Positions 1-64,000 are shown, numbered from the stretch's first letter. The stretch: 64,000 nucleotides of DNA from Candidatus Woesearchaeota archaeon (GCA_018302815.1 JAGVZE010000009.1:56149-120148), one strand, 5' to 3'. The notes: generated from the letters alone by a model not told the origin. A program made the numbers and translations.

Positions 1-54
1 GTAATTTTTGCCACAAGCCAACAGGAAATCGTCGCGAAAGAACTAATAAAATTC

Positions 55-360
55 ATGGCCTCCAAAAAAGGAGAGATAGACAAAACAACCATGAGCGAGT
101 TCGCCACAAAACTGCACGACGGCAACTACGAATGCATCCTAGAAGAAGCGCCCTACAAAGGAAAACGCGTCAAGCTATCATATAACAAACGACAATTCTA
201 CGACAGAATATTGACGCCGATGAAAGCCATGGGACTTATCGACTACGACCTGTACAAGAAAACATACAGAATCAGCGTCAAATTCGCGCAAGACCTTGCG
301 AAAATAGGCGCGATGTGGAAAGAAAAATGCAGACAAATGGGCATCCACGATTCCCAGTAA
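55..360 (+). CDS. hypothetical protein (possibly winged-helix-like)
   Basis: 101-aa ORF at the window start with a basic C-terminal half. No recognised motif. Confidence 0.3.
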   Translation: MASKKGEIDKTTMSEFATKLHDGNYECILEEAPYKGKRVKLSYNKRQFYDRILTPMKAMGLIDYDLYKKTYRISVKFAQDLAKIGAMWKEKCRQMGIHDSQ

Positions 361-392
361 ACTTTAAAAACCCCCATTCTAGGACTCGGATT

Positions 393-698
393 ATGAGCGA
401 AGACAAGTATGCATACGAAAAACCAAGCGCGCTGACATTCCATCTTGAAACAGCACTCAAGCTATACAGAAAATGCCAAGAGATGGAAATACCCGCGCAA
501 CTGCGAGAGATAGCGCTGGACCACGACCACATTGAAGCGTTTGAATCGCTAAGGCAGCTCGTCCAAGACGAACTACACAGACCATTTGTTTCGGCATTCT
601 GCTGCAGGTTCCCGCTACGAGAATACAGCACCATCCCCGACATAGAACTTTTGCGATTCGCGCTGCAACTCGAAGACAGACGCTGGTACAGATTCTAG
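393..698 (+). CDS. hypothetical protein
   Basis: Start taken at the internal Met (MSEDKY) of the 315..698 ORF to avoid overlap with the upstream ORF. No motif recognised. Confidence 0.25.
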   Translation: MSEDKYAYEKPSALTFHLETALKLYRKCQEMEIPAQLREIALDHDHIEAFESLRQLVQDELHRPFVSAFCCRFPLREYSTIPDIELLRFALQLEDRRWYRF

Positions 699-843
699 AT
701 TGTAAAACGGCTGGACGGCAGGCACGGACGCCCGGAGGACGGCTTGTCGACGGGACGGATTGACGGCAGAATAGAAGTCGGCTTACCGGCAGGAGGGTGG
801 ACGGAATGACTATAGATGACGTTAAACACCGCAAGTTTTAAAT

Positions 844-1131
844 ATGTTTAAACATAAACATACGTTCATGGCAGTCAAGACTATAACCGTGACCACAAAA
901 GCATACGAAGCCGTTAAAGGACTCAAACGCCACGATGAGAGCTTCAGCGAGCTGTTCACCAGAATAGGATACAAACGCGCAACATTCGACACTCTGCGCG
1001 GAGCGCTCAAGACGACGCCCAAGGAAGCGGAAGACTGGCACAAGAGACTGCGCGCCATCCGCGAAGAAATGAGCAAAGACATGGAGGAAAAGATAGAACG
1101 TGTACGTACTCGACTCAAGCGCACTCATTGA
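844..1131 (+). CDS. vapB: VapB-like antitoxin
   Basis: 95 aa. N-terminal 'KTITVTTKAYEAVKGLKRHDESFSELF' matches the archaeal antitoxin family that pairs with PIN toxins. Overlaps the downstream PIN gene by 32 nt. Confidence 0.55.
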   Translation: MFKHKHTFMAVKTITVTTKAYEAVKGLKRHDESFSELFTRIGYKRATFDTLRGALKTTPKEAEDWHKRLRAIREEMSKDMEEKIERVRTRLKRTH

Positions 1132-1477
1132 AGGAATAATCGACGGACCGCGCTCTCAACCTATCAGCGACTCGCTCACAGAGGAAGAATTCCTCACCAC
1201 CAGCGTCTGCGTGCACGAAATCCTCATCGGGGCGCGAAACAGCGCAGAACTATTCGTCCTCAAAGGCATACTCCACGCAGTTCCAACGCTCGACTACACA
1301 AAAGACTGCGCCGTCCACAGCGCGCAAATCGAACGTGAACTCAAGCGCGAAGGAAAACTCATCAATAAAATGGACATCCTCATCGCGGCCATCTGCAAAG
1401 CAAGCAATGCCACACTCATCACCCTCGACAAAGACTTCGAGAAGATAAAAGGATTGAAAGTGAAAGTTATCAATTGA
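1100..1477 (+). CDS. vapC: PIN-domain toxin VapC
   Basis: 125 aa. 'YVLDSSALIEGI' N-terminal PIN motif with acidic residues at the usual positions (D..E..D). Translationally coupled to the upstream antitoxin. Confidence 0.75.
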   Translation: MYVLDSSALIEGIIDGPRSQPISDSLTEEEFLTTSVCVHEILIGARNSAELFVLKGILHAVPTLDYTKDCAVHSAQIERELKREGKLINKMDILIAAICKASNATLITLDKDFEKIKGLKVKVIN

Positions 1478-2071
1478 TTATTTCTTGTTTCGTCCGCGAG
1501 ACTGCACGACCTTCAAACGCTCAAGAACTTCACTTGCATTTGGATTAGAATGACTGTAGCCTTTGATTATAAGATTGAAACATTCCTCATGGACATCATA
1601 ATGCCTGCTCTTTATGGCGTCGTGCAACACGTGCAAATCAACAGCCTTGTCCTCGACCTTCTTGCTGATGAAACTCAAACCGAAATCAATGACTGAAACA
1701 ACATCTTCATGCACGAGCAGATTTGATGTCGTAAGATCGCCGTGGACTATGTCGTTCGTGTGAAGTTTTCCCACAATCTTTCCTATCTGCTCGGCGAAAT
1801 GAACGTGATTGTCAAGAACGTCGCGCAGTTTCTTTCCCTGCACAAAAGACATCTCAACTTCCATCGTCTTGTCATCCATATCCAAAAACTTCGCAGAAGG
1901 AATGCCAAGCGCGTTCACCTTCTTTAGAATCGAGGACTCTCTTCGCGTGCGCTGCCTTCGCAATCTCTCATCAAGAACAGCAACACGATAATCTTTCTTC
2001 AAACGCTCCTTTACAACAACACCATCATGCTCAACAACAACCGCTTCCGCGCCACGGCCAAGAATGTTCAT
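1478..2071 (-). CDS. bud32: Bud32/Kae1-associated serine/threonine kinase (KEOPS subunit)
   Basis: 'ILGRGAEAVV' glycine loop and 'HGDLTTSNLLV' catalytic loop are typical of Bud32/PRPK. The start is taken at the internal Met (MNILGRGAEA) of the 1478..2125 ORF, which places it just downstream of the S3Ae stop. Confidence 0.75.
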   Translation of the reverse strand: MNILGRGAEAVVVEHDGVVVKERLKKDYRVAVLDERLRRQRTRRESSILKKVNALGIPSAKFLDMDDKTMEVEMSFVQGKKLRDVLDNHVHFAEQIGKIVGKLHTNDIVHGDLTTSNLLVHEDVVSVIDFGLSFISKKVEDKAVDLHVLHDAIKSRHYDVHEECFNLIIKGYSHSNPNASEVLERLKVVQSRGRNKK

Positions 2072-2078
2072 ACTAGAA

Positions 2079-2792
2079 TTAAGCCTGCAAAGGCTGCTCG
2101 GACGCCTGATCGAGCGGCTGTTCATCAGCTTGCTGCTCTTCCTTGCGCTTTGGCATCTTGATTTCAGGAAGCTTGTCAGGAGGCAAAGTAATCTTCAAAC
2201 CAAGCTCTTTGACTTTTTCAACAGGAATCACTTCAAGCATACGAATCTCGCACGCACCCACCGGATAAAGCCTGCGAAGCAATTGAGAAAGGCTTGACTG
2301 AAGCTTCTTTTGAACAATATCACGAATAAGAGTGTCGATATCAGACTGAGAAATAACCTTTGCTATAAACGCGCGCTCAAGCTTCTGCATAGTCGCAAGA
2401 ACGCTGCCAGTCGTGTTGCCTCGAGTCACTATGAGAGGCTTAATACGAATAATCTTCTTATCAGCACTTTCGACAATGAAAGAATCCTCTATCTTATTTC
2501 GCTTGCGACGCATCATCTTCTTTGCGGCCGCAGGAAGAAGCCTGTAACCAGTAAGCTCGGTCGTAACCATATCATTTTGGACGCCGACAATCTTGAAAGA
2601 AACACTGACATTCTGCTTTTGAGGATCGCCAGTCAAAACCATAAGGCTAACAGAAACGCACCTGCCGACAAGGTTGGCAGGTTCCTCGACAAAAGACTCG
2701 CCCAAAAGCTGATCGTTGAAAAGCTTAGGCGCAATAATCGCTACCCAACGCTTTTTTTTAATAATGACTGCTTTCGCAGGAGCTTTTACCAT
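2079..2792 (-). CDS. rps3ae: 30S ribosomal protein S3Ae (eS1)
   Basis: 'KKKRWVAIIAPKLFN' N-terminus and overall length and composition typical of archaeal S3Ae. Acidic low-complexity C-terminal tail. Confidence 0.8.
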   Translation of the reverse strand: MVKAPAKAVIIKKKRWVAIIAPKLFNDQLLGESFVEEPANLVGRCVSVSLMVLTGDPQKQNVSVSFKIVGVQNDMVTTELTGYRLLPAAAKKMMRRKRNKIEDSFIVESADKKIIRIKPLIVTRGNTTGSVLATMQKLERAFIAKVISQSDIDTLIRDIVQKKLQSSLSQLLRRLYPVGACEIRMLEVIPVEKVKELGLKITLPPDKLPEIKMPKRKEEQQADEQPLDQASEQPLQA

Positions 2793-2985
2793 AACGCGAA
2801 CAACACAGCAGGGGGTTTATAAACATTGCGGTCTCAGGCACGGAAGACGGCGGGACGGACGACGGTAGGAAGGCTGGACGGCACGAAGGTAAGACGGAAG
2901 ACGGATGAACGGCAGACGGAAGACAAATGCCTGCTGAACAAAATGTGTCACAATAGTTAAATGCGCAATTGCCCGAAAACAAATC

Positions 2986-4833
2986 GTGAGTTTGAAGAAA
3001 GCAAAAGAATTCCTCAAAAACGCAACCATCGCAGCAGCGCTTTCACTTGGCATCACATCAACTTCTAAAGCACAAGAAACACCCGCACCCGACGTACACG
3101 CCCACGCGAGCGCACACGGATTCGCAGGAGACACACAAGGATTCGGCGCAAGCCTTGACCTTCGAGACAACGACCTTGGAATACGAATAGACTACGCAGG
3201 CTCGCGCGAGTATCCCTTGAGAGAAGAATTCGCAAGCGCAGAAATCAACCTCTACGACATTTACGCAGGAGGCGGAGCGCTAGGAGAAAAATGGGGAGCT
3301 TACGCGGCATACCGCCCAGATTTTCGACTTGGAAACGACACAATCGCTTTGAACACCACGCTAAACCTGAGCGTTGGATACGGAAATGACAACTATGATA
3401 CGCAAGCGCTAACTTCCAAACTATACGCCGCAGGACTTGGCGCGCGCCTAGAACTTGACATCAACCCCTGCAGTTTCATCAACACAAAAATCGGAGCGTT
3501 CATCGAAGGATTCTCTGCAGTCCCGGACGATATCGCATACCAGCCACGCGACATCAACAACAAAAAACACAGATACGAATATTTATCGACAATACTCTCA
3601 CTCTCAGAAGCACGCGCGGGAGCTTACGCCGAAATAAACGCGGCGCTCTATCAAGACAAAGACTCAATAACTCTTCTGACTTTGCGCCACATCGCAGAAA
3701 ACGTACAATGGGACCTGAGCGTTCCAGCACTTCCCAACCTTGAAATAGACTATTTCGAAGACTTTGACATAGAGCCTTACGCAATACGCCACATCACCCG
3801 CGCAGAAATCACCCACGAAAGAAGATTCGGCCCGCTGCACTTTCTTGTCGGACTATTCGCCCAGCACACAATGGGCAGCAGAACATTCGAAACACCCCTG
3901 CACAGAAACGGATTCTCAACAGGAGCCACTTTGCTCTTGGATTACGGCATCGCCGACCTTAGACTCGAAGGAGAAATCTATTCCGCATCACAACTGCGAG
4001 AATACACAAGAAAAGAACCGCGCGCATCAATGCTAGCAGAACTCGGACTATCATTCGGAGGCGAAGAAAACGCCCTTCGCGCATTCACAGGAATCGCAAT
4101 CAACAGGTCGCGCGACGCATTCACGGGTCTTGCACAGGAAGGAACACTATTCTACGCAGGCCTCGCATACGAATTTGGCGCAAGCAGATGCAGATACGAC
4201 GCAGTTGACAACGCGAACATTGTACGCAGCACTTCTGAACGACAATTATACGCCGCGTGGCAAGCGCAAAACGCACCGCCTCAATCGAATGAGCCGAACT
4301 ACGGCGCAATCGTAAGAGAACGCCCAACCACGCCAATCACCATCACGCGCGACGAAGCACAAACCCTCCTTGATGTATTCCGAGGAAAAAAACCATTCAA
4401 CGACGCAAAAACAGTCATCACGCGCAACTCTGACCTCAACCGAATAATAGATGTAGACGCGCTCGAAAACATCTACAACCTAACAGGAAACTTAGACGAA
4501 GGACCAACGAGAGAAGGCATACAAGACAATCTACTAGAATCAGACATGCTCGTAGGATATTCCCAAGAAAACACCACTGTCAACATCTTCAACAACGCCG
4601 CAAGAGAAGACCTTGAACACACAGTCGAAGACGGCATCGTCCTTAGCATAACACCAAACAAAAGCGCGAGAGAGTTAATGGCATCACAAAGAAACAGCAG
4701 AGCGACACTCGTGCTTGGAAGAGACATCTATACTTTAAGAGCGCCCTCGACAGAAGCGTTCATGCGCCTCTTAGGCTATCGAAGCCTTGTAAGCGACCTC
4801 ACTGAACCTCGATTCGAGTTCAGACTACGCTGA
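2986..4833 (+). CDS. secreted protein of unknown function (signal peptide)
   Basis: 615 aa. N-terminal signal-like segment 'KNATIAAALSLGITSTSKAQE'. Rich in G/A/Y/N/D, as in surface proteins. No catalytic motif. Confidence 0.5.
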   Translation: MSLKKAKEFLKNATIAAALSLGITSTSKAQETPAPDVHAHASAHGFAGDTQGFGASLDLRDNDLGIRIDYAGSREYPLREEFASAEINLYDIYAGGGALGEKWGAYAAYRPDFRLGNDTIALNTTLNLSVGYGNDNYDTQALTSKLYAAGLGARLELDINPCSFINTKIGAFIEGFSAVPDDIAYQPRDINNKKHRYEYLSTILSLSEARAGAYAEINAALYQDKDSITLLTLRHIAENVQWDLSVPALPNLEIDYFEDFDIEPYAIRHITRAEITHERRFGPLHFLVGLFAQHTMGSRTFETPLHRNGFSTGATLLLDYGIADLRLEGEIYSASQLREYTRKEPRASMLAELGLSFGGEENALRAFTGIAINRSRDAFTGLAQEGTLFYAGLAYEFGASRCRYDAVDNANIVRSTSERQLYAAWQAQNAPPQSNEPNYGAIVRERPTTPITITRDEAQTLLDVFRGKKPFNDAKTVITRNSDLNRIIDVDALENIYNLTGNLDEGPTREGIQDNLLESDMLVGYSQENTTVNIFNNAAREDLEHTVEDGIVLSITPNKSARELMASQRNSRATLVLGRDIYTLRAPSTEAFMRLLGYRSLVSDLTEPRFEFRLR

Positions 4834-5014
4834 TTAAACGGCAAGACAGAGGTAGGAAGTAGGACGGACGACGGATGAACGTAGGATGGAAGACTGCGGG
4901 ACGGAAGGATAGCTTATGAACAGCATAACTACTTACTTTCGAACCACCGCGTTACAGACTTACAGCCAATCACAAACCGTCACATTTATAAACCACCCCT
5001 TATCCAATCAGACT

Positions 5015-5209
5015 ATGGGACGAATCAAAACACAGCTCATCAAGAGATTGACCAAAGACATAATCAAGATGAGCAAGCCTGAACTCGGACAAGAATTCGA
5101 GCAGAACAAGAAAGTAGTCGCAGAACTCATCAGCGGAGCCAGCAAGAAAATACGAAACTCCGTCGCAGGCTACGCAACCCGATTGATGAAAGTCAAAGAA
5201 GAATACTAG
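5015..5209 (+). CDS. rps17e: 30S ribosomal protein S17e
   Basis: 'MGRIKTQLIKRLTKDIIKM...' matches the S17e N-terminus (MGRVRTKxVKR...). Start taken at the internal Met at 5015 rather than the listed ORF start at 4916. Confidence 0.75.
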   Translation: MGRIKTQLIKRLTKDIIKMSKPELGQEFEQNKKVVAELISGASKKIRNSVAGYATRLMKVKEEY

Positions 5210-5217
5210 TTTTCTGC

Positions 5218-5232
5218 AAACCTTTTTATACG
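5218..5232 (+). promoter_or_regulatory. putative archaeal TATA box/BRE upstream of the tRNA
   Basis: 'aaacctttttatacg' lies about 28-35 nt upstream of the tRNA 5' end at 5258, the usual spacing for archaeal promoters. Confidence 0.4.
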
Positions 5233-5257
5233 CTCATAGATGAGTTTCTTTTCAAAC

Positions 5258-5371
5258 GGGCCTGTAGTCTAACGGATAGGATACAGGGCTTCGGACAGCG
5301 CCCTGCGATGATATGAGCACAAGCGTTGGCTAAGACACCCTGCGGTCTGGGTTCGAATCCCAGCAGGCTCG
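5258..5371 (+). tRNA. tRNA-Arg(TCG) with a 42-nt intron at the canonical 37/38 position
   Basis: The acceptor stem GGGCCTG/CAGGCTC pairs with one G-U. The T-arm is CTGGG-TTCGAAT-CCCAG. The anticodon loop is CTTCGGA (U33, anticodon TCG, purine 37). An approximately 42-nt insertion (5295-5336) lies between position 37 and the 3' anticodon stem CCCTG and can form a hairpin, consistent with a bulge-helix-bulge intron. No encoded CCA. Confidence 0.65.
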
Positions 5372-5372
5372 T
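5355..5372. repeat. attL: tRNA 3'-end core sequence 'gaatcccagcaggctcgt'
   Basis: This 18-mer recurs at 18608-18625. A 16-nt subset recurs at 18480-18495, and a 10-11 nt core recurs at 19559-19569. Confidence 0.7.
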
Positions 5373-5433
5373 AGTAATTTTTCTACTAATACCACAGGAA
5401 GGTTTATAAGCAACGCATCGACCCAGACCCGCC

Positions 5434-6717
5434 ATGAGACCATTTATCGACCAAAACAAGCGAGTCACCCAAAACCTCACCAGCCTACAAAAAAACGAAG
5501 CCATCAGCCCACAAAACAAGAAAGAGATAGCAGACATGGCTCGCAAGATGTCAAGCGAAGGACTCGCACCCGCAAGCATCGCCAAGTTCATAACGACATT
5601 CCACAACGGACTCGACAAGTGCGCACCGCCCAATTTCAACATGGCGAGCGCAACAGTAGATGAACTGCGCGAGTTTATCATCAACATCCAAAAATCAAAG
5701 TACAGCATCAAGACACAAGCCGAGATAAAGAAAGCCATCAAGAAATACTACAAGGGCAACGATAAGGAGCACCTTGTCAAATTCTTCAAGACAAGCATTC
5801 CGCAAAGCAAGAAGACAGTTCCCAACGAGGGAGATATGTTGACTCTAGAAGAGGTTGAGCGAATGATAACTGCTTGCAAAAATACCCGTGACAAGGCTAT
5901 CATCTCTCTCCTTGCTGAAAGCGGTATGAGAATAGGCGAGCTTGGCGCGCTTCAAATCAAACACGTCAATTTTGACAATCATGGCGCGGTTATCACAGTT
6001 CCTTCTGGAAAGACAGGAGCTAGGCGCATTCGTGTAGTTCAGTGTGAGCGTCACTTGCGTCAATGGTTGATGGACCACCCACACAAAGATAACGATGAGG
6101 ATTGGTTGTGGATAAACTTGAACGCAAGCCAGAAAAGCGCGCTCTATGATAGAATGGATTACGAGTGTATCCGCATGATGATTGTTAAGAAAGCGATAGA
6201 CGCGCAAGTTAGAACATACAAAGTACGAACTGTTGAAGATAAGAAGAGTCATAAACTTAGAGATGTTTATCGTACAAAGGTTCACCCGCACTTGTTCAGA
6301 CATACTGCCGCGACTCGGCTTGCCAAGTTTATGACTGAGCAACAACTCAAGATTTATCTTGGGTGGACTGCGGGTAGTGATATGGCGAGCGTGTACGTTC
6401 ACTTGTCTGGTAAGGATGTTGATGATACCGTGTTGAAGATGAACGGGTTGCAACCAATGGAAACGCAGGTTGAGAGCGTGCGGTGTCAGGCTTGTGGTAG
6501 GATGAATGCGTCTGAGAGTTCTTCTTGTAACACTTGTTTTAGACCTTTGAGTGTTAAAATGGCTTTGGTGAATGAGGAGCGTGAGAAGCACGCTTCGAAA
6601 GTTTTGGAAGCTATCATGTCAGGTGAGTTGAGTGTTGAAGAAATCAAGGCGTTCACATCAAAGCAGAAGAAAGCGAAAGTTTTTATCGAGCAACCAACTA
6701 ACGAGGGGTTAGTATGA
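5434..6717 (+). CDS. int: tyrosine recombinase/integrase
   Basis: 'HLFRHTAATRLA' is the HxxR box and '...ASVYVHL' the catalytic Tyr region. 'ESGMRIGELGALQ' is the Arg-I region. The C-terminus carries a CxxC...CxxC zinc-ribbon extension. Located next to a tRNA. Confidence 0.85.
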   Translation: MRPFIDQNKRVTQNLTSLQKNEAISPQNKKEIADMARKMSSEGLAPASIAKFITTFHNGLDKCAPPNFNMASATVDELREFIINIQKSKYSIKTQAEIKKAIKKYYKGNDKEHLVKFFKTSIPQSKKTVPNEGDMLTLEEVERMITACKNTRDKAIISLLAESGMRIGELGALQIKHVNFDNHGAVITVPSGKTGARRIRVVQCERHLRQWLMDHPHKDNDEDWLWINLNASQKSALYDRMDYECIRMMIVKKAIDAQVRTYKVRTVEDKKSHKLRDVYRTKVHPHLFRHTAATRLAKFMTEQQLKIYLGWTAGSDMASVYVHLSGKDVDDTVLKMNGLQPMETQVESVRCQACGRMNASESSSCNTCFRPLSVKMALVNEEREKHASKVLEAIMSGELSVEEIKAFTSKQKKAKVFIEQPTNEGLV

Positions 6718-6880
6718 AGAAAGAAATGCCTGTTTTGAATTTGAGACTGCTCGGAAAGACTTTCCGAATTTTCACATACGAAACATTGATGCGCAGGAAC
6801 AAACTCTGAACTTTGTATGGGTAGCTCGCAATAAAACGCTGACATAAGTATATATTTCAAAGCCCTTAACAGTTTGATAC

Positions 6881-9800
6881 ATGGTTGTTCCCAGTCTCCA
6901 GAATTATTCTATTGAGCGTTTGAATAAAGAAATCGCTCAGAACCAGCAACTTATCAGTGAATTACGAGGTCGTGCTGGTCAAGCTAAACGGATTGAGGGC
7001 GCGTCAAAAGGAATTCAACTTCTCCAACTTGAACTTACTTCTCGTCAGATTCAGCAACAGGCGGACGAAGGCATTATTTCTCAAGCTCAAGCTTCGGGTT
7101 TGATACAAGCTAGAGCGTCCAGCACACAAGCGAGTACGAAGCAAGCACCACTAAGCCCTTACGAACGCGCATTCGGACCCGCCAGCTTAACACGACAAGC
7201 AATATTAGCAAAGCCAACAGCACTGCAACAATTAGGCGGTGCGCCGTCACAAATCCAATTCCAAACCATCCCCCGAGAAGTGACATACAAAGTTGGAGAG
7301 CGATTCGGCGAACCAGTCCTAGTCACGCGAAGAGAACAAGCAACGCAAGCACTCCTGCCGTTCGGCAAACTTCAATTCGGCATTCCAGCAAGCCTAGCAT
7401 TCAGCCAAAAAGCACAGCTTGAAGGCATCCCCACCATCACAGACACCAGAGGTATCACCTTAACCGAACAGGGCGAGTTACGCGCTCGCCCAACAACTCG
7501 TTTCGAAAGCCAAACAGAAAAACAACTCCGAGAACAAGTACCGATGGCAAACCGAGCAGTGTTCGAAGCAGACATAACAAAAGAACCTCGCATTCCAGCA
7601 CGAGTCTTAACAGAAACAGAACAACGCGCACTCTTCGCGCCAGCATTCCAAACCAAAGCGAGCATACTAAGCCCACTACTCCAACGACGAGTGGAAGAAC
7701 TTTCACAACCAGAAACCCAACGACCATCCCCTTTCATAGAGCCAACACCAGAAGTGGGGTTGAGTTTTGATTTTCAAAGACAAATACTTGCAAGCCTGCC
7801 TCGACTTGTTGAGCAAACCGCGCAAGAACAAGGCATCACTCCACTCACCAAGTTCACTCGTAAAACTGATTTTTTCAACGCAAAAGAGTTCGGTGGTGAA
7901 ATTCGAAGCATCAGCGAAGAAGTAAATAAAGCCGTTGATTTTGAAAAACTCCTCGCGAAAGCAGGCATCAAAACATCAATACCAAGCAAGGCGATAAGTT
8001 TTGAAGAGTTCAAACTCGTCCCCCTCGTCAAAAAAATAACTCGACCAGAAGAAACTCGACAAAAGCTTCTCAAAGACATTGAGCAAACAGAAAAACTATC
8101 ACCTGCTCTTGCTAAGATAGAACGAGCGTTTGCAGATATTGAGTTCGGAGCGAGAGAGTACGCGAGCAGACCCAGCAACATAGCACTGACCGCCCTTACT
8201 GGTGGAGCGTTCGGACTTGCAGAAAAAGGCGCGCTGGCTGGACTGACTATTTTCAAAGGCGCAACACAAGCCGAAAAAGCGATAAGTAACATTAACAAAA
8301 TACTTCTTGGAGCAACAGCAGGACTTGAAGGTTTACGCATAGCGACAAGCAAGAAGCCTTTTGAAGAAGTCGGAGCCTTGCCATTCAAGCTCATCGCGTT
8401 TGGCGCAGGAGCACAAGCGACGAAAACACTTCTCACACGACAACCTTCAAGGGTTCAAGTTGGTGAGACTTTAATTTTGGAAAAACAAACCATTCCAACA
8501 AGCGAAGGACTGGTTCAAGTCCGAGGAACAGCTATCACTCCTGCTAAAATAACTAGAGTCAGCCCGATAGAAAAAATGTTGACAGACTTACGGTTCAAAC
8601 TCGAAGTTGGAAAAACAGAAGAGTTCAAAATCGTCCGACAGTTCAAAGGAGAAATCAAAATTGCTCGAGAAGAAAAAGTTGACTTGTATGGAGGTGGCAA
8701 AATCGTAAGTGAGAACTTGCGAATAGCAAAAGTCAGCGCGGAAATATTCTCGCAAAACTTGAAAGGCGAACTCGCAAAGTTCGCAGAACAATTAGCTGTT
8801 ATAACCTCATCAGGTCCGTCGGGAGCGAAGGCGTTAGGACAACTAAGAATTCGACGAGTGCGAAAAGGAAAACTCACGCAGAGCATTTTTGAACAAATCG
8901 CGGACATCCAACCATCAGAGATAGGGGGGGTTAGGGTTGTTACTGGAACTGCGAGGCTTCCAGCGATAAAAGGAAAAGTCAGGCGAGAACAGCCTTTCTT
9001 TGAAATTGGCGCGGTTGAAAAGTTCAAACCGCCAAGCCGTCAAAAAATTACTGACATTTTCGAAACAAACATTCGAGAACTGGCAGACAATCTTGACGCG
9101 AGCCTAAGAACTTTAACATTGAAGGAGACACCGCCGCGCAAGCCGTCCAAAAAAACAGTTGAAGAACTATTATCAATACTCCCTCAAGAAAGAGTTTTTT
9201 TCCGTGCGCGAAAAAGAGAAATAACGGCACGACAATTAGAAAAACGTTTCAAAGGAGCCGTTGTTAAACTCCCAAGTAAAGGAGCTTTCAAAGACGCATT
9301 AACTAGAGCGTGGGGCAAAAAAGGACAGTTCATTTTAGGACAGCCGAGTCGCATATCGACAGGCATCAGTCCACGCCCTGCGATAGAACCTGAATCGTTG
9401 AAAGTGAGCATTGATAGAGCACTCTCGCCGTTCCGAACGTTTCAAGTCCCGAAACAAGCTCTTTCACTAGCGTTCGAAAGAGATGTTAGTTTCACCACGC
9501 TCGCGCCAACACAAATTGAAAGAATAGCTCCTTCCAGACTAGCTGAACTTCCCAGACTGCAAACTCGAACGCTTCAAGATGTTGGAACTCAAACTGGTAA
9601 CGCTATCGCAACAATCGTTCAAGGCTTGGAAAAAACTTTGACAGGAACCAAGCCAATAGAAGGCATCAAAATTAAGACGATAACAGGACCGACAGCGCGA
9701 CCGATAGAAATAACCACGCCAGTCACAGGCGCAGGAACAGGAACCACTCCAGCCACAACGCCAAAAGAAGGAACAACCCCCAGACCACGAGGCGAGACAG

Positions 9801-10156
9801 GAACAGGCTTCCAGTTCAGAGAACGACCTTTCGAACCGCCAACACTTCCACTTTTTCCGCCTTTCTTTTTAGGAGGCGGTGGCGGTAGCGAAGAGAGAAG
9901 ACAACAACAACGCTATCCTAGAGCACCAACTCGTCGCGCTCCTAGTTTGTTGGGCTTGTTTTTAGGCAAAAAAGGAATACCGAAAGGAAAACTCACTGGG
10001 CTGGAAATTCGAGGTTTACCAAGAAGCGTTCGGCGCAAACAGTTCGAAATTGAAGGGCGAGACAGGCTTGACTTTGGAATATTAGAACGCAATTTGAAAA
10101 AAGCTTTGGGTATCTCAAAAGTTAAAAAAGGAAAGAGAGGTAAGAAAAAACGATGA
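6881..10156 (+). CDS. large low-complexity protein of the integrated element (candidate structural or DNA-binding protein)
   Basis: 1091 aa. The N-terminus is coiled-coil-like. The protein is rich in Q/T/E/K/R/P. The C-terminus has a TPxTTP stretch, a GGGGGSEERRQQQR segment and a strongly basic tail (KVKKGKRGKKKR). No TM segment and no enzymatic motif. Confidence 0.5.
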   Translation: MVVPSLQNYSIERLNKEIAQNQQLISELRGRAGQAKRIEGASKGIQLLQLELTSRQIQQQADEGIISQAQASGLIQARASSTQASTKQAPLSPYERAFGPASLTRQAILAKPTALQQLGGAPSQIQFQTIPREVTYKVGERFGEPVLVTRREQATQALLPFGKLQFGIPASLAFSQKAQLEGIPTITDTRGITLTEQGELRARPTTRFESQTEKQLREQVPMANRAVFEADITKEPRIPARVLTETEQRALFAPAFQTKASILSPLLQRRVEELSQPETQRPSPFIEPTPEVGLSFDFQRQILASLPRLVEQTAQEQGITPLTKFTRKTDFFNAKEFGGEIRSISEEVNKAVDFEKLLAKAGIKTSIPSKAISFEEFKLVPLVKKITRPEETRQKLLKDIEQTEKLSPALAKIERAFADIEFGAREYASRPSNIALTALTGGAFGLAEKGALAGLTIFKGATQAEKAISNINKILLGATAGLEGLRIATSKKPFEEVGALPFKLIAFGAGAQATKTLLTRQPSRVQVGETLILEKQTIPTSEGLVQVRGTAITPAKITRVSPIEKMLTDLRFKLEVGKTEEFKIVRQFKGEIKIAREEKVDLYGGGKIVSENLRIAKVSAEIFSQNLKGELAKFAEQLAVITSSGPSGAKALGQLRIRRVRKGKLTQSIFEQIADIQPSEIGGVRVVTGTARLPAIKGKVRREQPFFEIGAVEKFKPPSRQKITDIFETNIRELADNLDASLRTLTLKETPPRKPSKKTVEELLSILPQERVFFRARKREITARQLEKRFKGAVVKLPSKGAFKDALTRAWGKKGQFILGQPSRISTGISPRPAIEPESLKVSIDRALSPFRTFQVPKQALSLAFERDVSFTTLAPTQIERIAPSRLAELPRLQTRTLQDVGTQTGNAIATIVQGLEKTLTGTKPIEGIKIKTITGPTARPIEITTPVTGAGTGTTPATTPKEGTTPRPRGETGTGFQFRERPFEPPTLPLFPPFFLGGGGGSEERRQQQRYPRAPTRRAPSLLGLFLGKKGIPKGKLTGLEIRGLPRSVRRKQFEIEGRDRLDFGILERNLKKALGISKVKKGKRGKKKR

Positions 10157-10674
10157 GTGTTAGCTGGCTGAGCAGAATGCTTGCAGTGGCTGCGAAAGAT
10201 GAACTTGTCCTAGCGCAAGCTAAGAAAAACAAGCTCACAATTTATGGTGCTAGAGCGATTCAAAAGCGTTTGGGTTTTTTGAGCCGTCCAACTTATGACT
10301 ATGATGTTTCAGCACGACATCCACAGCGTGAAGCTCGCTTGTTGGAAAAACAGCTTGACAGGATTGCTCAGGGTGACTTGTTTTTTTCGCGTCCGAGCGA
10401 GTTTCATAAAGGAACGCACAAAGTTATTTATGCAGGCTGGGACAACAAGCGAGAAACGAAAGATGACGTTGGCATCGCAGATTTTTCTCGCACTGGAAAA
10501 ATTTGCAGTCAAGCGATAGACGGAGTGAGGTACGCTTGTTTGTCAGCAGTCGAAAAGGACAAGCGCAAAGCGTTATCAAGCAAAGAGTTCGCTTTCAGGC
10601 ATAAGAAGGACGCTGAAGACCTAGAACGCATCAAAATTTACAAGCGAACGTTTGGGTACAGGAGGCGACGATGA
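10153..10674 (+). CDS. hypothetical protein (element)
   Basis: 173 aa. ATGA-type overlap with the upstream gene. Basic C-terminus. Confidence 0.4.
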   Translation: MSVSWLSRMLAVAAKDELVLAQAKKNKLTIYGARAIQKRLGFLSRPTYDYDVSARHPQREARLLEKQLDRIAQGDLFFSRPSEFHKGTHKVIYAGWDNKRETKDDVGIADFSRTGKICSQAIDGVRYACLSAVEKDKRKALSSKEFAFRHKKDAEDLERIKIYKRTFGYRRRR

Positions 10675-10970
10675 AAGACGTATCAATGGATGATTTGAAA
10701 AAAACAAGAGAACTTCTATCAGGCGGAAAAGACAGCGATGATGTGTTAGTCATCCAACTCGCCGTCACAAAACAGGGCGTTGCGGTTCACAGTCTAAGCA
10801 AAATATCGAGTGAACAATACGCCAGCGCGCAAAACGTCGCACAACCAGTAGGTGATGAGGACTGGTCTAGCTTTGAAGAAGACACCGATGAGCCAATGCC
10901 AGCCGTTCAAAACGTCAAACCACTAAGCAAAGCAAAACTCAAACTACAAACAACAAGCTATATTGGGTGA
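10671..10970 (+). CDS. hypothetical acidic protein (element)
   Basis: 99 aa. Overlaps the upstream stop. Acidic composition. Confidence 0.35.
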   Translation: MKDVSMDDLKKTRELLSGGKDSDDVLVIQLAVTKQGVAVHSLSKISSEQYASAQNVAQPVGDEDWSSFEEDTDEPMPAVQNVKPLSKAKLKLQTTSYIG

Positions 10971-10975
10971 AAAAT

Positions 10976-11251
10976 TTACTTTGACAAGTGCGCAGGCAGG
11001 TATTCTTCCATCAAACTAACTTTTTCAGCTATTTTTCTCGTTTTTCGCCAAAGAAGAAAACGTCTTATCCACAAAGGGTCCGTCCACCACTTCATTTGAC
11101 AATATTGATTGTTGAACGCGCTGATTTGTTCTTTGAAACGGGAATATTTATGGTGAATTGATACTTCAAACAAGCCAACAGCCAAGTTCCGCTTGTACTC
11201 GCGCCTCAAAGACGCAACATCGTGTTTGAGGCGTACTCGTGCCATATTCAT
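10976..11251 (-). CDS. hypothetical protein (element)
   Basis: 91-aa ORF, convergent with the plus-strand block. Confidence 0.3.
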   Translation of the reverse strand: MNMARVRLKHDVASLRREYKRNLAVGLFEVSIHHKYSRFKEQISAFNNQYCQMKWWTDPLWIRRFLLWRKTRKIAEKVSLMEEYLPAHLSK

Positions 11252-11401
11252 AAGAAGAACACCAAAATAAGGCAGTTAAAAACCTTTCGAGAAAAACAGC
11301 CCTTACAGTCCTTAATAGTGCTCTAATAGCACTAATAAGAAAACGTTTTTTCTTAACGACCGAAAGACCTAAAAAGAAAGACCCATCGCCAGAGTTTTAA
11401 C

Positions 11402-11563
11402 ATGGCGAAAAAACAAAACGAGTGCGAAAAACGAAACGGACACCGCTTTGACGGATCCAATGCGGACAGTGAGAGCTATGAAAACATGACACTAGAAGTG
11501 ACGTGTTTGGATTGCGAAATGCGATGGGTAGCGGAAAGCAACTGGGAACCTGTCAACGAATAA
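11402..11563 (+). CDS. small Cys/His zinc-ribbon-like protein (53 aa)
   Basis: Read by hand from the sequence: MAKKQNECEKRNGHRFDGSNADSESYENMTLEVTCLDCEMRWVAESNWEPVNE. It has C..H...C..C spacing. It is below the 60-aa cutoff of the ORF track. Confidence 0.25.
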   Translation: MAKKQNECEKRNGHRFDGSNADSESYENMTLEVTCLDCEMRWVAESNWEPVNE

Positions 11564-11589
11564 AACCTTGAATACAAATTCAAAGGCAG

Positions 11590-11612
11590 TTTTTTTTCTT
11601 TATTTTCATTTA
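11590..11612 (+). terminator. T-rich tract (candidate archaeal terminator)
   Basis: 'gttttttttctttattttcattt' lies downstream of the small plus-strand ORF. Confidence 0.25.
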
Positions 11613-11637
11613 CACCAAAACAAACGTCCCTTTAACA

Positions 11638-12174
11638 TCAGGGTGTGCTGGTTGAGGAGTCCAAAACCACACCCCCCTTTTCCTTCTTGGGACGACCACC
11701 TCGCCATTGACCAATGTTGCGTCTTCGCTGAATGCCTGCTTTAGTACGCTCGCTTATCTTGCGCCGTTCCTCGCTCGCCGACCACGCCATGATAGAAAGA
11801 ATCACGTCACCTATCGGGTTATCATTCCCAGTATCAAGCCAGCTTTCCGTAAGACTCTTAACGCCCACGCCGCGCTCTCTGAGCTTCTGCACGCGCCCAA
11901 CAGCGACAAACATAGGCTCACGGCTGAACCTGTCGAACTTCCATACCAGAATGGCTTGGAAGCGTAACAACATCGCGTCTTGAAGCATCTGTCTGAACTG
12001 TGGACGGTTTGGGTCCGCACCACTTCCCCTATCAACGTACTCGTTCACTATTTGCCATTGCTTGTTAATTACCCATTGCCTTAACGGTTCAAGTTGGTTC
12101 TCTGGCTCTTGATACCTGCGGTCTTCTTTGTTTGTCTCATCCAAACTCACGCGAGCATACAAACAAACCTTCAT
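11638..12174 (-). CDS. serine recombinase (resolvase/invertase catalytic domain)
   Basis: 'CLYARVSLDE' carries the YARVS nucleophile motif near the N-terminus. The resolvase-fold length is about 140 aa, followed by a short basic 'GRPKKEKGG' tail. The HTH domain is reduced or absent. Confidence 0.65.
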   Translation of the reverse strand: MKVCLYARVSLDETNKEDRRYQEPENQLEPLRQWVINKQWQIVNEYVDRGSGADPNRPQFRQMLQDAMLLRFQAILVWKFDRFSREPMFVAVGRVQKLRERGVGVKSLTESWLDTGNDNPIGDVILSIMAWSASEERRKISERTKAGIQRRRNIGQWRGGRPKKEKGGVVLDSSTSTP

Positions 12175-12189
12175 TTCGGGTTACACCTG

Positions 12190-12262
12190 TTCTTAACGTA
12201 TCTTTGGCAGGCGTAACGCCACGCTAATAACGCTAATAAGCCTGAAAACATCGCTAATAAGA
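12190..12262. repeat. iteron-like direct repeats CGCTAATAA x3 plus the inverted repeat GGCGT-A-ACGCC
   Basis: 'ggcaggcgtaacgccacgctaataacgctaataagcc...atcgctaataag' lies in the intergenic region between the serine recombinase and the ATPase gene. Confidence 0.5.
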
Positions 12263-12277
12263 AAAACAGCGCGACAA

Positions 12278-13207
12278 TCAAGCAGTATCACCGCCCGTCA
12301 TCCCTGACTTTTCCCGTTCTGATTCTAGGTTACTAACAGTATGAACGCCAACCATTGAGTCTTTGAAACGTGATATTGTACCCTGTACCATGTCTTTTGA
12401 CACTTTTTCACCAGAAAACTTGCTCAAAGCCAATGCTAACTGAGGTTGAGTCCAGCCTTTCTCACTCAAAACCACCATCAAGCTTCCCAAACGATTCAAA
12501 AGCTTCTGAGCAAACTTGTCAGGCTTCTTATCAAGCATCGCCAGCGCGTCAAGCTTACGCCGTTCATACTCTGCGTCATCGAAAGGAAAGAACTTTGTGA
12601 ACGCATCTCGAAAGTCGGGCTGAATGCGCGACGAATAATCCTTTTTGCCCGCAAGGTACAAGCTTTGCTTTCGAGGATACGAGTAAAACTTGAAGAAACC
12701 ACGTTGCAAACGTGTCCCTGCTGGTTTGGTGTACACTTCAATCAAACAACGACTACGATACACCGCGAGATACTTGTCAACCTCGAAAAAGTTTGCGATG
12801 CAAAACAACAAGATGAGTTGTCGGCTCCTGCAAGTTGTCAAAAGCCAAACGAGCCTTTTGTTTTCCGTGCTCATCGAGCCACGACTTGATGCTGTTGCGT
12901 ACGCTTCATCAAATAGTATCACGGTGAACGGCGGAGCCTTCAAAACTAATCTTTGCAAGCTTTCAAAGTCATAACATAAACTTTCAAGCGTGAACGTTGG
13001 CGTTCTTTTGTATCCTTTGCTGATAGCGATGCTTTCACACAACGTGCCCACTTGACAAGCCAGAGTGCTTTTGCCTTCGCCCTCACGACCGCTGAACAAA
13101 AGCACGCCGTCAAACTTATCCGCGACAAGCTCAACAACTGCGTTAAGATTACTGAACAGGTATCCTGAACAGTATACCTCTTGCCCGTTGTGTAATTTTG
13201 TTTTCAT
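12278..13207 (-). CDS. P-loop NTPase (Walker A GREGEGKST, Walker B ILFDEAY)
   Basis: 309 aa. Walker A and Walker B motifs in an AAA/Zot-like arrangement. Located in the mobile element, so possibly a packaging, replication or partition ATPase. Confidence 0.55.
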   Translation of the reverse strand: MKTKLHNGQEVYCSGYLFSNLNAVVELVADKFDGVLLFSGREGEGKSTLACQVGTLCESIAISKGYKRTPTFTLESLCYDFESLQRLVLKAPPFTVILFDEAYATASSRGSMSTENKRLVWLLTTCRSRQLILLFCIANFFEVDKYLAVYRSRCLIEVYTKPAGTRLQRGFFKFYSYPRKQSLYLAGKKDYSSRIQPDFRDAFTKFFPFDDAEYERRKLDALAMLDKKPDKFAQKLLNRLGSLMVVLSEKGWTQPQLALALSKFSGEKVSKDMVQGTISRFKDSMVGVHTVSNLESEREKSGMTGGDTA

Positions 13208-13605
13208 TTCAGCATCGCAACGCTCGGGTTCTCCAGCTCACTCATCAACAAGCCATGTTTTTGCATCAAGTCCCGCAAGAGTTTTTCAAAACTATCAATG
13301 GCTTTGTACGCTTCAAAACCTTTCAGTCCAGTTTCGTGATTGCGCTGGTCGGGGTTACGTAAGCGTAAGACACCATTATAAGCGTTGGTCTTGCGTTGCG
13401 CTTCTGTCTCACTATCACTTGCGCGCTGGCGTTCTTCAACGTTCAAGAAGGGGTATAACTCGCGGTGAACGCTTGTGAGCGTTTGATGCCATTCGGGGAA
13501 CTTTCTCGCAGTCGAACACTGGTTTGACAGCTGTAGGAGCTTGTCAATTCTTTGAAGCGTTGCCTGCGCGCTATTCCAAGAGCTTATACCAAAATCAGCA
13601 CTCAC
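13204..13605 (-). CDS. hypothetical protein (element)
   Basis: 133 aa. Overlaps the neighbouring gene by 4 nt. Confidence 0.35.
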   Translation of the reverse strand: MSADFGISSWNSAQATLQRIDKLLQLSNQCSTARKFPEWHQTLTSVHRELYPFLNVEERQRASDSETEAQRKTNAYNGVLRLRNPDQRNHETGLKGFEAYKAIDSFEKLLRDLMQKHGLLMSELENPSVAMLK

Positions 13606-13991
13606 GAGAAGCTCAAACCTCGGCGAGTTGTTTTTTTATCTTGCGAATTTTGCCCGCGTATTTTGAAGATATTTTTTTCATCTGTCGTCACCTCTTCTTT
13701 TCTTTTAGGAGTAAAATATCCATTCACGTCCTTACCGCATCGCTCGCCTCTGGGAAGAATTCTCAAACGAACACCACCACACTCGCACTGAAGCGCAAAA
13801 GTTTTCATACAAGAAAAACAACCAGCCCAACGGCTTTCGTAAACAATGATGCTCTTGTGGTAACTCTTCGGCGGAACCTTTCCGCAGTGCCTGTGCTTGT
13901 CAACGTAACGGCTTCGCAGAACTGGCTTGTTGCAAAAACGGCACTGCCTAAGAGAAGTTTGATGCACGAGTTCATACTTTGCGCGAGTCAT
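13602..13991 (-). CDS. Cys-rich zinc-finger protein (element)
   Basis: 129 aa with several CxxC / C..H..C clusters. Confidence 0.4.
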   Translation of the reverse strand: MTRAKYELVHQTSLRQCRFCNKPVLRSRYVDKHRHCGKVPPKSYHKSIIVYESRWAGCFSCMKTFALQCECGGVRLRILPRGERCGKDVNGYFTPKRKEEVTTDEKNIFKIRGQNSQDKKTTRRGLSFS

Positions 13992-14636
13992 TCAAACACG
14001 ACCGCGATGTTTTGCGAAAGACGCTTCAAGCTCTTCGGGTGAAAGTTCAGTTGCAGAGTCGAACATCACCATGAAGTCCTGCGGGGTCATCGCCATAAGT
14101 CGGTTCCATGTCATGTTGTCTGCGAGTGGTGGTCCAATGATGAACTTGTTTTTCGGCTGGAATTCGGGCTTGCGAAACCATATCTCGCACATCTGACAAA
14201 CGTTGTGGCGTTTGCAGAATAACCACTGCGTCCCCATGAGACCACAGAAATAACAAAGCTCTTTCGGCTTAACTTCATCGCGTTCAAAAAGACTCATTCT
14301 CTTTCTCCATGTGGCGATGTCTTCAGGTGAGAGTTTGAATTTATAGTTTTGCTTATGACAGTGCGAGCCTCGCAAGCTGGTCTCTTCCGAAGTCATGCCA
14401 ATATCTGCGCCGTGAACGTGCTGCCTTTTGCAGAACGGGCAGTCCACTTGAACGCGGAAGAACCGCGAGCCGTCAAACGCCGTTTCAAGCCCAATGATGC
14501 GCGCTATCACTACAAAAACGCTTAATTGTTCGGCTCTTATAAACCGCCCGCAACACGCGCAATTCTCTGGCGGTTCGCCCTTCATACAGTACGGGTTTGC
14601 GCAATCTCGCTCGCATGGACAACCACTCATTTTCAA
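13992..14636 (-). CDS. Cys-rich protein (element)
   Basis: 214 aa with more than 20 Cys in CxC/CxxC arrangements. Confidence 0.4.
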   Translation of the reverse strand: MKMSGCPCERDCANPYCMKGEPPENCACCGRFIRAEQLSVFVVIARIIGLETAFDGSRFFRVQVDCPFCKRQHVHGADIGMTSEETSLRGSHCHKQNYKFKLSPEDIATWRKRMSLFERDEVKPKELCYFCGLMGTQWLFCKRHNVCQMCEIWFRKPEFQPKNKFIIGPPLADNMTWNRLMAMTPQDFMVMFDSATELSPEELEASFAKHRGRV

Positions 14637-14778
14637 AACACCTCTCTTTTTTGTTTACGAATGAAACGTCGCGCTCTGGTAAGCTCTCTGTGCAACGAAG
14701 ACAGCGCGGTAGCGTTCTCGGCTTCAAGTTGTACGAACAAGCGGTTTAAACCACTACTGCGCTGTTTAAAACCCGTAT

Positions 14779-15765
14779 TCATAATTTATCCCTCATTGCG
14801 ATGAACTGAAGTACGCGGTACGGTACTTTGTCTTTTTTCCCGCAAAGACCGCGATGCCACGCCTGCTTGACGGCGTGATAAAGTGCTTCATCGTTACCTT
14901 CGTAACGGCTTCGCCCGCCATTATGCGGCGTGCCTGCGTCTTCGCAACCCAAAAAACCACTCTCAACACAAAGATATTGTTGCGCGTTCAATGACACAAT
15001 GTGTCGCCAACAATGCCCCAAGCCCCCACTAACGCTCCAGTTTTTCCCCGTGTTTTCGCTTCCATGTAAGGGGTGCGGGACTCTGCCACCCTTCAAACCC
15101 GCAGAGCACACGTCCCTGATTGTTAATTCATAAAATGCACTTTTACGACCCCCCTTCTGATAAGTTCGCGGAACAGGCGCAGTTCTCTCAAGCTCGATGT
15201 TTTCCTGATGTCTTTCGCGGAATACGGGCGGGAGTTCATCGAAGGTGATGTTTGTAGGCATCGTTGCGACCTCAACAGTGTAACGTCCCGCGCTCGCTTT
15301 CAGCTCTTCAGGTAATGTGTTGATGTGTTCTTGGCTTCGCGGAACGTAACTGCCAGCGCAGACGACGTACTGCCAAATCGACCTGACTTCCCCTGACCCG
15401 CCTGTTGGAATGTTCGGTATCTTCTTACCTTCTGGCTGAAAATAGAATGCGTGAAAACCAACGCGCTTACTCGAACGGCTCGTCAAGGTCGGCTTCAATT
15501 TTTCCAACGGTGTTTTCTGGATGTCATCAACGTCAACGATGACCAGCCCGTCAAGGTCAGTCCCCGCTATTCCGATGTTGTATCCCACCTTCAAAAGTTG
15601 AACTGCCTGCTGAACTGTCAGCCTCGCTTTTTTCCACGAACCACTCACGCATGGGTCTTTGCCATTCTTCAACAAGCGGAACAAAAACGGTTCGTATGTC
15701 GCAGGCATTCCCTGTTTCAGGAGCGTGATGAACTTCAAAAACTCATCAGGACACGTCGCATTCAT
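14779..15765 (-). CDS. bifunctional primase-polymerase (PrimPol-domain) protein
   Basis: 'DLDGLVIVDVDD' resembles the PrimPol catalytic D.D motif region. Translationally coupled to the upstream D5-like helicase by a 4-nt overlap. Confidence 0.55.
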   Translation of the reverse strand: MNATCPDEFLKFITLLKQGMPATYEPFLFRLLKNGKDPCVSGSWKKARLTVQQAVQLLKVGYNIGIAGTDLDGLVIVDVDDIQKTPLEKLKPTLTSRSSKRVGFHAFYFQPEGKKIPNIPTGGSGEVRSIWQYVVCAGSYVPRSQEHINTLPEELKASAGRYTVEVATMPTNITFDELPPVFRERHQENIELERTAPVPRTYQKGGRKSAFYELTIRDVCSAGLKGGRVPHPLHGSENTGKNWSVSGGLGHCWRHIVSLNAQQYLCVESGFLGCEDAGTPHNGGRSRYEGNDEALYHAVKQAWHRGLCGKKDKVPYRVLQFIAMRDKL

Positions 15766-17792
15766 TCGAGCACCTTCAACTTATGGGGATTAACCTGAAC
15801 AACCGTGTTTTTGATTAACGCGAGGGATACTGCGCCCTCACCAACCTCTTTCACCACGACATCATACTCTGCGCCCTCACCCAAGTCCAAACGGCGAACG
15901 ACACCCCCCACAAGTTCAGATAACGCGCAGTCTTCACAATACGGTTTTCCCGACCTTTGGTACGAGCAAGGCGACCCAGCACAGCCAATACAAGGGTGGT
16001 GTGTGATGTCAGTCTTTTCAAAACCTGCATTGAACAGAAGTGAGGGAACGCCCTGCTCGACCTGCCCGCCCTGCCCAGTTGGGTTGGGTGGTCTGGGCGG
16101 GCAGTGTGATTTTCTATTATCGTCTACTTTTTCATTATTTACTATATTTTTATCATTATTTACTATATTTTTATCATTTCCCTGTGTGTCAAGAGAGTGA
16201 TTTTCTGCCACCCCACCGTGCCCGCCCTGCCCATTTGTTCGTGGTCGTTCTTTTTCCCCCTGTTCTGACTGTTCGAAAAGCTTAGCTTGGTTATCTTCCG
16301 TGTTATCTTCATTTTCTTCTTTTTTCGCGGTTTTCAATTTAATTCCGCGAACATAATGAACACGTTTTTCACTTTTTTCAATCCGTTTTTTTATCGACCG
16401 CGTGTACGATGCCTTTGCGTACAATTTTTTGAAAAAATCGTTTTCATCGAAACATTCAATTTCGCGGTCGTCGCAATAATCGCGGTACGCGAAGTAAACA
16501 TCATCCTTCAATTCTTTTTCATCATCCGCTTTAATCGTGCAGTCCATAACGAAACACAAAACGGGGTCGGTTTTTCGAAGGTATATTTCGCGGGTTTGCG
16601 CGACCTCCGCGCCGAACCCTTTGGCGTTCAATAATTCGTTTAATCCGTCCAAAGCGAAGTTCAACATTCCCGACAATTCGTTCGGCGTTGTGATTTTTTC
16701 ACTTTTTTTGGTATCCGCATTTTTTTCTTCAAATTTTTGTTTGAATAAAATCAAAATTGGTCTGCGCCACATCGCCGTGTCATCCTCGGGTAATTGCGGT
16801 AATTCGTTCGCCGAAAACGCGAGTTTCGCGTACACATTCAAATTAACATGCGCGCCGAATTTGTATTCCCCTGTGATTGTGTCCCCGCCCGTAATCGTTT
16901 TTATCGTTGACACGGATTGTTTATCTAAATTTTTCCCCGAAATGTCGGGCACGATGTTCGCCAGTTTACCGTGAAGGTTCACGACCGAAAATCGGTCGCG
17001 CATATTGTGCGGGCTTATCGTGCTGATGTTTTTTTGCCCGATGAATTTCGTCATTGCGCGAAGCAGTGTTGATTTTCCGTTCGCGCCCTCGCCTTCAAGC
17101 ATTAAAAAATTGGCGAATCGGTAATCGCGCAGTAAGGTATATCCAAACCATTTTTTTAATACTGCCCTGTCGTTTTGTTGTGTTGTGGGTAGGATTTCTT
17201 CGAGGAATTTTTCGAACTCTGGACATTTGGCGTTGGAGTCGTATTTCACGTCAATTTTTTGTAAAAACGGCGTTTCGGGGGTGTGCGGTGTTATTTTTTT
17301 GGTGAACACGTTTAATATTCCGTTTTGCACGCAGAAAAGTTCGGGTGGTGCTTCGGGAAATTCGGTTTTGCACGTCATGGAATATATTTTTGATGTGACT
17401 TCGTTTTTCATATTTCGCGTGGCGAACGCGCCGAGAATTTGTTGTACCAATAAATTTATTTTTTGTTTTCCGTTGGGCGTGTAATATCCGTTTTCGTAAA
17501 CGTAAATTGTCGGGCGGTCGGGGTCGCCGATGCTGATGAAATGTTGCGTTGTTAATATCGCGTCTGCGGTTTCCTGCGCGATTTCTGCCGTGCTTTTTTC
17601 GCGGTCGCTCGCATCATCGATGCCTTCGGCGCGTAATATTTTCACTGCATCTTTTTTCTGTTTTTTATTTAATTCTTTTTTCTGTGTGGGCTTCTCGTTT
17701 TTCGCTTTTTTCGTTTTTTGTGTTGAAGGTTTTGTTGGCTTGACTGCTGTTTTTCGTGGTGATGTCTTTTTGAGCTTAGTTTTCTTAACCAC
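15762..17792 (-). CDS. D5/P4-family primase C-terminal domain plus SF3 helicase
   Basis: 676 aa. 'FLMLEGEGANGKSTL' is the Walker A in the context of a P4-type primase-helicase. The N-terminus is Lys-rich. The C-terminus has a Cys cluster (CIGCAGSPC...CEDC) and a tandem DKNIVNN repeat. Confidence 0.75.
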   Translation of the reverse strand: MVKKTKLKKTSPRKTAVKPTKPSTQKTKKAKNEKPTQKKELNKKQKKDAVKILRAEGIDDASDREKSTAEIAQETADAILTTQHFISIGDPDRPTIYVYENGYYTPNGKQKINLLVQQILGAFATRNMKNEVTSKIYSMTCKTEFPEAPPELFCVQNGILNVFTKKITPHTPETPFLQKIDVKYDSNAKCPEFEKFLEEILPTTQQNDRAVLKKWFGYTLLRDYRFANFLMLEGEGANGKSTLLRAMTKFIGQKNISTISPHNMRDRFSVVNLHGKLANIVPDISGKNLDKQSVSTIKTITGGDTITGEYKFGAHVNLNVYAKLAFSANELPQLPEDDTAMWRRPILILFKQKFEEKNADTKKSEKITTPNELSGMLNFALDGLNELLNAKGFGAEVAQTREIYLRKTDPVLCFVMDCTIKADDEKELKDDVYFAYRDYCDDREIECFDENDFFKKLYAKASYTRSIKKRIEKSEKRVHYVRGIKLKTAKKEENEDNTEDNQAKLFEQSEQGEKERPRTNGQGGHGGVAENHSLDTQGNDKNIVNNDKNIVNNEKVDDNRKSHCPPRPPNPTGQGGQVEQGVPSLLFNAGFEKTDITHHPCIGCAGSPCSYQRSGKPYCEDCALSELVGGVVRRLDLGEGAEYDVVVKEVGEGAVSLALIKNTVVQVNPHKLKVLE
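16131..16175. repeat. tandem direct repeat and flanking G-rich inverted repeats inside the helicase gene
   Basis: 'ttactatatttttatcattatttactatatttttatcatt' is a 21-22 nt unit repeated twice. Next to it, 'ctgcccgccctgcccag...ctgggcgggcag' forms an inverted repeat (16056-16100), and 'gcccgccctgccca' recurs at 16223. Confidence 0.6.
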
Positions 17793-18007
17793 TACCGCAC
17801 CTGTCCCCGTTGCGGGAGTGTGTTGTTTTGAAGCGTTGTGAGGGCTTCGAGCTTTCTTTGTCGATAGGCTGTCTGCTCACAAGCCCGACTGCAATAAAGC
17901 GCGTCTATGCGTTTATTTCGAGAAAGCTGTTCCTTGCAAAAATCACATCGCCTGAACTGTGAGGTTTTCGCAGGTTTTAAAATTTTAGTTTGGTTTGTTG
18001 TCATCAA
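17792..18007 (-). CDS. small zinc-ribbon protein (element)
   Basis: 71 aa with CDFC...CSRAC. Start/stop overlap with the helicase gene. Confidence 0.35.
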   Translation of the reverse strand: MMTTNQTKILKPAKTSQFRRCDFCKEQLSRNKRIDALYCSRACEQTAYRQRKLEALTTLQNNTLPQRGQVR

Positions 18008-18211
18008 TATCCTCGGCTTTTACGCCTTTTGGCGGGTTTTCGAGATTCGCCTCTCACCCGCCACTTTTTTCTCTTAACTTGAAATCAATTCTTTTTTTAG
18101 CGTGATAACTCGTTGAGTTTTTTGATTAGGCTTTGAGCAGGTGCGGATAATGTCTGGATTTCTTGTGACGGTATGTTGAGAAGTTCGCGGATTGATTTTT
18201 GTAGGTTGTCT

Positions 18212-18370
18212 TTAATCAAGGGATGGTTGAGCATCACCCGTTGCATTTTTCAACGAAGCTCGACGGATGAACGTGGCGACTGGCATGACTTCGCGTTTCG
18301 CCGCATTTCTGAGCGCGCTTAATTCGGCTTCGCTTAAACGTAGGTTCAAAAATTTCGTTCGTGGTTTCAT
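18212..18370 (-). CDS. ribbon-helix-helix (CopG/MobC-like) small DNA-binding protein (52 aa)
   Basis: Read by hand: MKPRTKFLNLRLSEAELSALRNAAKREVMPVATFIRRASLKNATGDAQPSLD. It matches the RHH pattern (beta-strand 'FLNLRLS', then 'SALRNAAKREVMPVATFIRRA'). A TATA-like 'aaatattaaatac' lies upstream on the minus strand. Confidence 0.4.
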   Translation of the reverse strand: MKPRTKFLNLRLSEAELSALRNAAKREVMPVATFIRRASLKNATGDAQPSLD

Positions 18371-18479
18371 CGTGGACTTTTCGAGTGCGTAACAAGTATT
18401 TAATATTTCAGAATTTCAGTGCAGTGCTAACAAGAACTTACCCATGACTATGTATGCGTGATTGTTAGTTATTTTAACC

Positions 18480-18495
18480 ATCCCAGCAGGCTCGT
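18480..18495. repeat. attR1: 'atcccagcaggctcgt' copy of the tRNA 3' end
   Basis: 16/16 match to 5357-5372. Confidence 0.7.
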
Positions 18496-18607
18496 TTCAT
18501 TTTATCACGCTTCGCGTTTCTCATTTCAGTCACTATGGGATTCGAACGTCCAGACATCTGCGGATGTCTATCCCTTAGAATCGCTCGCTGATGCTCGCAC
18601 TTCTAAG

Positions 18608-18625
18608 GAATCCCAGCAGGCTCGT
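18608..18625. repeat. attR2: 'gaatcccagcaggctcgt' second copy of the tRNA 3' end
   Basis: 18/18 match to 5355-5372. The flanking 't.taa.tt' is partly conserved as well. Confidence 0.7.
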
Positions 18626-18714
18626 TATAACTTAACTGAGAAGCACGCTTGGAATTATTATTAGAATAATCTGTGGCAAAAGATTAATAACTGTCTTTCG
18701 TAGTTCGTCATAAA

Positions 18715-19539
18715 ATGGTCAATTCGAATGAGTTACGTTGGGTCGGTTTAGAACTGGATTGGTGCGGGGAAGGTTTTTCTCCTTATTCAGATGGGCGTTC
18801 GCTTTGCTATTCGTCTGGCTTGAAAGGAGGTTATTGTTTGATACATTCGCCGTCGGATGATAATTCGTTCAGAGATTTTGATCGGCTTCAAGATGGATCC
18901 ATAGTGATTTCCTCATTGCTTGACTTTTATGAAAGAGATTGGCTAGGGGCTGCTGCTTCAGGAGCGATATGGACCGATTACTCTTCAAAAGATGTCCCTA
19001 TGATGCGGGCAAAGCTTGAAAAGGAACTTATTATGAAAACTCCTGATGGTCGTCATTTTGTTTGGTTAACAGAACCAAAGCCATATGTGTCTGATGTAAC
19101 GAGCGCATTTTTGCGAAAAGACATCGCCGACTTGCTAACGAGTTCAGAAGGAGATCTTTCAACTGCATTATTCTCTGGAATAAGGGTGTATGGGGAGTTG
19201 CACAAAAGAGGACTCATATTGCAAGGTTCAGATAATGATCTTAAACTGAAAAGAGTGCAATGGGAAAAAACTGCGCTTAACTCATATGATGCGCAATTAG
19301 GTCATTTTTTGCGAACAGGCGAAGGAAAGGAAGCAATAGACAAATTAACTTACGGTGTTCAGATCTTTTGCGGCGTAGATCAAACAAGACTGCGTCGTCT
19401 ATTGACTTATGATGGTGCAGCCTTTCAACAGAATCTGGAGCGAATTGCAGTATTGTATTACAAAAATGATGTGAGCGCGCTTCAAAACGACCTTGAGCAG
19501 TTGAAGCAGGAATTGAAGGGAACTTCTAAACGAGCTTAA
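18715..19539 (+). CDS. hypothetical protein, between att copies
   Basis: 274-aa ORF with no motif recognised. It lies between attR2 and the partial att3. Confidence 0.4.
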   Translation: MVNSNELRWVGLELDWCGEGFSPYSDGRSLCYSSGLKGGYCLIHSPSDDNSFRDFDRLQDGSIVISSLLDFYERDWLGAAASGAIWTDYSSKDVPMMRAKLEKELIMKTPDGRHFVWLTEPKPYVSDVTSAFLRKDIADLLTSSEGDLSTALFSGIRVYGELHKRGLILQGSDNDLKLKRVQWEKTALNSYDAQLGHFLRTGEGKEAIDKLTYGVQIFCGVDQTRLRRLLTYDGAAFQQNLERIAVLYYKNDVSALQNDLEQLKQELKGTSKRA

Positions 19540-19558
19540 GAGTTATTCTACAAAGCAC

Positions 19559-19569
19559 GGCAGGCTCGT
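19559..19569. repeat. partial att-like copy 'ggcaggctcgt' with a flank similar to attR1
   Basis: 'agttattctacaaagcacggcaggctcgttttcatttc' (19541-19578) resembles 'agttattttaaccatcccagcaggctcgtttcatttt' (18468-18504). Confidence 0.5.
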
Positions 19570-19577
19570 TTTCATTT

Positions 19578-20057
19578 CTAAAAAGGCACATCTGAACTTT
19601 TACCAAAATACCCGCAAACCACGTCACTTGCAGGAATCGGCTCGTACATCGTCTGAAGGCCGTTCAACAACTGATCGAGAATCAATTCTCGGTAGACGAA
19701 TTCAAAAGCATGAGGATGACTGCAAGCGCCCTTTCGTTTGCCAGTGTATTCCTTATCTTTCGCGTCCTTGATTTTCAGCAAAGCTTTCAATGAACGGTCC
19801 CTTCGAAAATGATCGTATCGCGAATACAACTCACGATACCAGTTGGGATTGCAGTTCTCGACCACTCTGATTTTGTGGCCGCTAAAATTCTTCTGAGGAG
19901 CTTCAGCAAGAGAAACCTGCAAACGGTGCTCTAACAGATCAGAACGCAAATAATCTGCGTGGCTTTGAAACTCTCTTCGCACACGCCTTGGAAGTTCAAT
20001 AATAGGACGCTCTGGAACCCACATACTTCCCGCTCGAGAGAAGCGGTTTAAAAACAT
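19578..20057 (-). CDS. hypothetical protein
   Basis: 159 aa. Last gene of the argS-led minus-strand operon. Confidence 0.4.
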   Translation of the reverse strand: MFLNRFSRAGSMWVPERPIIELPRRVRREFQSHADYLRSDLLEHRLQVSLAEAPQKNFSGHKIRVVENCNPNWYRELYSRYDHFRRDRSLKALLKIKDAKDKEYTGKRKGACSHPHAFEFVYRELILDQLLNGLQTMYEPIPASDVVCGYFGKSSDVPF

Positions 20058-20446
20058 TATGCCATAATCGACGCAAGAAAGTCCCTTAATTCAGGCGCTT
20101 CATCAAAGTCGCGAAGCTGCGCTCCATCAAAATTACGCATCATCCTTAATCGCTCCAAAAAATAACACAATTCACGCGTTGAAAGACCGCCGAAGTGCGA
20201 ATCTTTTGTTTTAGCAAAAACAGGATCGAGAACGCGAGCGGACACGACAACACTCATCGAACCCCACGACAAAGCGCGCTCCATAAGGCCATCACAGCAA
20301 GAAATCAAATCCTCAGTTATGGCTCGCATCGGATAACTGTTCGAACCTTGCCCGAACTTTCTAACGCCAACTAAAAGCACAGACTTGTCCTTAAATTCAG
20401 AAGAATACCTCGCATCAGAATCAAAAATAACTACACCCTCGCCCAT
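20057..20446 (-). CDS. hypothetical protein
   Basis: 129 aa. Start/stop-coupled to argS and to the downstream ORF. Confidence 0.4.
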   Translation of the reverse strand: MGEGVVIFDSDARYSSEFKDKSVLLVGVRKFGQGSNSYPMRAITEDLISCCDGLMERALSWGSMSVVVSARVLDPVFAKTKDSHFGGLSTRELCYFLERLRMMRNFDGAQLRDFDEAPELRDFLASIMA

Positions 20447-20447
20447 A

Positions 20448-22124
20448 TCACATCTCGAACGGAGCTGTGATACCGAGCAGGCGCAGCCCGTTCTCTAAAA
20501 TCTGCCTAGACGCCTCAATCAAAGTAAGCCTTGCGACTTTAAGGTCCTTATTCTCCTCCTGAAGGCACGGACACGAATGGTAGAACTCGTTGAACGCGTG
20601 GCCGACCTCGAGCAAATACTGCGCGAGAACGTGCGGCTTGTGAACAGCAAGAGCTTCTTTAACCTTCTGCGGGAAAGCTGAAAGCAATTTTATCACCCTA
20701 TCTTCTGCCGGATGCTTAAGAACTTCAAACTTCGCGGCTTTCTTCGGACTCACCTTCTGCTCCTTGCCCTTGCGAACAATGCTCGCCGCCCTTGCGTGAG
20801 TGTACATCAAATACGGACCAGTATCGCCCTCGAATGAAACAAACCTGTCCAAGTCGAAAACTATGTCCTTAGAACGGTCATTCATCATATCGCCAAAGAA
20901 AATCGCGCCAATAGCAACGTCGCACGCTATCTTCTCCTTATCTTTAAGACCAGGATTCTTCTCCTCAATTGTTTTTTTAGCAAGAGCTATCGCTTCGTTC
21001 AATACTCCCTCCATCGAAATACCTGTTCCCTTCCGAGTCGACATCTTAGAGCCATCCTGCGAAAGATACAAACCATAAGAAACGTGAACGAACTCTTTAT
21101 CATAACCAAGCAGTTTCATCAACGCGAACAAATGCTGAAAATGCTGAGACTGCTCGTGTCCAACGACATAAACCAGCTTATTGCACTTCAACGTCTCGAT
21201 TCTGTCAAGAACAGTCGCGACATCACGGCTTGCGTACGTGGTCGAACCATCGCGCTTTCTAAGCATCATCGGCATCTCTGAACCTTGCATCCTGATGATA
21301 AGCGCGCCGTCATCGACAACCGCAAGACCCTTTGCCTGCACACGCTCCAACGCAGCTTCGACCTTGGGCGCGTAGAACGCCTCGCCATTGAAACTATCAA
21401 AAGTAATGCCCAGAGTCTTATACACGCCGCGTAATTCATCAAGGCACAAATGCTTGAACTTACTCCACAACTTAAGCGCCATCGCATCACCCTTCTCAAG
21501 CTTTGCGAACCACTCGCGCGCTTTTTCTTTTAACTCTGCGCTGTTTTCAGCTTCCTTGTTGAATCTGACATAGAGCTCGACCAAATGCTCAACAGGATGC
21601 TCCTTGAAACGCTTCTTATCACCCCAAGTCAAATACGCGTGGATAAGAGTTCCGAACTGCGTTCCCCAATCGCCAAGATAATTCAGGCGCAGAACATTAA
21701 AACCTGCGAACTCGTGCAATCTTGCAATCGAATTGCCCAGCATTGTCGTTCTCAAATTGCCAAAATGCAAAGGCTTTCCGATATTCGGAGAAGAGAAATC
21801 TATACCCACAATCCTGCCTTCGCCATCCCTTGAACTTGCGAAACGCTTCTTCTGCGTCAAAATATCAAGCATCAAACTCTTCGCGACACCGGCCGTGTCC
21901 AAGAAAAAGTTCACATACGGACCTGTCGCAGAAACACGAACGCCCTGCACCTTGATTTTTCCAGCAAGCTCCTGCGCAATCTGCACAGGACTCTTCTTGA
22001 ACTCTTTTGCAAGCGTGAAACAAGGAAACGCGAAATCGCCAAGCTTATGGTCAGGAGGAACCTCAAGAGAGATCTCGCCCTTCACGTGCTTCTTTAGCTC
22101 AGAAATAATCGCTTGCTTGAACAT
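20448..22124 (-). CDS. argS: arginine--tRNA ligase
   Basis: 558 aa. N-terminal anticodon-binding-like domain. 'SPNIGKPLHFGNLR' is the HIGH-region analogue of ArgRS. Terminal '...APFEM' is typical of ArgRS. Confidence 0.9.
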   Translation of the reverse strand: MFKQAIISELKKHVKGEISLEVPPDHKLGDFAFPCFTLAKEFKKSPVQIAQELAGKIKVQGVRVSATGPYVNFFLDTAGVAKSLMLDILTQKKRFASSRDGEGRIVGIDFSSPNIGKPLHFGNLRTTMLGNSIARLHEFAGFNVLRLNYLGDWGTQFGTLIHAYLTWGDKKRFKEHPVEHLVELYVRFNKEAENSAELKEKAREWFAKLEKGDAMALKLWSKFKHLCLDELRGVYKTLGITFDSFNGEAFYAPKVEAALERVQAKGLAVVDDGALIIRMQGSEMPMMLRKRDGSTTYASRDVATVLDRIETLKCNKLVYVVGHEQSQHFQHLFALMKLLGYDKEFVHVSYGLYLSQDGSKMSTRKGTGISMEGVLNEAIALAKKTIEEKNPGLKDKEKIACDVAIGAIFFGDMMNDRSKDIVFDLDRFVSFEGDTGPYLMYTHARAASIVRKGKEQKVSPKKAAKFEVLKHPAEDRVIKLLSAFPQKVKEALAVHKPHVLAQYLLEVGHAFNEFYHSCPCLQEENKDLKVARLTLIEASRQILENGLRLLGITAPFEM

Positions 22125-22177
22125 GAACGAAAATGCGGACTGGAAGTTTATAAAACTTTAGCCAATTCTCGAATCAA

Positions 22178-22540
22178 TTGAGATTTTGCGCTAAATTTAT
22201 ATCCGCAAAGATGTTTAACCCGTTCATGAAAAGAGGACAAGTATCGAATCTTAGCTGGCTGTTCCTTGCGCTGATGGCGATACTTGCGATTGCACTGATT
22301 TATTTGTTCATAGCTCCCCTTGTTGAGGCAGCGGCGAACGTGATAATACTGTACTTCATCGCTCTGCGACTCTACGGCCAAGTCATCAGACGCGAACAGT
22401 GGGAAATGTACGGACTCTCTATGCTCGCAGGACTTTTCGTCATGATTTTGCTCGGAAATATACCACTACTTTGGATGTTCACCGAAGTTCTGCTCGCAGG
22501 AACGCTGATAGCTGAACTTTACAAAATGGCGATTTCTTGA
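22178..22540 (+). CDS. small membrane protein
   Basis: 120 aa with 3-4 hydrophobic helices. Confidence 0.4.
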   Translation: MRFCAKFISAKMFNPFMKRGQVSNLSWLFLALMAILAIALIYLFIAPLVEAAANVIILYFIALRLYGQVIRREQWEMYGLSMLAGLFVMILLGNIPLLWMFTEVLLAGTLIAELYKMAIS

Positions 22541-22567
22541 ACTAATCATCATCACACAGTAGTAAAC

Positions 22568-23287
22568 TTGGAAAAGTTTAAATACGGCCGGACTGCCACG
22601 AATCACATGAATGACGGAAAAACATTGGAACTCACACTCAAAGGAACTGTTGCCTGCGAATCAGGAAAACTTCTCATAATCGATCCTTGCTACCTGCGCA
22701 ACCAGTATCACGATGAAGCAGGCGCCACGTACGAAGCTCATCTAGAACGCAGTCTTGAATTGCAAAGAACAGAACTCGACATAGCCATAGAACAAAGTGC
22801 ACTAATTGGCGCTATCGATCCAAAAATGAGCGATACAGAACTCATCGCGACACTCAGAAATACTGGCCCAAAAATGGAAGAACTAGAACACAGACTGAAT
22901 GCAGTAAAGTCGGATATTGAAGTGTTCGGACGCGAACCCCGCCCTAATCCTCCTTACCTCATGCAAGGAAACGGATACGTCATCTTCCAAAACGGCATAG
23001 GCGATGGCACATACCCTGTAATTCGAACAGACACGGGCTGGAAAATCGTCTTCAACTATCATTTGAAAAAGGACGGCACCCTTGACGAAAGCAAACTAGA
23101 AGGAACGCTCCTGGGCAGCTCAGCAGTGGATTCCGGAAGCCAAATGATCATCGACCCGACAAAAGCAAACATCAAAAAAAATATCGGCACGCACGCATAC
23201 ACCCTCTTGAACCTCAAACCAGGACAATACAAATGCGCGTTCTCTGACGAAAATAAGAGTTTGCTCATAAAAAACTTAACGCAATAA
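22568..23287 (+). CDS. hypothetical protein
   Basis: 239 aa. No motif recognised. Confidence 0.4.
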   Translation: MEKFKYGRTATNHMNDGKTLELTLKGTVACESGKLLIIDPCYLRNQYHDEAGATYEAHLERSLELQRTELDIAIEQSALIGAIDPKMSDTELIATLRNTGPKMEELEHRLNAVKSDIEVFGREPRPNPPYLMQGNGYVIFQNGIGDGTYPVIRTDTGWKIVFNYHLKKDGTLDESKLEGTLLGSSAVDSGSQMIIDPTKANIKKNIGTHAYTLLNLKPGQYKCAFSDENKSLLIKNLTQ

Positions 23288-23637
23288 TACTCTATTTTTG
23301 AACAGAATATGAAACACGATAACTGCACTTTAAATTTTATAGAAAAGTCGTTACCGTCCAGTAATTCCAGAAGCGAAAGCCTTTTATACTAACATACGCG
23401 GCAAAGCAGAATGATCAAATGCCAGCGATGCGGAACCAACGTGCGCTCCTACAGCCCCATGAGAAAATGGTGCGTGGAATGCAGACGCCTCGTAAGCCTC
23501 GAACAAGCCAAAGCACGCAAATTACAAGCGTGATTCACTCTTCTTAAAGCAAGCCATTCAATAGTTGAAAACATTACTTACCCTCTTGAAATTCTTACGA
23601 AATTTTTTCCAGCAACTTTATTATAGACTGCAATCTT

Positions 23638-23931
23638 GTGTTTCAAATGGAACACGTATTTGACGTTGTTGATGAACGCGGAAAAATCATCCATCTTAAC
23701 ATTGAACGATGGAAACACATAACACAAGAACACCCCGGAATCACCAACCCTCAAGCTCTAATCGATACGCTATTATCACCGCAGATCATCAAAACAAGCA
23801 GTTACGACGACCGCGTGCGATGGTATTATCGCAGACATAAACAAAGAAAAGCATACCTGCTTGTCTCGGTTAAATATTTAAACGGACACGGATTCATAAT
23901 AACCGCTTATTTCGTGAGAAACATAAAATGA
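23638..23931 (+). CDS. DUF4258-like putative toxin
   Basis: 97 aa. '...AYLLVSVKYLNGHGFIITAYFVRN' is typical of the DUF4258 family that pairs with DUF2283. 4-nt overlap with the downstream gene. Confidence 0.5.
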   Translation: MFQMEHVFDVVDERGKIIHLNIERWKHITQEHPGITNPQALIDTLLSPQIIKTSSYDDRVRWYYRRHKQRKAYLLVSVKYLNGHGFIITAYFVRNIK

Positions 23932-24140
23932 AAATGCGCATACACTACGACAAAGAAGCAGACTACTTGGAAGTTCGCTTCGGAAAAGCCACACACTCGT
24001 ACTTCGAAGAACTAGGCAAAGACATTTTCGAACGCAGAGATGAAAAAACAGGAAAAATAAAAGGCTACGCAGTCTACAACTTCCTCAAACGAAAACAACT
24101 CAAAGACATACAGATAGAGATGCCTTGTTCGGAACTCTGA
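23928..24140 (+). CDS. DUF2283-family putative antitoxin
   Basis: 'MKMRIHYDKEADYLEVRFGKA' matches the DUF2283 N-terminal signature (YDxExDxLYIxF). Confidence 0.6.
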   Translation: MKMRIHYDKEADYLEVRFGKATHSYFEELGKDIFERRDEKTGKIKGYAVYNFLKRKQLKDIQIEMPCSEL

Positions 24141-24152
24141 ACTAACAATAAC

Positions 24153-24692
24153 TCACCGATCGACAATCGTTTGAAAATATTTCTCATACACCTTCGCTAG
24201 CGAATCATGCGAGTTATCAATCATCCACTCTTTTCTAATATATTTCGAGTCCAAACAGTTAAGCTGATGCTTAGCATTGGCTCGAGCTGCTCTCACATCA
24301 ACGTCGTGGGGTTTTCCTCTGATCCTCTGTCTGGAAAGAAGCGATTTCATACTTGGCCTGAAAACTTTAACAATCACGTTCACTTTGTTCGATAACTTCT
24401 CCAGGTAAAACATCAATGGCTTCGGAGGTTTTTCGTAGATGATAAATTCAAAAACCACGTTTTTCCCTTTTGAAACCGATTCCAGTATCTTCTTAAGCGC
24501 CAAGGATTGCACAATTTTTTGCTCTTCTCGGGTTCTGCCTTCCGCAGGAGGATGATTTCTCTTTATTTCTGCCCAAAAATCATCTTCAGATATATGTGTC
24601 CAACCTTTGTTTTTAGCAATCATCTCAGACGTGCTTGTTTTTCCACTTCCTGCAGGACCAAACAGCAAAAGAACTTTATTCGGTTTCATCAT
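24153..24692 (-). CDS. P-loop nucleotide/nucleoside kinase-like protein
   Basis: 'LLFGPAGSGKTS' Walker A near the N-terminus. The 179-aa size fits a small kinase fold. Confidence 0.55.
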   Translation of the reverse strand: MMKPNKVLLLFGPAGSGKTSTSEMIAKNKGWTHISEDDFWAEIKRNHPPAEGRTREEQKIVQSLALKKILESVSKGKNVVFEFIIYEKPPKPLMFYLEKLSNKVNVIVKVFRPSMKSLLSRQRIRGKPHDVDVRAARANAKHQLNCLDSKYIRKEWMIDNSHDSLAKVYEKYFQTIVDR

Positions 24693-24921
24693 AGAACAAT
24701 AGTATAGTATTGCATATAAATGACTTTTCTTCGTTATTTGGACAAGCTCAATGATTGCTCAATAGAAAACAACTCAAAGACATACAAATAGAGATGCCTG
24801 ATGCATAAAGATAATAATTTAAAAAATCACTCACCTGGTGCATTAAACGTGCGTACAAGAGATTATTTTGGAAAGTTAAACTTATCACAAGTAGCTTAAT
24901 AAATCGACCAAACTTAGTAAA

Positions 24922-25860
24922 GTGCATATGGAACTTGAAAAATTGAAGAATATTCTGAAAACTAAGAAAGAATTCGCGGATTTGGATGCCTGGAAATTCG
25001 ATAAAATTCATCTAGGAAGCATTGGAAAACATACGCACATCTTATCAAAAGGCGGAAAATCATATTTTATCAAAGACATAAAAGAGAACGAAGCCAACGC
25101 GTTGCAAGTAGTAGGAACTATCAATTTAGAGAGCATAATACGTGTGAGTTATCCTGATTTATTGGAAAAAAAGGTATTGGTGGCAGAGTACGTCCATGGA
25201 AAGCCAATCAAAACAAAAAAGCTAAGCGTCCAGTTAATACGGGATTTTACAGAGATGCAAAACAGGCTGAATCACAGGACGTATTGGAAAAGAAACCATC
25301 TGAGCGGCAACAAATTCAGTGACAAAGATGATGGTTTCTTCAAAAAAGGATATGCGAGTTATTTCATATCTGGTTACAAAAATATTATCAAACTAAGAAC
25401 ACTGATAGACCATCCAATAATCAACAAATACATTCAATTAGTCCATTATCTTAAAAGAGACAAAACAAGAATAATCAATGACGCGTCTGGCATGCCATTT
25501 GCTTGGCAGCACCATGATTTCAGAGAAGATAATATCATCCAAAGCAAGAGGAGACAAATAATAGTCGACTGGGGATCGTCATATGGTTACGGCCCATTCA
25601 TGTTCGACCTCGCCCCGTTTTTACTTAGAAATAAAAGAACACTGGATAATTACATCAAGAACTCAGATATATGCAAGACGTATAAAAGGCGACAGGTTGA
25701 AAGATGGGTATATGTCGCAGCAGCCATACGACTGATGGCCGCACTGAATTATTATTTTGAAAACATTGAAGAAAAAGTCAAAAACAAGGAAAAAACAATA
25801 AATTTTCTAGAATATGAGTATGATACTTATAAAATTCTGCTAATAAAAAGCTCCACTTAA
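24922..25860 (+). CDS. aminoglycoside/choline-kinase-like phosphotransferase (APH family)
   Basis: 'HHDFREDNII' is the catalytic-loop analogue (HGDxxxxN) and 'IVDWGSS' the DFG-like motif. Confidence 0.55.
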   Translation: MHMELEKLKNILKTKKEFADLDAWKFDKIHLGSIGKHTHILSKGGKSYFIKDIKENEANALQVVGTINLESIIRVSYPDLLEKKVLVAEYVHGKPIKTKKLSVQLIRDFTEMQNRLNHRTYWKRNHLSGNKFSDKDDGFFKKGYASYFISGYKNIIKLRTLIDHPIINKYIQLVHYLKRDKTRIINDASGMPFAWQHHDFREDNIIQSKRRQIIVDWGSSYGYGPFMFDLAPFLLRNKRTLDNYIKNSDICKTYKRRQVERWVYVAAAIRLMAALNYYFENIEEKVKNKEKTINFLEYEYDTYKILLIKSST

Positions 25861-25943
25861 CCAACTGAGCCAAATACTGTGTACCTTGACAACTCCGGGA
25901 TTTTTCCGAATAGTTTAAAAACCGTATTTTTGACCGTTCTTTC

Positions 25944-27335
25944 ATGAAAGTCCACGTGAAAAGCTTCGGATGCAGCGCGAACATGGCAGAAGGAGAAATA
26001 ATCAAAGGCAAATTCTCAGAAGGCTCTTCTCTAACTGAAACAGAACAAGACGCTGATACAATCGTTCTTAACATCTGCACGGTCAAGGGCGATAAAGGCG
26101 CGCTTGATGAAGTAAAACGAGTGCGCAAAGAAAACCCGGGCAAAAAAATAGTCATCGCAGGATGCATAACGCCAAGCATCACCGCGCCAATCAAAGCAAT
26201 CGACCCAACAATACAACTAGTCAACACGCACCACATAAACGAAATCGCAGAACTGAAAACAGACGCGCTTGCCCACGCAAAACCAATCAAGCTAATGCAG
26301 CCAAGAGTTCGGACAAACCCCGCAGTAGGAATAGTTCCAATATCCTCAGGCTGCCTTGACGCCTGCGCCTTTTGCAGCACACGATTAGTCAAAGGAACGC
26401 TCTTTAGCTTCCCGCCGGATATCATAGTTGATGAAGTCAAAAAATGCGTTGATGACGGCTGCAAAGAAATATGGATAACAGGACAGGACACCTGCTGCTA
26501 CGGATTCGATCGCAAAACAAACCTTGCCAAACTGCTCGCACAACTCGTTGAAATACCCGGTGACTTTAAGATACGGGTGGGCATGGGAAACCCGCGCCAC
26601 CTGCCAAAATTCATCGACGAAATGGCTGAAGTCATGAAAAATCCGAAAATCTTCAAATTCCTGCACATACCAATGCAAAGCGGAAACGATGACGTCCTAA
26701 AAGCGATGAGGCGAGGGCACACAGTAGAACAATTCAAACAGCTCGTGAACAAGTTCAAACAAACAATACCCGAAATCACAATCAGCACAGACATCATAGT
26801 AGGCTATCCGGGAGAAACTACTGAGCAATTCAATGATACTGTGAACCTTGTCAAAGAGCTTGAAATAGACAACATAAACATCTCAAGATTCGCGCCAAGA
26901 CCAGGAACCCCTGCCGCAACAATGAAGAACCAAGTGCACGGAAACATCTCAAAAGAAAGAAGCACAATCCTCGCGCAAGAATACAAAAAACAGTCGATAG
27001 AAAAACACAAAAAATGGCTCGGATGGGAAGGCGACATAATAATCGATGAAAAAGCCAAAGAAAGAATAAAGAAATTGCCTGAAAACTCGCCATCCCCTGC
27101 AGCAAGCCGCGGAGTATTACGCGAGTTTTCTCCTGCAGGACCGGCAATTTCTGTCTTTCATTTTGGGAACGTCCAACAGCAGCAATCTGCAGGGTATCGA
27201 ACCCAAAATGAAATGAGCGGAAGAAACTACGCATACAAAACAGTCATTGTGCGCGAAAACCTGCCCCTTGGAAGCGTCGTGCGTGTTCGAATCATTGAAA
27301 CACAGGCGTGGTGCTTAATCGGCGAAAGAATATGA
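25944..27335 (+). CDS. radical-SAM methylthiotransferase (MiaB/MtaB/RimO family)
   Basis: The N-terminal MTTase domain has 'KSFGCSANMAEGE' and a second Cys at 'ICTVKGD'. The radical-SAM motif is 'CLDACAFC'. The C-terminal segment is TRAM-like. Confidence 0.85.
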   Translation: MKVHVKSFGCSANMAEGEIIKGKFSEGSSLTETEQDADTIVLNICTVKGDKGALDEVKRVRKENPGKKIVIAGCITPSITAPIKAIDPTIQLVNTHHINEIAELKTDALAHAKPIKLMQPRVRTNPAVGIVPISSGCLDACAFCSTRLVKGTLFSFPPDIIVDEVKKCVDDGCKEIWITGQDTCCYGFDRKTNLAKLLAQLVEIPGDFKIRVGMGNPRHLPKFIDEMAEVMKNPKIFKFLHIPMQSGNDDVLKAMRRGHTVEQFKQLVNKFKQTIPEITISTDIIVGYPGETTEQFNDTVNLVKELEIDNINISRFAPRPGTPAATMKNQVHGNISKERSTILAQEYKKQSIEKHKKWLGWEGDIIIDEKAKERIKKLPENSPSPAASRGVLREFSPAGPAISVFHFGNVQQQQSAGYRTQNEMSGRNYAYKTVIVRENLPLGSVVRVRIIETQAWCLIGERI

Positions 27336-27737
27336 ATTACCCTTTCTAAACGCGTTCGCCTGCCCTGAAAACTGAACCTTCACCTGCAAACTATCCGAAA
27401 GAAAATGGCGGAACTCATTAATCCAGCTCTCGCGATACTTTCCCGAAATTATGCGCACAGTCCAAGACCTATCACTTGTCTTCTCGCAAGTTATCTGCGC
27501 CTCGTTTCTTATACGGTCAACCGCGCCTTTGAACAAAGACTCAAATATTCCCGGATTCTCAATCTTCTGAGAAAATTCAACGTCAAGCTCATCTATCAAA
27601 GGAGTGTCAGAAACAGCACGCCTCGCGATGCGCACAACACGCATCGAAACGAACTCACGCGCAGCAGCATCCTTCTCCTTTTGAAACTTATCAGGCAAAC
27701 GCAAACTACCATCAGGATTAAAAGAAAACAAAGCCAT
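27315..27737 (-). CDS. hypothetical protein
   Basis: 140-aa ORF downstream of the hydrolase gene. Confidence 0.35.
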   Translation of the reverse strand: MALFSFNPDGSLRLPDKFQKEKDAAAREFVSMRVVRIARRAVSDTPLIDELDVEFSQKIENPGIFESLFKGAVDRIRNEAQITCEKTSDRSWTVRIISGKYRESWINEFRHFLSDSLQVKVQFSGQANAFRKGNSYSFAD

Positions 27738-27740
27738 ATC

Positions 27741-28649
27741 TTAACCAGGCAAATGCTTAAGCCAGCCCTCAACAACATCCTGCGCCTTATGCTCGTACAA
27801 ACAAAAACAATGGTCAGCAGACTTAACCATAATTTCTTTAGAATAAGGATGAGTGAACTTCTGGCCAAGAATTCGAAGCATCTTTTTCACAGACATCGCC
27901 GCGAACTCCTCCTTCTCTCCAAACAAACTCAGCACCGGAACCTTGATTTTAGACACCATCTTCATCGAACCCTCATAATTGAACAAATTACCCTCAATGC
28001 TTCCCGGACGATAAATCTCATAATAACGCTTCGCGCAAAAATACGTAGGCTCAACCTCAAAAGGCAAAATCTCCTTACCCTTGCCTGAGCGCACAAGTTT
28101 CCTTGCGACCTCAAGATGCGCATTAAACGCGCGCCTGCCAAGCCTTTTCACCTGATAATTCGTATCATCCGCAGGACCAAGAAGAATTATTCCTTTGACA
28201 TTGCGCGCGTTCTTGCGCGCCTGATAATACGCCACCTTCTGACAGCCAGTGCTGTGGCCTGAAAGAATGAACTTCCTATAACCCCTTGCGCGAAGCACCC
28301 TTATAGCCGCGTGAATGTCAAAAACACACTCCTTAAAATTCTCAAAAGACGTTCCGATAGTTCGAGCGATAATGTGATGCCTTAAGCGGTGAAAAGCAGT
28401 GATAGAACCCATACCCCTAGTATTTATAGTGAAAAAAGAAATACCGTTCGAAATCGCAGCGCCCATAATGCTATCAACCAAGCTTAGCCCCACAAAATTA
28501 TCCGTCATTCCGTGGATATGAATGATGCAAGTCTTCGCCCCGGGAGACTCGCACAAAAAACCCTCCAACTGCAAATTATCAAGAGCCTCAAAACTTATCA
28601 ATTCACCAATCATCCTCGTGTAAGTTACCATCAGGACAAGTACCCCCAC
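27741..28649 (-). CDS. alpha/beta-fold hydrolase
   Basis: 'ILSGHSTGCQ' is the GxSxG nucleophile elbow. The catalytic His lies near the C-terminus. 302 aa. Confidence 0.65.
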   Translation of the reverse strand: MGVLVLMVTYTRMIGELISFEALDNLQLEGFLCESPGAKTCIIHIHGMTDNFVGLSLVDSIMGAAISNGISFFTINTRGMGSITAFHRLRHHIIARTIGTSFENFKECVFDIHAAIRVLRARGYRKFILSGHSTGCQKVAYYQARKNARNVKGIILLGPADDTNYQVKRLGRRAFNAHLEVARKLVRSGKGKEILPFEVEPTYFCAKRYYEIYRPGSIEGNLFNYEGSMKMVSKIKVPVLSLFGEKEEFAAMSVKKMLRILGQKFTHPYSKEIMVKSADHCFCLYEHKAQDVVEGWLKHLPG

Positions 28650-29941
28650 GTGTGGAGCCTGTCAGAATCAGTAAACCAGCGAACACCTATATCAGTTCGA
28701 TAAAACATATTCGGAATCATAATGTTACGAACACGCTGATACACCTGCTTTCTCGCATCATCCATCGTGGGGCCTGAACCTGTCACGACAAGAGCATAAC
28801 CAGAATAGCCCGCCAAACGCCAATCGCCCTCAACAAGCTTGACATCACCCAAATGCAAACCATCATCAATCTTCTTCCTGAACATTATAGTCGCATCCTC
28901 TGAATACTTCTTGAACGCGGCAATATCATAGAACGGGAACGGAGGAACCGCAACGACAACGCACACCTGAAAACCCTTTTTCGTCTTCAAATCAAAAGGC
29001 TTCTTATTCGCAAGCGCGTGCAAAAACTCGCCCCACTGAGAGGTCACCCCCTCGATATGCAAACTTATAGTCGGATAACCAAAACGAGTGGTGAACTCCA
29101 ACGGATGAATGCCCTTATTATTCACAATGCAATTAAGGTCAACGTAGCCCACGTAGCCAGACTCGCGCAGCATCGGCAATACTTTCACGAGCGTTTCATT
29201 GAATATACGATTAGACGGAGCCCAATAACAAGAAGTTCCCATCTCTCCAGTAGACGGCCCTATGTCTCCTGGAAACATCCTCTTGTGCTCAAAATTAACA
29301 TTAATCGGACTGATGAAATCAACACCGTTGAAAAACGCGCCAACCGCCACTTCAACACCGCTCGCGTACTTTTGCAGCTGAAAGCCAGTAATCTTCTTTG
29401 ACCACGCCTTTTTGTACAACTCAAGAACTTGAAGCACATCCTTGCCGTCTTCCTCCTGACCGACGTACAAAAGCTCCTTCTCACCAGTCTTACTCGTCGG
29501 TTTTAGAACGTATCGACCGGGATTTTTCTTCACAAAATCAATAGCCTGATCAAAATCCTCGAAATCCCAATGCGGAAGCACGTTCACGCCGACCTTCTTA
29601 AGCTCAGCTTGGCCGAACTCGCGATCCTCCTCAAGCTTATCAGTATACGCGGAGCCCCCGATGACAGCCTTGCCTTCCTTTCGCAATTTATCAGCTGCTT
29701 CGCCAAAAAACACATCATCAAAAACTATGACATCCGCCCAATCCTTGAACTGCTTCCAATCATCTATCTTCTCAACAAAACCATCACAGACATCTTTTTG
29801 CGCCTTCTCGCCGATAAAATATTTCACATCATGGCCTTCCTGCTTAACCTGCCAAGCAAGGTCTCCTATCAGCGCTTCTTCAGACACGAACAGGAATTTC
29901 TTCTTATCAACAGCCTTCTTCTCAACACCGCTTTTTTCCAT
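28631..29941 (-). CDS. ATP-grasp enzyme, PurD-like (phosphoribosylamine--glycine ligase family)
   Basis: 'GPSTGEMGTSCYWAP' resembles PurD 'GPNTGGMGAYSP', within an ATP-grasp central domain. The N-terminal GGREHA motif is not conserved. The start is taken at the internal Met (MEKSGVEKK) of the 28631..30049 ORF. Confidence 0.5.
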   Translation of the reverse strand: MEKSGVEKKAVDKKKFLFVSEEALIGDLAWQVKQEGHDVKYFIGEKAQKDVCDGFVEKIDDWKQFKDWADVIVFDDVFFGEAADKLRKEGKAVIGGSAYTDKLEEDREFGQAELKKVGVNVLPHWDFEDFDQAIDFVKKNPGRYVLKPTSKTGEKELLYVGQEEDGKDVLQVLELYKKAWSKKITGFQLQKYASGVEVAVGAFFNGVDFISPINVNFEHKRMFPGDIGPSTGEMGTSCYWAPSNRIFNETLVKVLPMLRESGYVGYVDLNCIVNNKGIHPLEFTTRFGYPTISLHIEGVTSQWGEFLHALANKKPFDLKTKKGFQVCVVVAVPPFPFYDIAAFKKYSEDATIMFRKKIDDGLHLGDVKLVEGDWRLAGYSGYALVVTGSGPTMDDARKQVYQRVRNIMIPNMFYRTDIGVRWFTDSDRLHTWGYLS

Positions 29942-30023
29942 GAAATAAACAAATGAATGTTCTATATTTAAACATTCTCGTCCAAAACATTTATCAACCT
30001 TATCAATCATTACAAAATTAAAA

Positions 30024-31358
30024 ATGACTCCCCTCACGCTGACCATCATTTTTTTCTTAATCTACATCGCAATCCTTTTGGCAATAGGCATCATTTCTGC
30101 AAGAAAATCAAGCGAAGAAGATTTCATGCTCGCAAACCGCAGTGTTGCAGGGTTTCAAGTCGCCGCAACAATGAGCGCAAGCTTCTTTGACGGCTCTGTC
30201 CTCGCAATCTACCTTGCCTACGTCTATCAATATGGATTTTCAGCAATCTGGCTGTTCATCGGCCTTGCAATCGGCTTTCTCCTCTTAAGAAAATATGCAG
30301 GAATAATCAAACACAAAGCAGACGAGCTAAAAGTATATTCGATGCCAGAGTACTTCTTTAAAATATTCGGCAAGAAAAACGGCCTTATGTTCTCACTGCT
30401 CCTCGTCCTTCAATTCTTCTTACTCCTAGTCGTCAATTTAGTCATCAGCGGCAAAGTATTATCGGCCATTTTTCCGCTAAAGTACTCTCTTGCCGTTGCC
30501 ATCGGCGGAGCAATCGTTCTTACCTATCTTTTGCTTGCAGGCTTCAAAGCAGTAGTTCACACTGATTTCTTCCAACTCATCATAATGTTTGTGCTTAGCC
30601 TTTCCGTTGGAATTTTTCTTTTAGGTAAAACACACATTCCCGCATCAGAATTCAATCTTGGCACTCTTGGCGCCGGCAACATTGTAGGCTTCCTCCTAAT
30701 CGCAGGCCTTGGAATAATGGTCGCACCGGATGTATGGCAGCGAATTTTTGCGACAAAAGACGAAAAAAACCTAAAACGAGGCCTGAGCTACGTCACCATC
30801 ATCCTCCCAGCTCTTGCAACCATCATCAGCATCGTAGGTCTTGCCACAAAACAAGCCTTCCCAAACATACTGCCTGAAGACGCACTCGTCACAGGATTTT
30901 CACACCTTCTCCCATTCGGACTCAAAGAATTCGGCATGGTGCTGCTATACGCTGTCGCACTATCATCATCTGATACAGTCACATTTGTGGTTTCATCAAT
31001 ATTTACACGCGACATAAAAAACTACACTAAACGATACAGCGAAGAATCGATGAAAAAACTGACCCGCGTTTCCATGGTCTTTTTTATCGTTCTCGCAGTA
31101 ATCACCGGCATCATCTATCAAGATATCTTGTCACTGGGATTTTCTCTTGCCAGCCTTAATCTTGCATTATTTCCCGTCGTTTTTGGCTCACTATATTGGA
31201 AACTCAAAGAAAATGCAGTGTTCTGGAGCTTAGTGCTCGCCCTTGTCAGCGTCATAATTCTATTCGCAACACAATCGCTCAGCCCAGAAACCGCAATCAT
31301 ATCTTTGCCAGTATCACTCCTATCATTACTTCTATTCCAAAAAATACTTAAAAAATAA
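30024..31358 (+). CDS. sodium:solute symporter family transporter
   Basis: 444 aa with about 12 TM segments. The N-terminal 'ARKSSEEDFMLANRSVAGF' matches the SSS signature (SxEDFxLAgRS). Confidence 0.7.
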   Translation: MTPLTLTIIFFLIYIAILLAIGIISARKSSEEDFMLANRSVAGFQVAATMSASFFDGSVLAIYLAYVYQYGFSAIWLFIGLAIGFLLLRKYAGIIKHKADELKVYSMPEYFFKIFGKKNGLMFSLLLVLQFFLLLVVNLVISGKVLSAIFPLKYSLAVAIGGAIVLTYLLLAGFKAVVHTDFFQLIIMFVLSLSVGIFLLGKTHIPASEFNLGTLGAGNIVGFLLIAGLGIMVAPDVWQRIFATKDEKNLKRGLSYVTIILPALATIISIVGLATKQAFPNILPEDALVTGFSHLLPFGLKEFGMVLLYAVALSSSDTVTFVVSSIFTRDIKNYTKRYSEESMKKLTRVSMVFFIVLAVITGIIYQDILSLGFSLASLNLALFPVVFGSLYWKLKENAVFWSLVLALVSVIILFATQSLSPETAIISLPVSLLSLLLFQKILKK

Positions 31359-31431
31359 CTAATCGACAATCAATCAACAGTGTTCCCACACAACTTTTTT
31401 AAAGTTCATCACACTAAAACATCATAAAAAG

Positions 31432-31833
31432 GTGATATCAATGGCAATCAAGACAGATATAGGCGCTTACAAGAAAATCCCTGCGAGCTACTTCCAAAAA
31501 CTGCAGCTTAGAATCGCGACGATAGTACGCATCGTTAAACACCCAAAGAACAAATCGCTTTATGTTCTAGGGCTGGACTGCGCAGCAGCAGATGAAGACA
31601 TGCAAGTTGTAGCCAAGCTCGCCGACAGCCACAAAATGGAACATCTAATCGGAAAACAAACAATCGTACTCTGCAACCTCAAACCAACAGAAGTGCAAGG
31701 AATTGAAAGCGACGGAGTCCTCCTCACATCATTCAAAGGCAAAAAACCAGTCCTCATCTCACCGCAAACGCCAACGCCATCCGGCGGACGAGTCAGCCTG
31801 CTAGGCGCCACTGAAACAGCATTCAAAGGCTAA
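31432..31833 (+). CDS. tRNA-binding domain protein (CsaA/Trbp111/MetRS C-terminal-like)
   Basis: 'LRIATIVRIVKHPKNKSLYVLGLD...KQTIVLCNLKPTEVQGIESDGVLL' matches the OB-fold tRNA-binding domain pattern. Confidence 0.7.
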   Translation: MISMAIKTDIGAYKKIPASYFQKLQLRIATIVRIVKHPKNKSLYVLGLDCAAADEDMQVVAKLADSHKMEHLIGKQTIVLCNLKPTEVQGIESDGVLLTSFKGKKPVLISPQTPTPSGGRVSLLGATETAFKG

Positions 31834-31835
31834 CA

Positions 31836-33140
31836 ATGGGACGATTCGCCTACGACATAAGAGGCGTCTATCCTGACGAAGTCAACGAAGAATTAGCATA
31901 CCGCGCAGGACGGGCAATAGCGCTCTTTCTAAAAGCAAAAAACGTAATCGTAGGACGCGACTGCAGAACATCAAGCCTCGCCCTCAAAAAATCACTAATC
32001 TACGGCCTTGCCGACCAAGGATGCCACGTGACCGACATAGGATACTGCAACACGCCAATGGCGTATTTCGCATCTCAAAAACAGCACGCGCTAATGGTCA
32101 CAGCATCGCACAACCCCGCCAAATATAATGGAATAAAAATCACGCGCAAAGGAGTAGAACCCATCGGCGAACACAACGGACTTGGGCGAATCGAAAAACT
32201 CCTTGACAAATGCCATTATCCTCTACCTAGAACGAAAGGAACTGTAAAACCAGGACACCTGCTAAAAGATTACGTCAAATACGTGCGAGCGTTTGTTCGC
32301 GGACGATACAAGCCAATACGCGCGCTAATCGACTGCGGAAACGCAATGGCAGGATACGTCGTTCCTGAACTTCTAAAGGGACTGCCAATCAAATACGAAC
32401 TACTATACGCAGAACTCGACGGCACTTTTCCAAACCACACGCCTAATCCAGCAATACCAGAAAACACAAAAGACCTTGAGCGGGCCATGCGCAAAGGCAG
32501 ATACGACATAGGAATCGCGTACGACGGCGACTGCGATAGAGCATACTTCATTGACGAAAAAGGAAACAGAATACGGCCCGAAATCATAGAAATACTATTC
32601 GCCAAGGAACTAATGAAAAAAGGTGAAAGCCTAGTCTACACTGTAAACTGCAGCAAAATAGTAAAAGACGCCGCGAGCGAACTTGGATTCAAAGCGCACC
32701 CATCGCCGATCGGACACACTGAAATTCCGCGCACGATGAAAAAACACAAATCAGTTGTCGCAGCCGAAATAACAGGCCATTTCTACTTCAAAAAATTCAA
32801 ATACGCAGACAGCGCGGACATAGCCGCGCTGCTGATGCTCAAAATATTATCGAAAAGCAGCAAAAAGATGAGCGAACTAATCAAGCCGTATCAAAGATAC
32901 GCCACAAGCGAAGAACTCAACTTCAGAGTCAAAAACAAACAAGCAGTCCTCAAACGAGTAGAACTTGCGCACAAAGAAATGCACACCAAACGCATAGACG
33001 GGCTTAGCGTAGACGCAGGCGACTACTGGTTCAACATGAGAATCAGCAAAACAGAAGATTATGTAAGATTGAACGTGGAAGCGCGCACACAACAGAAACT
33101 ATTAAATGCTGTACAGACACTAACAAAACTCGTTCAATGA
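31836..33140 (+). CDS. phosphohexomutase (phosphoglucosamine/phosphomannomutase family)
   Basis: 'VTASHNPAKYNGIKI' is the active-site phosphoserine loop (TASHNP). A metal-binding 'DGDCDR' motif is present. Confidence 0.8.
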   Translation: MGRFAYDIRGVYPDEVNEELAYRAGRAIALFLKAKNVIVGRDCRTSSLALKKSLIYGLADQGCHVTDIGYCNTPMAYFASQKQHALMVTASHNPAKYNGIKITRKGVEPIGEHNGLGRIEKLLDKCHYPLPRTKGTVKPGHLLKDYVKYVRAFVRGRYKPIRALIDCGNAMAGYVVPELLKGLPIKYELLYAELDGTFPNHTPNPAIPENTKDLERAMRKGRYDIGIAYDGDCDRAYFIDEKGNRIRPEIIEILFAKELMKKGESLVYTVNCSKIVKDAASELGFKAHPSPIGHTEIPRTMKKHKSVVAAEITGHFYFKKFKYADSADIAALLMLKILSKSSKKMSELIKPYQRYATSEELNFRVKNKQAVLKRVELAHKEMHTKRIDGLSVDAGDYWFNMRISKTEDYVRLNVEARTQQKLLNAVQTLTKLVQ

Positions 33141-33721
33141 ATTCACCATACGTAACTGCAAATCTAACAATGCGTGTTCTTGGAGACCATTTGCCCTGCC
33201 CATACCTACTATACACGCTGGACGTGACAGAAGGACGATGCGAAGAGAAACTAAAACTCGACGCGTTCAAAACCATAACACAAAGTGCACGCGACAGCAT
33301 CCTCGATCACAAAAGTGAAAGGTGGAGACCTGTAAAAAATCTCTACCACTCCCTTAAAGACATCCTGCCGCTCTATTTAAGCATGAGCGACCAACCACTT
33401 CTACAGCCATTCGCGCAATCACAACTACTCATACCAAAAGACAACCGCGCCCTGCACCCAGTAGATGAACTGCGAACGCTCCAAATGATACTAGATGAAC
33501 TCTCCTCACGCGACCCGACATATTTCAACGCAAGCACGCAACCGCTCATCCAAAACATAGGCGATAGACCTATCGACCCGCGCGTATACCGCTTCTTAAG
33601 AAAAGCATACAGAGAGCTCACCCCTTCGGGTAACATTTATAAACCCACCTCTCAAAACCCAAGCCATGGTGAAGAAGAAAAAGGCGGAAGAAGCTCACAC
33701 GAGCGAAAACGCCCAGCCTGA
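33137..33721 (+). CDS. hypothetical protein
   Basis: 194-aa ORF. Its 3' end overlaps the aIF2-gamma start by 56 nt in another frame, so the true C-terminus is uncertain. Confidence 0.3.
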   Translation: MNSPYVTANLTMRVLGDHLPCPYLLYTLDVTEGRCEEKLKLDAFKTITQSARDSILDHKSERWRPVKNLYHSLKDILPLYLSMSDQPLLQPFAQSQLLIPKDNRALHPVDELRTLQMILDELSSRDPTYFNASTQPLIQNIGDRPIDPRVYRFLRKAYRELTPSGNIYKPTSQNPSHGEEEKGGRSSHERKRPA

Positions 33722-34934
33722 AGTCAACATAGGCATGATAGGCCACGTCGACCACGGTAAAACCACACTCGTACAAACCCTCTCCGGCAAGTGGACAGAC
33801 ACCCACAGCGAAGAGATAAAACGAGGAATCACAATCCGCCTAGGATACGCGGATGTCACATTCTACCAATGCCAAACCTGCGAAGGCTCAGACGCGTATG
33901 TCGTACAGCCAAAATGCCCAAAATGCGGAAATGACGCGAAACCTTTACGCAGAATCTCGCTCGTAGACGCCCCCGGACACGAAAGCCTCATGGCAACAAT
34001 GCTATGCGGAGCCAACATAATGGACGGCGCGCTGCTTTTGGTATCGGCGGCAGAAATCTGCCCGCAGCCGCAAACACGAGAACACCTGCAAGCCCTAGAA
34101 ATAATGGGCATCAAAAACCTCATCATAATACAAAACAAAATAGACCTTGTCAAAGAAGAGCAAGCCAAGAAAAACTACGACGAAATCAAAACGTTCCTCA
34201 AAGGCACGCAGTTCGAAAACGCGCCAATCATACCAATGAGCGCCTTGCACTCAATCAACCTCGATGTACTCATCCAGACAATCCAAGAAATCATTCCAAC
34301 TCCAAAACGAGACCTTGACGCAAACCCGCTAATGTTCATCGCGCGAAGCTTTGACATCAACAAGCCAGGATACACCCCTGACAAACTAGTCGGCGGAGTG
34401 CTCGGAGGAGCGCTCAAACAAGGAAAATTCATCGAAGGAGCAGAAATAGAAATAGTCCCAGGCTACGAAGTTCAGGAGAAAAACCAGAAAATCTGGAAGC
34501 CTCTTCGCGCAAAAATAGTATCGCTAATGACCGGAGGCCAAAAATCACACGAAGTTGTGCCCGGCGGAAGCATCGCAGTCATGACCTCGCTTGATCCGAG
34601 CGTGGTCAAAAGCGACAAGCTAGTAGGCTCAATCGCAGGACTACCCGGCACGCTGCCGCCTCTAAGATACGAACTCAAACTGGAAACACACCTGCTTGAA
34701 AGAGTAGTCGGCGCAAAAGACAAACTCGTAGTCGAGCCGGTCAAAATGGCAGAAGTGCTAATGCTCAACGTCAACGCAGCCGCGACAGTAGGAGTAGTAA
34801 AAGAGCTTGGCAAAAACACCATCAAAGTCGTTCTAAAAAAACCAGTATGCGCGCAAGCCGGCGCACGCGTCACAATGGGACGCAACCTCGGACAACGATG
34901 GCGACTCATCGGCTACGGAATAATCAAGCAGTAA
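33666..34934 (+). CDS. eif2g: translation initiation factor aIF-2 gamma subunit
   Basis: 'NIGMIGHVDHGKTTL' is the G1 motif and 'RGITIRLGYA' follows it. The zinc-ribbon insertion CxxC...CPKC is typical of aIF2-gamma. 'DAPGHE' is the G3 motif. Confidence 0.9.
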   Translation: MVKKKKAEEAHTSENAQPEVNIGMIGHVDHGKTTLVQTLSGKWTDTHSEEIKRGITIRLGYADVTFYQCQTCEGSDAYVVQPKCPKCGNDAKPLRRISLVDAPGHESLMATMLCGANIMDGALLLVSAAEICPQPQTREHLQALEIMGIKNLIIIQNKIDLVKEEQAKKNYDEIKTFLKGTQFENAPIIPMSALHSINLDVLIQTIQEIIPTPKRDLDANPLMFIARSFDINKPGYTPDKLVGGVLGGALKQGKFIEGAEIEIVPGYEVQEKNQKIWKPLRAKIVSLMTGGQKSHEVVPGGSIAVMTSLDPSVVKSDKLVGSIAGLPGTLPPLRYELKLETHLLERVVGAKDKLVVEPVKMAEVLMLNVNAAATVGVVKELGKNTIKVVLKKPVCAQAGARVTMGRNLGQRWRLIGYGIIKQ

Positions 34935-35544
34935 ACCTTTTCACCACAAATTCTATCGCAATACGAGTATCCTCATCCTCGGTGAAAGAACAATAACCAA
35001 GATACCTTGGAATCTGCTCCTTCAAACCGACAACGAACTGGCCCGAATGGCTCGCGACGCACTCCTTGAAATCCTCCTCACTTCTAGGCCATTCAAACCC
35101 CGTCCCAACCATACGACTGAATGAATCGATAAGACAAACATTCCACGCGTAATCAAAGCCGGAAAGCGAAGAAAGCCACTTTGCCATATCTATCTTGATA
35201 GTACCCGCAAGATTCACCGCGCAATCCTCTTCCTTTCGAAGATAATGATACTCAAGAGCCTCAACATCAACATTCACGTGGAAAAACGTCGGCTCCTCAC
35301 GATAAAACGCGACACCAATAAGAAAATCGACAAGCTCCAAAAGATGTGCAGGATTCATCAACGCGGATTTTAACGACGCTCCTGAAACAACCAAATCATT
35401 GCCTGTCTGACGAGAAAGATAAGAACATAAAAGCTCACCACCATCTCCAAAATCTTTCAAATGCGTATCAAGCATACGCGCGTTAGAATAGAAAACAACT
35501 CCCCCTGAACGCACAAATTCTTCAAGACTCATCGGCAAACGCAA
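34924..35544 (-). CDS. hypothetical protein
   Basis: 206 aa. Overlaps the stop of the upstream surface-protein gene. Confidence 0.4.
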   Translation of the reverse strand: MRLPMSLEEFVRSGGVVFYSNARMLDTHLKDFGDGGELLCSYLSRQTGNDLVVSGASLKSALMNPAHLLELVDFLIGVAFYREEPTFFHVNVDVEALEYHYLRKEEDCAVNLAGTIKIDMAKWLSSLSGFDYAWNVCLIDSFSRMVGTGFEWPRSEEDFKECVASHSGQFVVGLKEQIPRYLGYCSFTEDEDTRIAIEFVVKRFTA

Positions 35545-38096
35545 GGAAGCTTCTCGCGCAAGTCATTGCTCATATAATTGCAATAAGCAGACTCCTGAGT
35601 AACAGGCTTATGAGAACAATAAGGAATGCCCTTGCCCGCAGCAGCGTACACATCTACGCACTGGACGAACTTTCCATCAACATAAAGCGGCTCGTAGCCC
35701 ATACCGCAACTCGCGTCCCAGAACCTGCACGTCGCAGGATTAGAACAAATCACGCCCGCTGCAGGAGCTGGAATCTCAAGCGAAGGAGCGGAAGGCCCCT
35801 TGAACAACTGGCGCAGCCAAGCCGTGAACTTCTGCCAAAGCGAAACCTTCTCTACAGGCGAAGGAACCTCCAAAATCGGAGCAGGAGGACAGGTGCACGA
35901 CAATTTCGTTTGCGCATCCATATAATTGCACTTCAAACTACCCCTTGATATAGGCATAGTTCCGCAATAAGGAACACCTTCTGCAGCAGCCTTGTATGGG
36001 TCAACACAACCCTGCGCCTGACCATCCGCCATCAACTGATCAGTACCAAGGCCGCAACCTGAAAACACACGGCACTTGCCCGCAATGGCGCAAGTAGGAA
36101 CTTGACACTTGCAACCATTGCACGACATACCTGTCGGACAATCAGCCGCACTCTCGCACTGCTCACCAGGCTCTATAATCTTGTTGCCACAAGCAGGAGC
36201 TTGACACTTGCAGCCATTGCAAACAAGCCCTGCAGCGCAATCGGCAGCTACTTCACACTGCTCGCCAACTTCCAAAATCTTGTTACCGCACGCAGCCTTA
36301 GGCTTTGCAACACAAGTCTTGCAGTCATTCGAACACGTTCCGCGCTCGAAAACATTCGGAGTCGCGCACAAACTTGCAGGAGGATCGCAATATTCAGGAG
36401 CCACTATCAAGCCATCACCGCACTTTTGAACAGGAGAAGGCACTTGCTGGCCCGGCTTCATCAAAGCCGCGCGCTCGAAAGTTATCCAAACTTCAGCGCC
36501 AGCGCCGCCGCTTGAACCGCCCGAATAAGAACCAGGCATTATAAGACGCAAACTGTCGCTGTCGCTCTCAGTATCCCAATCGAACAAAATTCCGTATTGA
36601 GTCAAACCCTGCTTTCTGCCATCAACGCTTTCAAGCTCGAAAACAGCGCCCTGAGGCGATGGGACATTCAAATCTATTTCAGCGCCGAAAAGAATGCTGA
36701 ACTGAGTGTTCTCATCAGCTACCGCCTCATCGAACAAACGCTCAGGAGTAGTAATAGTAATTGTGAAACCCGGACCGAAATCAACTCTTGAGCCGCCCGC
36801 GAAAACGAAACGCGCCTCGCCACCGCTTATGCTGTTATCATTAGTCTGGTCCATCGCAAGAGAATCACCCGCTCCGACAACAAACTCGTACGTGCCTTCG
36901 CCGACAAGAAGCTGGCCTTCTCCAGTCACTGAATCAAACGTCGCAGTCCTAGAATTGCCCGCGAGGTCCTCGAAATAAAGCTGATTGCCTTCCCTTCTAT
37001 CATATCGCAGAACGTGCGAAGAACCCGAAATATCATTCTTGCTATTGACTAGGAAATAATCATCAACGTTGATGTTAGGAGCAGCTGAATTCGCAGCCTC
37101 GACAAAAACAAAATTCCTGCCACGATTACCATATGAACCCGGAAGCTGAGCCAGCGGAATGTTATAAGTTTGGCCCCTCGTGTTGGTCGCAGTCATAACA
37201 TACTCGTCATCTCCTCTTGGACTGATGCGAACCTCGTTGCCTGAAATTCCGCTTACAACAACGTTCCCGCCAGAACCGCCTAAGCCCTTGTAACAAATGT
37301 CGAAATCAGGAGAGAGCATGCCCAACGGATATTGGAGGAATTCGCGCACACAATGAAGCGGAAGAACCTGAAGATCGCCTCCCTCCTTCGCGTTCGCATT
37401 CAAAATGTACTGAAGAGAATAAATAACAAGAAAATCACTGCTCTCGGTCGCCTTTATCTTCACCAGCGCATCGATGCTCTGGCCGTTCACCTTGACACCA
37501 CTATAATAATTGTCATCCGCGTAATTGCCGTCGGTGAATTCAATGCTTCCAAACCCTCCGAAAAGCTTGAGCGAAACGCGATTGCTGTCAGTGTTCACAT
37601 TAGAATCGACAATACTATAAGTGTCGCCGAGCAACATTATATCCTCATCCTCAATATCAGGAAGAGAATTATCTTCTATGTTGCTCTGAAGACCTGAACC
37701 AAATTCTATCTGGTATTTGAAAACAGCATCTTCGAATTCAAGAAAATCAGTAACATCGCCAAGCTCGTGCTGGCCGAACACCATCCTTGCGCCATTGAAC
37801 GTGCCAGGGTCTCTGAAACGAAGGCTCTGGACGTAGTCTGTCCTGCCCTCGGCTCCATGAACTGTCCCCGAACGAAGACCTGAAATCTGTGTGCCGGTCA
37901 AACTCTCAACCTCATTGCCAAGATACTCACCGACCTCAAGACGCGCAATTACAGTGTCAGATGGTGAACTCGCAGCCTGTCCAACAAAAACTGTCGCGAA
38001 AGGAGCTGGCCTATCAAGAAGAGAAACTGAAAGCATAAGCGTCGCGATACCTACCACCGCGACAATTGCCAAAATACTTATCGGAACGTGACGCAT
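35529..38096 (-). CDS. large cell-surface protein with N-terminal signal/TM and C-terminal tandem Cys-rich repeats
   Basis: 855 aa. The hydrophobic N-terminus is 'ISILAIVAVVGIATLMLSVSLL'. The C-terminal repeats are 'ACGNKI(L/I)E.GEQCE.AADC..G..CNGCKCQ.P.C' x2, plus further Cys-rich modules. The underlying ~96-nt tandem repeats lie at about 36100-36300. Confidence 0.55.
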   Translation of the reverse strand: MRHVPISILAIVAVVGIATLMLSVSLLDRPAPFATVFVGQAASSPSDTVIARLEVGEYLGNEVESLTGTQISGLRSGTVHGAEGRTDYVQSLRFRDPGTFNGARMVFGQHELGDVTDFLEFEDAVFKYQIEFGSGLQSNIEDNSLPDIEDEDIMLLGDTYSIVDSNVNTDSNRVSLKLFGGFGSIEFTDGNYADDNYYSGVKVNGQSIDALVKIKATESSDFLVIYSLQYILNANAKEGGDLQVLPLHCVREFLQYPLGMLSPDFDICYKGLGGSGGNVVVSGISGNEVRISPRGDDEYVMTATNTRGQTYNIPLAQLPGSYGNRGRNFVFVEAANSAAPNINVDDYFLVNSKNDISGSSHVLRYDRREGNQLYFEDLAGNSRTATFDSVTGEGQLLVGEGTYEFVVGAGDSLAMDQTNDNSISGGEARFVFAGGSRVDFGPGFTITITTPERLFDEAVADENTQFSILFGAEIDLNVPSPQGAVFELESVDGRKQGLTQYGILFDWDTESDSDSLRLIMPGSYSGGSSGGAGAEVWITFERAALMKPGQQVPSPVQKCGDGLIVAPEYCDPPASLCATPNVFERGTCSNDCKTCVAKPKAACGNKILEVGEQCEVAADCAAGLVCNGCKCQAPACGNKIIEPGEQCESAADCPTGMSCNGCKCQVPTCAIAGKCRVFSGCGLGTDQLMADGQAQGCVDPYKAAAEGVPYCGTMPISRGSLKCNYMDAQTKLSCTCPPAPILEVPSPVEKVSLWQKFTAWLRQLFKGPSAPSLEIPAPAAGVICSNPATCRFWDASCGMGYEPLYVDGKFVQCVDVYAAAGKGIPYCSHKPVTQESAYCNYMSNDLREKLPCVCR

Positions 38097-38142
38097 AACA
38101 CCTCTTTACCAGTATAGAGAAGTGTATACTATTTAAATTTTT

Positions 38143-38667
38143 TCATTTACAAAAAATCGGCAAAACTCCTTGACACTCAAGAGATTTTCTTGCACGCTCG
38201 ACGAGAACATCATATTGTAAATCAACAACAGGAATATTTTTCACGAACTCCTGAATCTCAAACATCTGCTCGTTCTTTATCTCGGGAAACATCCTGCAAA
38301 TTTCAGGACGGTCCTCGTAAATAGTGCACTCGTTGTCGCCCTTAAGGAACGGACAAATATCGTGATCGACGAACCAGTCCCAGACCACTGCTTTGTCGTT
38401 CACAGCATCATAGATGACTTTTTTTGGAAGAATTGAAATCGAGACGCTGCGCTCTTTGGCTATACGTTCAAGACGCGCTTTCTCCTCGTGGCTAAGAGAG
38501 ATAGTGTAACGGTTCATCGGATACAAATAAATGACTCGCGTACGCGCATAGACTTTCTGCTTTATGGTCAGTTCGTCAACTACATCCATCCTGAAATTCT
38601 CGCGGATCTTGCAGCAGCCGCCACAGCGGTTGCAAGGCTCGCCGTTTTGACAAGGAAATTTGGCCAT
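38143..38667 (-). CDS. YkgJ-family Fe-S/Zn-binding protein (CxxCxxCC)
   Basis: 'CNRCGGCC' near the N-terminus, and a later 'CPFL...C.IYEDRPEICRMFP', match the UPF0153/YkgJ pattern. Confidence 0.55.
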   Translation of the reverse strand: MAKFPCQNGEPCNRCGGCCKIRENFRMDVVDELTIKQKVYARTRVIYLYPMNRYTISLSHEEKARLERIAKERSVSISILPKKVIYDAVNDKAVVWDWFVDHDICPFLKGDNECTIYEDRPEICRMFPEIKNEQMFEIQEFVKNIPVVDLQYDVLVERARKSLECQGVLPIFCK

Positions 38668-38816
38668 AGTGTAAATTGAAACTACATATTAAAGAAATAG
38701 AACAAAAAAAGGTATTTAAAAAGCTTTGGACTACTCGTCGTCAGAGCTGTCGTCGTCATCAAAGTCGTCGAAATCGTCGTCAGACATATAGGTCACCCCG
38801 GCTATTACTCGTGTTC

Positions 38817-38972
38817 CTACTTCTTTCCAAGGATACGGAAGACTTTTGTTCCGCACGTACCGCAAACGCCCTTAAGAGCTTTCATACCATTCTTCATAAT
38901 TGTCTCTTTGGCGTCCTTAATTGGCACCTGCTTCTTGCACTTCATACATCTACCTTCCATAACTGCTGCCAT
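38817..38972 (-). CDS. small zinc-ribbon protein (DUF5679-like, 51 aa)
   Basis: Read by hand: MAAVMEGRCMKCKKQVPIKDAKETIMKNGMKALKGVCGTCGTKVFRILGKK. It has two CxxC pairs with the 'KNG.KAL.G.C..CGT' spacing of a conserved small archaeal protein family. Confidence 0.4.
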   Translation of the reverse strand: MAAVMEGRCMKCKKQVPIKDAKETIMKNGMKALKGVCGTCGTKVFRILGKK

Positions 38973-39090
38973 AGTCAATCACCCCTCCAAGAGTGTTGGA
39001 TGTTCTTGAGCCATGAATTGATATAAAGCTTTGCATAAAGTGTAGTAATTTCTTAGTAGCGAAAGAGCCATGAATAACGTGCAAGGAGTC

Positions 39091-39678
39091 TTAAACGTCC
39101 ACGAAAACCCTGTGCTTCTCTGCCCCACTGAGTTCTAGCAAAATACGACGCATAACAATCTTTTCAGGGTCAGGCATCAGTTTAACACGAGCTTTTATAT
39201 CAGCAAAGCTCTCAAACGGCTTTTCTTCACGCTTTTCAATCAATTCCCACATATGTTTCTTGCCTAAGCCCGGCAAAAGCTCCAAACTGTGCATCCGAGT
39301 CGTTAACGGCTGACTTTTGTTGAAAAACTCCACGAAACGAGCTTCGTTTTTCTTTATTATATCGTGAAGCACGAAGTCAAGAGTGTTCTTTCCAGTAGCA
39401 GTAAGTTTATCGACGGTAAGCCTGCCAACAATGTGATGAATCTGGTCGCGCTTGCCTTCGCCAATATAGACCTCTGCAAGAGGCTGAAGGAACACATCAC
39501 GCTTAGGCACAAGCTCCAACAGAACCAAATGAGAAACGCCTATAGCCTGAACAAGAGGAGTCTTTTTATGAGAAGGCCTTGAATCTAACGGATCACCGTG
39601 CGGCAAGAAGTCTAGAACAATCGCTTTTTCCTCCCGAACTCTCTGCTCGGGTGACTGCATTTGATATCCTTCTTCCAT
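39091..39678 (-). CDS. DUF655/COG1491-like predicted nucleic-acid-binding protein
   Basis: An N-terminal OB-like segment ('AIVLDFLPHGDP...') is followed by a helix-hairpin-helix-like segment ('LELLPGLGKKHMWELIEKR'). It sits in the conserved archaeal L21e-RpoF neighbourhood. Confidence 0.45.
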   Translation of the reverse strand: MEEGYQMQSPEQRVREEKAIVLDFLPHGDPLDSRPSHKKTPLVQAIGVSHLVLLELVPKRDVFLQPLAEVYIGEGKRDQIHHIVGRLTVDKLTATGKNTLDFVLHDIIKKNEARFVEFFNKSQPLTTRMHSLELLPGLGKKHMWELIEKREEKPFESFADIKARVKLMPDPEKIVMRRILLELSGAEKHRVFVDV

Positions 39679-39753
39679 CGTAATTATACTCTTGCATTTT
39701 GCTTTAAACAGTGTAGAACGCCTAAGTATATATAATTTTGCACGATAAAGACG

Positions 39754-40527
39754 CTATTGGCGAGGTTTTCGGCTCTGCTGGGCAACTGAAGCGATATGAT
39801 CGTAGAGCGCCATGACCGACATAAACGCTATCTCCTCAACTATCTGCGCGCTAGCATCCCGCAAAGAACCAACTGATGGAATACCACCATACAGAAGCTG
39901 AACTAATCCTTGCATTTCCTGCACATCATAACCCGGATGGCTCACCGTTAACGAACGTGAACCATGAACACCGTGCTTTAAAAGAACATCCAACTCAGCC
40001 TTAGGAACAAGCACGCCATTATCCGCAAGAATTCGCACTGTCAAACGCTCGCCGAACCCAACAGATTTGAGCGAAGGAGAACTTAGCACACGATGATAAT
40101 CATCCGCCAAGGTCTTACCTTGCAAATACTCTGCAGGAACAAGACCTGTTCTCACATGAACATACACAGGAACACTCTCGCCCTGCGCGAAAACCGGAGC
40201 AGGCGTCTCATTCCTCAAAAACTTCAAACACTGCTCGTCACCCATTCGCACATCAGTCAAGACACCCGGCGGAAGCACGCCAAGAACAGTCTCTAAGCCT
40301 GACTTTTTCGAACGCGCGCCCTGCGGCAAAACAAGAGAAGCTACAGCACTGATATCGCCTGCTTTCGTTCTAATAAACGCTATGACGTCATCCTCGCTAG
40401 GTTGAGTGTATTTATCAATCAATAAAAGATCAGCCATAAGAACAGGCTGGCCCTCTAGAAGAACCTGCTGCTCGCGCGAATAAACAGTGTTCTCGACAAC
40501 CTCAGTATAGCCTGGAAAATTCATCAT
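39754..40527 (-). CDS. conserved hypothetical protein
   Basis: 257 aa, between rpoF and the DUF655 gene. No motif recognised. Confidence 0.4.
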   Translation of the reverse strand: MMNFPGYTEVVENTVYSREQQVLLEGQPVLMADLLLIDKYTQPSEDDVIAFIRTKAGDISAVASLVLPQGARSKKSGLETVLGVLPPGVLTDVRMGDEQCLKFLRNETPAPVFAQGESVPVYVHVRTGLVPAEYLQGKTLADDYHRVLSSPSLKSVGFGERLTVRILADNGVLVPKAELDVLLKHGVHGSRSLTVSHPGYDVQEMQGLVQLLYGGIPSVGSLRDASAQIVEEIAFMSVMALYDHIASVAQQSRKPRQ

Positions 40528-40560
40528 AAAACAAACCTGAAAAGAACTCAGATATAAAGC

Positions 40561-40905
40561 TTACTTGGCATATTGCGCTACAGCATCCGCAATCTTCTTG
40601 CAGGACTCCGCAGAAACAGTAACCTGATAACCCTGAAGAACGGTCTTAACATCTTTTGCTGAAACCGGCATCAAGTCGATAATTTTGTGAAAATGAATGT
40701 CACGAAGCCTTGGAACCTCGAGCTTGCCAAGAGCTTCGAAAAGATCCTTTGCAGTCTTAGCGTCAAGCGTTCCTAAACTCTCAAAATAGTCAAGAGCTTT
40801 CTGAGCCCTAAAACCAAGCTCGCCATCACGCACCTTAATGCGGTTAAGCTCAGCGTGAACCTGAGGAGCGTTCAAAGCAGCCTGAGAAATAACTTTCTGC
40901 GCCAT
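40561..40905 (-). CDS. rpoF: DNA-directed RNA polymerase subunit F (Rpo4)
   Basis: 114-aa helical protein. 'GELGFRAQKALDYFESLGTLDAKTAKDLFEAL' follows the RpoF pattern (sYEQ..alDYl..f..ld.e.A..lveeL). Located directly downstream of L21e, as in many archaea. Confidence 0.55.
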   Translation of the reverse strand: MAQKVISQAALNAPQVHAELNRIKVRDGELGFRAQKALDYFESLGTLDAKTAKDLFEALGKLEVPRLRDIHFHKIIDLMPVSAKDVKTVLQGYQVTVSAESCKKIADAVAQYAK

Positions 40906-41213
40906 TATGCCTTCATCTCCAATTTCTTCATGTGAACAGGATGAACAACAATCATCTTAGTCTTACCGCCGTCCTTAATCTCAAGCTCGTAACAATCTCC
41001 TCTGCTGCCCACGATGAAACCCGCTTTGCCGTGGAAACGCTGGTGGTACAAAGCCTTTTGGACCGCAGGCTCAGCTGAAAGAACAGCTCTTTCACCAACA
41101 GCGTACGGAGTGAAGTATTTAGTCAAAGAAATCTTACCCTTCGATCTTGGATGCTTCCTGAATAGGCGTCTTGTGCCTGCCCTTGATCCACCCTTTCGCG
41201 ATGACATACGCAA
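40905..41213 (-). CDS. rpl21e: 50S ribosomal protein L21e
   Basis: 'SSRKGGSRAGTRRLFRKHPRSKGKISLTKYF' matches the L21e N-terminus. 102 aa. Confidence 0.8.
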   Translation of the reverse strand: MRMSSRKGGSRAGTRRLFRKHPRSKGKISLTKYFTPYAVGERAVLSAEPAVQKALYHQRFHGKAGFIVGSRGDCYELEIKDGGKTKMIVVHPVHMKKLEMKA

Positions 41214-41252
41214 GAAGTGTTGAGGAGGGGTTTATAAAGGTTACTATTCCAA

Positions 41253-43220
41253 TCAGTATTCTTTGAGATCAAGCACGCGAACTTTCACTCCAACAGGCAC
41301 GCCCGCCCTAGAAAGCTCAGATACAAGAGCGCCCTTGAACGAAGAAACATCAGAGGGAACGTTGAACGCGGCATAAGGCACTCCCATCACTTCAACAGCA
41401 GGAATCTGCGCTCCAAGCAAAAGCTCGACTGCCTCAAGACACTTGTGCTCAAGCGGAGCCACCGATGCGGAAACATCCACAGGAGCTAACATATGCTTAT
41501 CAACCATGTTGACGACCAGCTCAAGAACTGAAGACTCGACAATCTTCACATGCTTGTCCCGATCAGCAATCACCTGGTCGTAATGCGCCTTGTGCTTTAC
41601 CGAAACATCATAATCATCCACAAACTTCTGAGCTTCAGCGCGATTGATGAACGGATTCCCTTCAGGAAGCTCTAAAACATTCTTTGCAGCAGCATACTTC
41701 TTTGACGCATCGGCATCCAATTCCTTGAAGTCAGAAAGCTTTTTGCCACCAAACACATCAGACGCCAATTCTTCGTCAAGTATACGAATGTACGAAAACG
41801 CGTCCTTAGACTCACTTGAAAAACTCGAAGGCACATACACCGGACGGCGGGAAATCTCGTCCTCAAGAGATTGTATAGCGCTCTTGCACTCCTCGTGCGA
41901 AACAACAACAGCAGGACTTTCTGAAGCTCTCTCGCCCCTTAAAAACTCATCCAAATCGTGCTCGAGCTGCTCTTTTGCGGCAAGCGCATCCTCCTTCTCC
42001 TTTTGAGCGTTCTCCAGCTTTGCCGTGTAACTTTCAACCTGTCCTTTGAAGTAAACAACAGCCCTCTCCAAAAGCTGAAGCTTTCTTTCCGAAGGCATCT
42101 TGTCTTCCTCATCTTGCTCGTAGGTATTGGCAAGAACTAGTTCTGCTTTTCGCTGCTCGCGCTCGTTGAATAACTGCAACTGTCTTGCCACAAGAGACTT
42201 AAGCGCATCAATTGTGAATTCAGTTGAGCTTACACGTATGAGCTTTGCACCATTATCAAGAACAGCCCTCACTCCCTTAGCAGACAGATGATCATTAAGA
42301 GTGTTCTTGAAATTGACTCCCTCCGGAGGCATCCTCGTGATAGAATACTCCACAAAATATTGTGTTTTCTTAGCGCGATACGACTCGAGCGCAGCGCGTA
42401 AATCATTGCACTCCTTTTCCATACGCCAACTATACATCTCAGGCATACGAAGCGGTTTGCCGTCAACCTGTGTAGAAGTGAAATGAATCCAGTCTGAATC
42501 CACACTTGCTGAAGAATCATATTTTCCGGTGAAAACCACAAAATTGTTCGGGTCTCGACCAGTCACCAAAGCGCCAATGTGCATCGGACTTTCAGGATTG
42601 AACAAAAGCCGAGCGCAATCCTGAGCAAGCACGCTTTGACATTTGTCAAGAGTGACCAGCGCCACAGGAACGCTTTTCTCATAGAACTGCGTGAACGCGT
42701 ACGCGACAAGCTCAATATCCGCTTTGCTAGGACGCCTGTCCTCTCCTGCGAAAACTTTTCCGTTCACTTTATCGATAAAACTTGTGAACCCAGCAGTCCT
42801 CACATTAGCAGAAGGCACCCTGCGCCTCATATTCTTGTAAACTTCATCGCGCAGAACCTTAAGAGAAGAAATGTTCGCACGGCAAGCGTGGTCAACAGAA
42901 CCGGAAATACCGTCAAGAAACACCAAATCTGAAATCTCGGAAAGCTGCATCGGAGACGAATAAACACTTTCGTCATCAAGAACTGTCCTCTTCACACGCC
43001 TGAAAAGATCGAGCGCGTCCTGGAATGAAAGCGGATCTTTGCAGCCATCCCTCTTTCCGAAAAGTGAAGATAACGTAGGACTAGTCGGAGCGCAGATAAA
43101 GCTCGCATCCACAAATAATGAGCCGTCGATGAACGGACGCAGCGCGCCGGTAGGGTCAGTAACTCCTGCGAACTGCTTATCCATCAACTTAAGCATCGTT
43201 TCGAGCCCGATATCAACCAT
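41253..43220 (-). CDS. large hypothetical protein with a coiled-coil segment
   Basis: 655 aa. The central region (EREQRKAELV...KLENAQKEKEDALAAKEQLEHDLDEF) is a predicted coiled coil. No catalytic motif. Confidence 0.45.
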   Translation of the reverse strand: MVDIGLETMLKLMDKQFAGVTDPTGALRPFIDGSLFVDASFICAPTSPTLSSLFGKRDGCKDPLSFQDALDLFRRVKRTVLDDESVYSSPMQLSEISDLVFLDGISGSVDHACRANISSLKVLRDEVYKNMRRRVPSANVRTAGFTSFIDKVNGKVFAGEDRRPSKADIELVAYAFTQFYEKSVPVALVTLDKCQSVLAQDCARLLFNPESPMHIGALVTGRDPNNFVVFTGKYDSSASVDSDWIHFTSTQVDGKPLRMPEMYSWRMEKECNDLRAALESYRAKKTQYFVEYSITRMPPEGVNFKNTLNDHLSAKGVRAVLDNGAKLIRVSSTEFTIDALKSLVARQLQLFNEREQRKAELVLANTYEQDEEDKMPSERKLQLLERAVVYFKGQVESYTAKLENAQKEKEDALAAKEQLEHDLDEFLRGERASESPAVVVSHEECKSAIQSLEDEISRRPVYVPSSFSSESKDAFSYIRILDEELASDVFGGKKLSDFKELDADASKKYAAAKNVLELPEGNPFINRAEAQKFVDDYDVSVKHKAHYDQVIADRDKHVKIVESSVLELVVNMVDKHMLAPVDVSASVAPLEHKCLEAVELLLGAQIPAVEVMGVPYAAFNVPSDVSSFKGALVSELSRAGVPVGVKVRVLDLKEY

Positions 43221-43387
43221 GACCCGACTGGAAAGAAGGCCCTTTATAAATCTTACCTTTTAAACCACTTAGCAGTAATGACTTTTCATTGAAGTTTCCC
43301 ATCATCATTTTGGAGTTCCGAAGAATTTATAAATATCAAATACGTCCATTCCTACAAGAGTGATGAATAAAATCGAGGTGTTGTGAT

Positions 43388-43795
43388 ATGGGCCTATTTA
43401 CAAAAATAAAAGACAAGTTCTCCTCACCAAAATATGAGGAACTAGAAAAAGAATCCGAATACGTCGAACTTGAAAACGACAGCGAAGTGCAACGCTCAAA
43501 AGTTATGGTGCGACCATTCCTGCTTGAAGATTTTGACGACGTGAAGCCAGTACTTGATTCGCTGCGCGAAGGATACACCATCGCGCTCGTGAACATACGA
43601 CCGCTCAAGGAAAAAGACCTTGTGGAATTGAAACGCGCGATCAACAAGATAAAGAAAACAACCGACGCAGTCGAAGGAGAAATCGCAGGATTCGGCGATG
43701 ACTTCCTCGTTGTGACCCCCGCGTTCGCAAGCATCTACCGCAACAAACAGACAAAACAAGTCCAATCAGAAGAATCTGTGCATCTAGCGGATTAA
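43388..43795 (+). CDS. sepF: cell division protein SepF-like
   Basis: 'VMVRPFLLEDFDDVKPVLDSLREGYTIALVNIRPL...DAVEGEIAGFGDDFLVVTPAFASI' follows the SepF/DUF552 pattern. Confidence 0.55.
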   Translation: MGLFTKIKDKFSSPKYEELEKESEYVELENDSEVQRSKVMVRPFLLEDFDDVKPVLDSLREGYTIALVNIRPLKEKDLVELKRAINKIKKTTDAVEGEIAGFGDDFLVVTPAFASIYRNKQTKQVQSEESVHLAD

Positions 43796-43798
43796 TTT

Positions 43799-44032
43799 TT
43801 ATTTTTTATACCATTTTTCAAAATCTTCTCTTGTAATTTTCAATTCTTTCTTGATGATTCTCGTGAGCAAACCCGGACCTATTTCCTCTTTCGCATGAAC
43901 CGGAATCACCACAATCTGACCGTCAGGTCGTTTTAGAATATGATGACTGCCCTCCACACGAGCGAGAGTAAAACCTTGCTTCAGAAGAATTTTAACGAAC
44001 TCGCTCCCCTTCAACCTAGGAAGCTTTGCCAC
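43799..44032 (-). CDS. hicA: HicA-family mRNA interferase toxin
   Basis: 'LKGSEFVKILLKQGFTLARVEGSHHILKRPDGQIVVIPVHAKEEIGPGLLTRIIK' is a canonical HicA/YcfA sequence. Confidence 0.8.
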   Translation of the reverse strand: MAKLPRLKGSEFVKILLKQGFTLARVEGSHHILKRPDGQIVVIPVHAKEEIGPGLLTRIIKKELKITREDFEKWYKK

Positions 44033-44033
44033 C

Positions 44034-44240
44034 TTAAACCTCTATCGCGGCAATCTCCACAAATTTATGCTGAGAACTATCTTCCTCAACCACTGCAAGA
44101 TATCCCGTAATCGCCTCTTTAATACGAACAAGAAGCTCCTTCTTAGTCTTCGCCTGAGTATAGCAACCCGGAAGCTCCACTACCTCCGCCACAAACCATC
44201 CGTCCTCATCCTGCTCAATCACAATATTGAATTTTGCCAT
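44034..44240 (-). CDS. hicB: HicB-family antitoxin
   Basis: 'NIVIEQDEDGWFVAEVVELPGCYTQAKTKKE' is a HicB/UPF0150 N-terminal fold. It lies 1 nt upstream of hicA. Confidence 0.75.
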   Translation of the reverse strand: MAKFNIVIEQDEDGWFVAEVVELPGCYTQAKTKKELLVRIKEAITGYLAVVEEDSSQHKFVEIAAIEV

Positions 44241-44297
44241 GCAGTCCTAAATAGAATTTCGTTTTATAAACTCTTCGGTGAAAAATATGGAACTATT

Positions 44298-45023
44298 CTA
44301 ACGCGCAAGAACCACTAATGCATCACGCCAAGAAGTCCTATCAAGCTTGAATCGAGCATCGATGTACAAAGTTGTGTAAGGTTCATCCACATCCAACCTC
44401 AACACGCGGGTTCGCAGACTACGCGGACACGTAGTCATCAATGAATCCGAAACACCATAGAGATCGCGCACTTTTCGCGCCAACTGCACAGAACAGACGC
44501 GTTCAACAATAGGAACACGAACTTCTTCAAGCGGAGACGAGGCAGCTCTTGAAAGACGAACCCCCTCACTTGCGCAGTCCACTCCTTGAGCAAGAGGAGT
44601 GTAACCGTTCCTTGCTATCAATTCATCGCACACAGAAATAATATCAAAATGCATCAACTCAAACCTTCCAGAATACCTCACCGCAGAACAAGTATCAATA
44701 TAGTCAGACTCACACACCCTGTGAGCAGATTCGCACCGTCCACTCGTAAGTGCCTCGAGCGTCTCAGCCAAACTTAACGGCCGATATCTTCCGTTCACGA
44801 ACGGCTGAGATTCTGAAGCAACCGACTGCAAACCATCAATCATAAAACCATACGAATACTTCTCAAGAGGAAGACGCACAACCTCATACGAAGAAACAAC
44901 CCGCGCGTCAAAAGGAGCACTCTGCCCCGCACGCTTACGCGCAACACGCAGGCGAATGCCATCATCACGAGCGCCGGACTCGCTGAACCTGCGCTCCAAA
45001 TCACGAAGACGAGAATCGCTCAT
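44298..45023 (-). CDS. hypothetical protein, paralog family 1 (N-terminal MSDSRLRDLERRFSES)
   Basis: 241 aa. The N-terminal ~35 aa resemble those of the adjacent 265-aa gene. 4-nt start/stop overlap with it. Confidence 0.45.
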   Translation of the reverse strand: MSDSRLRDLERRFSESGARDDGIRLRVARKRAGQSAPFDARVVSSYEVVRLPLEKYSYGFMIDGLQSVASESQPFVNGRYRPLSLAETLEALTSGRCESAHRVCESDYIDTCSAVRYSGRFELMHFDIISVCDELIARNGYTPLAQGVDCASEGVRLSRAASSPLEEVRVPIVERVCSVQLARKVRDLYGVSDSLMTTCPRSLRTRVLRLDVDEPYTTLYIDARFKLDRTSWRDALVVLAR

Positions 45024-45817
45024 TGGGAATCACCTGCTGGTTTCCTAATTATTGTTCCCGCAGGAAAACGGAAGCGAATATTTCGCACATGCTCAAAAGC
45101 CACATCATTCTGCCGTCCCGGAGAAACAACCGCGCACGCAATAGAACCCTGGACGGCAAGATCAAAATAATCCACCATAAACGGAAAAGATTCTCCAAAA
45201 TGCTGCACGCTCAACTCGTCATAAACATTAAAGAATTCTCTCCGAAGAGCGCGATCCTTAACTTGCATTGAATATACATAGTTATCCGGAAATGAGCCCA
45301 TGAACGCAACCTTCCCACCCAACTCCTCACGCGCATCCCCCCTTAACCTCGCACAAGAGCCAGCAAGAGATAGATGATTATAAACCAGCCCGCACAAAGC
45401 GTCCGACCCCGGCACCAATTCTGCTCTTTGAAAACAATCAGCAGTCAACCAATACGACCTGCTCCGGCCAAAAACAGAAACAACAGAATCACGAGCGGAC
45501 GAATTGTAACCCTCAACAACAGAACGCATCAATTCCTCTAAAGTCAACAACCGTGGAACAAGCTGCGAGCCATTGAAAATGTGCGGATGCACGCACTGCC
45601 CTGCAAGCTCGCTTTCAACACGCGCGATAAGAGCGGAAACATTCGGACCGCAATAATCATCAGAGCCCGTCTCAATCAAATCCAACTCCCAACCAGAACC
45701 AATAACCGGAACATCATTACCAACACGGACACACTCCCGCGCATAACGCTCGAAGTCCGCTTTAGCACGGCTTTCTTTCCACGCTCTTTCAAGCTCACGA
45801 AGACGCTCGTCGCTCAT
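45020..45817 (-). CDS. hypothetical protein, paralog family 1 (N-terminal MSDERLRELERAWKES)
   Basis: 265 aa. Shares the N-terminal leader with the 44298..45023 gene and with the plus-strand array at 48530-50654. Confidence 0.45.
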   Translation of the reverse strand: MSDERLRELERAWKESRAKADFERYARECVRVGNDVPVIGSGWELDLIETGSDDYCGPNVSALIARVESELAGQCVHPHIFNGSQLVPRLLTLEELMRSVVEGYNSSARDSVVSVFGRSRSYWLTADCFQRAELVPGSDALCGLVYNHLSLAGSCARLRGDAREELGGKVAFMGSFPDNYVYSMQVKDRALRREFFNVYDELSVQHFGESFPFMVDYFDLAVQGSIACAVVSPGRQNDVAFEHVRNIRFRFPAGTIIRKPAGDSQ

Positions 45818-46305
45818 CTGGCACCGCTGAAATCGTGAAGCACCACGACAGGCCTATCTCCTGCCTTGAGAAGGACCAGCTCATCATCTACATCGACTCC
45901 GAGCGTCTTTACCTCGCGGCACTTTTTGCCCCATGAATCACAGTACTCGGCAACGACAGGAATGTCTTGAACCTTCAGCTCTCGTTTGATAGCATTGAAA
46001 TGACTTTTCGCTCCACCTGTAACAACCGCCCTCACACTATCCAATGAAGACTTCCTGCCCAATCTTTCAAGAACCTGAGGAATGTATTCCTTTGGATGCA
46101 GATAGGACAAATCATAATGTGAAAGCGCGACAGCATCAGGCGCTATCAAAACCAGACCGTTGCAATCCAAATAACCAGAAGAATACAACGAACCTGACCT
46201 CACCGCCAGATGGTCAAGATACACCACACGATCACGCCTGAAATCGCCAAGCTCAGAAAGACGCGCATCCAAATCAGTCGTTACACTTTGCATCTCACTC
46301 ACCAC
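45814..46305 (-). CDS. hypothetical protein (operon member)
   Basis: 163 aa. 4-nt overlaps on both sides. Confidence 0.45.
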   Translation of the reverse strand: MVSEMQSVTTDLDARLSELGDFRRDRVVYLDHLAVRSGSLYSSGYLDCNGLVLIAPDAVALSHYDLSYLHPKEYIPQVLERLGRKSSLDSVRAVVTGGAKSHFNAIKRELKVQDIPVVAEYCDSWGKKCREVKTLGVDVDDELVLLKAGDRPVVVLHDFSGAR

Positions 46306-47213
46306 CCAAACATCCGCCCTAACCAGCTCTTCTTTTTTCCGGGTCCACCCCAGATAGTCGCAGCTTGCGCATCAGACATGACCTCGAATCGCGGCGCGTC
46401 ACGTACCCCGCGAGAGGCCCCGTCGCCGTAGACGCCGTACCTGCTGCCGAAGCCGCTGACGCTGAACCTGTAGTCGCCGCGGGCAACAGGCCACGCAACA
46501 CCATCTGACGGCAAGTATACGTGAACCTTTTTGTTGCCTTCACGCATTTCTGTTGGAAGCTGATCAAAACGTCGTCCACAGAGGAACTGGACGAAATAAG
46601 GTCTGAACTTGTCAAGTCCAACCCATTGACCAGATGTGATTCCATTAATATCAAAAGAACATTCTCCTGAATAACCGAAATTCTGTTTATCGTACTTAAT
46701 TCCAGTCCAAACCAGACCAACAGGATCAAGATAGCAAACGAGCAGTTCTCCTTTTCTTTCAAAAGCAAGACTCAACCACTCGCCATGGCCAGTACTCATA
46801 TCAGCGCTGACCTTCGACAACTCCCCGTTGAGTTTTCCTTCAAGACCATCAATAATCAAGCCAAACGCCTCCTGAGGCCTTGCGTGCCGCTCGAATCCCG
46901 CTGCGCGCAGACGTTCAAGACTTTCATCGAACGTCAGAATGTCTTTAGTTTGTTCATTTTGCGCTCGATACGCGCGCGACTCGAAATCGACCCGCTCGTA
47001 TGAACCAACACTCACCACACTCTCAATGCCATCATCCTTCAAATTCTTCAACGGTTTCTGCGCAGCACCTGTTAACCCCTCAAGATACTCGCTCTTACAC
47101 AACGCATGATAAGGAACACTCTTTATCAAACCAACGAGGTCATCATCAGTGATTTTCGTCCTGCAAAAACCGCACAAATCAAACCGCGTACCGCCGAATT
47201 GGATGTCAGACAT
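46299..47213 (-). CDS. hypothetical protein (operon member, starts MSDIQFGG)
   Basis: The start is taken at the internal Met (MSDIQ), 2 nt after the stop of the upstream gene. The listed ORF (46299..47282) would overlap that gene by 77 nt. About 304 aa, rich in Gly, Trp and Tyr in the C-terminal part. Confidence 0.45.
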   Translation of the reverse strand: MSDIQFGGTRFDLCGFCRTKITDDDLVGLIKSVPYHALCKSEYLEGLTGAAQKPLKNLKDDGIESVVSVGSYERVDFESRAYRAQNEQTKDILTFDESLERLRAAGFERHARPQEAFGLIIDGLEGKLNGELSKVSADMSTGHGEWLSLAFERKGELLVCYLDPVGLVWTGIKYDKQNFGYSGECSFDINGITSGQWVGLDKFRPYFVQFLCGRRFDQLPTEMREGNKKVHVYLPSDGVAWPVARGDYRFSVSGFGSRYGVYGDGASRGVRDAPRFEVMSDAQAATIWGGPGKKKSWLGRMFGW

Positions 47214-47748
47214 TTCTCTCACCCAACGCGTCATTTCGCTCTTTTGCCCACGCGCGATATTTGTTCGCCTCGTCAAAAGCACCTGAGAACTCCTGCTTGG
47301 ACTTTTCTAGCTGCGCATTCAAATCACGGCTTATGAAATACGCAAAAACGCACTGAACGTATGCGGCAGGAGGAATCGCCAAGCAAAGAAACTTATTCAC
47401 CATACGCTGCGAAAGTTCGGGTTTTGATGCATCCGCTCCTTTGGCTGCAGACTCAATCCCCCTGCATTCATCAAGCGCAGAATCAAGATACCCTTTTGCA
47501 ATATCATCCACTGCAGAACATTTCTCCACAGTTATCTCTTCAGAAAGCTTCCCTGCCCGCTCGCATAGTGAATCAAGCTCGCCACGGCACCCAGCCATCG
47601 AATTGCCAAGTAAAGCATCACTTACCAAAGAAACCACAAGACCACTCGCATGAAAACGCAAATCACCAAAATAATCCCACAACGCAAAAGTCAACGCACC
47701 GGCGAATACATTGCCCAACAGAACGTAATTCGACTGAAAATCGCTCAT
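47206..47748 (-). CDS. hypothetical protein (operon member, starts MSDFQ; hydrophobic N-terminal segment)
   Basis: 180 aa. 'YVLLGNVFAGALTFALW' may be a TM or amphipathic segment. 4-nt overlap with the nfi stop. Confidence 0.45.
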   Translation of the reverse strand: MSDFQSNYVLLGNVFAGALTFALWDYFGDLRFHASGLVVSLVSDALLGNSMAGCRGELDSLCERAGKLSEEITVEKCSAVDDIAKGYLDSALDECRGIESAAKGADASKPELSQRMVNKFLCLAIPPAAYVQCVFAYFISRDLNAQLEKSKQEFSGAFDEANKYRAWAKERNDALGERNV

Positions 47749-48416
47749 AGCTCCTCAACAATCTCTTCCTTTAGCTGCGGGTTTCTTCGCTCTTCTGCGG
47801 CTTTTTTCGCGAATCTGTGCGCTACGTGCAAAGGCTCAGGAAGCTTGTGCGGAGGAATCACCATCTTAAGAATTATTTTAGCTGCAACGTCCATTGGAAT
47901 TATGTTGCCGGTCGAGACGTAAAGCGCATTCGCGTGCTCTTTTGTCTTCACCGCTTTTCCAACCTTCTCGCCGTTCATAATTATGAAGCCGTCTTTCTCT
48001 TCGCATTCAATTAGGCTTTTGGCGATGCCGATAGTAGGCTTTGCGAGTTCGACGCCCACAAATGTCGCAGGACCGCAATTCATCGGATGAGCGATGCCGT
48101 GGCCATTGATGATGATGACATCAGGATCGTATTCCAGATCGTAATAAAGTTGGCAGATTATCGGACCTTCTCGAAATGCTGCGAAACCAGGAACATAATT
48201 CATCGGAGCTTTTGCAACGAGAAACTTGCGCTCCTTTACTTCCAAAGTTTTGTAATCAAGAACTGCGGCAGCGCATATGCACTCCTTGCCAAAGAAAATA
48301 GTCTCAAAGCCCGCGATGTATTTGATACCCTCTTCCTTGAACTCATCATCCACAACTACTTTGGATGCGACTTCAATCTGCGAATGCTTTAGATTGCCAA
48401 AATCAGGTTTTATCAT
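47745..48416 (-). CDS. nfi: endonuclease V (deoxyinosine 3' endonuclease)
   Basis: 'YVPGFAAFREGP', 'INGHGIAHP' and 'PTIGIAKS' match the endonuclease V catalytic motifs (DGxG.xHPR and PxIGVAK). Confidence 0.8.
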   Translation of the reverse strand: MIKPDFGNLKHSQIEVASKVVVDDEFKEEGIKYIAGFETIFFGKECICAAAVLDYKTLEVKERKFLVAKAPMNYVPGFAAFREGPIICQLYYDLEYDPDVIIINGHGIAHPMNCGPATFVGVELAKPTIGIAKSLIECEEKDGFIIMNGEKVGKAVKTKEHANALYVSTGNIIPMDVAAKIILKMVIPPHKLPEPLHVAHRFAKKAAEERRNPQLKEEIVEEL

Positions 48417-48529
48417 TGAGCCACCCTTTCTTTACGAAGGAATCTCAAAAAGCAGTATATAAAGCTTTCTATTTGTATTTACTGCCAAGTGGCGAAATGT
48501 TTAAATGCGGATGCGGAACTCTTCAAGAC
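48417..48529. promoter_or_regulatory. divergent promoter region between the nfi operon and the paralog array
   Basis: A 113-bp AT-rich spacer with 'tatataaag' (48459-48467) and 'tttaaatg' lies about 25-30 nt upstream of each divergent start. Confidence 0.35.
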
Positions 48530-49208
48530 ATGAGCGACGAACGATTCAGAGAGCATCAACGAGCGGTTGATTCAGGAGATATGAACGCGCTGCCAAGCCT
48601 CATAACAGAAGCAGTACGCACCAGCACGCCAATCTACAAATACGCAGGAAGAATACTCTACAATCTAAACGACAACGTTGTAAGACGCACCGCGAGTAAC
48701 GAGGGCAGACAAAGCTATCGCCTCACTCGAAGTTATCCTCATCAACAATCTCATCACACACGTTCCTAGAAGCGATCGTTACCACCTTGTTAAAGCAAGC
48801 TGCTTTTGGAGCGAAGTATTCAACAGCACATTCATCATACGAGGACTCCCCCTTCGACAAATAACAAACGGAGAACTACTTGGAACAGCCGACATAACTC
48901 CTTACTTTAGCAGAGCGAACGAAGATGCGCAAAAGCATCCGCAAGATAGAACAATACTTGTCTACAACAATAAAACAAACGCCACTCCCTGCCACTTTTT
49001 TGGACTCGAGCGCGATGCGGTCATAATTGATGAACTTCACAAAGATGGAAGAATCCACCCACTAATGATGACTGTTGGAAGAAGAACTCAACCTTTCTCA
49101 CTGACTGCATCACCCCGCCAAAATTACACGGCCATCGCCCTAACCACCAAACACGCCGAACACATACTCGGAAATCCGAACGTATTCGACTTTGAGGGAA
49201 TATTATGA
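48530..49208 (+). pseudogene. paralog family 2, copy A (frameshifted)
   Basis: The N-domain 'MSDERFREHQRAVDSGDMNALPSLITEAVRTSTPIYKYAGRILYNLNDNVVR' is in frame 1, which stops at 48769. The homologous body and the conserved C-terminus '...TKHAEHILGNPNVFDFEGIL' continue in the +1 frame to 49208. Confidence 0.5.
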
Positions 49209-49866
49209 GCGACGAGAAATTCAGAGAGTATCAACGAGCAGTTGATTCAGGAGACATTGAAGCGCTGCCAAGCCTCATAACAGAAGCAGTACGCACCAGC
49301 ACGCCAATCTACAAATACGCAGGAAGAATACTCTACAATCTAAACGACAACGTTGTAAGATCACAGACAAAGTCATTCCATCGCTTGAACTCAACCTAAT
49401 CAACAACGCAGTCGTACGCCCTCCGGGATACGAATACGTCCATGCAGTCAAAGCGAGTTGTTTTTGGAGCAGCGTATTCGACTGCCGTTTTCTAATCAGA
49501 GAAACACCTCTTCGCCAAATGGCAAATGGCGCTCGGATCGGCACATTCGATATCAGCCCATACGGCAACCGAGCGAGCGCTGATGCAAATAAACCTGCGC
49601 AGGAAAGAGCAGTTCTCGTGCACGGCAAAAAGACCCCAGACACACCCGGACTGTTCTTTGGCCTTGAACATAATGCACTAACAATCTCAGATGTTCGAAA
49701 AGACGGCACAGTCCATCCACTCACAATACATTTGGGAGAATCACGCCAGCACTACACCCTATATTCATCCAACAATCGAAATCAGACCGCAATCCCCCTC
49801 ACAACCAAACACGCCGAACACATACTCGGAAATCCGAATGTCTTTGATTTCGAGGCGATAAAATGA
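49205..49866 (+). pseudogene. paralog family 2, copy B (frameshifted)
   Basis: The N-domain is 98% identical to copy A. Its frame stops at 49399. The body, homologous to copies A and D, continues in the -1 frame (listed ORF 49519..49866) and ends '...TKHAEHILGNPNVFDFEAIK'. ATGA overlaps lie at both junctions. Confidence 0.5.
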
Positions 49867-50654
49867 GCGATGCGGAGTTCAGAAAATACGAACGCGCGGT
49901 GAACGAAGGAGATATCGATGCCATACCTCAATTAATCACTGCGGCGCTAAGAACAAACACGCCGATTCACAAGTATTTACCAACGATAAATGACAATCTA
50001 AACCAAAACGTAATCAGAACGCTCGAAGGAAGCGAACTTATGGATTTGAGAATGTATCGCGTGCATTCCATCCCTGAAGCCGCAGCGATACTCGAACGCT
50101 CAGGAAGAGTGTTGCCGTCGCTTGAAATTATCGCGCTCAATCACGAGATAACCGGATTTGCCGGAAAAGAAAACTCAGACATCCTCATGAAAGAGAGCAT
50201 CGTAAGATTCGACGTTCCATATTTTGTGAGAGCCTCGCACATTTTCAGATTGGCACACGAACAGGGAATACGGGGCACTCATGAAGAACTAATTGAGCGC
50301 ATGTCAACATATCAAGCTTTAACAGCCGCTCAAATAGAGAGAACACGATGCACAAGGTCCATCTCACAAATTCTCCAAACCGCAACCAGGCACGAACTAT
50401 CACAGCTATACGAACTATCACAATTATTCTTGATCGACCAATCGATGCGCGTCACCCTTGAAATAATTTATCCTTATCGCCAAGAAGCGCACACCAACCC
50501 ACACGAGCAACACATATTCGTTCGAAAAATTGCAGAACATATCGAATGCCAGTCCAACCCGTTCATCTTCAACGAGGCCCTCATGATCCCGACCGTCAGC
50601 CCAAAAGCTGAACACATTCTTGGCAATCCGAACGTGTTTGAGTTCCCTGAATAA
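49863..50654 (+). CDS. paralog family 2, copy C (intact, 263 aa)
   Basis: A single frame holds the N-domain 'MSDAEFRKYERAVNEGDIDAIPQLITAALRTNTPIHKY', a body homologous to copies A and B ('RVLPSLEIIALNHEIT' versus 'DKAIASLEVILINNLIT'), and the C-terminus 'KAEHILGNPNVFEFPE'. Confidence 0.5.
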   Translation: MSDAEFRKYERAVNEGDIDAIPQLITAALRTNTPIHKYLPTINDNLNQNVIRTLEGSELMDLRMYRVHSIPEAAAILERSGRVLPSLEIIALNHEITGFAGKENSDILMKESIVRFDVPYFVRASHIFRLAHEQGIRGTHEELIERMSTYQALTAAQIERTRCTRSISQILQTATRHELSQLYELSQLFLIDQSMRVTLEIIYPYRQEAHTNPHEQHIFVRKIAEHIECQSNPFIFNEALMIPTVSPKAEHILGNPNVFEFPE

Positions 50655-50719
50655 TCGGGTTGGATTCGGAACTCTTACGAGTTTTTCTTACGAACGCATA
50701 TTAAGGAACGCCAGCTTGA

Positions 50720-51127
50720 TTGGTCATGCGATATTATCTGGACACTTCAATTTGGCTCGACTATTATGAAAAAAGAGGAAAGAATGGAGAAGAGGCCGTA
50801 AAACTCATACTTAAAATAATGGAAAGACAGAGGGTTGTTTGTTTTTCTGATTATCACACCATAGAGTTAAAGCGTCTAAATTACAATCTTGAGCAAATAG
50901 CTGAAATGCTCAAAATTGTAAAACCTCACCTGCTCAGAAGAATACACCTGCAAAGACACCACTTTAGGACCTCACGACAACTTGCGTCTCAACGCTCAAT
51001 TCCTCCAGGAGACGCCCTGCATGCCTTGCTTGCTAAAGAAAATGACGCCACACTAATATCAAGAGACGCTGATTTTGAAAAACTCAAAGACCTCTGTGAA
51101 ACAAAGAAACCAGAGAATATTCACTGA
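50720..51127 (+). CDS. PIN-domain protein (VapC-like)
   Basis: 'YYLDTSIWLDYY' is the N-terminal PIN motif. '...DALHALLAKENDATLISRDADF' is the C-terminal PIN segment. Confidence 0.7.
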   Translation: MVMRYYLDTSIWLDYYEKRGKNGEEAVKLILKIMERQRVVCFSDYHTIELKRLNYNLEQIAEMLKIVKPHLLRRIHLQRHHFRTSRQLASQRSIPPGDALHALLAKENDATLISRDADFEKLKDLCETKKPENIH

Positions 51128-51375
51128 AATTGTTTTTCAAGCTCCTCAAACGCTTCCTCGCGCGCCTTATGCAGCTCCTCATCGGTCGTCTTCCTGTTCG
51201 ACGCGCCGTACATCTTGTACACTCTTTGGCGCGCCTCTTCAAGCTCGAGCTGTTTTAACTTATCGCGCATCGCCTCGCGGATGAATTCAGTCTTTGTAGT
51301 ATAGTGATGCTTCTTGATTGCCTTCTCAACGCTATGCGCGAACTCCTGCTCTAATTTCAAACTAACAGTTTCCAT
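51121..51375 (-). CDS. ribbon-helix-helix (CopG-like) protein, convergent with the PIN gene
   Basis: 'METVSLKLEQEFAHSVEKAIKKHHYTTKTEFIREAMRDKL' follows the RHH pattern. Its 3' end overlaps the PIN gene's 3' end by 7 nt on the opposite strand. Confidence 0.55.
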   Translation of the reverse strand: METVSLKLEQEFAHSVEKAIKKHHYTTKTEFIREAMRDKLKQLELEEARQRVYKMYGASNRKTTDEELHKAREEAFEELEKQFQ

Positions 51376-51520
51376 CGTATTATTTTGTAATACTAAGTAA
51401 TATTTAAGCTTTACGCCACCAGTACTTAAGTGTCATATTTGACATAAATATGCTAAATAACCCACATTTAGCACCATTTTGGCACAAAATATATAAGTAT
51501 CAAGACACTATATCCTAGGT

Positions 51521-52003
51521 ATGAACGCCTGCATGGAAGACATCCTGAAGGAAGAATTCACCAAAGAATTCGGCGAAGAAGAACTTGACAGCCAAGCGTA
51601 CAAGCTCCTCACCCAATCACTTGAAACACCTGAAGACTGCACAATATCAAGCGACTATATGGACAACACGGGACGCGATGTCGTTTCAGGAAACACCGCA
51701 GAGTTATGCGCACATCGAGCGCTCCACGAATACCTCGACCACCCTGAAACCAACCGACACGTCGTAATGGAAGACTTAAGATTCTACCTGAAAAAAGCAG
51801 GCCAAGCGCAAATCTCGAGCAGATTAACAGAAATACTCAACACGGCATACCACTGCGGAATTAGAAAAAGAAAGACAGAATTCGATACGGTCCTAGAAAC
51901 ACACGACCGCGAAAAAATAAAACAAGAATGCGCAAGACTATACGCGATAGGACCTGAAGAAGTACGAGAATACATCCTAGATCGGATGCTTCCTACTGCT
52001 TAA
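51521..52003 (+). CDS. hypothetical protein
   Basis: 160-aa ORF. No motif recognised. Confidence 0.35.
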   Translation: MNACMEDILKEEFTKEFGEEELDSQAYKLLTQSLETPEDCTISSDYMDNTGRDVVSGNTAELCAHRALHEYLDHPETNRHVVMEDLRFYLKKAGQAQISSRLTEILNTAYHCGIRKRKTEFDTVLETHDREKIKQECARLYAIGPEEVREYILDRMLPTA

Positions 52004-52126
52004 GAAGCTTCTTTGCCTTGACTTCAATTGATTGCTCTCTAAGCGCTATCAACTCATCTAAATGCTGAAGCGGAAGCTCCTTTGACTCCAGATACTTTTC
52101 CGCTATCTTGAACTTTGGTTTCAAAC

Positions 52127-52666
52127 TCATATTTTCGACCTCACCGCTTTATCAGAAATAATCGCGCTATTGCCTGTCGGGTCCTCGATAGACATCTTAA
52201 GCTTCTCAGAACCCCACAAGACATTCTGTAACTTCTTAAGCATGTTCTTCGCTTTCTTCCTGTCTTCCTCTTCTTCAGCACTATCACGCAAAAGTTCAAT
52301 CTGCTTCTTGAACTTCAAAATAACGCCCTCTATATTTGAAACAAAACCTTCAGCGTTCACTCCCGGCTCCATAGAACCCACGTGAGGAATCTTGATAATG
52401 CCCTCGGAACTTCTAACGACGCGCACAGACAAATCATCCTTGCCGTCAACCTCGAATGTGAACTTGCACGGCTCTTTTTGCTCAGCAGCCTCGACATCCG
52501 CCTTATGATAATGACAATTCGAACAATGCATGCTGAAAACGAAAATCTTGCCAAAAAACGGAATCTCGCTTTGAGCCTCAGCCAAAGTCAAATTCTTAGT
52601 GTTGCACATAGGACAAGGCTGTCCTGCGAGCGATTCTGACCCCAAATCCTTAACATCATTTGCCAT
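52127..52666 (-). CDS. ZPR1-type zinc-finger protein
   Basis: 'CPMCNTK...EIPFFGKIFVFSMHCSNCHY' matches the ZPR1 zinc-finger (CxxC-x25-CxxC) and the following beta-rich module. Confidence 0.55.
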   Translation of the reverse strand: MANDVKDLGSESLAGQPCPMCNTKNLTLAEAQSEIPFFGKIFVFSMHCSNCHYHKADVEAAEQKEPCKFTFEVDGKDDLSVRVVRSSEGIIKIPHVGSMEPGVNAEGFVSNIEGVILKFKKQIELLRDSAEEEEDRKKAKNMLKKLQNVLWGSEKLKMSIEDPTGNSAIISDKAVRSKI

Positions 52667-52733
52667 ACCCCAAAAAAGGATAAAAAGTTTTAAAAAGCTT
52701 GTGTAGGAAGATTAAAAAAGGGAGAATAAACCA

Positions 52734-52982
52734 TCAATCATAGATATTCTTGCGGTGGCCGACCTCAATCACCAAAATCAAAAGGCGTTGATGTTCAAGA
52801 TCCGCGATAACGCGATAATCTCCCACGCGCAAACGATATGTCTCTTTGCCAACAAGCCTTCTAAGAAAAGCTTGCGGACGCACCCTTATCCTCTCAAGCG
52901 CAGCACTTATCCGCAACTGAACAGAACGTTCAAGCTTCTCAAACTGCTTTAACGCAGAATCAGAAAACACCATAGAATACAT
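52734..52982 (-). CDS. relE: RelE/ParE-family toxin
   Basis: 'SDSALKQFEKLERSVQLRISAALERI...YRLRVGDYRVIADLEHQRLLILVIEVGHRKNIY' is a canonical RelE/StbE sequence. Confidence 0.75.
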   Translation of the reverse strand: MYSMVFSDSALKQFEKLERSVQLRISAALERIRVRPQAFLRRLVGKETYRLRVGDYRVIADLEHQRLLILVIEVGHRKNIYD

Positions 52983-53200
52983 CAGAGCTTGAGCCTCTTC
53001 TTTACCTGCTCAAAAGTGTGAACCTTGCCCAGCTTTATCTCCTCACGTGACTTCTCCATCGATCTTTTTGTCTCCTCGCTCAACTCCTGCGTATCCTCAA
53101 TCAAATCCCAAATCACATCCTCAAAGCTCTCATTCGAGAAAAGCTTACGCTTCTCGAGCTTTTTATGCAGTTCCTCGGATATCTGTATCGTCGTTGCCAT
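52982..53200 (-). CDS. putative antitoxin of the RelE pair
   Basis: 72-aa acidic protein directly upstream. Its stop overlaps the toxin start by 1 nt. Confidence 0.5.
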   Translation of the reverse strand: MATTIQISEELHKKLEKRKLFSNESFEDVIWDLIEDTQELSEETKRSMEKSREEIKLGKVHTFEQVKKRLKL

Positions 53201-53282
53201 AGCATACTATAGACTGCCATAGTATTTAAACCTTTTCTCCAGTCCAACAATCTTTATAACAAAACAACCGCGCCGCTAACGA

Positions 53283-55328
53283 ATGCAACTCAACTGGGTG
53301 AACATTCACAACATACGAAGCTATACAAACGCCCGAATAGAATTCCCAACAGGCATTGTCATGCTATCAGGAGACATCGGCTGCGGAAAAAGCACTATAC
53401 TGCAAGCGATAGAATTCGCGCTTTTCGGGCTCTTGCGCGCGGAATTATCAGGAAACTCCCTGCTTCGAAACGGCGCTCTCAACGGCAGCGCAGAATTATG
53501 CTTTTCAATCGGACCAAACAAATACATCATAAAGCGAACCCTCAAACGCGGCAAAAGCGTCGAACAAGACGCAGGATACCTCATCACTAACGACGTCAAA
53601 CAAGAAGCCACAGCCACAGAACTAAAAAGCAAAATCCTCGAACTGCTCGGCTACCCTGAAGACCAACTCACCAAAGCCAAAAATTATCTTTATCGATACA
53701 CAGTCTACACCCCGCAAGAAGAAATGAAACGCATAATCCTTGAAGAAAATGAGCAAAGAGTGTCTCTTCTTCGAAAAGTCTTCGACATAGACAAATACGC
53801 GCGCATAAAAACCAACGCCGCGACATACGCCAAAGCCCTTCGCGAAAGAAAACGCGCATTCGAAGCTGCCAGCGCAGACCTTCCCGAAAAAAGAAAACAA
53901 GCCGAACAATGCGAACACGAACTCGCCATTTGCGACAAACAACTAAAAGAACTCGCGCCGCAGCTCTCAATATCAAAAGACTTTCTAATAAAAGCCAAAC
54001 AAGACATTTTGGAACTTGAGAACAAACGCTCGCAGGCGGAAAACACTTTACGCGAATTCCACGTCAAAAAAACACAACTCGCATCCAAAGAACAACAGCA
54101 GAACGCAGTGTTATCTGATCTAAAAATCCTAACTGAACAAACAGCGACAATACCTGAACAAACACCCATTGAACAGCCAATCGCGCCCGCACTCCAATCC
54201 ATCCAAAAAGATATCCTGCTAAAAGAGGCGCAGCTTCGCAGCTCCACGATCAAAACAACGGAATTCACAACGCTAAAAAAACAGGCAAGAGAAAGCTCGC
54301 AAAAAATCATCAGCCTCGCGCAATGCCCGACCTGCCTTCAGACAGTCAGCGACGGACACAAACACTCCATCATCTCAAAACAAGAACAAACCATCGAAGA
54401 ATACGACTCACACATTTTAAACCACAAAAACGCAACACAAGCCGCTGAAAAAGAGCTGAGCGAACTTAAAACCAGGCTTGAGGAATTGCGAAAACAGGAA
54501 AGAGACTTCGCAGTCAATTCTGCGCGAGCAAAACACAAAGAGCAGTTGACTGTCAGAAAAACAATGCTCGAAAGCCAACACTCAATCATCTCACAAAGCA
54601 TCCAAACCTTGCGCCAAGAAACAATACTGCTCGAACAGCAGACAAAACTTAACACTGAACTTACCAACACATATGAAACTGCCAGAAAAACACTTGACGA
54701 CGCAGGAGCGCTTGAACGCTCCCTTAGCATACAGCACGCGGGACTCTTCCAGAAAAAAGAAACACTTTCAAGAACTTTGATAATCCACAAAATAGACATA
54801 GAACGCAAAGAAAAAGCCATAGCGCAGCTCGATACGACAAACAAACGGCACTATTTTGTCACAGACTACTTCACGCCCCTGCTTGACATAATGGAAAAAC
54901 ACGTCATGGCGAGAATCCACCACGAATTCGACGCGCTATTCCAACAATGGTTCGCAATGCTCGTAGAAGACCTGATGACCGCGCGATTGGATGATACGTA
55001 CACGCCAATAATCTCGCAGAACGGATACGACACCGAAGTTGAAAACCTGAGCGGAGGAGAAAAAACAGCGTGCGCACTCGCATACCGCCTCGCATTGAAC
55101 AAGACAATCAACTCGCTCATTTCAGGAATAAAAACAAAAGACCTGCTGATACTTGATGAACCAACCGATGGATTCTCAGCAGAACAGCTAGACAAACTGC
55201 GCGATGTGCTCTCGCAGCTGAACCTCAATCAAATCATCATCGTAAGCCACGAACAAAAAGTTGAGGGCTTCGCTAACCAAGTCATAAGAATTCGAAAAGA
55301 GAATCACCAGAGCATCATCAGCGCTTGA
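53283..55328 (+). CDS. Rad50/SbcC-like ATPase with coiled coil and CPTC zinc hook
   Basis: 'VMLSGDIGCGKSTILQAIEFALFG' is the Walker A. The long coiled coil has a central 'AQCPTCLQTV' zinc hook. 'LSGGEKTACALAYRLAL' is the signature motif and 'LLILDEPTDGF' the Walker B/D-loop. At 681 aa it is short for an archaeal Rad50. Confidence 0.75.
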   Translation: MQLNWVNIHNIRSYTNARIEFPTGIVMLSGDIGCGKSTILQAIEFALFGLLRAELSGNSLLRNGALNGSAELCFSIGPNKYIIKRTLKRGKSVEQDAGYLITNDVKQEATATELKSKILELLGYPEDQLTKAKNYLYRYTVYTPQEEMKRIILEENEQRVSLLRKVFDIDKYARIKTNAATYAKALRERKRAFEAASADLPEKRKQAEQCEHELAICDKQLKELAPQLSISKDFLIKAKQDILELENKRSQAENTLREFHVKKTQLASKEQQQNAVLSDLKILTEQTATIPEQTPIEQPIAPALQSIQKDILLKEAQLRSSTIKTTEFTTLKKQARESSQKIISLAQCPTCLQTVSDGHKHSIISKQEQTIEEYDSHILNHKNATQAAEKELSELKTRLEELRKQERDFAVNSARAKHKEQLTVRKTMLESQHSIISQSIQTLRQETILLEQQTKLNTELTNTYETARKTLDDAGALERSLSIQHAGLFQKKETLSRTLIIHKIDIERKEKAIAQLDTTNKRHYFVTDYFTPLLDIMEKHVMARIHHEFDALFQQWFAMLVEDLMTARLDDTYTPIISQNGYDTEVENLSGGEKTACALAYRLALNKTINSLISGIKTKDLLILDEPTDGFSAEQLDKLRDVLSQLNLNQIIIVSHEQKVEGFANQVIRIRKENHQSIISA

Positions 55329-55938
55329 AAACGCAATCGACTTCATCTTTTAACTGCTGGAAAAGCACAGAATGAACAGAGCCTTCGCTGCGCTTGATGA
55401 AAATCTTCGCAAGCTCAGTGTAATACCACTGCTGCTCCACTTTGCCCTTGTGGAATTTTAACCAAGTGACTTCTCCGCGATTCTGCAAGTCGATTTTTGT
55501 CGAACGGATGTTGTCAAGCTTATCAGCGCAAGCGACAAGCAGAACGTCAACCGGAGCGGTCTTTAGAAACTCAATAGTGTGCTTCTTGCGAACTTCCCAC
55601 GGCTCGTTGTTGTGGTGAGGCTCTGTGCACCCCTCAACAATAAAAGCCACACGCTCGCCGAACTCTTTTTTAATATCCTCAAGAGTGAACTTGGTGTCTT
55701 CAACAACATCATGCAAAAGCGCGGCGATAACAACATCCTCCTCGCACCCAAGCTCTATCAGAGTTCTTGCCGCGCCCAGAGGGTGAACGATATACGGAAC
55801 TGCAGTTCCCTTGCGATACTGCCCTCTGTGTGCCATTGCCGCGAATTCGACTGCCCTGAACATACGCTCATTGCGCGCAGGCACGTTTTCCTCGTTCATA
55901 TATTTGGGAGAAATCGAGCGGTATAAAAAAGTACCCAA
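55318..55938 (-). CDS. HD-domain (p)ppGpp-hydrolase-like protein (SpoT/Mesh1-type small alarmone hydrolase)
   Basis: 'AHRGQYRKGTAVPYIVHPLGAARTLIELGCEEDVVIAALLHDVVEDT' is the canonical Rel/Spo HD hydrolase motif set (HxGQxRK...PYIxHP...LLHDxxEDT). Confidence 0.7.
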   Translation of the reverse strand: MGTFLYRSISPKYMNEENVPARNERMFRAVEFAAMAHRGQYRKGTAVPYIVHPLGAARTLIELGCEEDVVIAALLHDVVEDTKFTLEDIKKEFGERVAFIVEGCTEPHHNNEPWEVRKKHTIEFLKTAPVDVLLVACADKLDNIRSTKIDLQNRGEVTWLKFHKGKVEQQWYYTELAKIFIKRSEGSVHSVLFQQLKDEVDCVFKR

Positions 55939-55971
55939 ACGCTTAAATGCGCAAACAGCTAAAATAAAAAA

Positions 55972-56469
55972 ATGATCGAATGGATAGCACTCATCATCCT
56001 GCTCTTATTTTGCACCGCAGGACTCGTCTTATGTTTGACAGGAATAGGAGGAACTTTCATGATGTTTTTAGGAGCGCTCCTCTATAACTTACTGCTTTGG
56101 AACATGAACATTTCGTTAAACACACTTGCAATACTATTTGTTTTAGCTTTCGCAGGAGAAGTGCTTGAATGGATGCTGACTCTTGTCGGCGTTAAGTCGC
56201 AGGGCGTCTCGCGCTACGGACTCATCGGAACAATCGCAGGAGCAGTAGTTGGCGGAATGCTCCTTAGCATATTCCCCATAATAGGAACAATAATAGGCAT
56301 CTTCCTTGGCTCGCTAATAGGCGCGTTCCTTTTAGAATTATACAACGCACGCGACACAAGAAGAGCATTCAAAGCGGCAAAAGCCGCAGTGCTTGGACGA
56401 ATGCTCACCTCGGTTTGCAAAACAACAATCGCGCTCATTCAAATATTAATAATTGTAAGAACCATTTAA
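55972..56469 (+). CDS. DUF456-like small membrane protein
   Basis: 165 aa with four hydrophobic helices and Gly-rich TM segments (GTIAGAVVGGML). Confidence 0.45.
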   Translation: MIEWIALIILLLFCTAGLVLCLTGIGGTFMMFLGALLYNLLLWNMNISLNTLAILFVLAFAGEVLEWMLTLVGVKSQGVSRYGLIGTIAGAVVGGMLLSIFPIIGTIIGIFLGSLIGAFLLELYNARDTRRAFKAAKAAVLGRMLTSVCKTTIALIQILIIVRTI

Positions 56470-56999
56470 AGCTGTTTTTTCACATAATCAAGCCAAGAAA
56501 GCGCCCTGCGCGCTTCTTGAGACTGGCGCACCGCATCCAAAGACTGCACACAGAACGCAAGCGCCTGATCAAGCGTGTACTGCTGATTATTTACCAAAAT
56601 CATCTTGCCGCTACCTTTTGAAACACCTGCAAGCGAATCTTTGGCCTTTTTGAAATCGCCCTGGCTTGCATCGAAAAACGCAGAATCAAACAAAACCCGC
56701 TCAGAAGAAACATCCGGAACTTTGGTGGAAGGCCTATTTCCCGCAAGAACTTGAAACGCCTGAACCGGATTATTCGCGCGCAGAAATTTCTCGGCAATAT
56801 CAACTGCAAGCACATAAGAAAGCGAAGTTCCAGCACCCATGTCAGTCATATCGCTCAATGACTCGAGTTGGAAACTATTTTTTAACCCAACAAGCAGCTT
56901 GAGCGCAGTATTGACATCGCCTGCAGAGATTACGGCGCGTATTTTCTTGATCTCGCCGGCAACATAATCCATGTTCCTAATAGTATCCTCAAAAGACAT
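56466..56999 (-). CDS. hypothetical protein
   Basis: 177-aa ORF. No motif recognised. Confidence 0.35.
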   Translation of the reverse strand: MSFEDTIRNMDYVAGEIKKIRAVISAGDVNTALKLLVGLKNSFQLESLSDMTDMGAGTSLSYVLAVDIAEKFLRANNPVQAFQVLAGNRPSTKVPDVSSERVLFDSAFFDASQGDFKKAKDSLAGVSKGSGKMILVNNQQYTLDQALAFCVQSLDAVRQSQEARRALSWLDYVKKQL

Positions 57000-57052
57000 A
57001 TGACTCTTGACAGAAGAACACTATTAAAAGATTCATCAAAACCCAAAAGTAG

Positions 57053-57784
57053 TCACATCTTCAGCTCATAATTAAAATCTTTCACGCGCGTCTTCCACTC
57101 GAAGAGCTTCGCGCGCTCATCGGTCAACGGATACGGCATGTGCAGACATTTGACACCGGTGTATGCCACGCACTTGAAACCGTTCGCGCGCGCGTCCACA
57201 AAAAACGCTATGTCCTCACCGCCCGTGCTTGACTTTCCGAATGTGCGGATATCAACTTTCTCAAGAACTTTGCGCGAGATTAGAACGCAGCCAAGCCCTG
57301 CCGCGCCAATATCGATAAGCTTAGGCTGAGCTACACCCTCATAAGTATACTGCTGGCAGTCACCACCACCCAAATCCTTGTAAAGAACAGGAGCGATAAC
57401 TTCTTTGCCCTCGATTTGGAAAACGCTCAAATACGCGCCTGAAGCGACATCAGCTTTTGTCTGAAGCAGGAACTCTATCGCCCTTGCAGGAAGCATTATG
57501 TCGCTATCGAGGAAAAGCAAATAATCATAACCCTTTTTGAGAGCATACTGCCGCAAATACTTGCGATTGTTGACTATATTCCCTATGCGTGTTTTGCTTG
57601 GCTCAGGAGCCTCAACTGCCTCAAAACCCTTGGAACGAATAAGCGTAGCGTACGCGGACTCACCGTGATTCACGATGAATATGACATCCGCCTTCACAGT
57701 CTGCTTCTTTATGCAATCTATCAGCAAGTCAAGACAGTAGCGCTGTTTGCCGTACGTCGGGATACCGATGAGGATTTTTGGCAT
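57053..57784 (-). CDS. family 2 glycosyltransferase
   Basis: 'ILIGIPTYGKQ' is the GT-A N-terminus and 'LFLDSDIMLP' the DxD motif. Confidence 0.7.
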   Translation of the reverse strand: MPKILIGIPTYGKQRYCLDLLIDCIKKQTVKADVIFIVNHGESAYATLIRSKGFEAVEAPEPSKTRIGNIVNNRKYLRQYALKKGYDYLLFLDSDIMLPARAIEFLLQTKADVASGAYLSVFQIEGKEVIAPVLYKDLGGGDCQQYTYEGVAQPKLIDIGAAGLGCVLISRKVLEKVDIRTFGKSSTGGEDIAFFVDARANGFKCVAYTGVKCLHMPYPLTDERAKLFEWKTRVKDFNYELKM

Positions 57785-57908
57785 ACGGTACGCTCGATTC
57801 AGGGGCTATAAATATATTGTGCTAGATAAATATCTTCAATATAGATAAAAATAACTTCTTCGTCACAATGTTTAAATAACAACATCCCCCACAGAACCCT
57901 GAAAAAGA

Positions 57909-59987
57909 ATGGTGAAAATAACGCAGGTGCGCAAGCGCGACGGCAGATTAGAACAGTTCCAACCTGAAAAAATCAAGGCGGCAATAGAGAAAACGTTCCT
58001 TGCGCTCAAACGCAAAGACGCAAAATCAGCGGCAAAAGCCACCGAACAAGTCCTAAAAGAAATCGATAAATACTTCACTCACAACGTCATTCCCACAGTC
58101 GAAGACATCCAAGACATCGTAGAAGAGACTCTTCTTAAGAATAAATTCGCGGACGCCGCAAAAGCATTCATACTCTATCGCGAAAAACACAAAGAACTAC
58201 GCGAGTTCAAAACATTCCTTGGAGTGCGCGACGAACTCAAACTCCCAACAAACGCCATCAGAGTCCTTGCCGCGCGATATCTTTTGCGCGACGAAAAAGG
58301 CCACATCACAGAAACACCAGCAAGGCTGTTTAGACGAGTAGCCAAGACTGTCGCGCAAGCGGACGCACTCTACACCAAAGGAACACTCAAAAAAACCGAA
58401 GACACATTCTACGACATGATGGCAAACCTAGAATTTTTGCCCAACACTCCGACACTAATGAACGCAGGAGCTCCCCTTGGCCAACTAAGCGCGTGCTTCG
58501 TCCTTCCAATAGAAGACAGCCTGCCCGACATTTTCAACGCGGTCAAATACACCGCAATAGTCCACCAAAGCGGAGGAGGCACAGGATTTAGCTTCTCATC
58601 GCTGCGACCAAAAGGAGACATAGTAAAAACAACAAAAGGAGTCGCATCAGGACCTGTAAGCTTCATGAACGTCTTTGACATCACAACTGAAGTTCTAAAG
58701 CAAGGCGGAAAACGAAGAGGCGCAAACATGGGAATCCTTTCCTGCGATCACCCAGACATACTAGAATTCATCACTGCGAAATCCACCGAAGGCAAACTCT
58801 CAAACTTCAACCTATCAGTATCCGTTACAGATGCATTCATTGAAGCTGCGCAAAAAAACAAAGAATACGCGCTCATAAACCCGCGAACAAAAGAGAAAAC
58901 ACGCACGATAAACGCCAAACAAATCCTGGATCTGATTGTAGACAACGCTTGGAAAAATGGAGACCCCGGACTTATATTCATAGACGAAATAAACCGCAAA
59001 AATCCCACAGCTGCGCTTGGCAAGATACAAAGCACCAACCCCTGCGGAGAACAGCCATTGCACCCGAATGAAAGCTGCAACCTTGGAAGCATCAACCTCA
59101 CACGAATGCTCAAAAACGGAAAATTTGACTGGGACAAATTCAAAAAAACAATCCACAACGCAGTCCACTTCCTAGACAACGTAATTGACGTCAACAAGTA
59201 TCCTCTTCCGCAAATCGAAGAAACAACAAAAGCGAACAGGCGCGTAGGACTTGGAGTCATGGGCTTTGCCGAACTGCTCATAAACCTAGGACTGCCATAC
59301 GATTCTACTTTGGCGCTAAAGCTAGCGGAAAAACTCGCCAAATTCCTAAACGATGAAGCTCGAAAAGCCAGCAACAAATTCGCCGAAGAAAGAGGAAGCT
59401 TTCCCAACTTTGAAAGAAGCACGCACAAAGAAACGCTCAAAGCCACACGAAACGCCACAGTCACAACAATCGCCCCGACCGGAACAATATCCATAATCGC
59501 AGCAGCCACCTCAGGAATAGAACCGCTATTCGCAGTAACATTCGTTCGCAACGTCCTTTCAGGAGCGCACCTACTAGAAACAAATCCCTCTTTCGAAACT
59601 ATCGCTCGCAAAAAAGGATTCGCATCCAAAGCGCTAATGCTCAAAATCGCGAAAACCGGAAGCGTACAAGGACTCAAAGAAGTGCCTAAAGACATCCAAA
59701 AAATATTCAAGACCGCGCTTGAAATCAAGCCCGAAATCCACGTCAAAATGCAGGCAGCATGGCAAAAATACTGCGACAACGCAGTCAGCAAGACAATAAA
59801 CCTACCGGAAAACTGCAAACCTGACGATGTCAAAAAAGCATACCTTCTCGCGCACAAACTAAAATGCAAAGGCATCACAGTCTACAGATACGGCAGCAAA
59901 AAAGAACAAGTGCTCACCACAGCTGAAGTCGTAATCGCACAAAGCGACTTTGCCGGCGGCAACATCTGCAACGAATGCCTCTTCTAG
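57909..59987 (+). CDS. nrdJ: adenosylcobalamin-dependent ribonucleotide reductase (class II, NrdJ) with an N-terminal ATP-cone
   Basis: 'VRKRDGRLEQFQPEKI' is the ATP-cone. 'NPCGEQPL' is the catalytic Cys loop. The C-terminal redox pair is 'CNECLF'. 692 aa. Confidence 0.9.
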   Translation: MVKITQVRKRDGRLEQFQPEKIKAAIEKTFLALKRKDAKSAAKATEQVLKEIDKYFTHNVIPTVEDIQDIVEETLLKNKFADAAKAFILYREKHKELREFKTFLGVRDELKLPTNAIRVLAARYLLRDEKGHITETPARLFRRVAKTVAQADALYTKGTLKKTEDTFYDMMANLEFLPNTPTLMNAGAPLGQLSACFVLPIEDSLPDIFNAVKYTAIVHQSGGGTGFSFSSLRPKGDIVKTTKGVASGPVSFMNVFDITTEVLKQGGKRRGANMGILSCDHPDILEFITAKSTEGKLSNFNLSVSVTDAFIEAAQKNKEYALINPRTKEKTRTINAKQILDLIVDNAWKNGDPGLIFIDEINRKNPTAALGKIQSTNPCGEQPLHPNESCNLGSINLTRMLKNGKFDWDKFKKTIHNAVHFLDNVIDVNKYPLPQIEETTKANRRVGLGVMGFAELLINLGLPYDSTLALKLAEKLAKFLNDEARKASNKFAEERGSFPNFERSTHKETLKATRNATVTTIAPTGTISIIAAATSGIEPLFAVTFVRNVLSGAHLLETNPSFETIARKKGFASKALMLKIAKTGSVQGLKEVPKDIQKIFKTALEIKPEIHVKMQAAWQKYCDNAVSKTINLPENCKPDDVKKAYLLAHKLKCKGITVYRYGSKKEQVLTTAEVVIAQSDFAGGNICNECLF

Positions 59988-60752
59988 TTGCCACTCACTC
60001 ATCCTCAAACAACCTTTTATAGTACACCCGCTTACCAACAACTGGTGGAACAACACCTACGCGCTGCCATCGAGCGAACCGGCTATTGCATAGCGCTAGA
60101 AATCACCAGCTCTGTCTCGGATTATCACTTCAAAACACTCGAAGCCCAATGGGGCAAGGAACACATAGAAAAACTAACCCGCGCGAACGTCCATAGCGGA
60201 CTCATATTCTACCGCGACGCCGCATCTGAAATAACCGAAGGCAAAGTCGACTACCTAGCGCAGCTGCGAGGCTATGAACCTGCCAAAAGCATACAAGCTC
60301 TGAACCGCATAACAACGCGCCTGCACGAACGAGACAAAGAAATAGCCGCATTCTTCGCAGACCAAATAATAGACCTTGGAACAAAACTCGAAGAGCTAAT
60401 ATTCAGCGACCCTGCCAGTTGGAACGACCTTAGACACAAAGTCAAACCAGTCATACGCGCAGACAGCCACAAAGACTATTCAAACAAGATAAGCCAGATA
60501 AAAGGCGCGCTAGTCGAAGAATACACCAAACTCATATTTGAAGAGCTCTTACCCACCGCGGTCAAAATACACCGATACGAATACACTCACCGCAACAGAG
60601 GCAGAAACAAAGGAATAGACATCGACCTAATAATCATAGACAAACCCGAACACATACATCAAGCGCTAAAAAATCCAAGATTCTTCATCGACAGAACACC
60701 AGACGGCGACAACAGAAGAACAGGCTCGCAAAGAGTCAGATTTGCCGGGTAA
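59988..60752 (+). CDS. hypothetical protein
   Basis: 254 aa. Begins directly after the nrdJ stop. Confidence 0.35.
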   Translation: MPLTHPQTTFYSTPAYQQLVEQHLRAAIERTGYCIALEITSSVSDYHFKTLEAQWGKEHIEKLTRANVHSGLIFYRDAASEITEGKVDYLAQLRGYEPAKSIQALNRITTRLHERDKEIAAFFADQIIDLGTKLEELIFSDPASWNDLRHKVKPVIRADSHKDYSNKISQIKGALVEEYTKLIFEELLPTAVKIHRYEYTHRNRGRNKGIDIDLIIIDKPEHIHQALKNPRFFIDRTPDGDNRRTGSQRVRFAG

Positions 60753-61212
60753 CAATAGTGTCCAAATTCAACTTATCCTTATCACCCATCTCGCACGGCA
60801 AGACACCAAGATATCTACTCACATAATAAGGCATACGCTCAATAGTAAGCATCATATCACCAGGAATATGCCGAGTACTCGCCTGCAAAACCTCAGCAGG
60901 ATCCATCTCTGCATGTTCACGGAATAAAACAACCGCTTTTTGGACCCACTCGGACCTCTCACGATGCGAATCATTAGAATAAAACTCCTGAAGAAAAATA
61001 CCCCTGTAGCTCTTCTCTTCACATTCAGGGTCGCCCATCAACAAAAACCCTTCACCATATTGATTAGTGCCTAAATAAACATCCTTCAAATCAGAAGCGA
61101 AAAAACCAAGAATCGAAGATTTCGCAAGCTGGAATCTGCGCGGAAAATAATTCTGCAACGTCGGGTGCGGCGCATCTTCACACGGAACCCACACAGGAGG
61201 AAATAAACGCAT
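60736..61212 (-). CDS. hypothetical protein
   Basis: 158-aa ORF. Confidence 0.35.
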   Translation of the reverse strand: MRLFPPVWVPCEDAPHPTLQNYFPRRFQLAKSSILGFFASDLKDVYLGTNQYGEGFLLMGDPECEEKSYRGIFLQEFYSNDSHRERSEWVQKAVVLFREHAEMDPAEVLQASTRHIPGDMMLTIERMPYYVSRYLGVLPCEMGDKDKLNLDTIVTRQI

Positions 61213-61278
61213 GAAGTTTTACAAAGGATGACTCGTTTAAAAGTATTGTGACCATCTTTTTAAAAAGAGCTGACACAT

Positions 61279-61701
61279 TTAAGCCCAATAATCAAAACGC
61301 GCCCTCGCGATACCCTGAACGCTCGTTACTAATGCCTGCCTCTCGCGATCAGGAACAGCAATATAATTCGCGCCCACTATATCCGCAATCGTGATTCCGA
61401 ACTTTGAAAGCGCGTCTTTTGCCGATTGAACACGAAGCGTCTTGTCACGAGAGATCGCATACTGCGCATCATGCTCTGTAACTGCTGCAATGACAGAAAT
61501 ATCACGTCCAGAGTATTTATCATTGCTATTGTGCCCCTCATTCACCAAAATCAGCTGGGCATTAAACTCAAGCCAGCGCAAGTAAACATCCAAAGGCTTA
61601 TGCCTAAACAACCTTGCCTGATGAAACTGATAAATCACACCTTCACGATAATTCCAAAGCTCCATAGGAGCCTTCTTCAAACGCTCCAAAAACAACCGCA
61701 T
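61279..61701 (-). CDS. hypothetical protein
   Basis: 140-aa ORF. Confidence 0.35.
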   Translation of the reverse strand: MRLFLERLKKAPMELWNYREGVIYQFHQARLFRHKPLDVYLRWLEFNAQLILVNEGHNSNDKYSGRDISVIAAVTEHDAQYAISRDKTLRVQSAKDALSKFGITIADIVGANYIAVPDRERQALVTSVQGIARARFDYWA

Positions 61702-61874
61702 TATTCCTCCTCAAGACGCTCCTCTTCCTCATCGCTCTCCTTGTGGACAGACTCATCATGCTCTTCTTTAGCCACATCCTTCTCACGACCCTCTATCTCA
61801 TTCCACAATTCCTGCACATCCTTCTTATGCTTCTTCTTATGCTCCGAAGGAGCCTCTTCATTAGGAGTTTCCAT
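61701..61874 (-). CDS. small acidic protein (57 aa)
   Basis: Read by hand: METPNEEAPSEHKKKHKKDVQELWNEIEGREKDVAKEEHDESVHKESDEEEERLEEE. Its stop overlaps the downstream start by 1 nt. Confidence 0.2.
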   Translation of the reverse strand: METPNEEAPSEHKKKHKKDVQELWNEIEGREKDVAKEEHDESVHKESDEEEERLEEE

Positions 61875-61938
61875 AATAAGAACAATCCTCTTGATTCTTT
61901 ATAAATATTATCAAAGAGAAAAAAACATGATGCGATAT

Positions 61939-62532
61939 TTATCGAGAAGCGTCAGCTTGTCGTTCCAATTCGCCCTTCTTGGACAAAGCCAAAGATTTAG
62001 CATCAAGCCTGTATGCCGCAAGAATCTCTTCAGCAAGAGCGTCTTCAATCGATTTCTTCTTATTGAAACTCTGCTCATACGCACCCTGAACGAACAAACG
62101 CAAAGCGACATCGATACGGCGTTGAGGAGAACAATCAACCGCCTTAGGATACCTCGCGCCACCATACTCGATAGCGACAATCTCCTCACGCGGAGCTGCA
62201 TTCTCAAGCGCTTTAACAAAAACCTTGATAGGATTCTCCTTTGTCCTATCCTCGATAATCTTAAAAGCAGAAGTCACTATTCCATACGCAGTAGAGCTCT
62301 TTCCCGTGATGTGTCCTGAACTTCGAAAATGCTTCTTAGCCTTGTGGCCAGGAACCATGACCTTGTTCAACAAACGCTCAACGATAAAAGTCTTAGACTT
62401 GTGGAACTTCCTTCCAGCGTACCTTGCGCCGGTCTTTGGAACAACACGCGGCTCCAAAGAAATATAGCGGACAAGACCCGCATCATCTACCTTGATGCCC
62501 TCAACGCTCCACTTGTTAAAAACATTGATCAT
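61939..62532 (-). CDS. rps7: 30S ribosomal protein S7 (uS7)
   Basis: '...SAFKIIEDRTKENPIKVFVKALENAAPREEIVAIEYGGARYPKAVDCSPQRRIDVALR' is typical uS7. Confidence 0.9.
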   Translation of the reverse strand: MINVFNKWSVEGIKVDDAGLVRYISLEPRVVPKTGARYAGRKFHKSKTFIVERLLNKVMVPGHKAKKHFRSSGHITGKSSTAYGIVTSAFKIIEDRTKENPIKVFVKALENAAPREEIVAIEYGGARYPKAVDCSPQRRIDVALRLFVQGAYEQSFNKKKSIEDALAEEILAAYRLDAKSLALSKKGELERQADASR

Positions 62533-62533
62533 T

Positions 62534-62971
62534 TTACTTTCTCGCCTTCTCTATCTTGCCCCTCAAAAGAGCATCGAGACTTTGACCGTTAACTTTGATA
62601 ACCTGCCACCTGACACCAGGGATATCTCCCTTTGACTTGCCCTGACAGCCGCCGATGCTCTCGATGAAAACCTCATCGTGCTCATCGACCATCTTCTGCG
62701 CGCCATCTCTTGGCATAAACGCGGTAACCTGACGTGAATTCTTAACAAGCTGGACACGACAACACTTCCTCATCGCTGAGTTCGGCTGCTTAGCCTCAAG
62801 CTGGATTTTTTCAAGAACAATACCACGAGCCTGGGAAGCGCCCTCTAATGGATCCGCTTTTCTCTTCAACTGAAGAGTCCTGCTGACAAAATTAGCATCG
62901 AGCCATCTACTGCTGTGACGTCTGCGCTTAAGCGCCTTTCCTGTCCTCAATCCATTTGATTTTCTTCCCAT
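62534..62971 (-). CDS. rps12: 30S ribosomal protein S12 (uS12)
   Basis: '[16 protein letters not shown]...[24 protein letters not shown]' is typical uS12. Confidence 0.9.
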
Positions 62972-62972
62972 A

Positions 62973-63389
62973 CTAAACGACTCTCAATTCCTTAATCGGA
63001 AAATAACGCTTCACAATCGACTCAAAAAACCGAAGATTGGAAGCTCCACGCCCTATCAGCAAGCCTCGGCTTTTTAAATCTTTCGCATCCATAAAATACA
63101 CATCATCCTCGGCCCGAACCTCCCTAAGCTCTATCGGAGCCACCACATTTTGAATAAATAATGTAAGGTCCAAATTGAACTCGATGACCTTAACACGCCT
63201 CTTGAGCATATGCTCCAAATCACGGATATTCCTTCCGCCCTTTCCTATCGCCTTTGCGATTTCGCCTTCATTCACAATGAACACTATCTGCTCTTCATTC
63301 GGAATACAATCCTTGACGTGCGCTCCACTCATACGCTCAAAAAGAGCAATAGTCTGCATCGCCTGCGTGTCAAGAACAATCTTCATCAT
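62973..63389 (-). CDS. nusA: archaeal NusA-like protein (KH domains)
   Basis: '[25 protein letters not shown]' and '[20 protein letters not shown]' are two KH-type GxxG motifs. The start is taken at MMKIVLD, overlapping the L30e stop (ATGA type), rather than at the listed ORF start at 63428. Confidence 0.7.
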
Positions 63390-63664
63390 ATCACGCTGAT
63401 AACAGAAACGCCAAAAGGCTTCTTGCAAATGACTCCAATCTCATCGCTTGCCTGCGAAAGCGTGACAAGCTCAACACCTGAAACTTTGCACAAATTCTCG
63501 ACATCAGACCTTACAACATCATTGCAAGTCGCGACTATGTACACCTTCTGAACGCCGCCCTTTCGCAACGCCTTAACCGTCTCCTCTGCTCCGAACAAAA
63601 GTTTCTTCGCAGTAAGAAGCTTCTTAAGCTCCACTGATAAATCGCTTGTTTCAATCTTTGCCAT
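63386..63664 (-). CDS. rpl30e: 50S ribosomal protein L30e
   Basis: 'LKKLLTAKKLLFGAEETVKALRKGGVQKVYIVATCNDVV' is typical L30e. 92 aa. Confidence 0.85.
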   Translation of the reverse strand: MAKIETSDLSVELKKLLTAKKLLFGAEETVKALRKGGVQKVYIVATCNDVVRSDVENLCKVSGVELVTLSQASDEIGVICKKPFGVSVISVI

Positions 63665-64000
63665 TATTCATTCACCTTCTCAACCGACTTCTCATTCGAC
63701 TTTTTCGACACCAGCCCCGGAAGACCCGTGCCTACAGGAACAGTCTGGTTCAACATAACATTCTCCACAACGCTATTGAGATAATCAACCTCGCCCTTGA
63801 GCGCTGCGTTAATCACGTGCTTGATAGGAGTTTCGAAAGAAGCTCTTGCGAGCACGGACGCTTTCTCGCTCACGACACCATACCTCGTGATTCCCTTTAT
63901 CTCGCCGCTCACAGTCATAGTGTCTGCCACAAGCATGATGTGGCGGATATCAACGTTAAGACCCTGAGTCTCGATAACCTTGAAAACCTCATCGATAATC
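63664..64000 (-). CDS. rpoA2: DNA-directed RNA polymerase subunit A'' (partial, 5' end beyond the window)
   Basis: The C-terminal segment 'ARASFETPIKHVINAALKGEVDYLNSVVENVMLNQTVPVGTGLPGLV' is the conserved A''/Rpb1 C-terminus. The reading frame stays open to the window edge. Confidence 0.8.
   Translation of the reverse strand, partial: IIDEVFKVIETQGLNVDIRHIMLVADTMTVSGEIKGITRYGVVSEKASVLARASFETPIKHVINAALKGEVDYLNSVVENVMLNQTVPVGTGLPGLVSKKSNEKSVEKVNE

Follow-up and report, generated by a model that had tools for sequence, protein, structure and literature searches.

On the minus strand of the 64-kb stretch of DNA analysed here (the window), six co-directional open reading frames form a string headed by nfi, an endonuclease V (EndoV) homologue and backbone gene encoding 223 amino acids (47745-48416). 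A preliminary description of this DNA had noticed the string, which is real and is present in six or more independent assemblies; compared loci and assemblies are labelled L0nn below. Downstream lie g2 (47206-47748, 180 aa), g3 (46299-47213, 304 aa from its MSD start, or 311 aa from an alternative start at 47234 that gene callers prefer), g4 (45814-46293, 159 aa from an ATG or 163 aa from a GTG), g5 (45020-45817, 265 aa) and g6 (44298-45023, 241 aa). The nfi/g2 junction (a 4-nt overlap) and the g4/g5 and g5/g6 junctions are of the ATGA type, g2 and g3 overlap by 8 nt (ATGTCTGA), and g3 and g4 are separated by a 5-nt spacer, or overlap by 7 nt if g4 uses the GTG. The genes are thus tightly coupled, probably at the level of translation as proposed earlier, and Shine-Dalgarno motifs (GGTGA-like) precede the gene starts. 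Four genes, not three, begin MSD (g2, g3, g5 and g6), and the MS is partly forced because an ATGA overlap makes the second codon begin with A. A TTTATATA box on the minus strand (48456-48463), archaeal TATA-box-like and placed some 44 nt before the ATG of nfi, is the likely promoter of the unit. As read from the sequence, the transcription unit would end after g6, since the g6 stop is followed by an oligo-T run resembling an archaeal terminator (T5, 44281-44285, minus strand) and then by a fresh TTTATAAA box (44263-44270, minus strand) in front of hicB.

The nfi protein matches Pfam PF04493 (Endonuclease_5) over the full domain, from profile position 2 to 198 of 198 (E=1.5e-46; score 159 bits, gathering cut-off 23.4), and is invariant among the four assemblies with listed mismatches (L001, L003, L005 and L006). 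The metal-binding catalytic site of endonuclease V comprises D43, E89, D110 and H214 in T. maritima numbering (PMC3025561). Aligned to 2w35/6ozf, the window protein has an atypical active site, with E38, E83, N104 and H200 at these positions, and thus lacks the complete catalytic set of metal ligands, whereas five Woesearchaeal EndoV relatives retain both aspartates (D/E/D/H) in the alignment.

Tracing the neighbourhood of nfi does not bear out the idea of a conserved cassette led by EndoV. In all five relatives with 50-60% identical EndoV, g2-g6 are absent after nfi; in L027 the order is nfi, sepF, L21e, rpoF, directly adjacent, and ZPR1 adjoins nfi in L029 and L031. Conversely, nfi is absent from all of the approximately 14 loci that bear g3 homologues. 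The two parts co-occur, and then only partially, in a single close relative, L025, where nfi is followed in turn by g2, a leader gene, a homologue of g6 and sepF, without g3 and g4, and whose SepF is 89% identical to that of the window. In the window, sepF (43388-43795, plus strand; the called gene carries Pfam SepF) belongs to the backbone and marks the far edge of the insertion. Between it and g6 lies a hicB/hicA toxin-antitoxin pair (43799-44240, minus strand; Pfam families of the L001 called genes), which is missing from L025 and L027 and is part of the inserted material. The island, g2-g6 together with hicBA, entered the interval between nfi and sepF in a single lineage of Woesearchaeota. 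Base composition gives no case for a foreign origin: GC at third codon positions resembles that of other window genes, and only GC at second positions is raised, because the island proteins are rich in Arg, Ala and Ser and poor in Lys.

The island proteins match no ordinary metabolic family, in line with the preliminary description. Scans of Pfam, NCBIfam, PADLOC and PHROGs returned nothing significant for g2-g6, p3 (see below) or a 655-aa neighbour protein, and family scans of g2-g6 gave no nuclease, helicase, methylase, nucleic-acid-binding or defence-family signature. Components in PADLOC-DB 2.0 matched at chance level only (SduA, E=0.009 for g3; PglX, E=0.04 for g5). The g2 product has two moderately hydrophobic segments, at about residues 9-27 and 120-140 (Kyte-Doolittle, 19-residue maxima of 1.4 and 1.76), and is possibly a small membrane protein; its L025 orthologue, also of 180 aa and in the same place after nfi, is 40% identical, and a metagenome scan found no g2 relatives. 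Both g4 and g5 are orphans. A CheD-like Cys/His deamidase identity for g4, considered because of a resemblance of motifs, gained no support.

The last two genes had been described as paralogs with a common leader and hence as an internal duplication. The leader is real (residues 1-37; 45707-45817 in g5 and 44913-45023 in g6; 46% identity, BLASTP E=6e-5), with z=11.7 against shuffles, but the alignment is confined to it: the C-terminal bodies give z=-0.1, full-length paralogy is ruled out, and nothing beyond the 37 residues is duplicated. Its pattern, M-S-D-x-R-[LV]-R-x-L-E-R...S-G...R.A.K..G, would form a helical hairpin, and it is conserved on at least four contigs from different samples; g4 lacks it, and g2 and g3 have nothing in common with it past MSD. 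The bodies are of narrow distribution. A search for relatives of g5 returned only self-matches, and the gene at the corresponding position in L025 shares the leader but continues into an unrecognisable body (z=1.8). The g6 body has just four relatives among 1.84e9 representatives; the L025 orthologue is 49% identical (229 versus 241 aa), and L026 bears two tandem paralogs. Upstream of nfi, on the plus strand, a divergent array of three tandem paralogs, p1-p3 (48497-50654), carries a related leader (MSDExFRxxxRAVxxGD) of weaker similarity to that of g5 and g6 (z=4.4-5.2). These proteins have 257, 250 and 263 aa in other assemblies, and in the window two deletions, one of 91 bp and the other of about 22-43 bp, disrupt p1 and p2. 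Run against a six-frame translation of the window, a leader HMM found only g5, g6 and, weakly, p2 (E=0.007). With hhalign probabilities of at most 3%, the idea that g2, g4, g5, g6 or p3 is a diverged lectin-fold or "famB" protein was rejected.

Lectin-fold identity does hold for g3. Residues ~70-272 form a C-type-lectin-fold domain with its variable region at the C-terminal end, and the protein is a member of a DPANN family whose proteins are the variable (target) proteins of DGR retroelements; the first ~70 residues are unique to it and contain CxxC...HxxC (a low-confidence model). Alignments to homologues, including the template repeat/variable region (TR/VR) pairs of L007, place the VR-equivalent of g3 at 46401-46499 on the minus strand (aa 239-271, AWPVARG...ASRGV). 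In related DPANN archaea the homologues are DGR targets: TR/VR mismatches fall at A in 8/8 and 7/7 cases for homologues in L007 and in 9/9 substitutions in L011. No template repeat of the g3 3' end is found in the 64-kb window, nor does phmmer with the L007 reverse transcriptase (RT) match any window ORF at E<=10. Among L001, L003, L005 and L006 the VR-equivalent shows zero differences, a count in which consensus assemblies can mask within-population variation, and in the divergent strain L024 SNPs cluster at 46488-46529, on the 5' edge of the VR-equivalent, with no adenine specificity. Ongoing diversification is thereby rejected, and the window g3 is a static copy, an orphan in that neither template repeat nor reverse transcriptase lies nearby.

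Elsewhere, g3 homologues sit in cassettes of AbrB, a MoxR AAA ATPase and an HExxH protein in Woesearchaeota/Nanoarchaeia, as defined from the relatives. MoxR and the HExxH protein, which is of ~560-590 aa and has no Pfam match, share an operon with the lectin-fold gene in L007, L008/L013, L009, L011, L018 and L019, and MoxR alone is seen on the short contig L033. HMMs built from L007-L009 detect neither in the window ORFs at E<=10. Many genes of the relatives' cassettes have one leader and different bodies, lectin-fold proteins among them; the g3 homologues of L032 carry the leader, unlike g3 of the window.

What, then, does this string of genes represent? I consider the odds to be slightly in favour of a composite unit, in which a backbone EndoV is joined to a lineage-specific island of fast-evolving leader-plus-body binding proteins that act as a variable recognition apparatus. 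The island would be read through from the nfi promoter and would be an array built on one plan, a short common N-terminal leader followed by unrelated C-terminal bodies, with g3 as its C-type-lectin-fold, ligand-binding member. The leader may serve for coupling or targeting, delivering interchangeable bodies, whether binding or effector, to one shared partner. That partner could here be the small hydrophobic g2, with g6 the only island gene conserved in the close relative. Together these proteins might serve cell-cell, host or virus interactions. Of the novel nucleic-acid-targeting or defence-related system suggested earlier, a recognition or conflict role is plausible, since the g3 family is DGR-hypermutated elsewhere and occurs in MoxR-ATPase cassettes resembling conflict systems; the nucleic-acid part is not supported, no nuclease or nucleic-acid-binding domain having been found in g2-g6. 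A bolder version, which I regard as quite unlikely, is an undescribed modular system of Woesearchaeota and related DPANN archaea whose short, genome-specific leader addresses interchangeable, sometimes DGR-hypermutated binders to a dedicated AbrB-like/MoxR/HExxH machine, the island being a satellite cargo array whose first gene is a captured, catalytically altered, binding-only EndoV that would link it to recognition of deaminated nucleic acid.

The original proposal would make EndoV and the five downstream proteins one nucleic-acid-targeting or defence complex, with EndoV as its head for recognition or cleavage of the lesion (inosine) or, in an updated form, as a cleavage-impaired, binding-only sensor. 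The 4-nt ATGA overlap of nfi with g2 and the tight coupling throughout speak for it, and a changed EndoV function fits the replacement of catalytic D43 and D110 by E38 and N104, both Asp being kept in the five island-free relatives; relaxed selection, however, explains these changes equally well. One relative preserves the succession of nfi, g2, leader gene and g6 although the proteins have diverged to 40-49% identity, but this is a single case in a close relative, explained by shared ancestry, and EndoV is represented on the L025 contig by just 22 C-terminal residues. Because five relatives have nfi without g2-g6, because g3 homologues in about 14 loci associate with MoxR and DGRs and never adjoin nfi, and because g2-g6 lack any signature of a nuclease, helicase, methylase or defence family, such a complex is very unlikely.

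Two further explanations concern the nature of the island. It could be debris, the remnant of a degenerating DGR/MoxR-type cassette together with orphan ORFs and devoid of coordinated function, under relaxed selection in a variable region rich in toxin-antitoxin genes. The orphan status of g4 and g5, the unvarying g3 without TR or RT, the frameshifted p1 and p2 of the window assembly, the loss of two catalytic Asp residues from nfi and the three toxin-antitoxin modules flanking the region all agree with decay, as does one strain in which g3 contains a nonsense codon and g5 a group of seven nonsynonymous and two synonymous changes lying close together. Yet all five ORFs are intact in six or more assemblies, with their start/stop overlaps and Shine-Dalgarno motifs, and the leader persists across samples; moreover, full length is kept by the L025 orthologues of g2 (180 versus 180 aa) and g6 at 40-49% identity, which requires purifying selection on coding capacity, and I therefore consider debris unlikely. 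That the island is cargo brought in by a provirus or other integrated mobile element is highly improbable. Against the synteny of the backbone it does stand out as an insertion, with hicBA on one flank and VapB/ParE and PIN modules on the other, and archaeal viruses carry DGR targets and MoxR-vWA pairs (literature cited in PMC7159879). On the other hand, genes for an integrase, a capsid or a terminase were not seen, PHROGs gave no matches, third-codon-position GC matches that of the host, and IMG/VR holds no relatives of g2, g3, g6 or p3, which speaks against a viral origin.

Although their genomes are tiny and they depend on other cells, DPANN archaea maintain large families of uncharacterised, fast-changing proteins. 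This locus shows one of these families to be a lectin-fold scaffold, subject to diversification by DGRs in relatives; lectin-fold and unrelated proteins are organised as arrays with a common short leader, often beside a MoxR ATPase, and such an array can become joined to a housekeeping repair gene with a drifted active site. Should the leader prove to be a genuine signal for coupling or targeting, the variable surface or recognition repertoire of these organisms could be traced from sequence alone. The locus also cautions that a tight operon with ATGA overlaps is not proof that its first gene belongs to the system.

Compared with known systems, each part of the unit has a recognisable counterpart and departs from it. 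The nfi product resembles endonuclease V in its full-length domain, its largely present wedge and pocket motifs and its retained K139 and H214 equivalents; it differs in keeping only one of three acidic metal ligands (the changes being D43->E38 and D110->N104) and in having Ala at the pocket Leu of PGFLAFREGP, and its gene is joined through an ATGA overlap to a non-repair island. The counterparts of g3 are the C-type-lectin-fold DGR variable proteins AvpA of Nanoarchaeota (PDB 5IOO) and TaqVP (PDB 5VF4) (Handa et al., 2016; PMC5006420). A profile search of the PDB found no sequence similarity of the g3 family to AvpA, and a Foldseek search of the PDB gave nothing significant. Unlike AvpA-type proteins, g3 lacks both a TR and an RT within 64 kb, shows no population variation among the compared assemblies, and adds a unique N-terminal extension with Cys and His residues as well as a C-terminal tail of 35 aa.

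The bacterial MoxR-vWA "ternary" conflict systems combine FGS/C-type-lectin effectors with effector-associated domains (EADs) (Kaur, Burroughs, Iyer & Aravind, 2020; PMC7159879). As in these systems, the relatives' g3 family adjoins a MoxR-type AAA_5 ATPase (PF07728; the L007 protein also matches PF20030, bpMoxR), sometimes with a DGR. The principle of EAD coupling, small non-enzymatic terminal modules common to neighbouring genes with different bodies and most alike in adjacent copies, is likewise seen in the similar leaders and unrelated bodies of g5 and g6. Pfam EAD families, however, do not match the island proteins at E<=1, the window has no MoxR, vWA or VMAP/iSTAND core, and the leader HMM found no leader copy fused to a core component (VMAP, iSTAND, GAP1 or Ubl) in its six-frame translation. 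Nor was the leader found on the core proteins of the relatives' cassettes, which would make the coupling heterotypic instead of homotypic. The published systems are enriched in multicellular bacteria, whereas the window comes from a DPANN archaeon. Polymorphic effector and toxin arrays join a constant N-terminal trafficking module to variable C-termini. The island differs from these in having hydrophilic leaders that are not signal peptides and no identified secretion apparatus, toxin domain or immunity gene; it resembles them in its constant N-terminal module, swapped bodies, tandem arrays and rapid divergence, and in its repeated leader DNA, which could drive recombination.

Behind the endonuclease V gene (nfi; 47745-48416, minus strand, 223 aa, an EndoV homologue by Pfam PF04493 at E=1.5e-46) lie five co-directional ORFs: g2 (47206-47748, 180 aa), g3 (46299-47213, 304 aa from its MSD start and 311 aa in other gene calls), g4 (45814-46293, 159 aa), g5 (45020-45817, 265 aa) and g6 (44298-45023, 241 aa). 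Most junctions are ATGA overlaps (nfi/g2, g4/g5 and g5/g6), with ATGTCTGA joining g2 to g3 and a 5-nt spacer between g3 and g4, and GGTGA-type ribosome-binding motifs precede the ORF starts. A TTTATATA box stands ~44 nt upstream of nfi, and 3' of g6 a T5 run is followed by a new TTTATAAA box, ahead of hicB. The same gene string was found in at least six independent assemblies. Searches of Pfam, NCBIfam, PADLOC and PHROGs gave nothing significant for any of g2-g6. A Candidatus Woesearchaeota MAG encodes hypothetical proteins identical to g3 (J4219_04325) and g4 (J4219_04320). Thus, the six-gene string at 44298-48416, with five unmatched proteins after nfi, is as the preliminary description had it.

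The place of nfi in this string is clarified by five metagenomic loci with EndoV 50-60% identical, whose neighbours I read. In L027, sepF (on the opposite strand) directly follows nfi and is succeeded by L21e and rpoF, which is exactly the backbone order of the window, but lacking g2-g6, hicBA and a 655-aa coiled-coil gene. ZPR1 is immediately upstream of nfi in the relatives L029 and L031, and in the window a gene block including three paralogs (p1-p3) and a PIN-domain gene separates the two. Accessory genes have therefore colonised the nfi region from both sides, and nfi is a backbone gene, not the founding member of a cassette. A closer relative, L025 (SepF 89% identical), has the order nfi, g2 homologue, 264-aa leader gene, g6 homologue, sepF, and contains no g3, g4 or hicBA. 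Identity is 68% over the C-terminal 22 aa of nfi, 40% for the g2 homologue (180 aa) and 49% for the g6 homologue, and the 264-aa gene joins a leader as in the window to an unrecognisable body (z=1.8). The island is therefore common to a narrow lineage, outpaces its neighbours in evolution, and both gains and loses members; g2 is the gene most stably attached to nfi.

The nfi region is also rich in toxin-antitoxin modules, namely hicBA (43799-44240, minus), VapB-like/ParE (2465-2931 of the assembly L001) and the PIN-domain gene with an 84-aa gene upstream (50720-51375), all missing from the relatives' backbone. The 655-aa coiled-coil orphan (41253-43220, minus) sits between sepF and L21e, which adjoin in L027, and has weak SMC-like/LmuB-like matches alone (E 0.003-0.007). 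Elsewhere in the window, Rfam places a probably intron-containing tRNA spanning 114 nt at 5258-5371 (plus), where ARAGORN reports none.

The preliminary description took g5 and g6 for paralogs with a shared leader. The leader is indeed common (residues 1-37, 46% identity, z=11.7 against shuffles), but beyond it, over ~200 residues, the two proteins show no relationship (z=-0.1) and so are not full-length paralogs. Only 'MSD' links g2 and g3 to this leader, and the 'MS' start is in part a consequence of the ATGA overlap. Two tandem lectin-fold proteins of the locus L032 also carry this leader type, M-[ST]-D-x-R-L-R-x-L-E-R...G-D, as does the g6 family in L025/L026; p1-p3 resemble it more weakly. 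The g5/g6 leader is a local instance of a wider design, in which the genes of one cassette carry a common, genome-specific N-terminal leader on differing bodies: MTPKNPFADPEHPIDYNIRGKDV on eight genes in L009, ...MPxxFAGFSxxDA... on ten genes in L018/L019, with leader DNA 88-96% identical between genes.

The tandem paralogs p1-p3 (257/250/263 aa; 48497-50654, plus; 5011-7321 in L001), divergent from nfi, have a related leader, MSDExFRxxxRAV, and carry the conserved motif AEHILGNPNVF(D/E)F at the C-terminus. Two deletions, one of 91 bp and one of about 22-43 bp, put p1 and p2 out of frame in the window assembly. Because four other assemblies lack these deletions, either the strains genuinely differ here or the leader repeats (161 bp, 94% identical) were collapsed during assembly.

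The nature of the g3 family is settled by two relatives. In L007, two g3-family genes have 3' ends matching an Asn-codon-rich 82-bp repeat that adjoins an RVT_1 reverse transcriptase (RT), with every template/variable repeat (TR/VR) mismatch on a template adenine (8/8 and 7/7); in L011, 9/9 substitutions are at adenines. Both are textbook diversity-generating retroelements (DGRs), whose target families include that of g3. Lectin-fold DGR targets of DPANN archaea are already known in kind, AvpA-like lectin-fold proteins having been noted in Woesearchaeota, some with 'no DGR' (Handa et al., PMC5006420). The g3 family is a sequence-distinct member of these, and the window copy is of this orphan type. 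No TR-like repeat, RT, MoxR or HExxH protein occurs in the 64-kb window, and the VR-equivalent segment (46401-46499) has no differences among the assemblies with listed mismatches (L001, L003, L005, L006).

About 14 g3-family loci, drawn from at least seven genomes, were annotated with HMMs made for this analysis. A Woesearchaeal/Nanoarchaeial cassette recurs, comprising an AbrB-like protein (48 aa), a MoxR-type AAA_5 ATPase (PF07728; recorded as PF20030 bpMoxR in L007), a lectin-fold gene of the g3 family, other genes of ~250-300 aa whose number varies, a protein of 550-590 aa that contains an HECGH motif but matches no Pfam family, and a second lectin-fold gene (L007 3902-10163; L011 5965-12099; L009 1034-9672; L018 7535-19500; L019 8467-17865). 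Up to ten genes per cassette share a leader, and L007 and L011 add TR and RT. Neither nfi nor homologues of g2, g4, g5, g6 or p3 occur in any of these loci. Assembly CAZGZA01 (L013-L016, L020-L022) is one MAG in which six contigs hold at least eight copies of g3-family genes. The label 'Methanosarcinales' looks wrong for it, as its gene content matches Woesearchaeal loci and the P0024 locus L008 is the same contig.

The remaining proteins have few or no relatives. Among 5.8 billion protein clusters g4 and g5 match only themselves, an exhaustive HMMER search of 1.84 billion representatives gave four relatives of g6, and IMG/VR yielded none for g2, g3, g6 or p3. A CheD-like identity for g4 was not borne out, and its single-sequence model is unreliable. 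Two moderately hydrophobic segments suggest that g2 may be a small membrane protein. In both g5 and g6 Arg is abundant (9-13%) and Lys almost absent (1%); their GC2 is raised, at 0.44-0.48 where most other window genes examined have 0.28-0.37, while their GC3 is like that of other window genes. The strain L024, 99.6% identical to the window over 4672 bp, differs at 17 positions, all clustered: six, among them S236*, within 42 bp of g3 (46488-46529), ten within 122 bp of g5 (45225-45346; aa 169-198; seven nonsynonymous, two synonymous), one in g6 and none in the other ~3.8 kb. The changes lack adenine specificity; a locally hypervariable sequence, gene conversion or an artefact of assembling mixed strains could account for them.

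The EndoV itself is unusual. Aligned to T. maritima EndoV, whose metal-binding catalytic site is D43, E89, D110 and H214 (PMC3025561), it has Glu38 and Asn104 at the Asp43 and Asp110 positions, and Ala replaces the pocket Leu of PGFLAFREGP. Its best PDB match is 6ozf, an engineered D110N mutant, and 5/5 Woesearchaeal relatives keep both aspartates and canonical residues. As nfi is without differences in the mismatch lists of four independent assemblies (L001, L003, L005, L006), Glu38/Asn104 is no assembly error; nfi may be decaying in this lineage, or may have become a cleavage-impaired binder.

I lean, with some caution, towards g2-g6 being a lineage-specific array of leader-tagged proteins that is read through from the nfi promoter and would serve as a variable recognition apparatus; the composite island is held with high confidence, the mechanism with low. 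The Endo V-led defence system proposed in the preliminary description would account for the ATGA coupling, the conserved order in one relative and the unexpected active-site substitutions, but such dependence on EndoV is distinctly improbable in view of the synteny and of the absence from g2-g6 of any domain related to nucleic acids. That the island is evolutionary debris would fit its orphan status, the nonsense allele of g3 and clustered g5 changes in L024, and the broken p1/p2 copies, yet its orthologues are intact and length-conserved at 40-49% identity, and I consider this unlikely. Mobile-element cargo is very improbable, given that no integrase or viral signature was found.

A leader-tagged array would consist of rapidly evolving proteins, one a lectin-fold ligand binder, and would be driven by the nfi promoter through read-through because its insertion point is directly after nfi. 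On the analogy of the effector-associated domain (EAD) principle (PMC7159879), the most likely role of the leader is coupling or targeting: it would recruit exchangeable bodies to one shared partner, for which g2 is the sole candidate in the window and the MoxR/HExxH pair the candidate in relatives. The output would be variable recognition in host, virus or cell-cell interactions, as generally proposed for DPANN DGR targets; these steps from leader sharing to function I infer. Leader-sharing arrays beside MoxR/HExxH genes in Woesearchaeota find no mention in the literature cited here. They resemble, with differences, the EAD principle described for bacterial MoxR-vWA conflict systems.

What the first reader, a model, noticed from the sequence alone, without database searches (positions are those of the whole stretch)
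44298..50654. An N-terminal MSDE(R/K)(L/F)RE(L/Y)(E/Q)RA leader is shared by genes on both strands of the locus
The minus-strand paralogs start MSDERLRELERAWKES and MSDSRLRDLERRFSES. The plus-strand array genes start MSDERFREHQRAV, MSDEKFREYQRAV and MSDAEFRKYERAV. The downstream parts of the two families are unrelated. A common 12-13 residue leader on otherwise different proteins could be a shared targeting, secretion or partner-binding peptide, which would suggest a polymorphic effector/immunity-like organisation.
Basis: seen in the sequence. Interest (0 to 1): 0.6.

Follow-up and report, generated by a model that had tools for sequence, protein, structure and literature searches.

The report
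Shared N-terminal helical hairpin module
Five neighbouring genes of a Woesearchaeota (DPANN archaeon) genome start with the same ~33-residue two-helix hairpin. This hairpin is an uncatalogued module that also heads hundreds of unrelated, often tandemly arrayed proteins in Planctomycetota, large uncultured phages and other archaea, and its function is unknown.

Summary
The motif MSD..[LF]R..[EQ]R occurs exactly five times in the six-frame translation of the 64-kb window. Each occurrence sits at an ORF start between 44.3 and 50.7 kb, against 0.00 expected from shuffles.

The shared element is longer than the 12-13 residues reported. It is a ~33-residue helix-turn-helix hairpin, highly charged, with no signal-peptide character.

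A profile of it finds 94 proteins among 1.84 billion at E<=1e-3. About 80% of these match from residue 1, and their bodies are unrelated (Ank, LRR, SUKH, FGE-sulfatase, zinc ribbons, mostly orphans). A profile built only from 59 external members recovers exactly the five window sites (E 5e-15 to 2e-10; next best 0.68).

No Pfam, NCBIfam, PHROG or PDB entry covers it. The nearest resemblance is TPR/Sel1-like and does not reach membership.

Hairpin genes recur in tandem arrays elsewhere: 6-7 in a row in archaeal contigs, pairs in Planctomycetota, and at least 6 in one 245-kb viral contig.

- The two minus-strand genes share only the hairpin.
- Two of the three plus-strand genes are disrupted by deletions here.

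Most likely role (inferred): an autonomous docking or oligomerisation handle on diversifying proteins. A secretion-signal role is unsupported, and an immunity-array reading remains untested.

The parts
45020..45817 (-). A1, 265-aa orphan protein; hairpin = residues 1-33 (45719-45817)
   Evidence: ORF. External-profile hit E 4.7e-15. Only one homologue, at 97% identity, among 5.8 billion clustered proteins. No Pfam, PADLOC, PHROG or NCBIfam hit. ATGA stop/start overlap with the upstream gene.
44298..45023 (-). A2, 241-aa orphan protein; hairpin = residues 1-33 (44925-45023)
   Evidence: ORF. Profile hit E 6.5e-14. Shares only residues 1-37 with A1. Orthologue in L002 at 50% identity.
48530..49208 (+). 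B1, first gene of the plus-strand array, disrupted. The hairpin and 52-aa N-module are in one frame and the C-terminal ~170 aa in another. 64-nt deletion after 48685.
   Evidence: Intact orthologue L006:1981-2721, 246 aa. Profile hit E 3e-12.
49205..49866 (+). B2, second array gene, disrupted by a 92-nt deletion at the same 5' boundary. Its 64-aa remnant is the NCBI protein J4219_04345.
   Evidence: Intact orthologues P0007/L006:1235-1984, L007 and L048, 249 aa. Profile hit E 7.5e-12.
49863..50654 (+). B3, intact 263-aa array gene; hairpin = residues 1-33 (49863-49961)
   Evidence: The predicted model is poor overall (mean pLDDT 39.8); only the first two 10-residue blocks (residues 1-20, mean pLDDT 74 and 78) are well supported, the third block (residues 21-30) averages 63, and helices are placed at 3-14 and 18-31. 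hhalign of the external hairpin profile against the B family gives prob 96%, E 2.3e-9, columns 1-40.
48530..48685 (+). 156-nt 5' module repeated at 49205-49360 (94% identity) and 49863-50018 (62%)
   Evidence: the repeat finder family D1. The high B1/B2 identity ends exactly at the deletion points.
50607..50644 (+). Conserved 3' motif of B genes (AEHILGNPNVFEF), also at 49155-49192 and 49813-49850
   Evidence: the repeat finder family D2. Conserved C-terminal tail across the B family.
45814..47748 (-). Context: three orphan genes of the same translationally coupled minus-strand operon. M180 (47206-47748) is a probable membrane protein by inspection of its hydrophobic N-terminal stretches. D is the ORF 46299-47282, with its probable start at MSDIQF. 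C163 is 45814-46305. None carries the hairpin.
   Evidence: D, C163 and A1 are replaced by a different hairpin protein (X264) in relative L002.
47745..48416 (-). Context: endonuclease V gene (nfi). It heads the minus-strand operon and is divergent from the B array. It is a conserved anchor in relatives.
   Evidence: Pfam PF04493, E 1.5e-46. Synteny in L002-L004, L006 and L007.

Best explanation
The shared 'leader' is a small autonomous protein module: a ~33-residue N-terminal alpha-hairpin.

Anatomy:
- Helix 1 is roughly D3-E15, followed by a Gly turn at position 16.
- Helix 2 is roughly residues 18-31, ending in R30-x-G32 and often followed by Pro.
- Consensus: M-S-D-x-R-L-R-E-L-E-R-[RA]-[WVA]-x-x-G-[DA]-x-x-[AD]-x-x-x-[LYW]-[LIV]-x-[EA]-R-x-R-x-G.

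The module belongs to a widespread family that has no curated database entry. During evolution it has been joined to many unrelated protein bodies. It is found in Planctomycetota and other bacteria, in large uncultured phages and in DPANN-type archaea. Genes carrying it tend to lie in tandem, translationally coupled, fast-diverging arrays.

In this Woesearchaeota locus it heads two unrelated orphan proteins on the minus strand (A1, A2) and a three-gene array on the plus strand (B1-B3, two of them disrupted here).

Proposed mechanism (inferred, not shown): the hairpin acts as a protein-protein association handle. One option is pairing with the hairpin of a co-encoded sibling to give a four-helix bundle, which would be favoured by its N-terminal position and by co-translation from coupled genes. 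The other option is docking on a common, widely conserved partner. The variable bodies would supply the specific activity.
For: Shown:
1. Non-chance, locus-restricted occurrence in the window.
2. One family. The exhaustive profile search returns 94 proteins at E<=1e-3 of 1.84e9, and about 80% of them align from their residue 1. Both local variants have external counterparts: the A-type turn W-x-E-S-G/R-A and the B-type turn A-V-x-x-G-D. P0061 combines an A-like hairpin with a B-family body. hhalign of the external profile against the B family gives prob 96%, E 2.3e-9.
3. Bodies are unrelated. A and B show no similarity beyond the hairpin. Among the 87 remote hits scanned (the hits other than the window's own close relatives), Pfam domains are all different and each is seen once or twice: Ank, LRR, SMI1_KNR4, FGE-sulfatase, DUF6884, GGACT, Roc and others.
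4. Two helices are predicted.
5. Selection acts on the protein, not the DNA. The motif is kept in loci whose GC content ranges from 36% to 78%.
6. Arrays recur: 6 of 7 genes in L009; 7 in L013; pairs in L008, L010, L029, L021, L030, L031 and L039; 2-3 in viral L042-L044 and L046; 7-8 profile hits (at least 6 distinct genes) across the three loci L043-L045 of one 245-kb UViG.
7. Some long proteins repeat the hairpin internally, before each successive domain (P0012, P0015, P0017, P0024, P0038).

Inferred:
- The association role follows from the conserved polar stripe D3/R7/E10/R11/R30 combined with a single hydrophobic stripe L6/L9/W13.
- A 33-residue hairpin is too small to be stable alone (general protein-structure knowledge).
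- No conserved non-hairpin gene is shared between arrays.
Against: - No experiment or complex prediction supports any binding partner.
- The AlphaFold models are poor overall (mean pLDDT 40 and 34). Only the first ~20 residues of B3 reach pLDDT above 70.
- In the B family, and in many Planctomycetota proteins, the hairpin runs straight into further conserved helices. There it may simply be the first element of a helical domain.
- D3, R7 and R11 were partly fixed by the regular expression used to pick the 59 sequences for the conservation table. Their invariance is therefore overstated. L9, G16, R30 and G32 were not selected for.
- The source genome outside the window could not be scanned directly.
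Confidence: 0.5

Rival explanations
1. The hairpin is only the best-conserved structural piece (an N-terminal TPR-like capping helix pair) of one huge, fast-diverging superfamily. On this view the bodies are homologous but unrecognisable, and the N-terminus has no separate function.
For: - The B family has a conserved all-helical N-domain of ~125 residues continuous with the hairpin.
- Many bacterial members continue with 'LELAAYLGHPAA' helices.
- Scattered sub-threshold TPR hits and partial matches to Sel1-repeat proteins.
Against: - Bodies include clearly different folds with their own Pfam families: LRR, Ank, SUKH, FGE-sulfatase, GGACT and zinc ribbons.
- The hairpin ends in a conserved R-x-G, with Pro in about a fifth of sequences at each of two positions shortly afterwards, which looks like a domain boundary.
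- It recurs before successive different domains within single long proteins.
- A1, A2 and B bodies show no similarity.
Confidence: 0.25
2. The arrays are immunity-like or antitoxin-like repertoires of a polymorphic conflict system. The hairpin would be a hallmark of the cytoplasmic immunity proteins.
For: - Tandem, rapidly diverging arrays with gene-content differences between close strains.
- The B family has conserved ends and a hypervariable middle. Invariant positions are 65% for residues 1-125, 11% for 126-241 and 62% for 242-262.
- The locus is flanked by HicAB, PIN-RHH and RelE-type toxin-antitoxin pairs.
- Single remote members carry SUKH-1, Ank or LRR, or have sub-threshold Imm5-like/DUF6931 matches.
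Against: - No toxin, nuclease, Rhs, PAAR or other effector domain in or beside the locus. Nothing in PADLOC.
- Bacterial hairpin genes mostly sit among ordinary genes, as judged by crude ORF inspection.
- The immunity-type domains are single cases among 87 proteins.
- For: one array protein neutralises a neighbouring toxic gene product.
Confidence: 0.15
3. The hairpin is a targeting or packaging tag that sends diverse cargo to one machine. Candidates are secretion, a protein compartment, or virion packaging, by analogy with microcompartment encapsulation peptides or the T4 capsid-targeting sequence.
For: - Position exactly at residue 1 on unrelated cargo encoded side by side.
- Several copies in large viral contigs.
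Against: - Highly charged, with no hydrophobic core.
- No shell, capsid or secretion genes detected in the window. One search lists only the top 25 of 51 families, so absence is not proven.
- It occurs in phyla and viruses that share no secretion or compartment system.
- It also occurs internally in long proteins.
- For: N-terminal cleavage, or enrichment in virions, vesicles or host cells.
Confidence: 0.1
4. Chance resemblance of amphipathic helices, or a DNA-level effect such as local gene conversion or a shared translation-initiation element.
For: - ATGA stop/start overlaps explain the shared ATGAGC (Met-Ser) codons.
- B1 and B2 5' modules are 94% identical at DNA level, consistent with gene conversion within the array.
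Against: - 0.00 matches expected in shuffles.
- The external profile separates the five sites from everything else by more than 9 orders of magnitude in E-value.
- A-type and B-type leaders are only 75% identical over 36 nt, and each matches a different global subtype.
- No Rfam element in the region.
Confidence: 0.02

Closest known systems
TPR / Sel1-like repeat (Pfam TPR clan; PF08238 Sel1)
   Same: A helix-turn-helix unit of ~34-36 residues with a small residue or Gly at the turn. The leader profile partially matches Sel1-repeat proteins in several stretches (P0009, P0016, P0068). A few hairpins give sub-threshold TPR hits.
   Different: - A single copy at the extreme N-terminus rather than a solenoid.
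- A conserved charged stripe D3/R7/E10/R11/R30 that is absent from TPR/Sel1 consensus.
- No window protein reaches any TPR/Sel1 score, even at E 0.1.
- hhalign against Sel1 repeats aligns only 17 columns, prob 26%.
TIGR02996 'repeat-companion' domain of Planctomycetota
   Same: A short (~45 aa) helical N-terminal module. From my own knowledge of the NCBIfam entry, it is present in many paralogues per genome in Planctomycetota and is fused to variable C-terminal repeat domains. This is the same lifestyle and partly the same phylum.
   Different: The sequence is unrelated. In P0013 TIGR02996 lies downstream (residues 56-97) of the hairpin (residues 1-35), so they are distinct modules. It is not present in the window proteins.
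Shared N-terminal targeting peptides (bacterial microcompartment encapsulation peptides; phage T4 capsid-targeting sequence of internal proteins)
   Same: A short N-terminal helical element shared by otherwise unrelated proteins encoded in one locus. The T4 internal-protein locus is also hypervariable. The comparison rests on my own knowledge of these systems.
   Different: Two helices of 33 residues rather than one amphipathic helix of ~10-18. No shell or capsid genes seen nearby. No evidence of cleavage.
Polyimmunity arrays of polymorphic toxin systems (SUKH, Imm families)
   Same: Tandem arrays of small, divergent, cytoplasmic proteins. One hairpin protein carries SMI1_KNR4/SUKH-1, and one has a sub-threshold Imm5-like match.
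   Different: No associated toxin gene or toxin domain in this locus. No window protein matches any Imm or SUKH model.

Membership tests
Uncurated 'MSD-x-RLRELER' N-terminal alpha-hairpin family (defined here by profiles A4/A8) | Significant match to a profile built only from members of other organisms | tested here: met
   All five window sites score E 4.7e-15 to 2.1e-10, with the next hit at 0.68. The B family against the external profile gives prob 96%.
Uncurated 'MSD-x-RLRELER' N-terminal alpha-hairpin family (defined here by profiles A4/A8) | Located at the very N-terminus (profile position 1 = Met1) | tested here: met
   All five window sites start at the ATG. The same holds for about 80% of the 94 global hits and nearly all hits in fetched loci.
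Uncurated 'MSD-x-RLRELER' N-terminal alpha-hairpin family (defined here by profiles A4/A8) | Two helices joined by a Gly-containing turn | tested here: inconclusive
   AlphaFold places helices at 3-14 and 18-31 in B3 and at 2-14 and 16-30 in A1. Only residues 1-20 of B3 are modelled with confidence (block means 74 and 78; 63 for residues 21-30), and the A1 model is low-confidence throughout. No solved homologue.
Uncurated 'MSD-x-RLRELER' N-terminal alpha-hairpin family (defined here by profiles A4/A8) | Fused to unrelated bodies and found in tandem arrays | tested here: met
   Bodies. Arrays.
TPR / Sel1-like repeats | Score at or above the Pfam gathering threshold for a TPR-clan model | tested here: not met
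   No TPR or Sel1 hit for A1, A2 or B3 at E<=0.1. Isolated hairpins give only scattered hits with E >= 0.002 in 7 of 59 sequences.
TPR / Sel1-like repeats | Profile-profile similarity over the whole repeat unit | tested here: not met
   hhalign gives prob 26% over 17 of 36 columns.
Sec/Tat-type signal peptide | Hydrophobic h-region after a short charged n-region | tested here: not met
   10-17 of 33 residues are charged. GRAVY is -0.49 to -1.25. The best 9-residue hydropathy window is -0.2 (A-type) to 1.6 (B-type).
Polymorphic toxin / immunity system | A toxin gene with a recognisable toxin or trafficking domain adjacent to the candidate immunity genes | tested here: not met
   No such domain in A1, A2, B3, C163, D or M180 with Pfam, PADLOC, PHROGs or NCBIfam.
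Polymorphic toxin / immunity system | Tandem, rapidly diversifying cassettes with strain-to-strain content variation | tested here: met
   Array order and content differ between the window, L002, L004 and L006. D, C163 and A1 are replaced by X264 in L002.
Compartment or capsid cargo with a targeting peptide | Shell or capsid genes in the same locus | tested here: inconclusive
   None appear among the Pfam families reported for 62 window ORFs, but only the top 25 of 51 families were displayed.
Diversity-generating retroelement target (considered because of the clustered SNPs) | A template repeat matching the variable patch, plus a reverse transcriptase nearby | tested here: not met
   Neither variable patch has a second copy anywhere in the window. 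The substitutions are of mixed types rather than one recurring base change. A reverse transcriptase was not specifically searched for.

The most novel reading that the evidence does not exclude
The hairpin is a cross-domain 'address tag'. Phages, Planctomycetota and DPANN archaea would each maintain diversifying arrays of hairpin-tagged proteins that are all recruited, through this one handle, to a single conserved cellular target or assembly. That would make it a previously unrecognised class of conflict or host-interaction system. In the DPANN case it could bear on the symbiont-host interface or on virus defence.
Probability: 0.12. Interest if true: 0.75.

Novelty: new variant of a known kind. 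Interest (0 to 1): 0.45.

Why it matters
Short autonomous modules that head many unrelated proteins usually mark a shared partner or pathway, as docking domains, targeting peptides and immunity scaffolds do.

This one is absent from Pfam, NCBIfam, PHROGs and the PDB as searched here. Yet it is found from DPANN archaea to Planctomycetota and large uncultured phages, and it marks tandem, fast-evolving gene arrays made almost entirely of orphan proteins.

Defining it does two things. It gives a handle for annotating hundreds of 'hypothetical' proteins. It also gives a concrete, testable entry point into a class of hypervariable loci in organisms that cannot be cultured: what does the hairpin bind?

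Tried and rejected
Searches that found nothing useful:
- Word-indexed homologue searches. A1 has one near-identical relative, B3 has four, and the leader alignment returned only the 64-aa B2 remnant.
- Pfam, PADLOC, PHROGs and NCBIfam on all locus proteins gave nothing significant. PHROGs and Pfam on isolated hairpins gave nothing or only weak TPR and coiled-coil noise.
- PDB sequence searches with the hairpin profile and with the B-family profile gave nothing significant.
- Full-text literature search for the motif strings returned only irrelevant hits.
- tblastn of hairpin sequences against cultured-phage and plasmid collections found no match.

Analyses too weak to use:
- AlphaFold2 of B3 (4-sequence alignment) and of A1 (single sequence) gave mean pLDDT 40 and 34. 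This is too poor for fold searching.

Ideas considered and set aside:
- DGR-type hypermutation as the cause of the clustered SNPs: no template repeat was found.
- An RNA element: Rfam finds nothing in the region.
- A partner gene shared by the window locus and other hairpin arrays: none found.
- Crude ORF inspection around the bacterial hairpin genes (no domain scan) showed nothing toxin-like.

Full report
**Setting.** The window is an ordinary chromosomal stretch of a DPANN archaeon.
- It encodes ribosomal proteins L21e, S12 and S3Ae, eIF2-gamma, ArgRS, ribonucleotide reductase, SepF, endonuclease V and a probable Rad50-type ATPase (by inspection of the 681-aa ORF at 53283-55328).
- The 64-aa ORF at 49205-49399 is identical or nearly identical to the NCBI protein 'J4219_04345 [Candidatus Woesearchaeota archaeon]'.

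**Gene order around the finding.**
- HicA/HicB, 43799-44240 (-)
- A2, 44298-45023 (-)
- A1, 45020-45817 (-)
- C163, 45814-46305 (-)
- D, 46299-47282 (-)
- M180, 47206-47748 (-)
- nfi, 47745-48416 (-)
- B1, 48530-49208 (+); B2, 49205-49866 (+); B3, 49863-50654 (+)
- PIN and RHH, 50720-51375
- A conserved 160-aa gene, a ZPR1-like zinc-finger gene (by inspection), a RelE-like pair and the Rad50-type gene follow.

Most gene junctions on both strands are ATGA stop/start overlaps, which indicates translational coupling.

All five are at ATG starts and all lie in 44.3-50.7 kb.
- The degenerate DNA version gives 5 matches against 0.00 expected in shuffles.
- Aligned, the similarity runs over ~33 residues rather than 12-13. 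S2, D3, R7, R11 and R31 are invariant across both strands' genes and their relatives.
- AlphaFold places two helices there: 3-14 and 18-31 in B3 (block mean pLDDT 74 and 78 for residues 1-20, 63 for residues 21-30, and the only usable part of an otherwise poor model), and 2-14 and 16-30 in A1 at low confidence.

**Corrections to the description.**
- A1 and A2 align only over residues 1-37, at 46% identity. They are not demonstrable paralogues.
- A1 shows a weak extended similarity (28% over 121 aa) to X264, a different hairpin protein. In relative L002, X264 occupies the place of D, C163 and A1.
- B1 and B2 are broken in this window. Intact orthologues of 246 and 249 aa exist in three other assemblies (L006, L007, L048).
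- The window copies lack 64 and 92 nt respectively. Both deletions begin directly after GTTGTAAGA (...NDNVVR), which is also where the 94%-identical 5' module of B1 and B2 ends.
- The B family has a conserved N-terminal ~125 residues (65% invariant positions among four orthologues), a hypervariable middle (11%) and a conserved C-terminal tail ...AEHILGNPNVFEF (62%).

**What is the shared element?** An exhaustive HMMER search with a 36-position profile of the eight available N-termini against 1.84 billion representative proteins gave 94 proteins at E<=1e-3.
- All hits below E 1e-10 except one Sel1-repeat protein (P0009, a partial multi-stretch match) are genes of this locus or its orthologues.
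- The rest are a coherent set. About four in five align from their own residue 1 and read MSDxRLRELERRW[KR]E[ST]GAxxDEAAYLxERVRxG or MSDxxLRxLERAxxxGDxxAxxxLxxxxxRxG. These two variants mirror the local A-type and B-type.
- Lengths run from 38 to 1710 aa. Bodies are unrelated: single cases of Ank, LRR, SMI1_KNR4/SUKH-1, FGE-sulfatase, DUF6884, GGACT, Roc and Phage_L5_gp82, and mostly nothing.
- A few long proteins repeat the hairpin internally in front of successive domains, usually after an RRNPD-like linker.
- An HMM built from 59 of these external N-termini, with no window-lineage sequence, recovers exactly the five window sites (E 4.7e-15 to 2.1e-10; next 0.68). It also aligns to residues 1-40 of the B family at 96% probability.
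- P0061, a distant B-family member, carries an A-like hairpin.
- The A and B leaders are therefore two variants of one old, transferable module. They are not a product of recent exchange within the locus: their DNA is only 75% identical over 36 nt.
- The motif is conserved in loci whose GC content ranges from 36% to 78%, so selection acts on the protein.

**Is it a known family?** Not in the libraries available.
- Pfam, NCBIfam, PADLOC and PHROGs have no model that matches it in the window proteins, in the 87 remote hits scanned, or in isolated hairpins.
- No PDB sequence matches, and the motif strings do not occur in the searchable literature.
- The nearest resemblance is to TPR/Sel1-type helix pairs. 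Sel1-repeat proteins are partially hit, but profile-profile comparison gives only 26% probability over 17 columns. Pfam TPR hits are scattered and sub-threshold.
- I therefore treat it as TPR-like in shape but not as a member of that family.

**Distribution and arrangement.**
- A codon-restricted DNA pattern for the A-type start found 30 loci in one-genome-per-species contigs. Seventeen are Planctomycetota, often with several loci per genome. Others include a Woesearchaeota MAG (L029), a MAG labelled Methanosarcinales (L013), a Pseudobdellovibrionaceae MAG and a few likely chance hits.
- The same pattern found seven stretches in IMG/VR, three of them from one 245-kb viral contig.
- Scanning all fetched loci with the external HMM showed extra hairpin genes next to the seeded ones. 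There are 7 in L013, 6 of 7 consecutive genes in L009, and pairs in L008, L010, L029, L017, L021, L030, L031 and L039. Viral loci L042, L043, L044 and L046 hold 2-3 each.
- Tandem, same-strand, often overlapping arrays of hairpin genes are thus a general property. The window locus is one instance of it.
- The archaeal arrays of L009, L013 and L029 form a further body family unrelated to A or B.
- No non-hairpin gene is shared between these arrays and the window locus.

**Locus dynamics.**
- Between the window and relatives with ~80% nucleotide identity in nfi, the conserved frame is nfi-M180 on one side and the 160-aa gene on the other. The hairpin genes change in number, order and type.
- A 99.58%-identical contig (L001) differs at 20 positions. 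Ten lie in A1 codons 158-198 and six in D codons 252-265, including a premature stop.
- No repeat of either patch exists in the window.

**How it most likely works.**

Shown:
- The element is a conserved, charged, N-terminal two-helix segment joined to unrelated bodies.
- It has no hydrophobic core, so it is not a Sec/Tat signal.

Inferred:
- The conserved residues form a polar stripe (D3, R7, E10, R11 on helix 1; R30 on helix 2) and one hydrophobic stripe (L6, L9, W/V13; L/Y24, L/I25). There is a Gly at the turn and R-x-G at the end, with Pro in about a fifth of sequences at each of two nearby downstream positions.
- A 33-residue hairpin is unlikely to be stable alone. Such units normally bury their hydrophobic stripe by pairing with a second hairpin, giving a four-helix bundle, or by docking on a partner.
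- Hairpin genes are co-encoded and translationally coupled, and the hairpin emerges first from the ribosome. Sibling-sibling association, or docking on one common and widely conserved partner, is therefore the best-supported mechanism.
- I put about 0.9 on the identity statement (a real, widespread, autonomous-looking module) and about 0.35-0.4 on the association mechanism.

**Rivals.**
- The hairpin may be merely the conserved N-cap of helical bodies. This is plausible for the B family and many Planctomycetota proteins, but hard to reconcile with the LRR, Ank, SUKH, enzyme and zinc-ribbon bodies and with the internal repeats.
- The arrays may be immunity-like repertoires. Hypervariability, the flanking toxin-antitoxin pairs and single SUKH/Imm5-like cases fit this. 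No toxin was found.
- It may be a targeting or packaging tag. The N-terminal position and the phage copies fit this. No machinery was found, and the composition is wrong for secretion signals.
- Chance or a DNA-level effect is excluded.

**Novelty and value.** The kind of thing, a short helical association module heading variable proteins, is familiar. This particular family appears uncatalogued. It spans archaea, bacteria and phages and marks arrays of orphan genes. I rate it a new variant of a known kind, of moderate interest. It would rise considerably if a common partner or a conflict function were demonstrated.

Noticed in passing
window 48686 and 49361-49365 (B1, B2): Both disrupted array genes carry deletions (64 nt and 92 nt relative to L006) that begin at the same point, right after GTTGTAAGA. 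That point is also the end of the 94%-identical 5' module. Intact versions exist in L006, L007, L048 and P0008. This could be real decay or gene conversion, or an assembly artefact.
   Followed up: partly
window 45225-45346 (A1 codons 158-198) and 46488-46529 (D codons 252-265): Against a 99.58%-identical contig (L001), 16 of 20 differences fall in these two short patches. They are mostly non-synonymous, and one is a premature stop in L001's D gene. No template-like repeat was found in the window. The cause is unexplained; a recombination tract or strain-chimeric assembly is possible.
   Followed up: partly
window 44298-50654: Every ORF in the 64 kb that begins with (or has a plausible internal start at) MSD lies in this locus. 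This includes M180 (MSDFQS...) and D (MSDIQF...), which lack the rest of the hairpin. Six of the seven share ATGAGCGA, partly explained by ATGA stop/start overlaps.
   Followed up: partly
window 43799-44240, 50720-51375, 52734-53200: Three toxin-antitoxin pairs (HicAB, PIN+RHH, RelE-like plus antitoxin) flank the hairpin locus. The PIN+RHH pair is absent from the equivalent position in relatives L002-L004, where the B array is followed directly by the 160-aa gene.
   Followed up: partly
window 5258-5371 (+): Rfam reports a tRNA (50.7 bits, full model matched) spanning 114 nt, which is probably intron-containing. ARAGORN found no tRNA in the window.
   Followed up: no
L013 (CAYXXT010000030.1), 600-7700: A contig binned as 'Methanosarcinales archaeon' carries a run of at least 7 tandem hairpin genes homologous to those of Woesearchaeota SURF_65 (L029) and L009. 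This suggests mis-binning of a DPANN contig, or horizontal transfer.
   Followed up: no
L043-L045 (IMGVR_UViG_3300017971_000001, 245 kb): One large viral contig holds at least six hairpin-headed small genes at three separate places. Another viral contig of 275 kb (L041) holds one hairpin gene in the fetched stretch.
   Followed up: no
window, elsewhere (not located): Pfam families Resolvase, Phage_integrase and DUF5906 were reported among the window's ORFs, so a mobile element may lie elsewhere in the 64 kb. Their coordinates were not determined.
   Followed up: no
L009 7312-7476 and L029 5025-5414: The same small zinc-ribbon protein (MSGFICPDC...) follows the hairpin arrays in two independent archaeal contigs. 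No homologue is present in the window.
   Followed up: partly

What the first reader, a model, noticed from the sequence alone, without database searches (positions are those of the whole stretch)
53283..55938. A short Rad50-like zinc-hook ATPase lacks an adjacent Mre11 and is convergent with a SpoT/Mesh1-type HD hydrolase
The 681-aa SMC-like ATPase has complete Walker A, signature, D-loop and CPTC hook but a short coiled coil. No Mre11-type phosphoesterase (D..H..GNHD motifs) is adjacent. The nearest genes are a RelBE pair upstream and, convergently, an HD protein. That HD protein has the full HxGQxRK...HPL...LLHDxxEDT constellation of (p)ppGpp hydrolases, a family rarely discussed in archaea.
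Basis: partly seen in the sequence, partly recalled or inferred. Interest (0 to 1): 0.5.

Follow-up and report, generated by a model that had tools for sequence, protein, structure and literature searches.

The report
Ordinary Woesearchaeal Rad50 beside acquired alarmone hydrolase
The 681-residue ATPase is the standard short Rad50 of Woesearchaeota archaea, which in this lineage sits apart from its partner genes herA and mre11, and the neighbouring HD gene is a bacterial-type small alarmone hydrolase inserted there only in this species, so the pairing is coincidental and both genes are ordinary.

Summary
A 681-aa Rad50-like ATPase has all ABC motifs and a central CPTC hook. It converges on an HD protein that has every RelA/SpoT hydrolase residue. 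No Mre11 lies in the 64-kb window. The interpretation does not hold.

- **Rad50 length:** about 680 aa is the normal Rad50 length across Woesearchaeota and related DPANN archaea (at least 584 species genomes).
- **Mre11 partner:** in one group of relatives, including reference genome AR20, the same protein lies directly downstream of mre11, once as herA-mre11-rad50.
- **Unlinked clade:** the window belongs to a large sister clade in which rad50 lies alone. A matching clade of 80 Mre11 genes has no rad50 nearby, and 42 of them follow herA. One genome (L056) carries both genes 5.7 kb apart. So Mre11 is most likely elsewhere in this genome, but I could not check that directly.
- **HD protein:** it is a RelH-type small alarmone hydrolase. 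Its nearest relatives outside this lineage are bacterial.
- **Insertions:** the HD gene and the ParE-type toxin-antitoxin pair are missing from the same syntenic slot in the closest relatives, so both are lineage-specific insertions.
- **Prior reports:** RelA/SpoT homologues in archaea, including Woesearchaeota, are already published.

Both genes are new members of known kinds. Interest is low.

The parts
53283..55328 (+). rad50: 681-aa Rad50-family ABC ATPase with a short antiparallel coiled coil and a zinc hook. This is the normal Woesearchaeal Rad50 orthologue.
   Evidence: ORF. Best NCBIfam, PDB and fold matches are archaeal or eukaryotic Rad50. AF2 model. Orthologues lie directly downstream of mre11 in 19 or more related genomes.
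53370..53396 (+). Walker A / P-loop, GDIGCGKST (residues 30-38)
   Evidence: G30, G35, K36, S37, T38 invariant in alignment A1
53715..53717 (+). Q-loop glutamine Q145 (in YTVYTPQE)
   Evidence: invariant
54324..54335 (+). Zinc-hook CPTC (C348, C351) at the apex of the coiled coil
   Evidence: C348, P349, C351 invariant. The loop at 345-356 lies between the two long helices in the model.
55047..55061 (+). ABC signature motif LSGGE (589-593)
55143..55172 (+). Walker B and D-loop, LLILDEPTDG (621-630)
55248..55250 (+). H-loop histidine H656
   Evidence: invariant
55318..55899 (-). Small alarmone hydrolase (RelH-type, HD_4 domain only), 193 aa from ATG 55899. The longer TTG ORF reaches 55938. It is a lineage-specific insertion of bacterial origin.
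   Evidence: Pfam HD_4 87 bits, TIGR00691 N-terminal region. PDB 7qoe, 4yf1, 7qoc at E 1e-32 to 1e-25. Nearest outside relatives sit in bacterial gene contexts. Absent from the syntenic slot in relatives.
55813..55815 (-). HD1 arginine (R29 in 193-aa numbering), equivalent to RelH R24, which stacks on the base
55783..55785 (-). HD2 histidine (H39), a metal ligand equivalent to RelH H34
55696..55713 (-). HDVVED (H63, D64, E67, D68): metal-binding HD pair and catalytic ED pair
55510..55524 (-). DKLDN (D126, K127, N130): HD5 and HD6 motifs
52734..52982 (-). ParE/RelE-superfamily toxin (82 aa). With the next ORF it forms an insertion between ZPR1 and rad50.
   Evidence: PF05016 37 bits. Absent from this slot in L007, L014-L016 and L018.
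52982..53200 (-). Putative antitoxin (72 aa)
   Evidence: Weak PF02697 / DUF7557 hits just below threshold. Its stop and the toxin start overlap.
52127..52666 (-). ZPR1-type zinc-finger protein: the conserved upstream neighbour of rad50 in this sub-clade (context only)
55972..56469 (+). DUF456 membrane protein: the conserved downstream neighbour of rad50 in close relatives (context only)
57909..59987 (+). Ribonucleotide reductase large subunit, part of the conserved backbone (context only)

Best explanation
The region holds two unrelated, ordinary genes that became neighbours through lineage-specific insertions.

1. **The ATPase is the housekeeping Rad50 of a Woesearchaeota (DPANN) archaeon.** By analogy with characterised Rad50 proteins, two ABC heads dimerise on ATP. 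A coiled coil about one third shorter than in model archaea ends in a Zn-coordinating CPTC hook. The protein works with an Mre11 nuclease dimer to bind and process DNA ends. In the ancestral DPANN arrangement the genes were herA-mre11-rad50. In the large clade that contains this window, rad50 was moved to a ZPR1 / RNR neighbourhood, while herA-(small genes)-mre11 stayed together elsewhere. The missing neighbour therefore reflects gene order, not biochemistry. The clade-level pattern is shown. The presence of mre11 in this particular genome is inferred.

2. **The HD protein is a single-domain small alarmone hydrolase of the bacterial RelH type.** It has a complete Mn2+ site and all catalytic residues, so it most likely removes the 3'-pyrophosphate from (p)ppGpp-like nucleotides. 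It was acquired from bacteria by a narrow Woesearchaeal lineage and inserted between rad50 and DUF456. A ParE-type toxin-antitoxin pair was inserted on the other side of rad50.

No functional coupling between Rad50 and the hydrolase is indicated.
For: **Rad50 identity**
- All ABC motifs and the hook are present.
- The best sequence matches are archaeal Rad50 models and P. furiosus / M. jannaschii Rad50 structures.
- The AF2 model has a Rad50 architecture, and the top fold matches are Rad50.

**The length is normal for the clade**
- The 120 listed best homologues are 612-730 aa, most of them 676-690 aa, and those that carry a name are labelled Woesearchaeota.
- At least 584 species-representative genomes hold a relative.

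**Partner Mre11**
- In 19 of 80 loci an Mre11 (Metallophos; E 1e-34 to a P. furiosus Mre11 probe) ends at the rad50 start. In 4 more it lies within about 1 kb.
- AR20-type and two other large contigs show mre11 followed by a 679-684-aa rad50.
- L075 shows herA-mre11-rad50.

**Clade structure**
- In the Rad50 NJ tree the window sits inside an 'unlinked' clade that is separate from the operon group.
- The only member of that clade with an Mre11 inside its fetched locus is L056, 5.7 kb away.
- The 80 closest metagenomic relatives of the L056 Mre11 have no rad50 within the available flanks. 48 of them have at least 2.5 kb of downstream sequence, and 42 have herA upstream on the same strand.
- Those 80 plus L056 form an Mre11 clade that excludes all 20 operon-type Mre11.
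- One of them is NCBI MBI2575899.1 from a Woesearchaeota MAG.

**No relaxation of constraint**
- Segment-wise conservation of Rad50 is the same in the operon and unlinked groups. This includes the coiled-coil base, where Mre11 binds in solved complexes, and the hook.

**Insertions**
- The relative at 56% identity has ZPR1-rad50-DUF456-GT-RNR with neither the toxin-antitoxin pair nor the HD gene.
- The same backbone is seen in L014-L016 and L018.
- HD homologues lie next to rad50 only in contigs of the window's own species.

**HD identity**
- HD_4 scores 87 bits against a cutoff of 27.
- RelH of Leptospira levettii, Lmo0812 and RelH of C. glutamicum match at E 4.5e-32 to 1.8e-25, against about 1e-17 for Mesh1.
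- All nine residues listed for RelHCg (R24, H34, H58, D59, E62, D63, D122, K123, N126; PMC9293644) are present as R29, H39, H63, D64, E67, D68, D126, K127, N130.

**Bacterial origin of the HD gene**
- Identity falls from 84% and 62% (unnamed short contigs; gene context read only for the 62% hit, which has no Pfam-annotated neighbours) straight to 58% or less. The named proteins in that range are bacterial.
- Two of those relatives sit in uppS-cdsA and coaX-gmhA-hldE contexts.
- The literature already infers bacterial origin for DPANN RelA/SpoT homologues (PMC8407392; PMC3153485).
Against: - I could not search the rest of this organism's genome, so the presence of mre11 and herA there is inferred from clade-level patterns and one same-contig case (L056).
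- The orphan-Mre11 set was chosen as the nearest relatives of the L056 Mre11, so its monophyly is partly built in. None of those contigs could be tied to an assembly that also holds an unlinked rad50.
- The Rad50 score (128 bits) is far below the NCBIfam equivalog cutoffs (700-1087 bits).
- A PADLOC LmuB model matches end to end at 127 bits.
- The in vivo substrate of the hydrolase is unknown. Mesh1-type enzymes are also reported to act on NADPH (my own knowledge).
- The trees are simple NJ trees without support values.
Confidence: 0.8

Rival explanations
1. Mre11-independent Rad50. In this lineage mre11 has been lost, and the short Rad50 acts alone or with a different nuclease, for example as a DNA tether or a chromosome-organising SMC-like protein.
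For: No Mre11, HerA or NurA in the 64 kb. 51 related genomes with at least 1.5 kb of upstream sequence have no Mre11 within their fetched flanks (up to 10 kb). DPANN genomes are reported to lack many repair genes (PMC8407392).
Against: A matching clade of stand-alone (herA-)mre11 loci exists in Woesearchaeota. L056, a member of the unlinked Rad50 clade, carries both genes on one contig. Conservation of the coiled-coil base, hook and ATPase motifs is indistinguishable from Mre11-linked orthologues.
Confidence: 0.07
2. Defence module. The SMC-like ATPase is a Lamassu-type LmuB (or a related Rad50-like defence ATPase). The HD protein and the toxin-antitoxin pair are its effector and accessory genes in a defence island.
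For: PADLOC LmuB model PDLC03859 matches end to end (127 bits, E 3e-37), with weaker PtuA, GajA and AriA N-terminal hits. Two toxin-antitoxin pairs and an integrated element lie in the window. A Lamassu structure appears among the fold hits at rank 40.
Against: Orthologues that sit directly after mre11 hit the same LmuB model equally well (99-123 bits), so the hit does not discriminate. No LmuA or LmuC-like gene is adjacent, and the HD protein has no PADLOC hit. The gene has relatives in at least 584 species genomes, is embedded in a conserved housekeeping backbone in the window's closest relatives, and its family has Mre11 and HerA linkage. The HD neighbour is confined to one species.
Confidence: 0.03
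3. Functional coupling. The alarmone hydrolase and Rad50 form a convergent, co-regulated pair (for example through antisense overlap of their 3' ends), linking nucleotide-alarmone signalling to double-strand-break repair.
For: The two genes overlap by 11 nt tail to tail. The arrangement is identical in six independent assemblies of the species.
Against: Those six contigs are the same species at about 100% identity, so they are not independent evolutionary evidence. None of the 80 species-level rad50 loci has an HD_4 gene nearby. The closest relatives have DUF456 directly after rad50. The two bacterial relatives whose gene contexts were read have no link to rad50 or sbcC.
Confidence: 0.03
4. 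The HD enzyme has a non-(p)ppGpp role. In an archaeon with no alarmone synthetase it acts on other substrates ((pp)pApp, NADPH as for Mesh1, or 3'-pyrophosphorylated tRNA), or it detoxifies nucleotides made by toxins from bacterial neighbours.
For: No synthetase domain was found in the window or in the related loci examined. SAH relatives in the PDB list include (p)ppApp hydrolases (7smg, 6yvc). This is compatible with the main explanation about origin and fold.
Against: The residues proposed to read the guanine base (R24 and N126 equivalents) are retained. The closest solved relatives are RelH-type SAHs (7qoe, 7qoc), and the structural paper places the RelHCg active-site residues in the six HD motifs needed for alarmone hydrolysis (PMC9293644). 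The rest of the genome was not searched for a synthetase. RelA/SpoT-family genes are reported in 41.7% of Woesearchaeota.
Confidence: 0.25

Closest known systems
Archaeal Rad50 (P. furiosus, M. jannaschii; Mre11-Rad50 complex)
   Same: Split ABC head with Walker A, Q-loop, signature, Walker B, D-loop and H-loop. Antiparallel coiled coil. Apical CP-x-C zinc hook. Orthologues sit in an mre11-rad50 (and herA-mre11-rad50) operon in sister lineages.
   Different: About 200 residues shorter than the 872-895-position curated archaeal models. Each arm is about 175-200 residues. Scores fall far below the equivalog cutoffs. In this clade the gene is not next to mre11. The cognate DPANN Mre11 has GSHD instead of GNHD in motif III.
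Bacteriophage T4 gp46 and other short-coil Rad50 homologues
   Same: A naturally shortened coiled coil that keeps the zinc hook. Published coil lengths run from about 100 A (phage) to about 250 A (bacteria), about 300 A (archaea) and about 600 A (eukaryotes) (PMC7752040). This protein falls between the phage and model-archaeal values.
   Different: This is a cellular, vertically inherited gene with relatives in at least 584 species genomes, not a phage gene. Its sequence is closest to archaeal Rad50.
RelH-type small alarmone hydrolases (C. glutamicum RelH 7QOC/7QOD, Leptospira levettii RelH 7QOE, Listeria Lmo0812 4YF1)
   Same: Single HD_4 domain of about 190 aa. All six HD motifs and nine catalytic or metal residues are present. 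The alignment is full-length, including the C-terminal helices.
   Different: It is encoded in a DPANN archaeon. No cognate synthetase has been identified. Activity is untested.
Mesh1 / HDDC3 (metazoan SpoT homologue)
   Same: Same HD fold and catalytic residues.
   Different: The match is clearly weaker (E about 1e-17 against 1e-32 for RelH-type), so the protein does not belong to the Mesh1 subgroup.
Lamassu LmuB (SMC-like defence ATPase)
   Same: Similar size, Rad50-like head and short coiled coil. A PADLOC LmuB profile matches end to end.
   Different: Mre11-linked orthologues match that profile equally well. There is no LmuA or LmuC partner. The gene has core-gene distribution and synteny.

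Membership tests
Rad50/SbcC family | ABC-ATPase head with Walker A, Q-loop, signature motif, Walker B, D-loop and H-loop | tested here: met
   All motifs are present and invariant in alignment A1. PDB Rad50 heads match both lobes.
Rad50/SbcC family | Long antiparallel intramolecular coiled coil with an apical CxxC zinc hook (no SMC hinge) | tested here: met
   CPTC at 348-351 is invariant. The AF2 model shows helices 170-344 and 357-560 flanking a hook loop. Zinc binding itself cannot be tested here.
Rad50/SbcC family | Score above the curated NCBIfam Rad50 equivalog cutoffs | tested here: not met
   The best score is 127.7 bits against a cutoff of 700. Only the head regions align. The shortfall fits a shorter, divergent coil but fails the formal threshold.
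Rad50/SbcC family | Closest fold among solved structures is Rad50 rather than SMC, MukB or RecN | tested here: met
   The top 11 Foldseek hits are Rad50 chains (C. thermophilum, M. jannaschii, P. furiosus, human).
Rad50/SbcC family | Cognate Mre11/SbcD nuclease gene adjacent (operon) | tested here: not met
   None in the window. However, orthologues in 19 or more related genomes are directly downstream of mre11.
Rad50/SbcC family | Cognate Mre11 encoded somewhere in the same genome and forming a complex | not testable with these tools
The clade-level evidence is indirect: stand-alone herA-mre11 loci and the L056 contig with both genes.
Small alarmone hydrolase (RSH superfamily, HD-only) | RelA/SpoT-type HD domain (Pfam HD_4) above the gathering threshold | tested here: met
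   87.3 bits against 27.2. TIGR00691 positions 1-123 match.
Small alarmone hydrolase (RSH superfamily, HD-only) | Six HD motifs: base-stacking Arg, His, HD, ED, Asp-Lys, Asn | tested here: met
   R29, H39, H63, D64, E67, D68, D126, K127, N130 align with RelHCg R24, H34, H58, D59, E62, D63, D122, K123, N126.
Small alarmone hydrolase (RSH superfamily, HD-only) | Single-domain protein without synthetase, TGS or ACT domains | tested here: met
   The protein is 193 aa and only HD_4 / HD hits were found.
Small alarmone hydrolase (RSH superfamily, HD-only) | Mn2+-dependent hydrolysis of (p)ppGpp | not testable with these tools
   This needs an enzyme assay.
Mesh1 subgroup of SAHs | Closest similarity to Mesh1/HDDC3 rather than to other SAH subgroups | tested here: not met
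   Mesh1 chains match at E 1.7e-17 to 2.6e-16, against 4.5e-32 for RelH of L. levettii and 1.1e-31 for Lmo0812.
Lamassu (LmuB) | LmuB profile match that discriminates from housekeeping Rad50 | tested here: inconclusive
   PDLC03859 scores 127 bits on the window protein, but it also scores 99-123 bits on Rad50 genes directly downstream of mre11.
Lamassu (LmuB) | Adjacent LmuA effector (and LmuC) | tested here: not met
   The neighbouring proteins scanned (HD hydrolase, DUF456, p177, the toxin-antitoxin pair, p160) have no PADLOC hits, and together with ZPR1 no Lamassu-type Pfam domains.
Type II toxin-antitoxin, ParE/RelE superfamily | Toxin domain above threshold with a small upstream antitoxin gene | tested here: met
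   PF05016 scores 37 bits against 23 for 52734..52982. The overlapping 72-aa ORF has antitoxin-like hits just below threshold (26.3 against 27.9).

The most novel reading that the evidence does not exclude
The hydrolase is kept by a host-dependent DPANN archaeon that makes no alarmones of its own. It would destroy (p)ppGpp or (pp)pApp-type nucleotides that reach the cell from bacterial neighbours, from hosts, or from toxin-type synthetases, making it a protective or interference function rather than part of a stringent response. Separately, the clade-wide splitting of rad50 from herA-mre11 could mean that Rad50 is regulated, or partly acts, independently of Mre11 in these archaea.
Probability: 0.1. 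Interest if true: 0.5.

Novelty: new member of a known kind. Interest (0 to 1): 0.2.

Why it matters
It matters little beyond annotation. The analysis shows three things:
- 'AAA/SMC family ATPase' entries of about 680 aa in Woesearchaeota are the genuine, shortened Rad50 of these archaea.
- A large Woesearchaeal clade has separated rad50 from a retained herA-mre11 cluster.
- DPANN Mre11 carries GSHD in place of the textbook GNHD motif, so motif-based searches miss it.

The alarmone hydrolase adds one more case to the already reported bacterial-to-DPANN transfers of RelA/SpoT-family genes. What such an enzyme does in an archaeon is a real but already recognised open question.

Tried and rejected
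- **Motif regex for Mre11.** A six-frame regex for Mre11 motifs (D.H...GD..., GNH[DE]) found only a chance GNHE at 63884..63895. This test proved inadequate because DPANN Mre11 has GSHD, so I replaced it with a profile built from real DPANN Mre11 sequences.
- **Matching contigs by length.** I compared the contig lengths reported for Mre11 hits with those reported for unlinked Rad50 hits, hoping to place both genes on one contig. There were no matches.
- **Top Mre11 hits on large contigs.** The best Mre11 hits on 0.1-0.9 Mb contigs were all operon-type. They did not inform on the unlinked clade.
- **Accession look-up of orphan Mre11.** I looked up ten orphan Mre11 sequences of similar GC content, hoping to find an accession near MBS3148100.1. 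That failed, but one proved to be from a named Woesearchaeota MAG, GCA_016188175.1.
- **Shared synteny.** I found no shared synteny between the orphan-mre11 loci and the window, apart from RNR in 4 loci.
- **Conserved downstream protein.** A conserved protein of about 470 aa downstream of rad50 in about 25 loci looked like a possible partner. It has a signal peptide and a TM segment and has no homologue in the window, so I rejected it as a repair partner.
- **Composition.** The GC and GC3 of the HD gene do not stand out from its neighbours, so composition gives no evidence for recent transfer.
- **Literature.** A search for Woesearchaeota with Mre11/Rad50 found nothing specific.
- **Lamassu/LmuB.** I tested this reading and rejected it.


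Full report
**What is there.** The window comes from a Woesearchaeota (DPANN) archaeon. The exact HD protein is NCBI MBS3148100.1, 'HD domain-containing protein [Candidatus Woesearchaeota archaeon]'. The same locus occurs at about 100% identity in six other public contigs. ORF 53283..55328 (+) encodes 681 aa. ORF 55318..55938 (-) encodes 206 aa from a TTG start. Public gene calls, homologue lengths and a TTTTTTATA box about 25 nt upstream favour ATG 55899, which gives 193 aa. The two genes overlap tail to tail by 11 nt. Upstream of the ATPase, on the opposite strand, lie a ParE/RelE-superfamily toxin (PF05016) and a 72-aa antitoxin-like ORF.

**The ATPase is a Rad50.** It has Walker A (30-38), Q145, CPTC (348-351), LSGGE (589-593), LLILDEPTDG (621-630) and H656. 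All are invariant among twelve family members. Its best curated matches are the five archaeal Rad50 equivalog models. It reaches only 128 bits against cutoffs of 700-1087, because only the heads align. The best solved-structure matches by sequence are P. furiosus and M. jannaschii Rad50 heads. An AlphaFold2 model (pLDDT 83.8) shows a split head, an ascending helix at 170-344, a hook loop at 345-356 and a descending helix at 357-560. Its top Foldseek hits in the PDB are Rad50 chains from fungi, archaea and human. The arms are about 175-200 residues, and the protein is about 200 residues shorter than the 872-895-position archaeal models. A review gives coil lengths of about 100 A for phage, about 250 A for bacteria, about 300 A for archaea and about 600 A for eukaryotes (PMC7752040). 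This protein falls between the phage and model-archaeal values.

**The short length is the clade norm.** The 120 listed best homologues are 612-730 aa, most of them 676-690 aa, and those that carry a name are labelled Woesearchaeota. A scan of one genome per species found at least 584 genomes with a relative. The best 80 are labelled Woesearchaeota, Nanoarchaeota, Pacearchaeota or Aenigmatarchaeota, and some carry an apparently wrong 'Methanosarcinales' label.

**Mre11 is the partner of this family.** It found a 390-410-aa protein ending at the rad50 start codon in 19 of the 80 loci, within about 1 kb in four more, and 5.7 kb downstream in L056. These proteins are calcineurin-type phosphoesterases (PF00149 in 18 of 18). 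They match the Mre11 probe at E down to 1e-34. Their third motif is invariably GSHD, not GNHD. A profile of them retrieves more than 6,400 proteins, and the named ones are DPANN 'DNA repair exonuclease' entries. The three I looked up on large contigs, including the AR20-type reference Woesearchaeon, all show mre11 followed by a 679-684-aa rad50. L075 shows herA-mre11-rad50. The 680-aa protein is therefore the canonical Rad50 of these archaea, not a paralogue alongside a longer 'true' Rad50.

**Why there is no mre11 here.** In an NJ tree of 84 Rad50 sequences, the Mre11-linked genes and the unlinked genes fall into separate groups. The window sits deep in the unlinked clade. Of its members, 51 have at least 1.5 kb of upstream sequence and no Mre11. 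The one unlinked-clade locus that contains an Mre11 is L056. I searched metagenomes with the L056 Mre11. All 80 closest relatives (48-56% identity) lack rad50 within the fetched flanks, and 48 of them have at least 2.5 kb downstream. Forty-two have a HerA helicase (PF01935) upstream on the same strand, often with small MazG or NUDIX genes in between. In an Mre11 tree, these 80 plus L056 form a clade that excludes all 20 operon-type Mre11. One of them is MBI2575899.1 from Woesearchaeota MAG GCA_016188175.1, where a PLD-like gene follows it, not rad50. Rad50 conservation is the same, segment by segment, in the linked and unlinked groups. That includes the coiled-coil base, the hook and the ATPase motifs. 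The simplest reading is a single ancestral relocation of rad50 away from herA-mre11, with both genes kept. I could not search the rest of this organism's genome, so mre11 there is inferred, not shown.

**The neighbours are insertions.** The closest relatives (45-59% identity: L007, L014, L015, L016, L018, L044) share the backbone EndoV ... ZPR1 (divergent) rad50 - DUF456 - glycosyltransferase-like - RNR. In L007, ZPR1 ends 88 nt from rad50, and DUF456 starts 24 nt after it. In the window, the toxin-antitoxin pair sits in the first gap, the HD gene sits in the second, and a 177-aa ORF follows DUF456. No HD_4 homologue occurs in any other rad50 locus, or anywhere in the 2.3 Mb of related DNA fetched, except in contigs that were retrieved through the HD protein itself. 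The Rad50-HD adjacency is therefore specific to one species and gives no evidence of a functional link.

**The HD protein.** It matches Pfam HD_4 (87 bits) and the N-terminal hydrolase part of TIGR00691 spoT_relA. Its best solved relatives are the small alarmone hydrolases RelH of Leptospira levettii (7QOE, E 4.5e-32), Listeria Lmo0812 (4YF1, 1.1e-31) and RelH of C. glutamicum (7QOC, 1.8e-25). These rank ahead of the long Rel enzymes (about 1e-20) and Mesh1 (about 1e-17). The nine active-site residues listed for RelHCg (PMC9293644) are all present. Beyond two close clusters (84% and 62% identity, on unnamed short contigs; gene context was read only for the 62% hit, which has no Pfam-annotated neighbours), identity falls to 58% or less. 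The named proteins in that range are bacterial (Bryobacteraceae, Chloroflexota), and two of those relatives sit in uppS-cdsA and coaX-gmhA-hldE contexts. This points to acquisition from bacteria. Archaeal SAHs acquired by transfer were described in 2011 (PMC3153485). RelA/SpoT homologues 'acquired from Bacteria' were reported in 41.7% of Woesearchaeota genomes (PMC8407392). The most likely activity is Mn2+-dependent 3'-pyrophosphohydrolysis of (p)ppGpp-type nucleotides. The physiological substrate in this archaeon is unknown, and I saw no synthetase in the DNA available to me.

**Rivals.**
- A Lamassu-type defence ATPase was suggested by an end-to-end PADLOC LmuB hit. Rad50 genes directly downstream of mre11 hit the same model equally well. 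No effector partner is present, and the gene has core-gene distribution.
- True loss of Mre11 cannot be excluded for this one genome, but the clade-level data make it unlikely.
- Functional coupling of Rad50 and the hydrolase has no comparative support.

**Verdict.** Both genes are ordinary members of known families whose adjacency is accidental. The minor new points are annotation-level: the short Rad50 is clade-wide, rad50 is split from herA-mre11 across a large Woesearchaeal clade, and DPANN Mre11 has GSHD.

Noticed in passing
window 5258-17792: Probable integrated mobile element next to an intron-containing tRNA. The tRNA at 5258-5371 was found by Rfam but missed by ARAGORN. It is followed by a tyrosine integrase (5434-6717), a 1091-aa protein with no Pfam hit (6881-10156), a serine resolvase (11638-12174), a prim-pol (14779-15765) and a D5-like primase-helicase (15762-17792).
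   Followed up: partly
loci L032-L097 and L099-L178 (alignment A2): DPANN Mre11 proteins invariably have GSHD instead of the canonical GNHD in phosphoesterase motif III (S83 invariant in 18 of 18). The five stand-alone Mre11 sequences I read at this motif also have it. Motif-based searches for Mre11 therefore miss them. The effect on metal binding is unknown.
   Followed up: partly
L009:10098-11513, L094:13982-15373, L097:13257-14696 and about 22 other loci: A conserved protein of about 470 aa with an N-terminal signal sequence, a TM segment and no Pfam hit lies directly downstream of rad50. It occurs in both Mre11-linked and unlinked Woesearchaeal loci. It has no homologue in the window.
   Followed up: partly
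L009:6887-7933 (also L010, L011): A GGDEF-domain protein (a putative diguanylate cyclase) is encoded immediately upstream of rad50 in a Woesearchaeota genome. This is a bacterial-type second-messenger enzyme in an archaeon.
   Followed up: no
window 44298-45817 and 48365-50654: A family of tandem paralogues with no Pfam hit shares an N-terminus of the form MSD..F R.YERAV..GDI.A.P.LIT. Copies at 48530-48703 and 49205-49363 are short fragments. The only differences from another assembly of the same species (L002) fall here, at repeats of about 160 bp.
   Followed up: partly
window 50720-51375: A second toxin-antitoxin pair, with a PIN-domain toxin (50720-51127, +) and a ribbon-helix-helix protein (51121-51375, -), lies 2 kb upstream of the ParE pair. 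Unusually for a VapBC pair, the two genes are convergent and overlapping.
   Followed up: no
L133:5686-6816 and L180:1362-2363: PLD-family (PLDc_2) nuclease-like genes lie next to stand-alone mre11 in two Woesearchaeal loci. In L133, MazG and NUDIX pyrophosphohydrolase genes sit between herA and mre11.
   Followed up: no
L095:942-3530: A MoxR-type AAA ATPase interrupted by an intein with a LAGLIDADG endonuclease domain, in the AR20-type Woesearchaeon.
   Followed up: no
record titles (e.g. L014, L019, L021): Many GTDB-representative MAGs that carry this Woesearchaeal Rad50 are deposited as 'uncultured Methanosarcinales archaeon'. Their gene content and synteny match Woesearchaeota, so the labels are probably wrong.
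   Followed up: no
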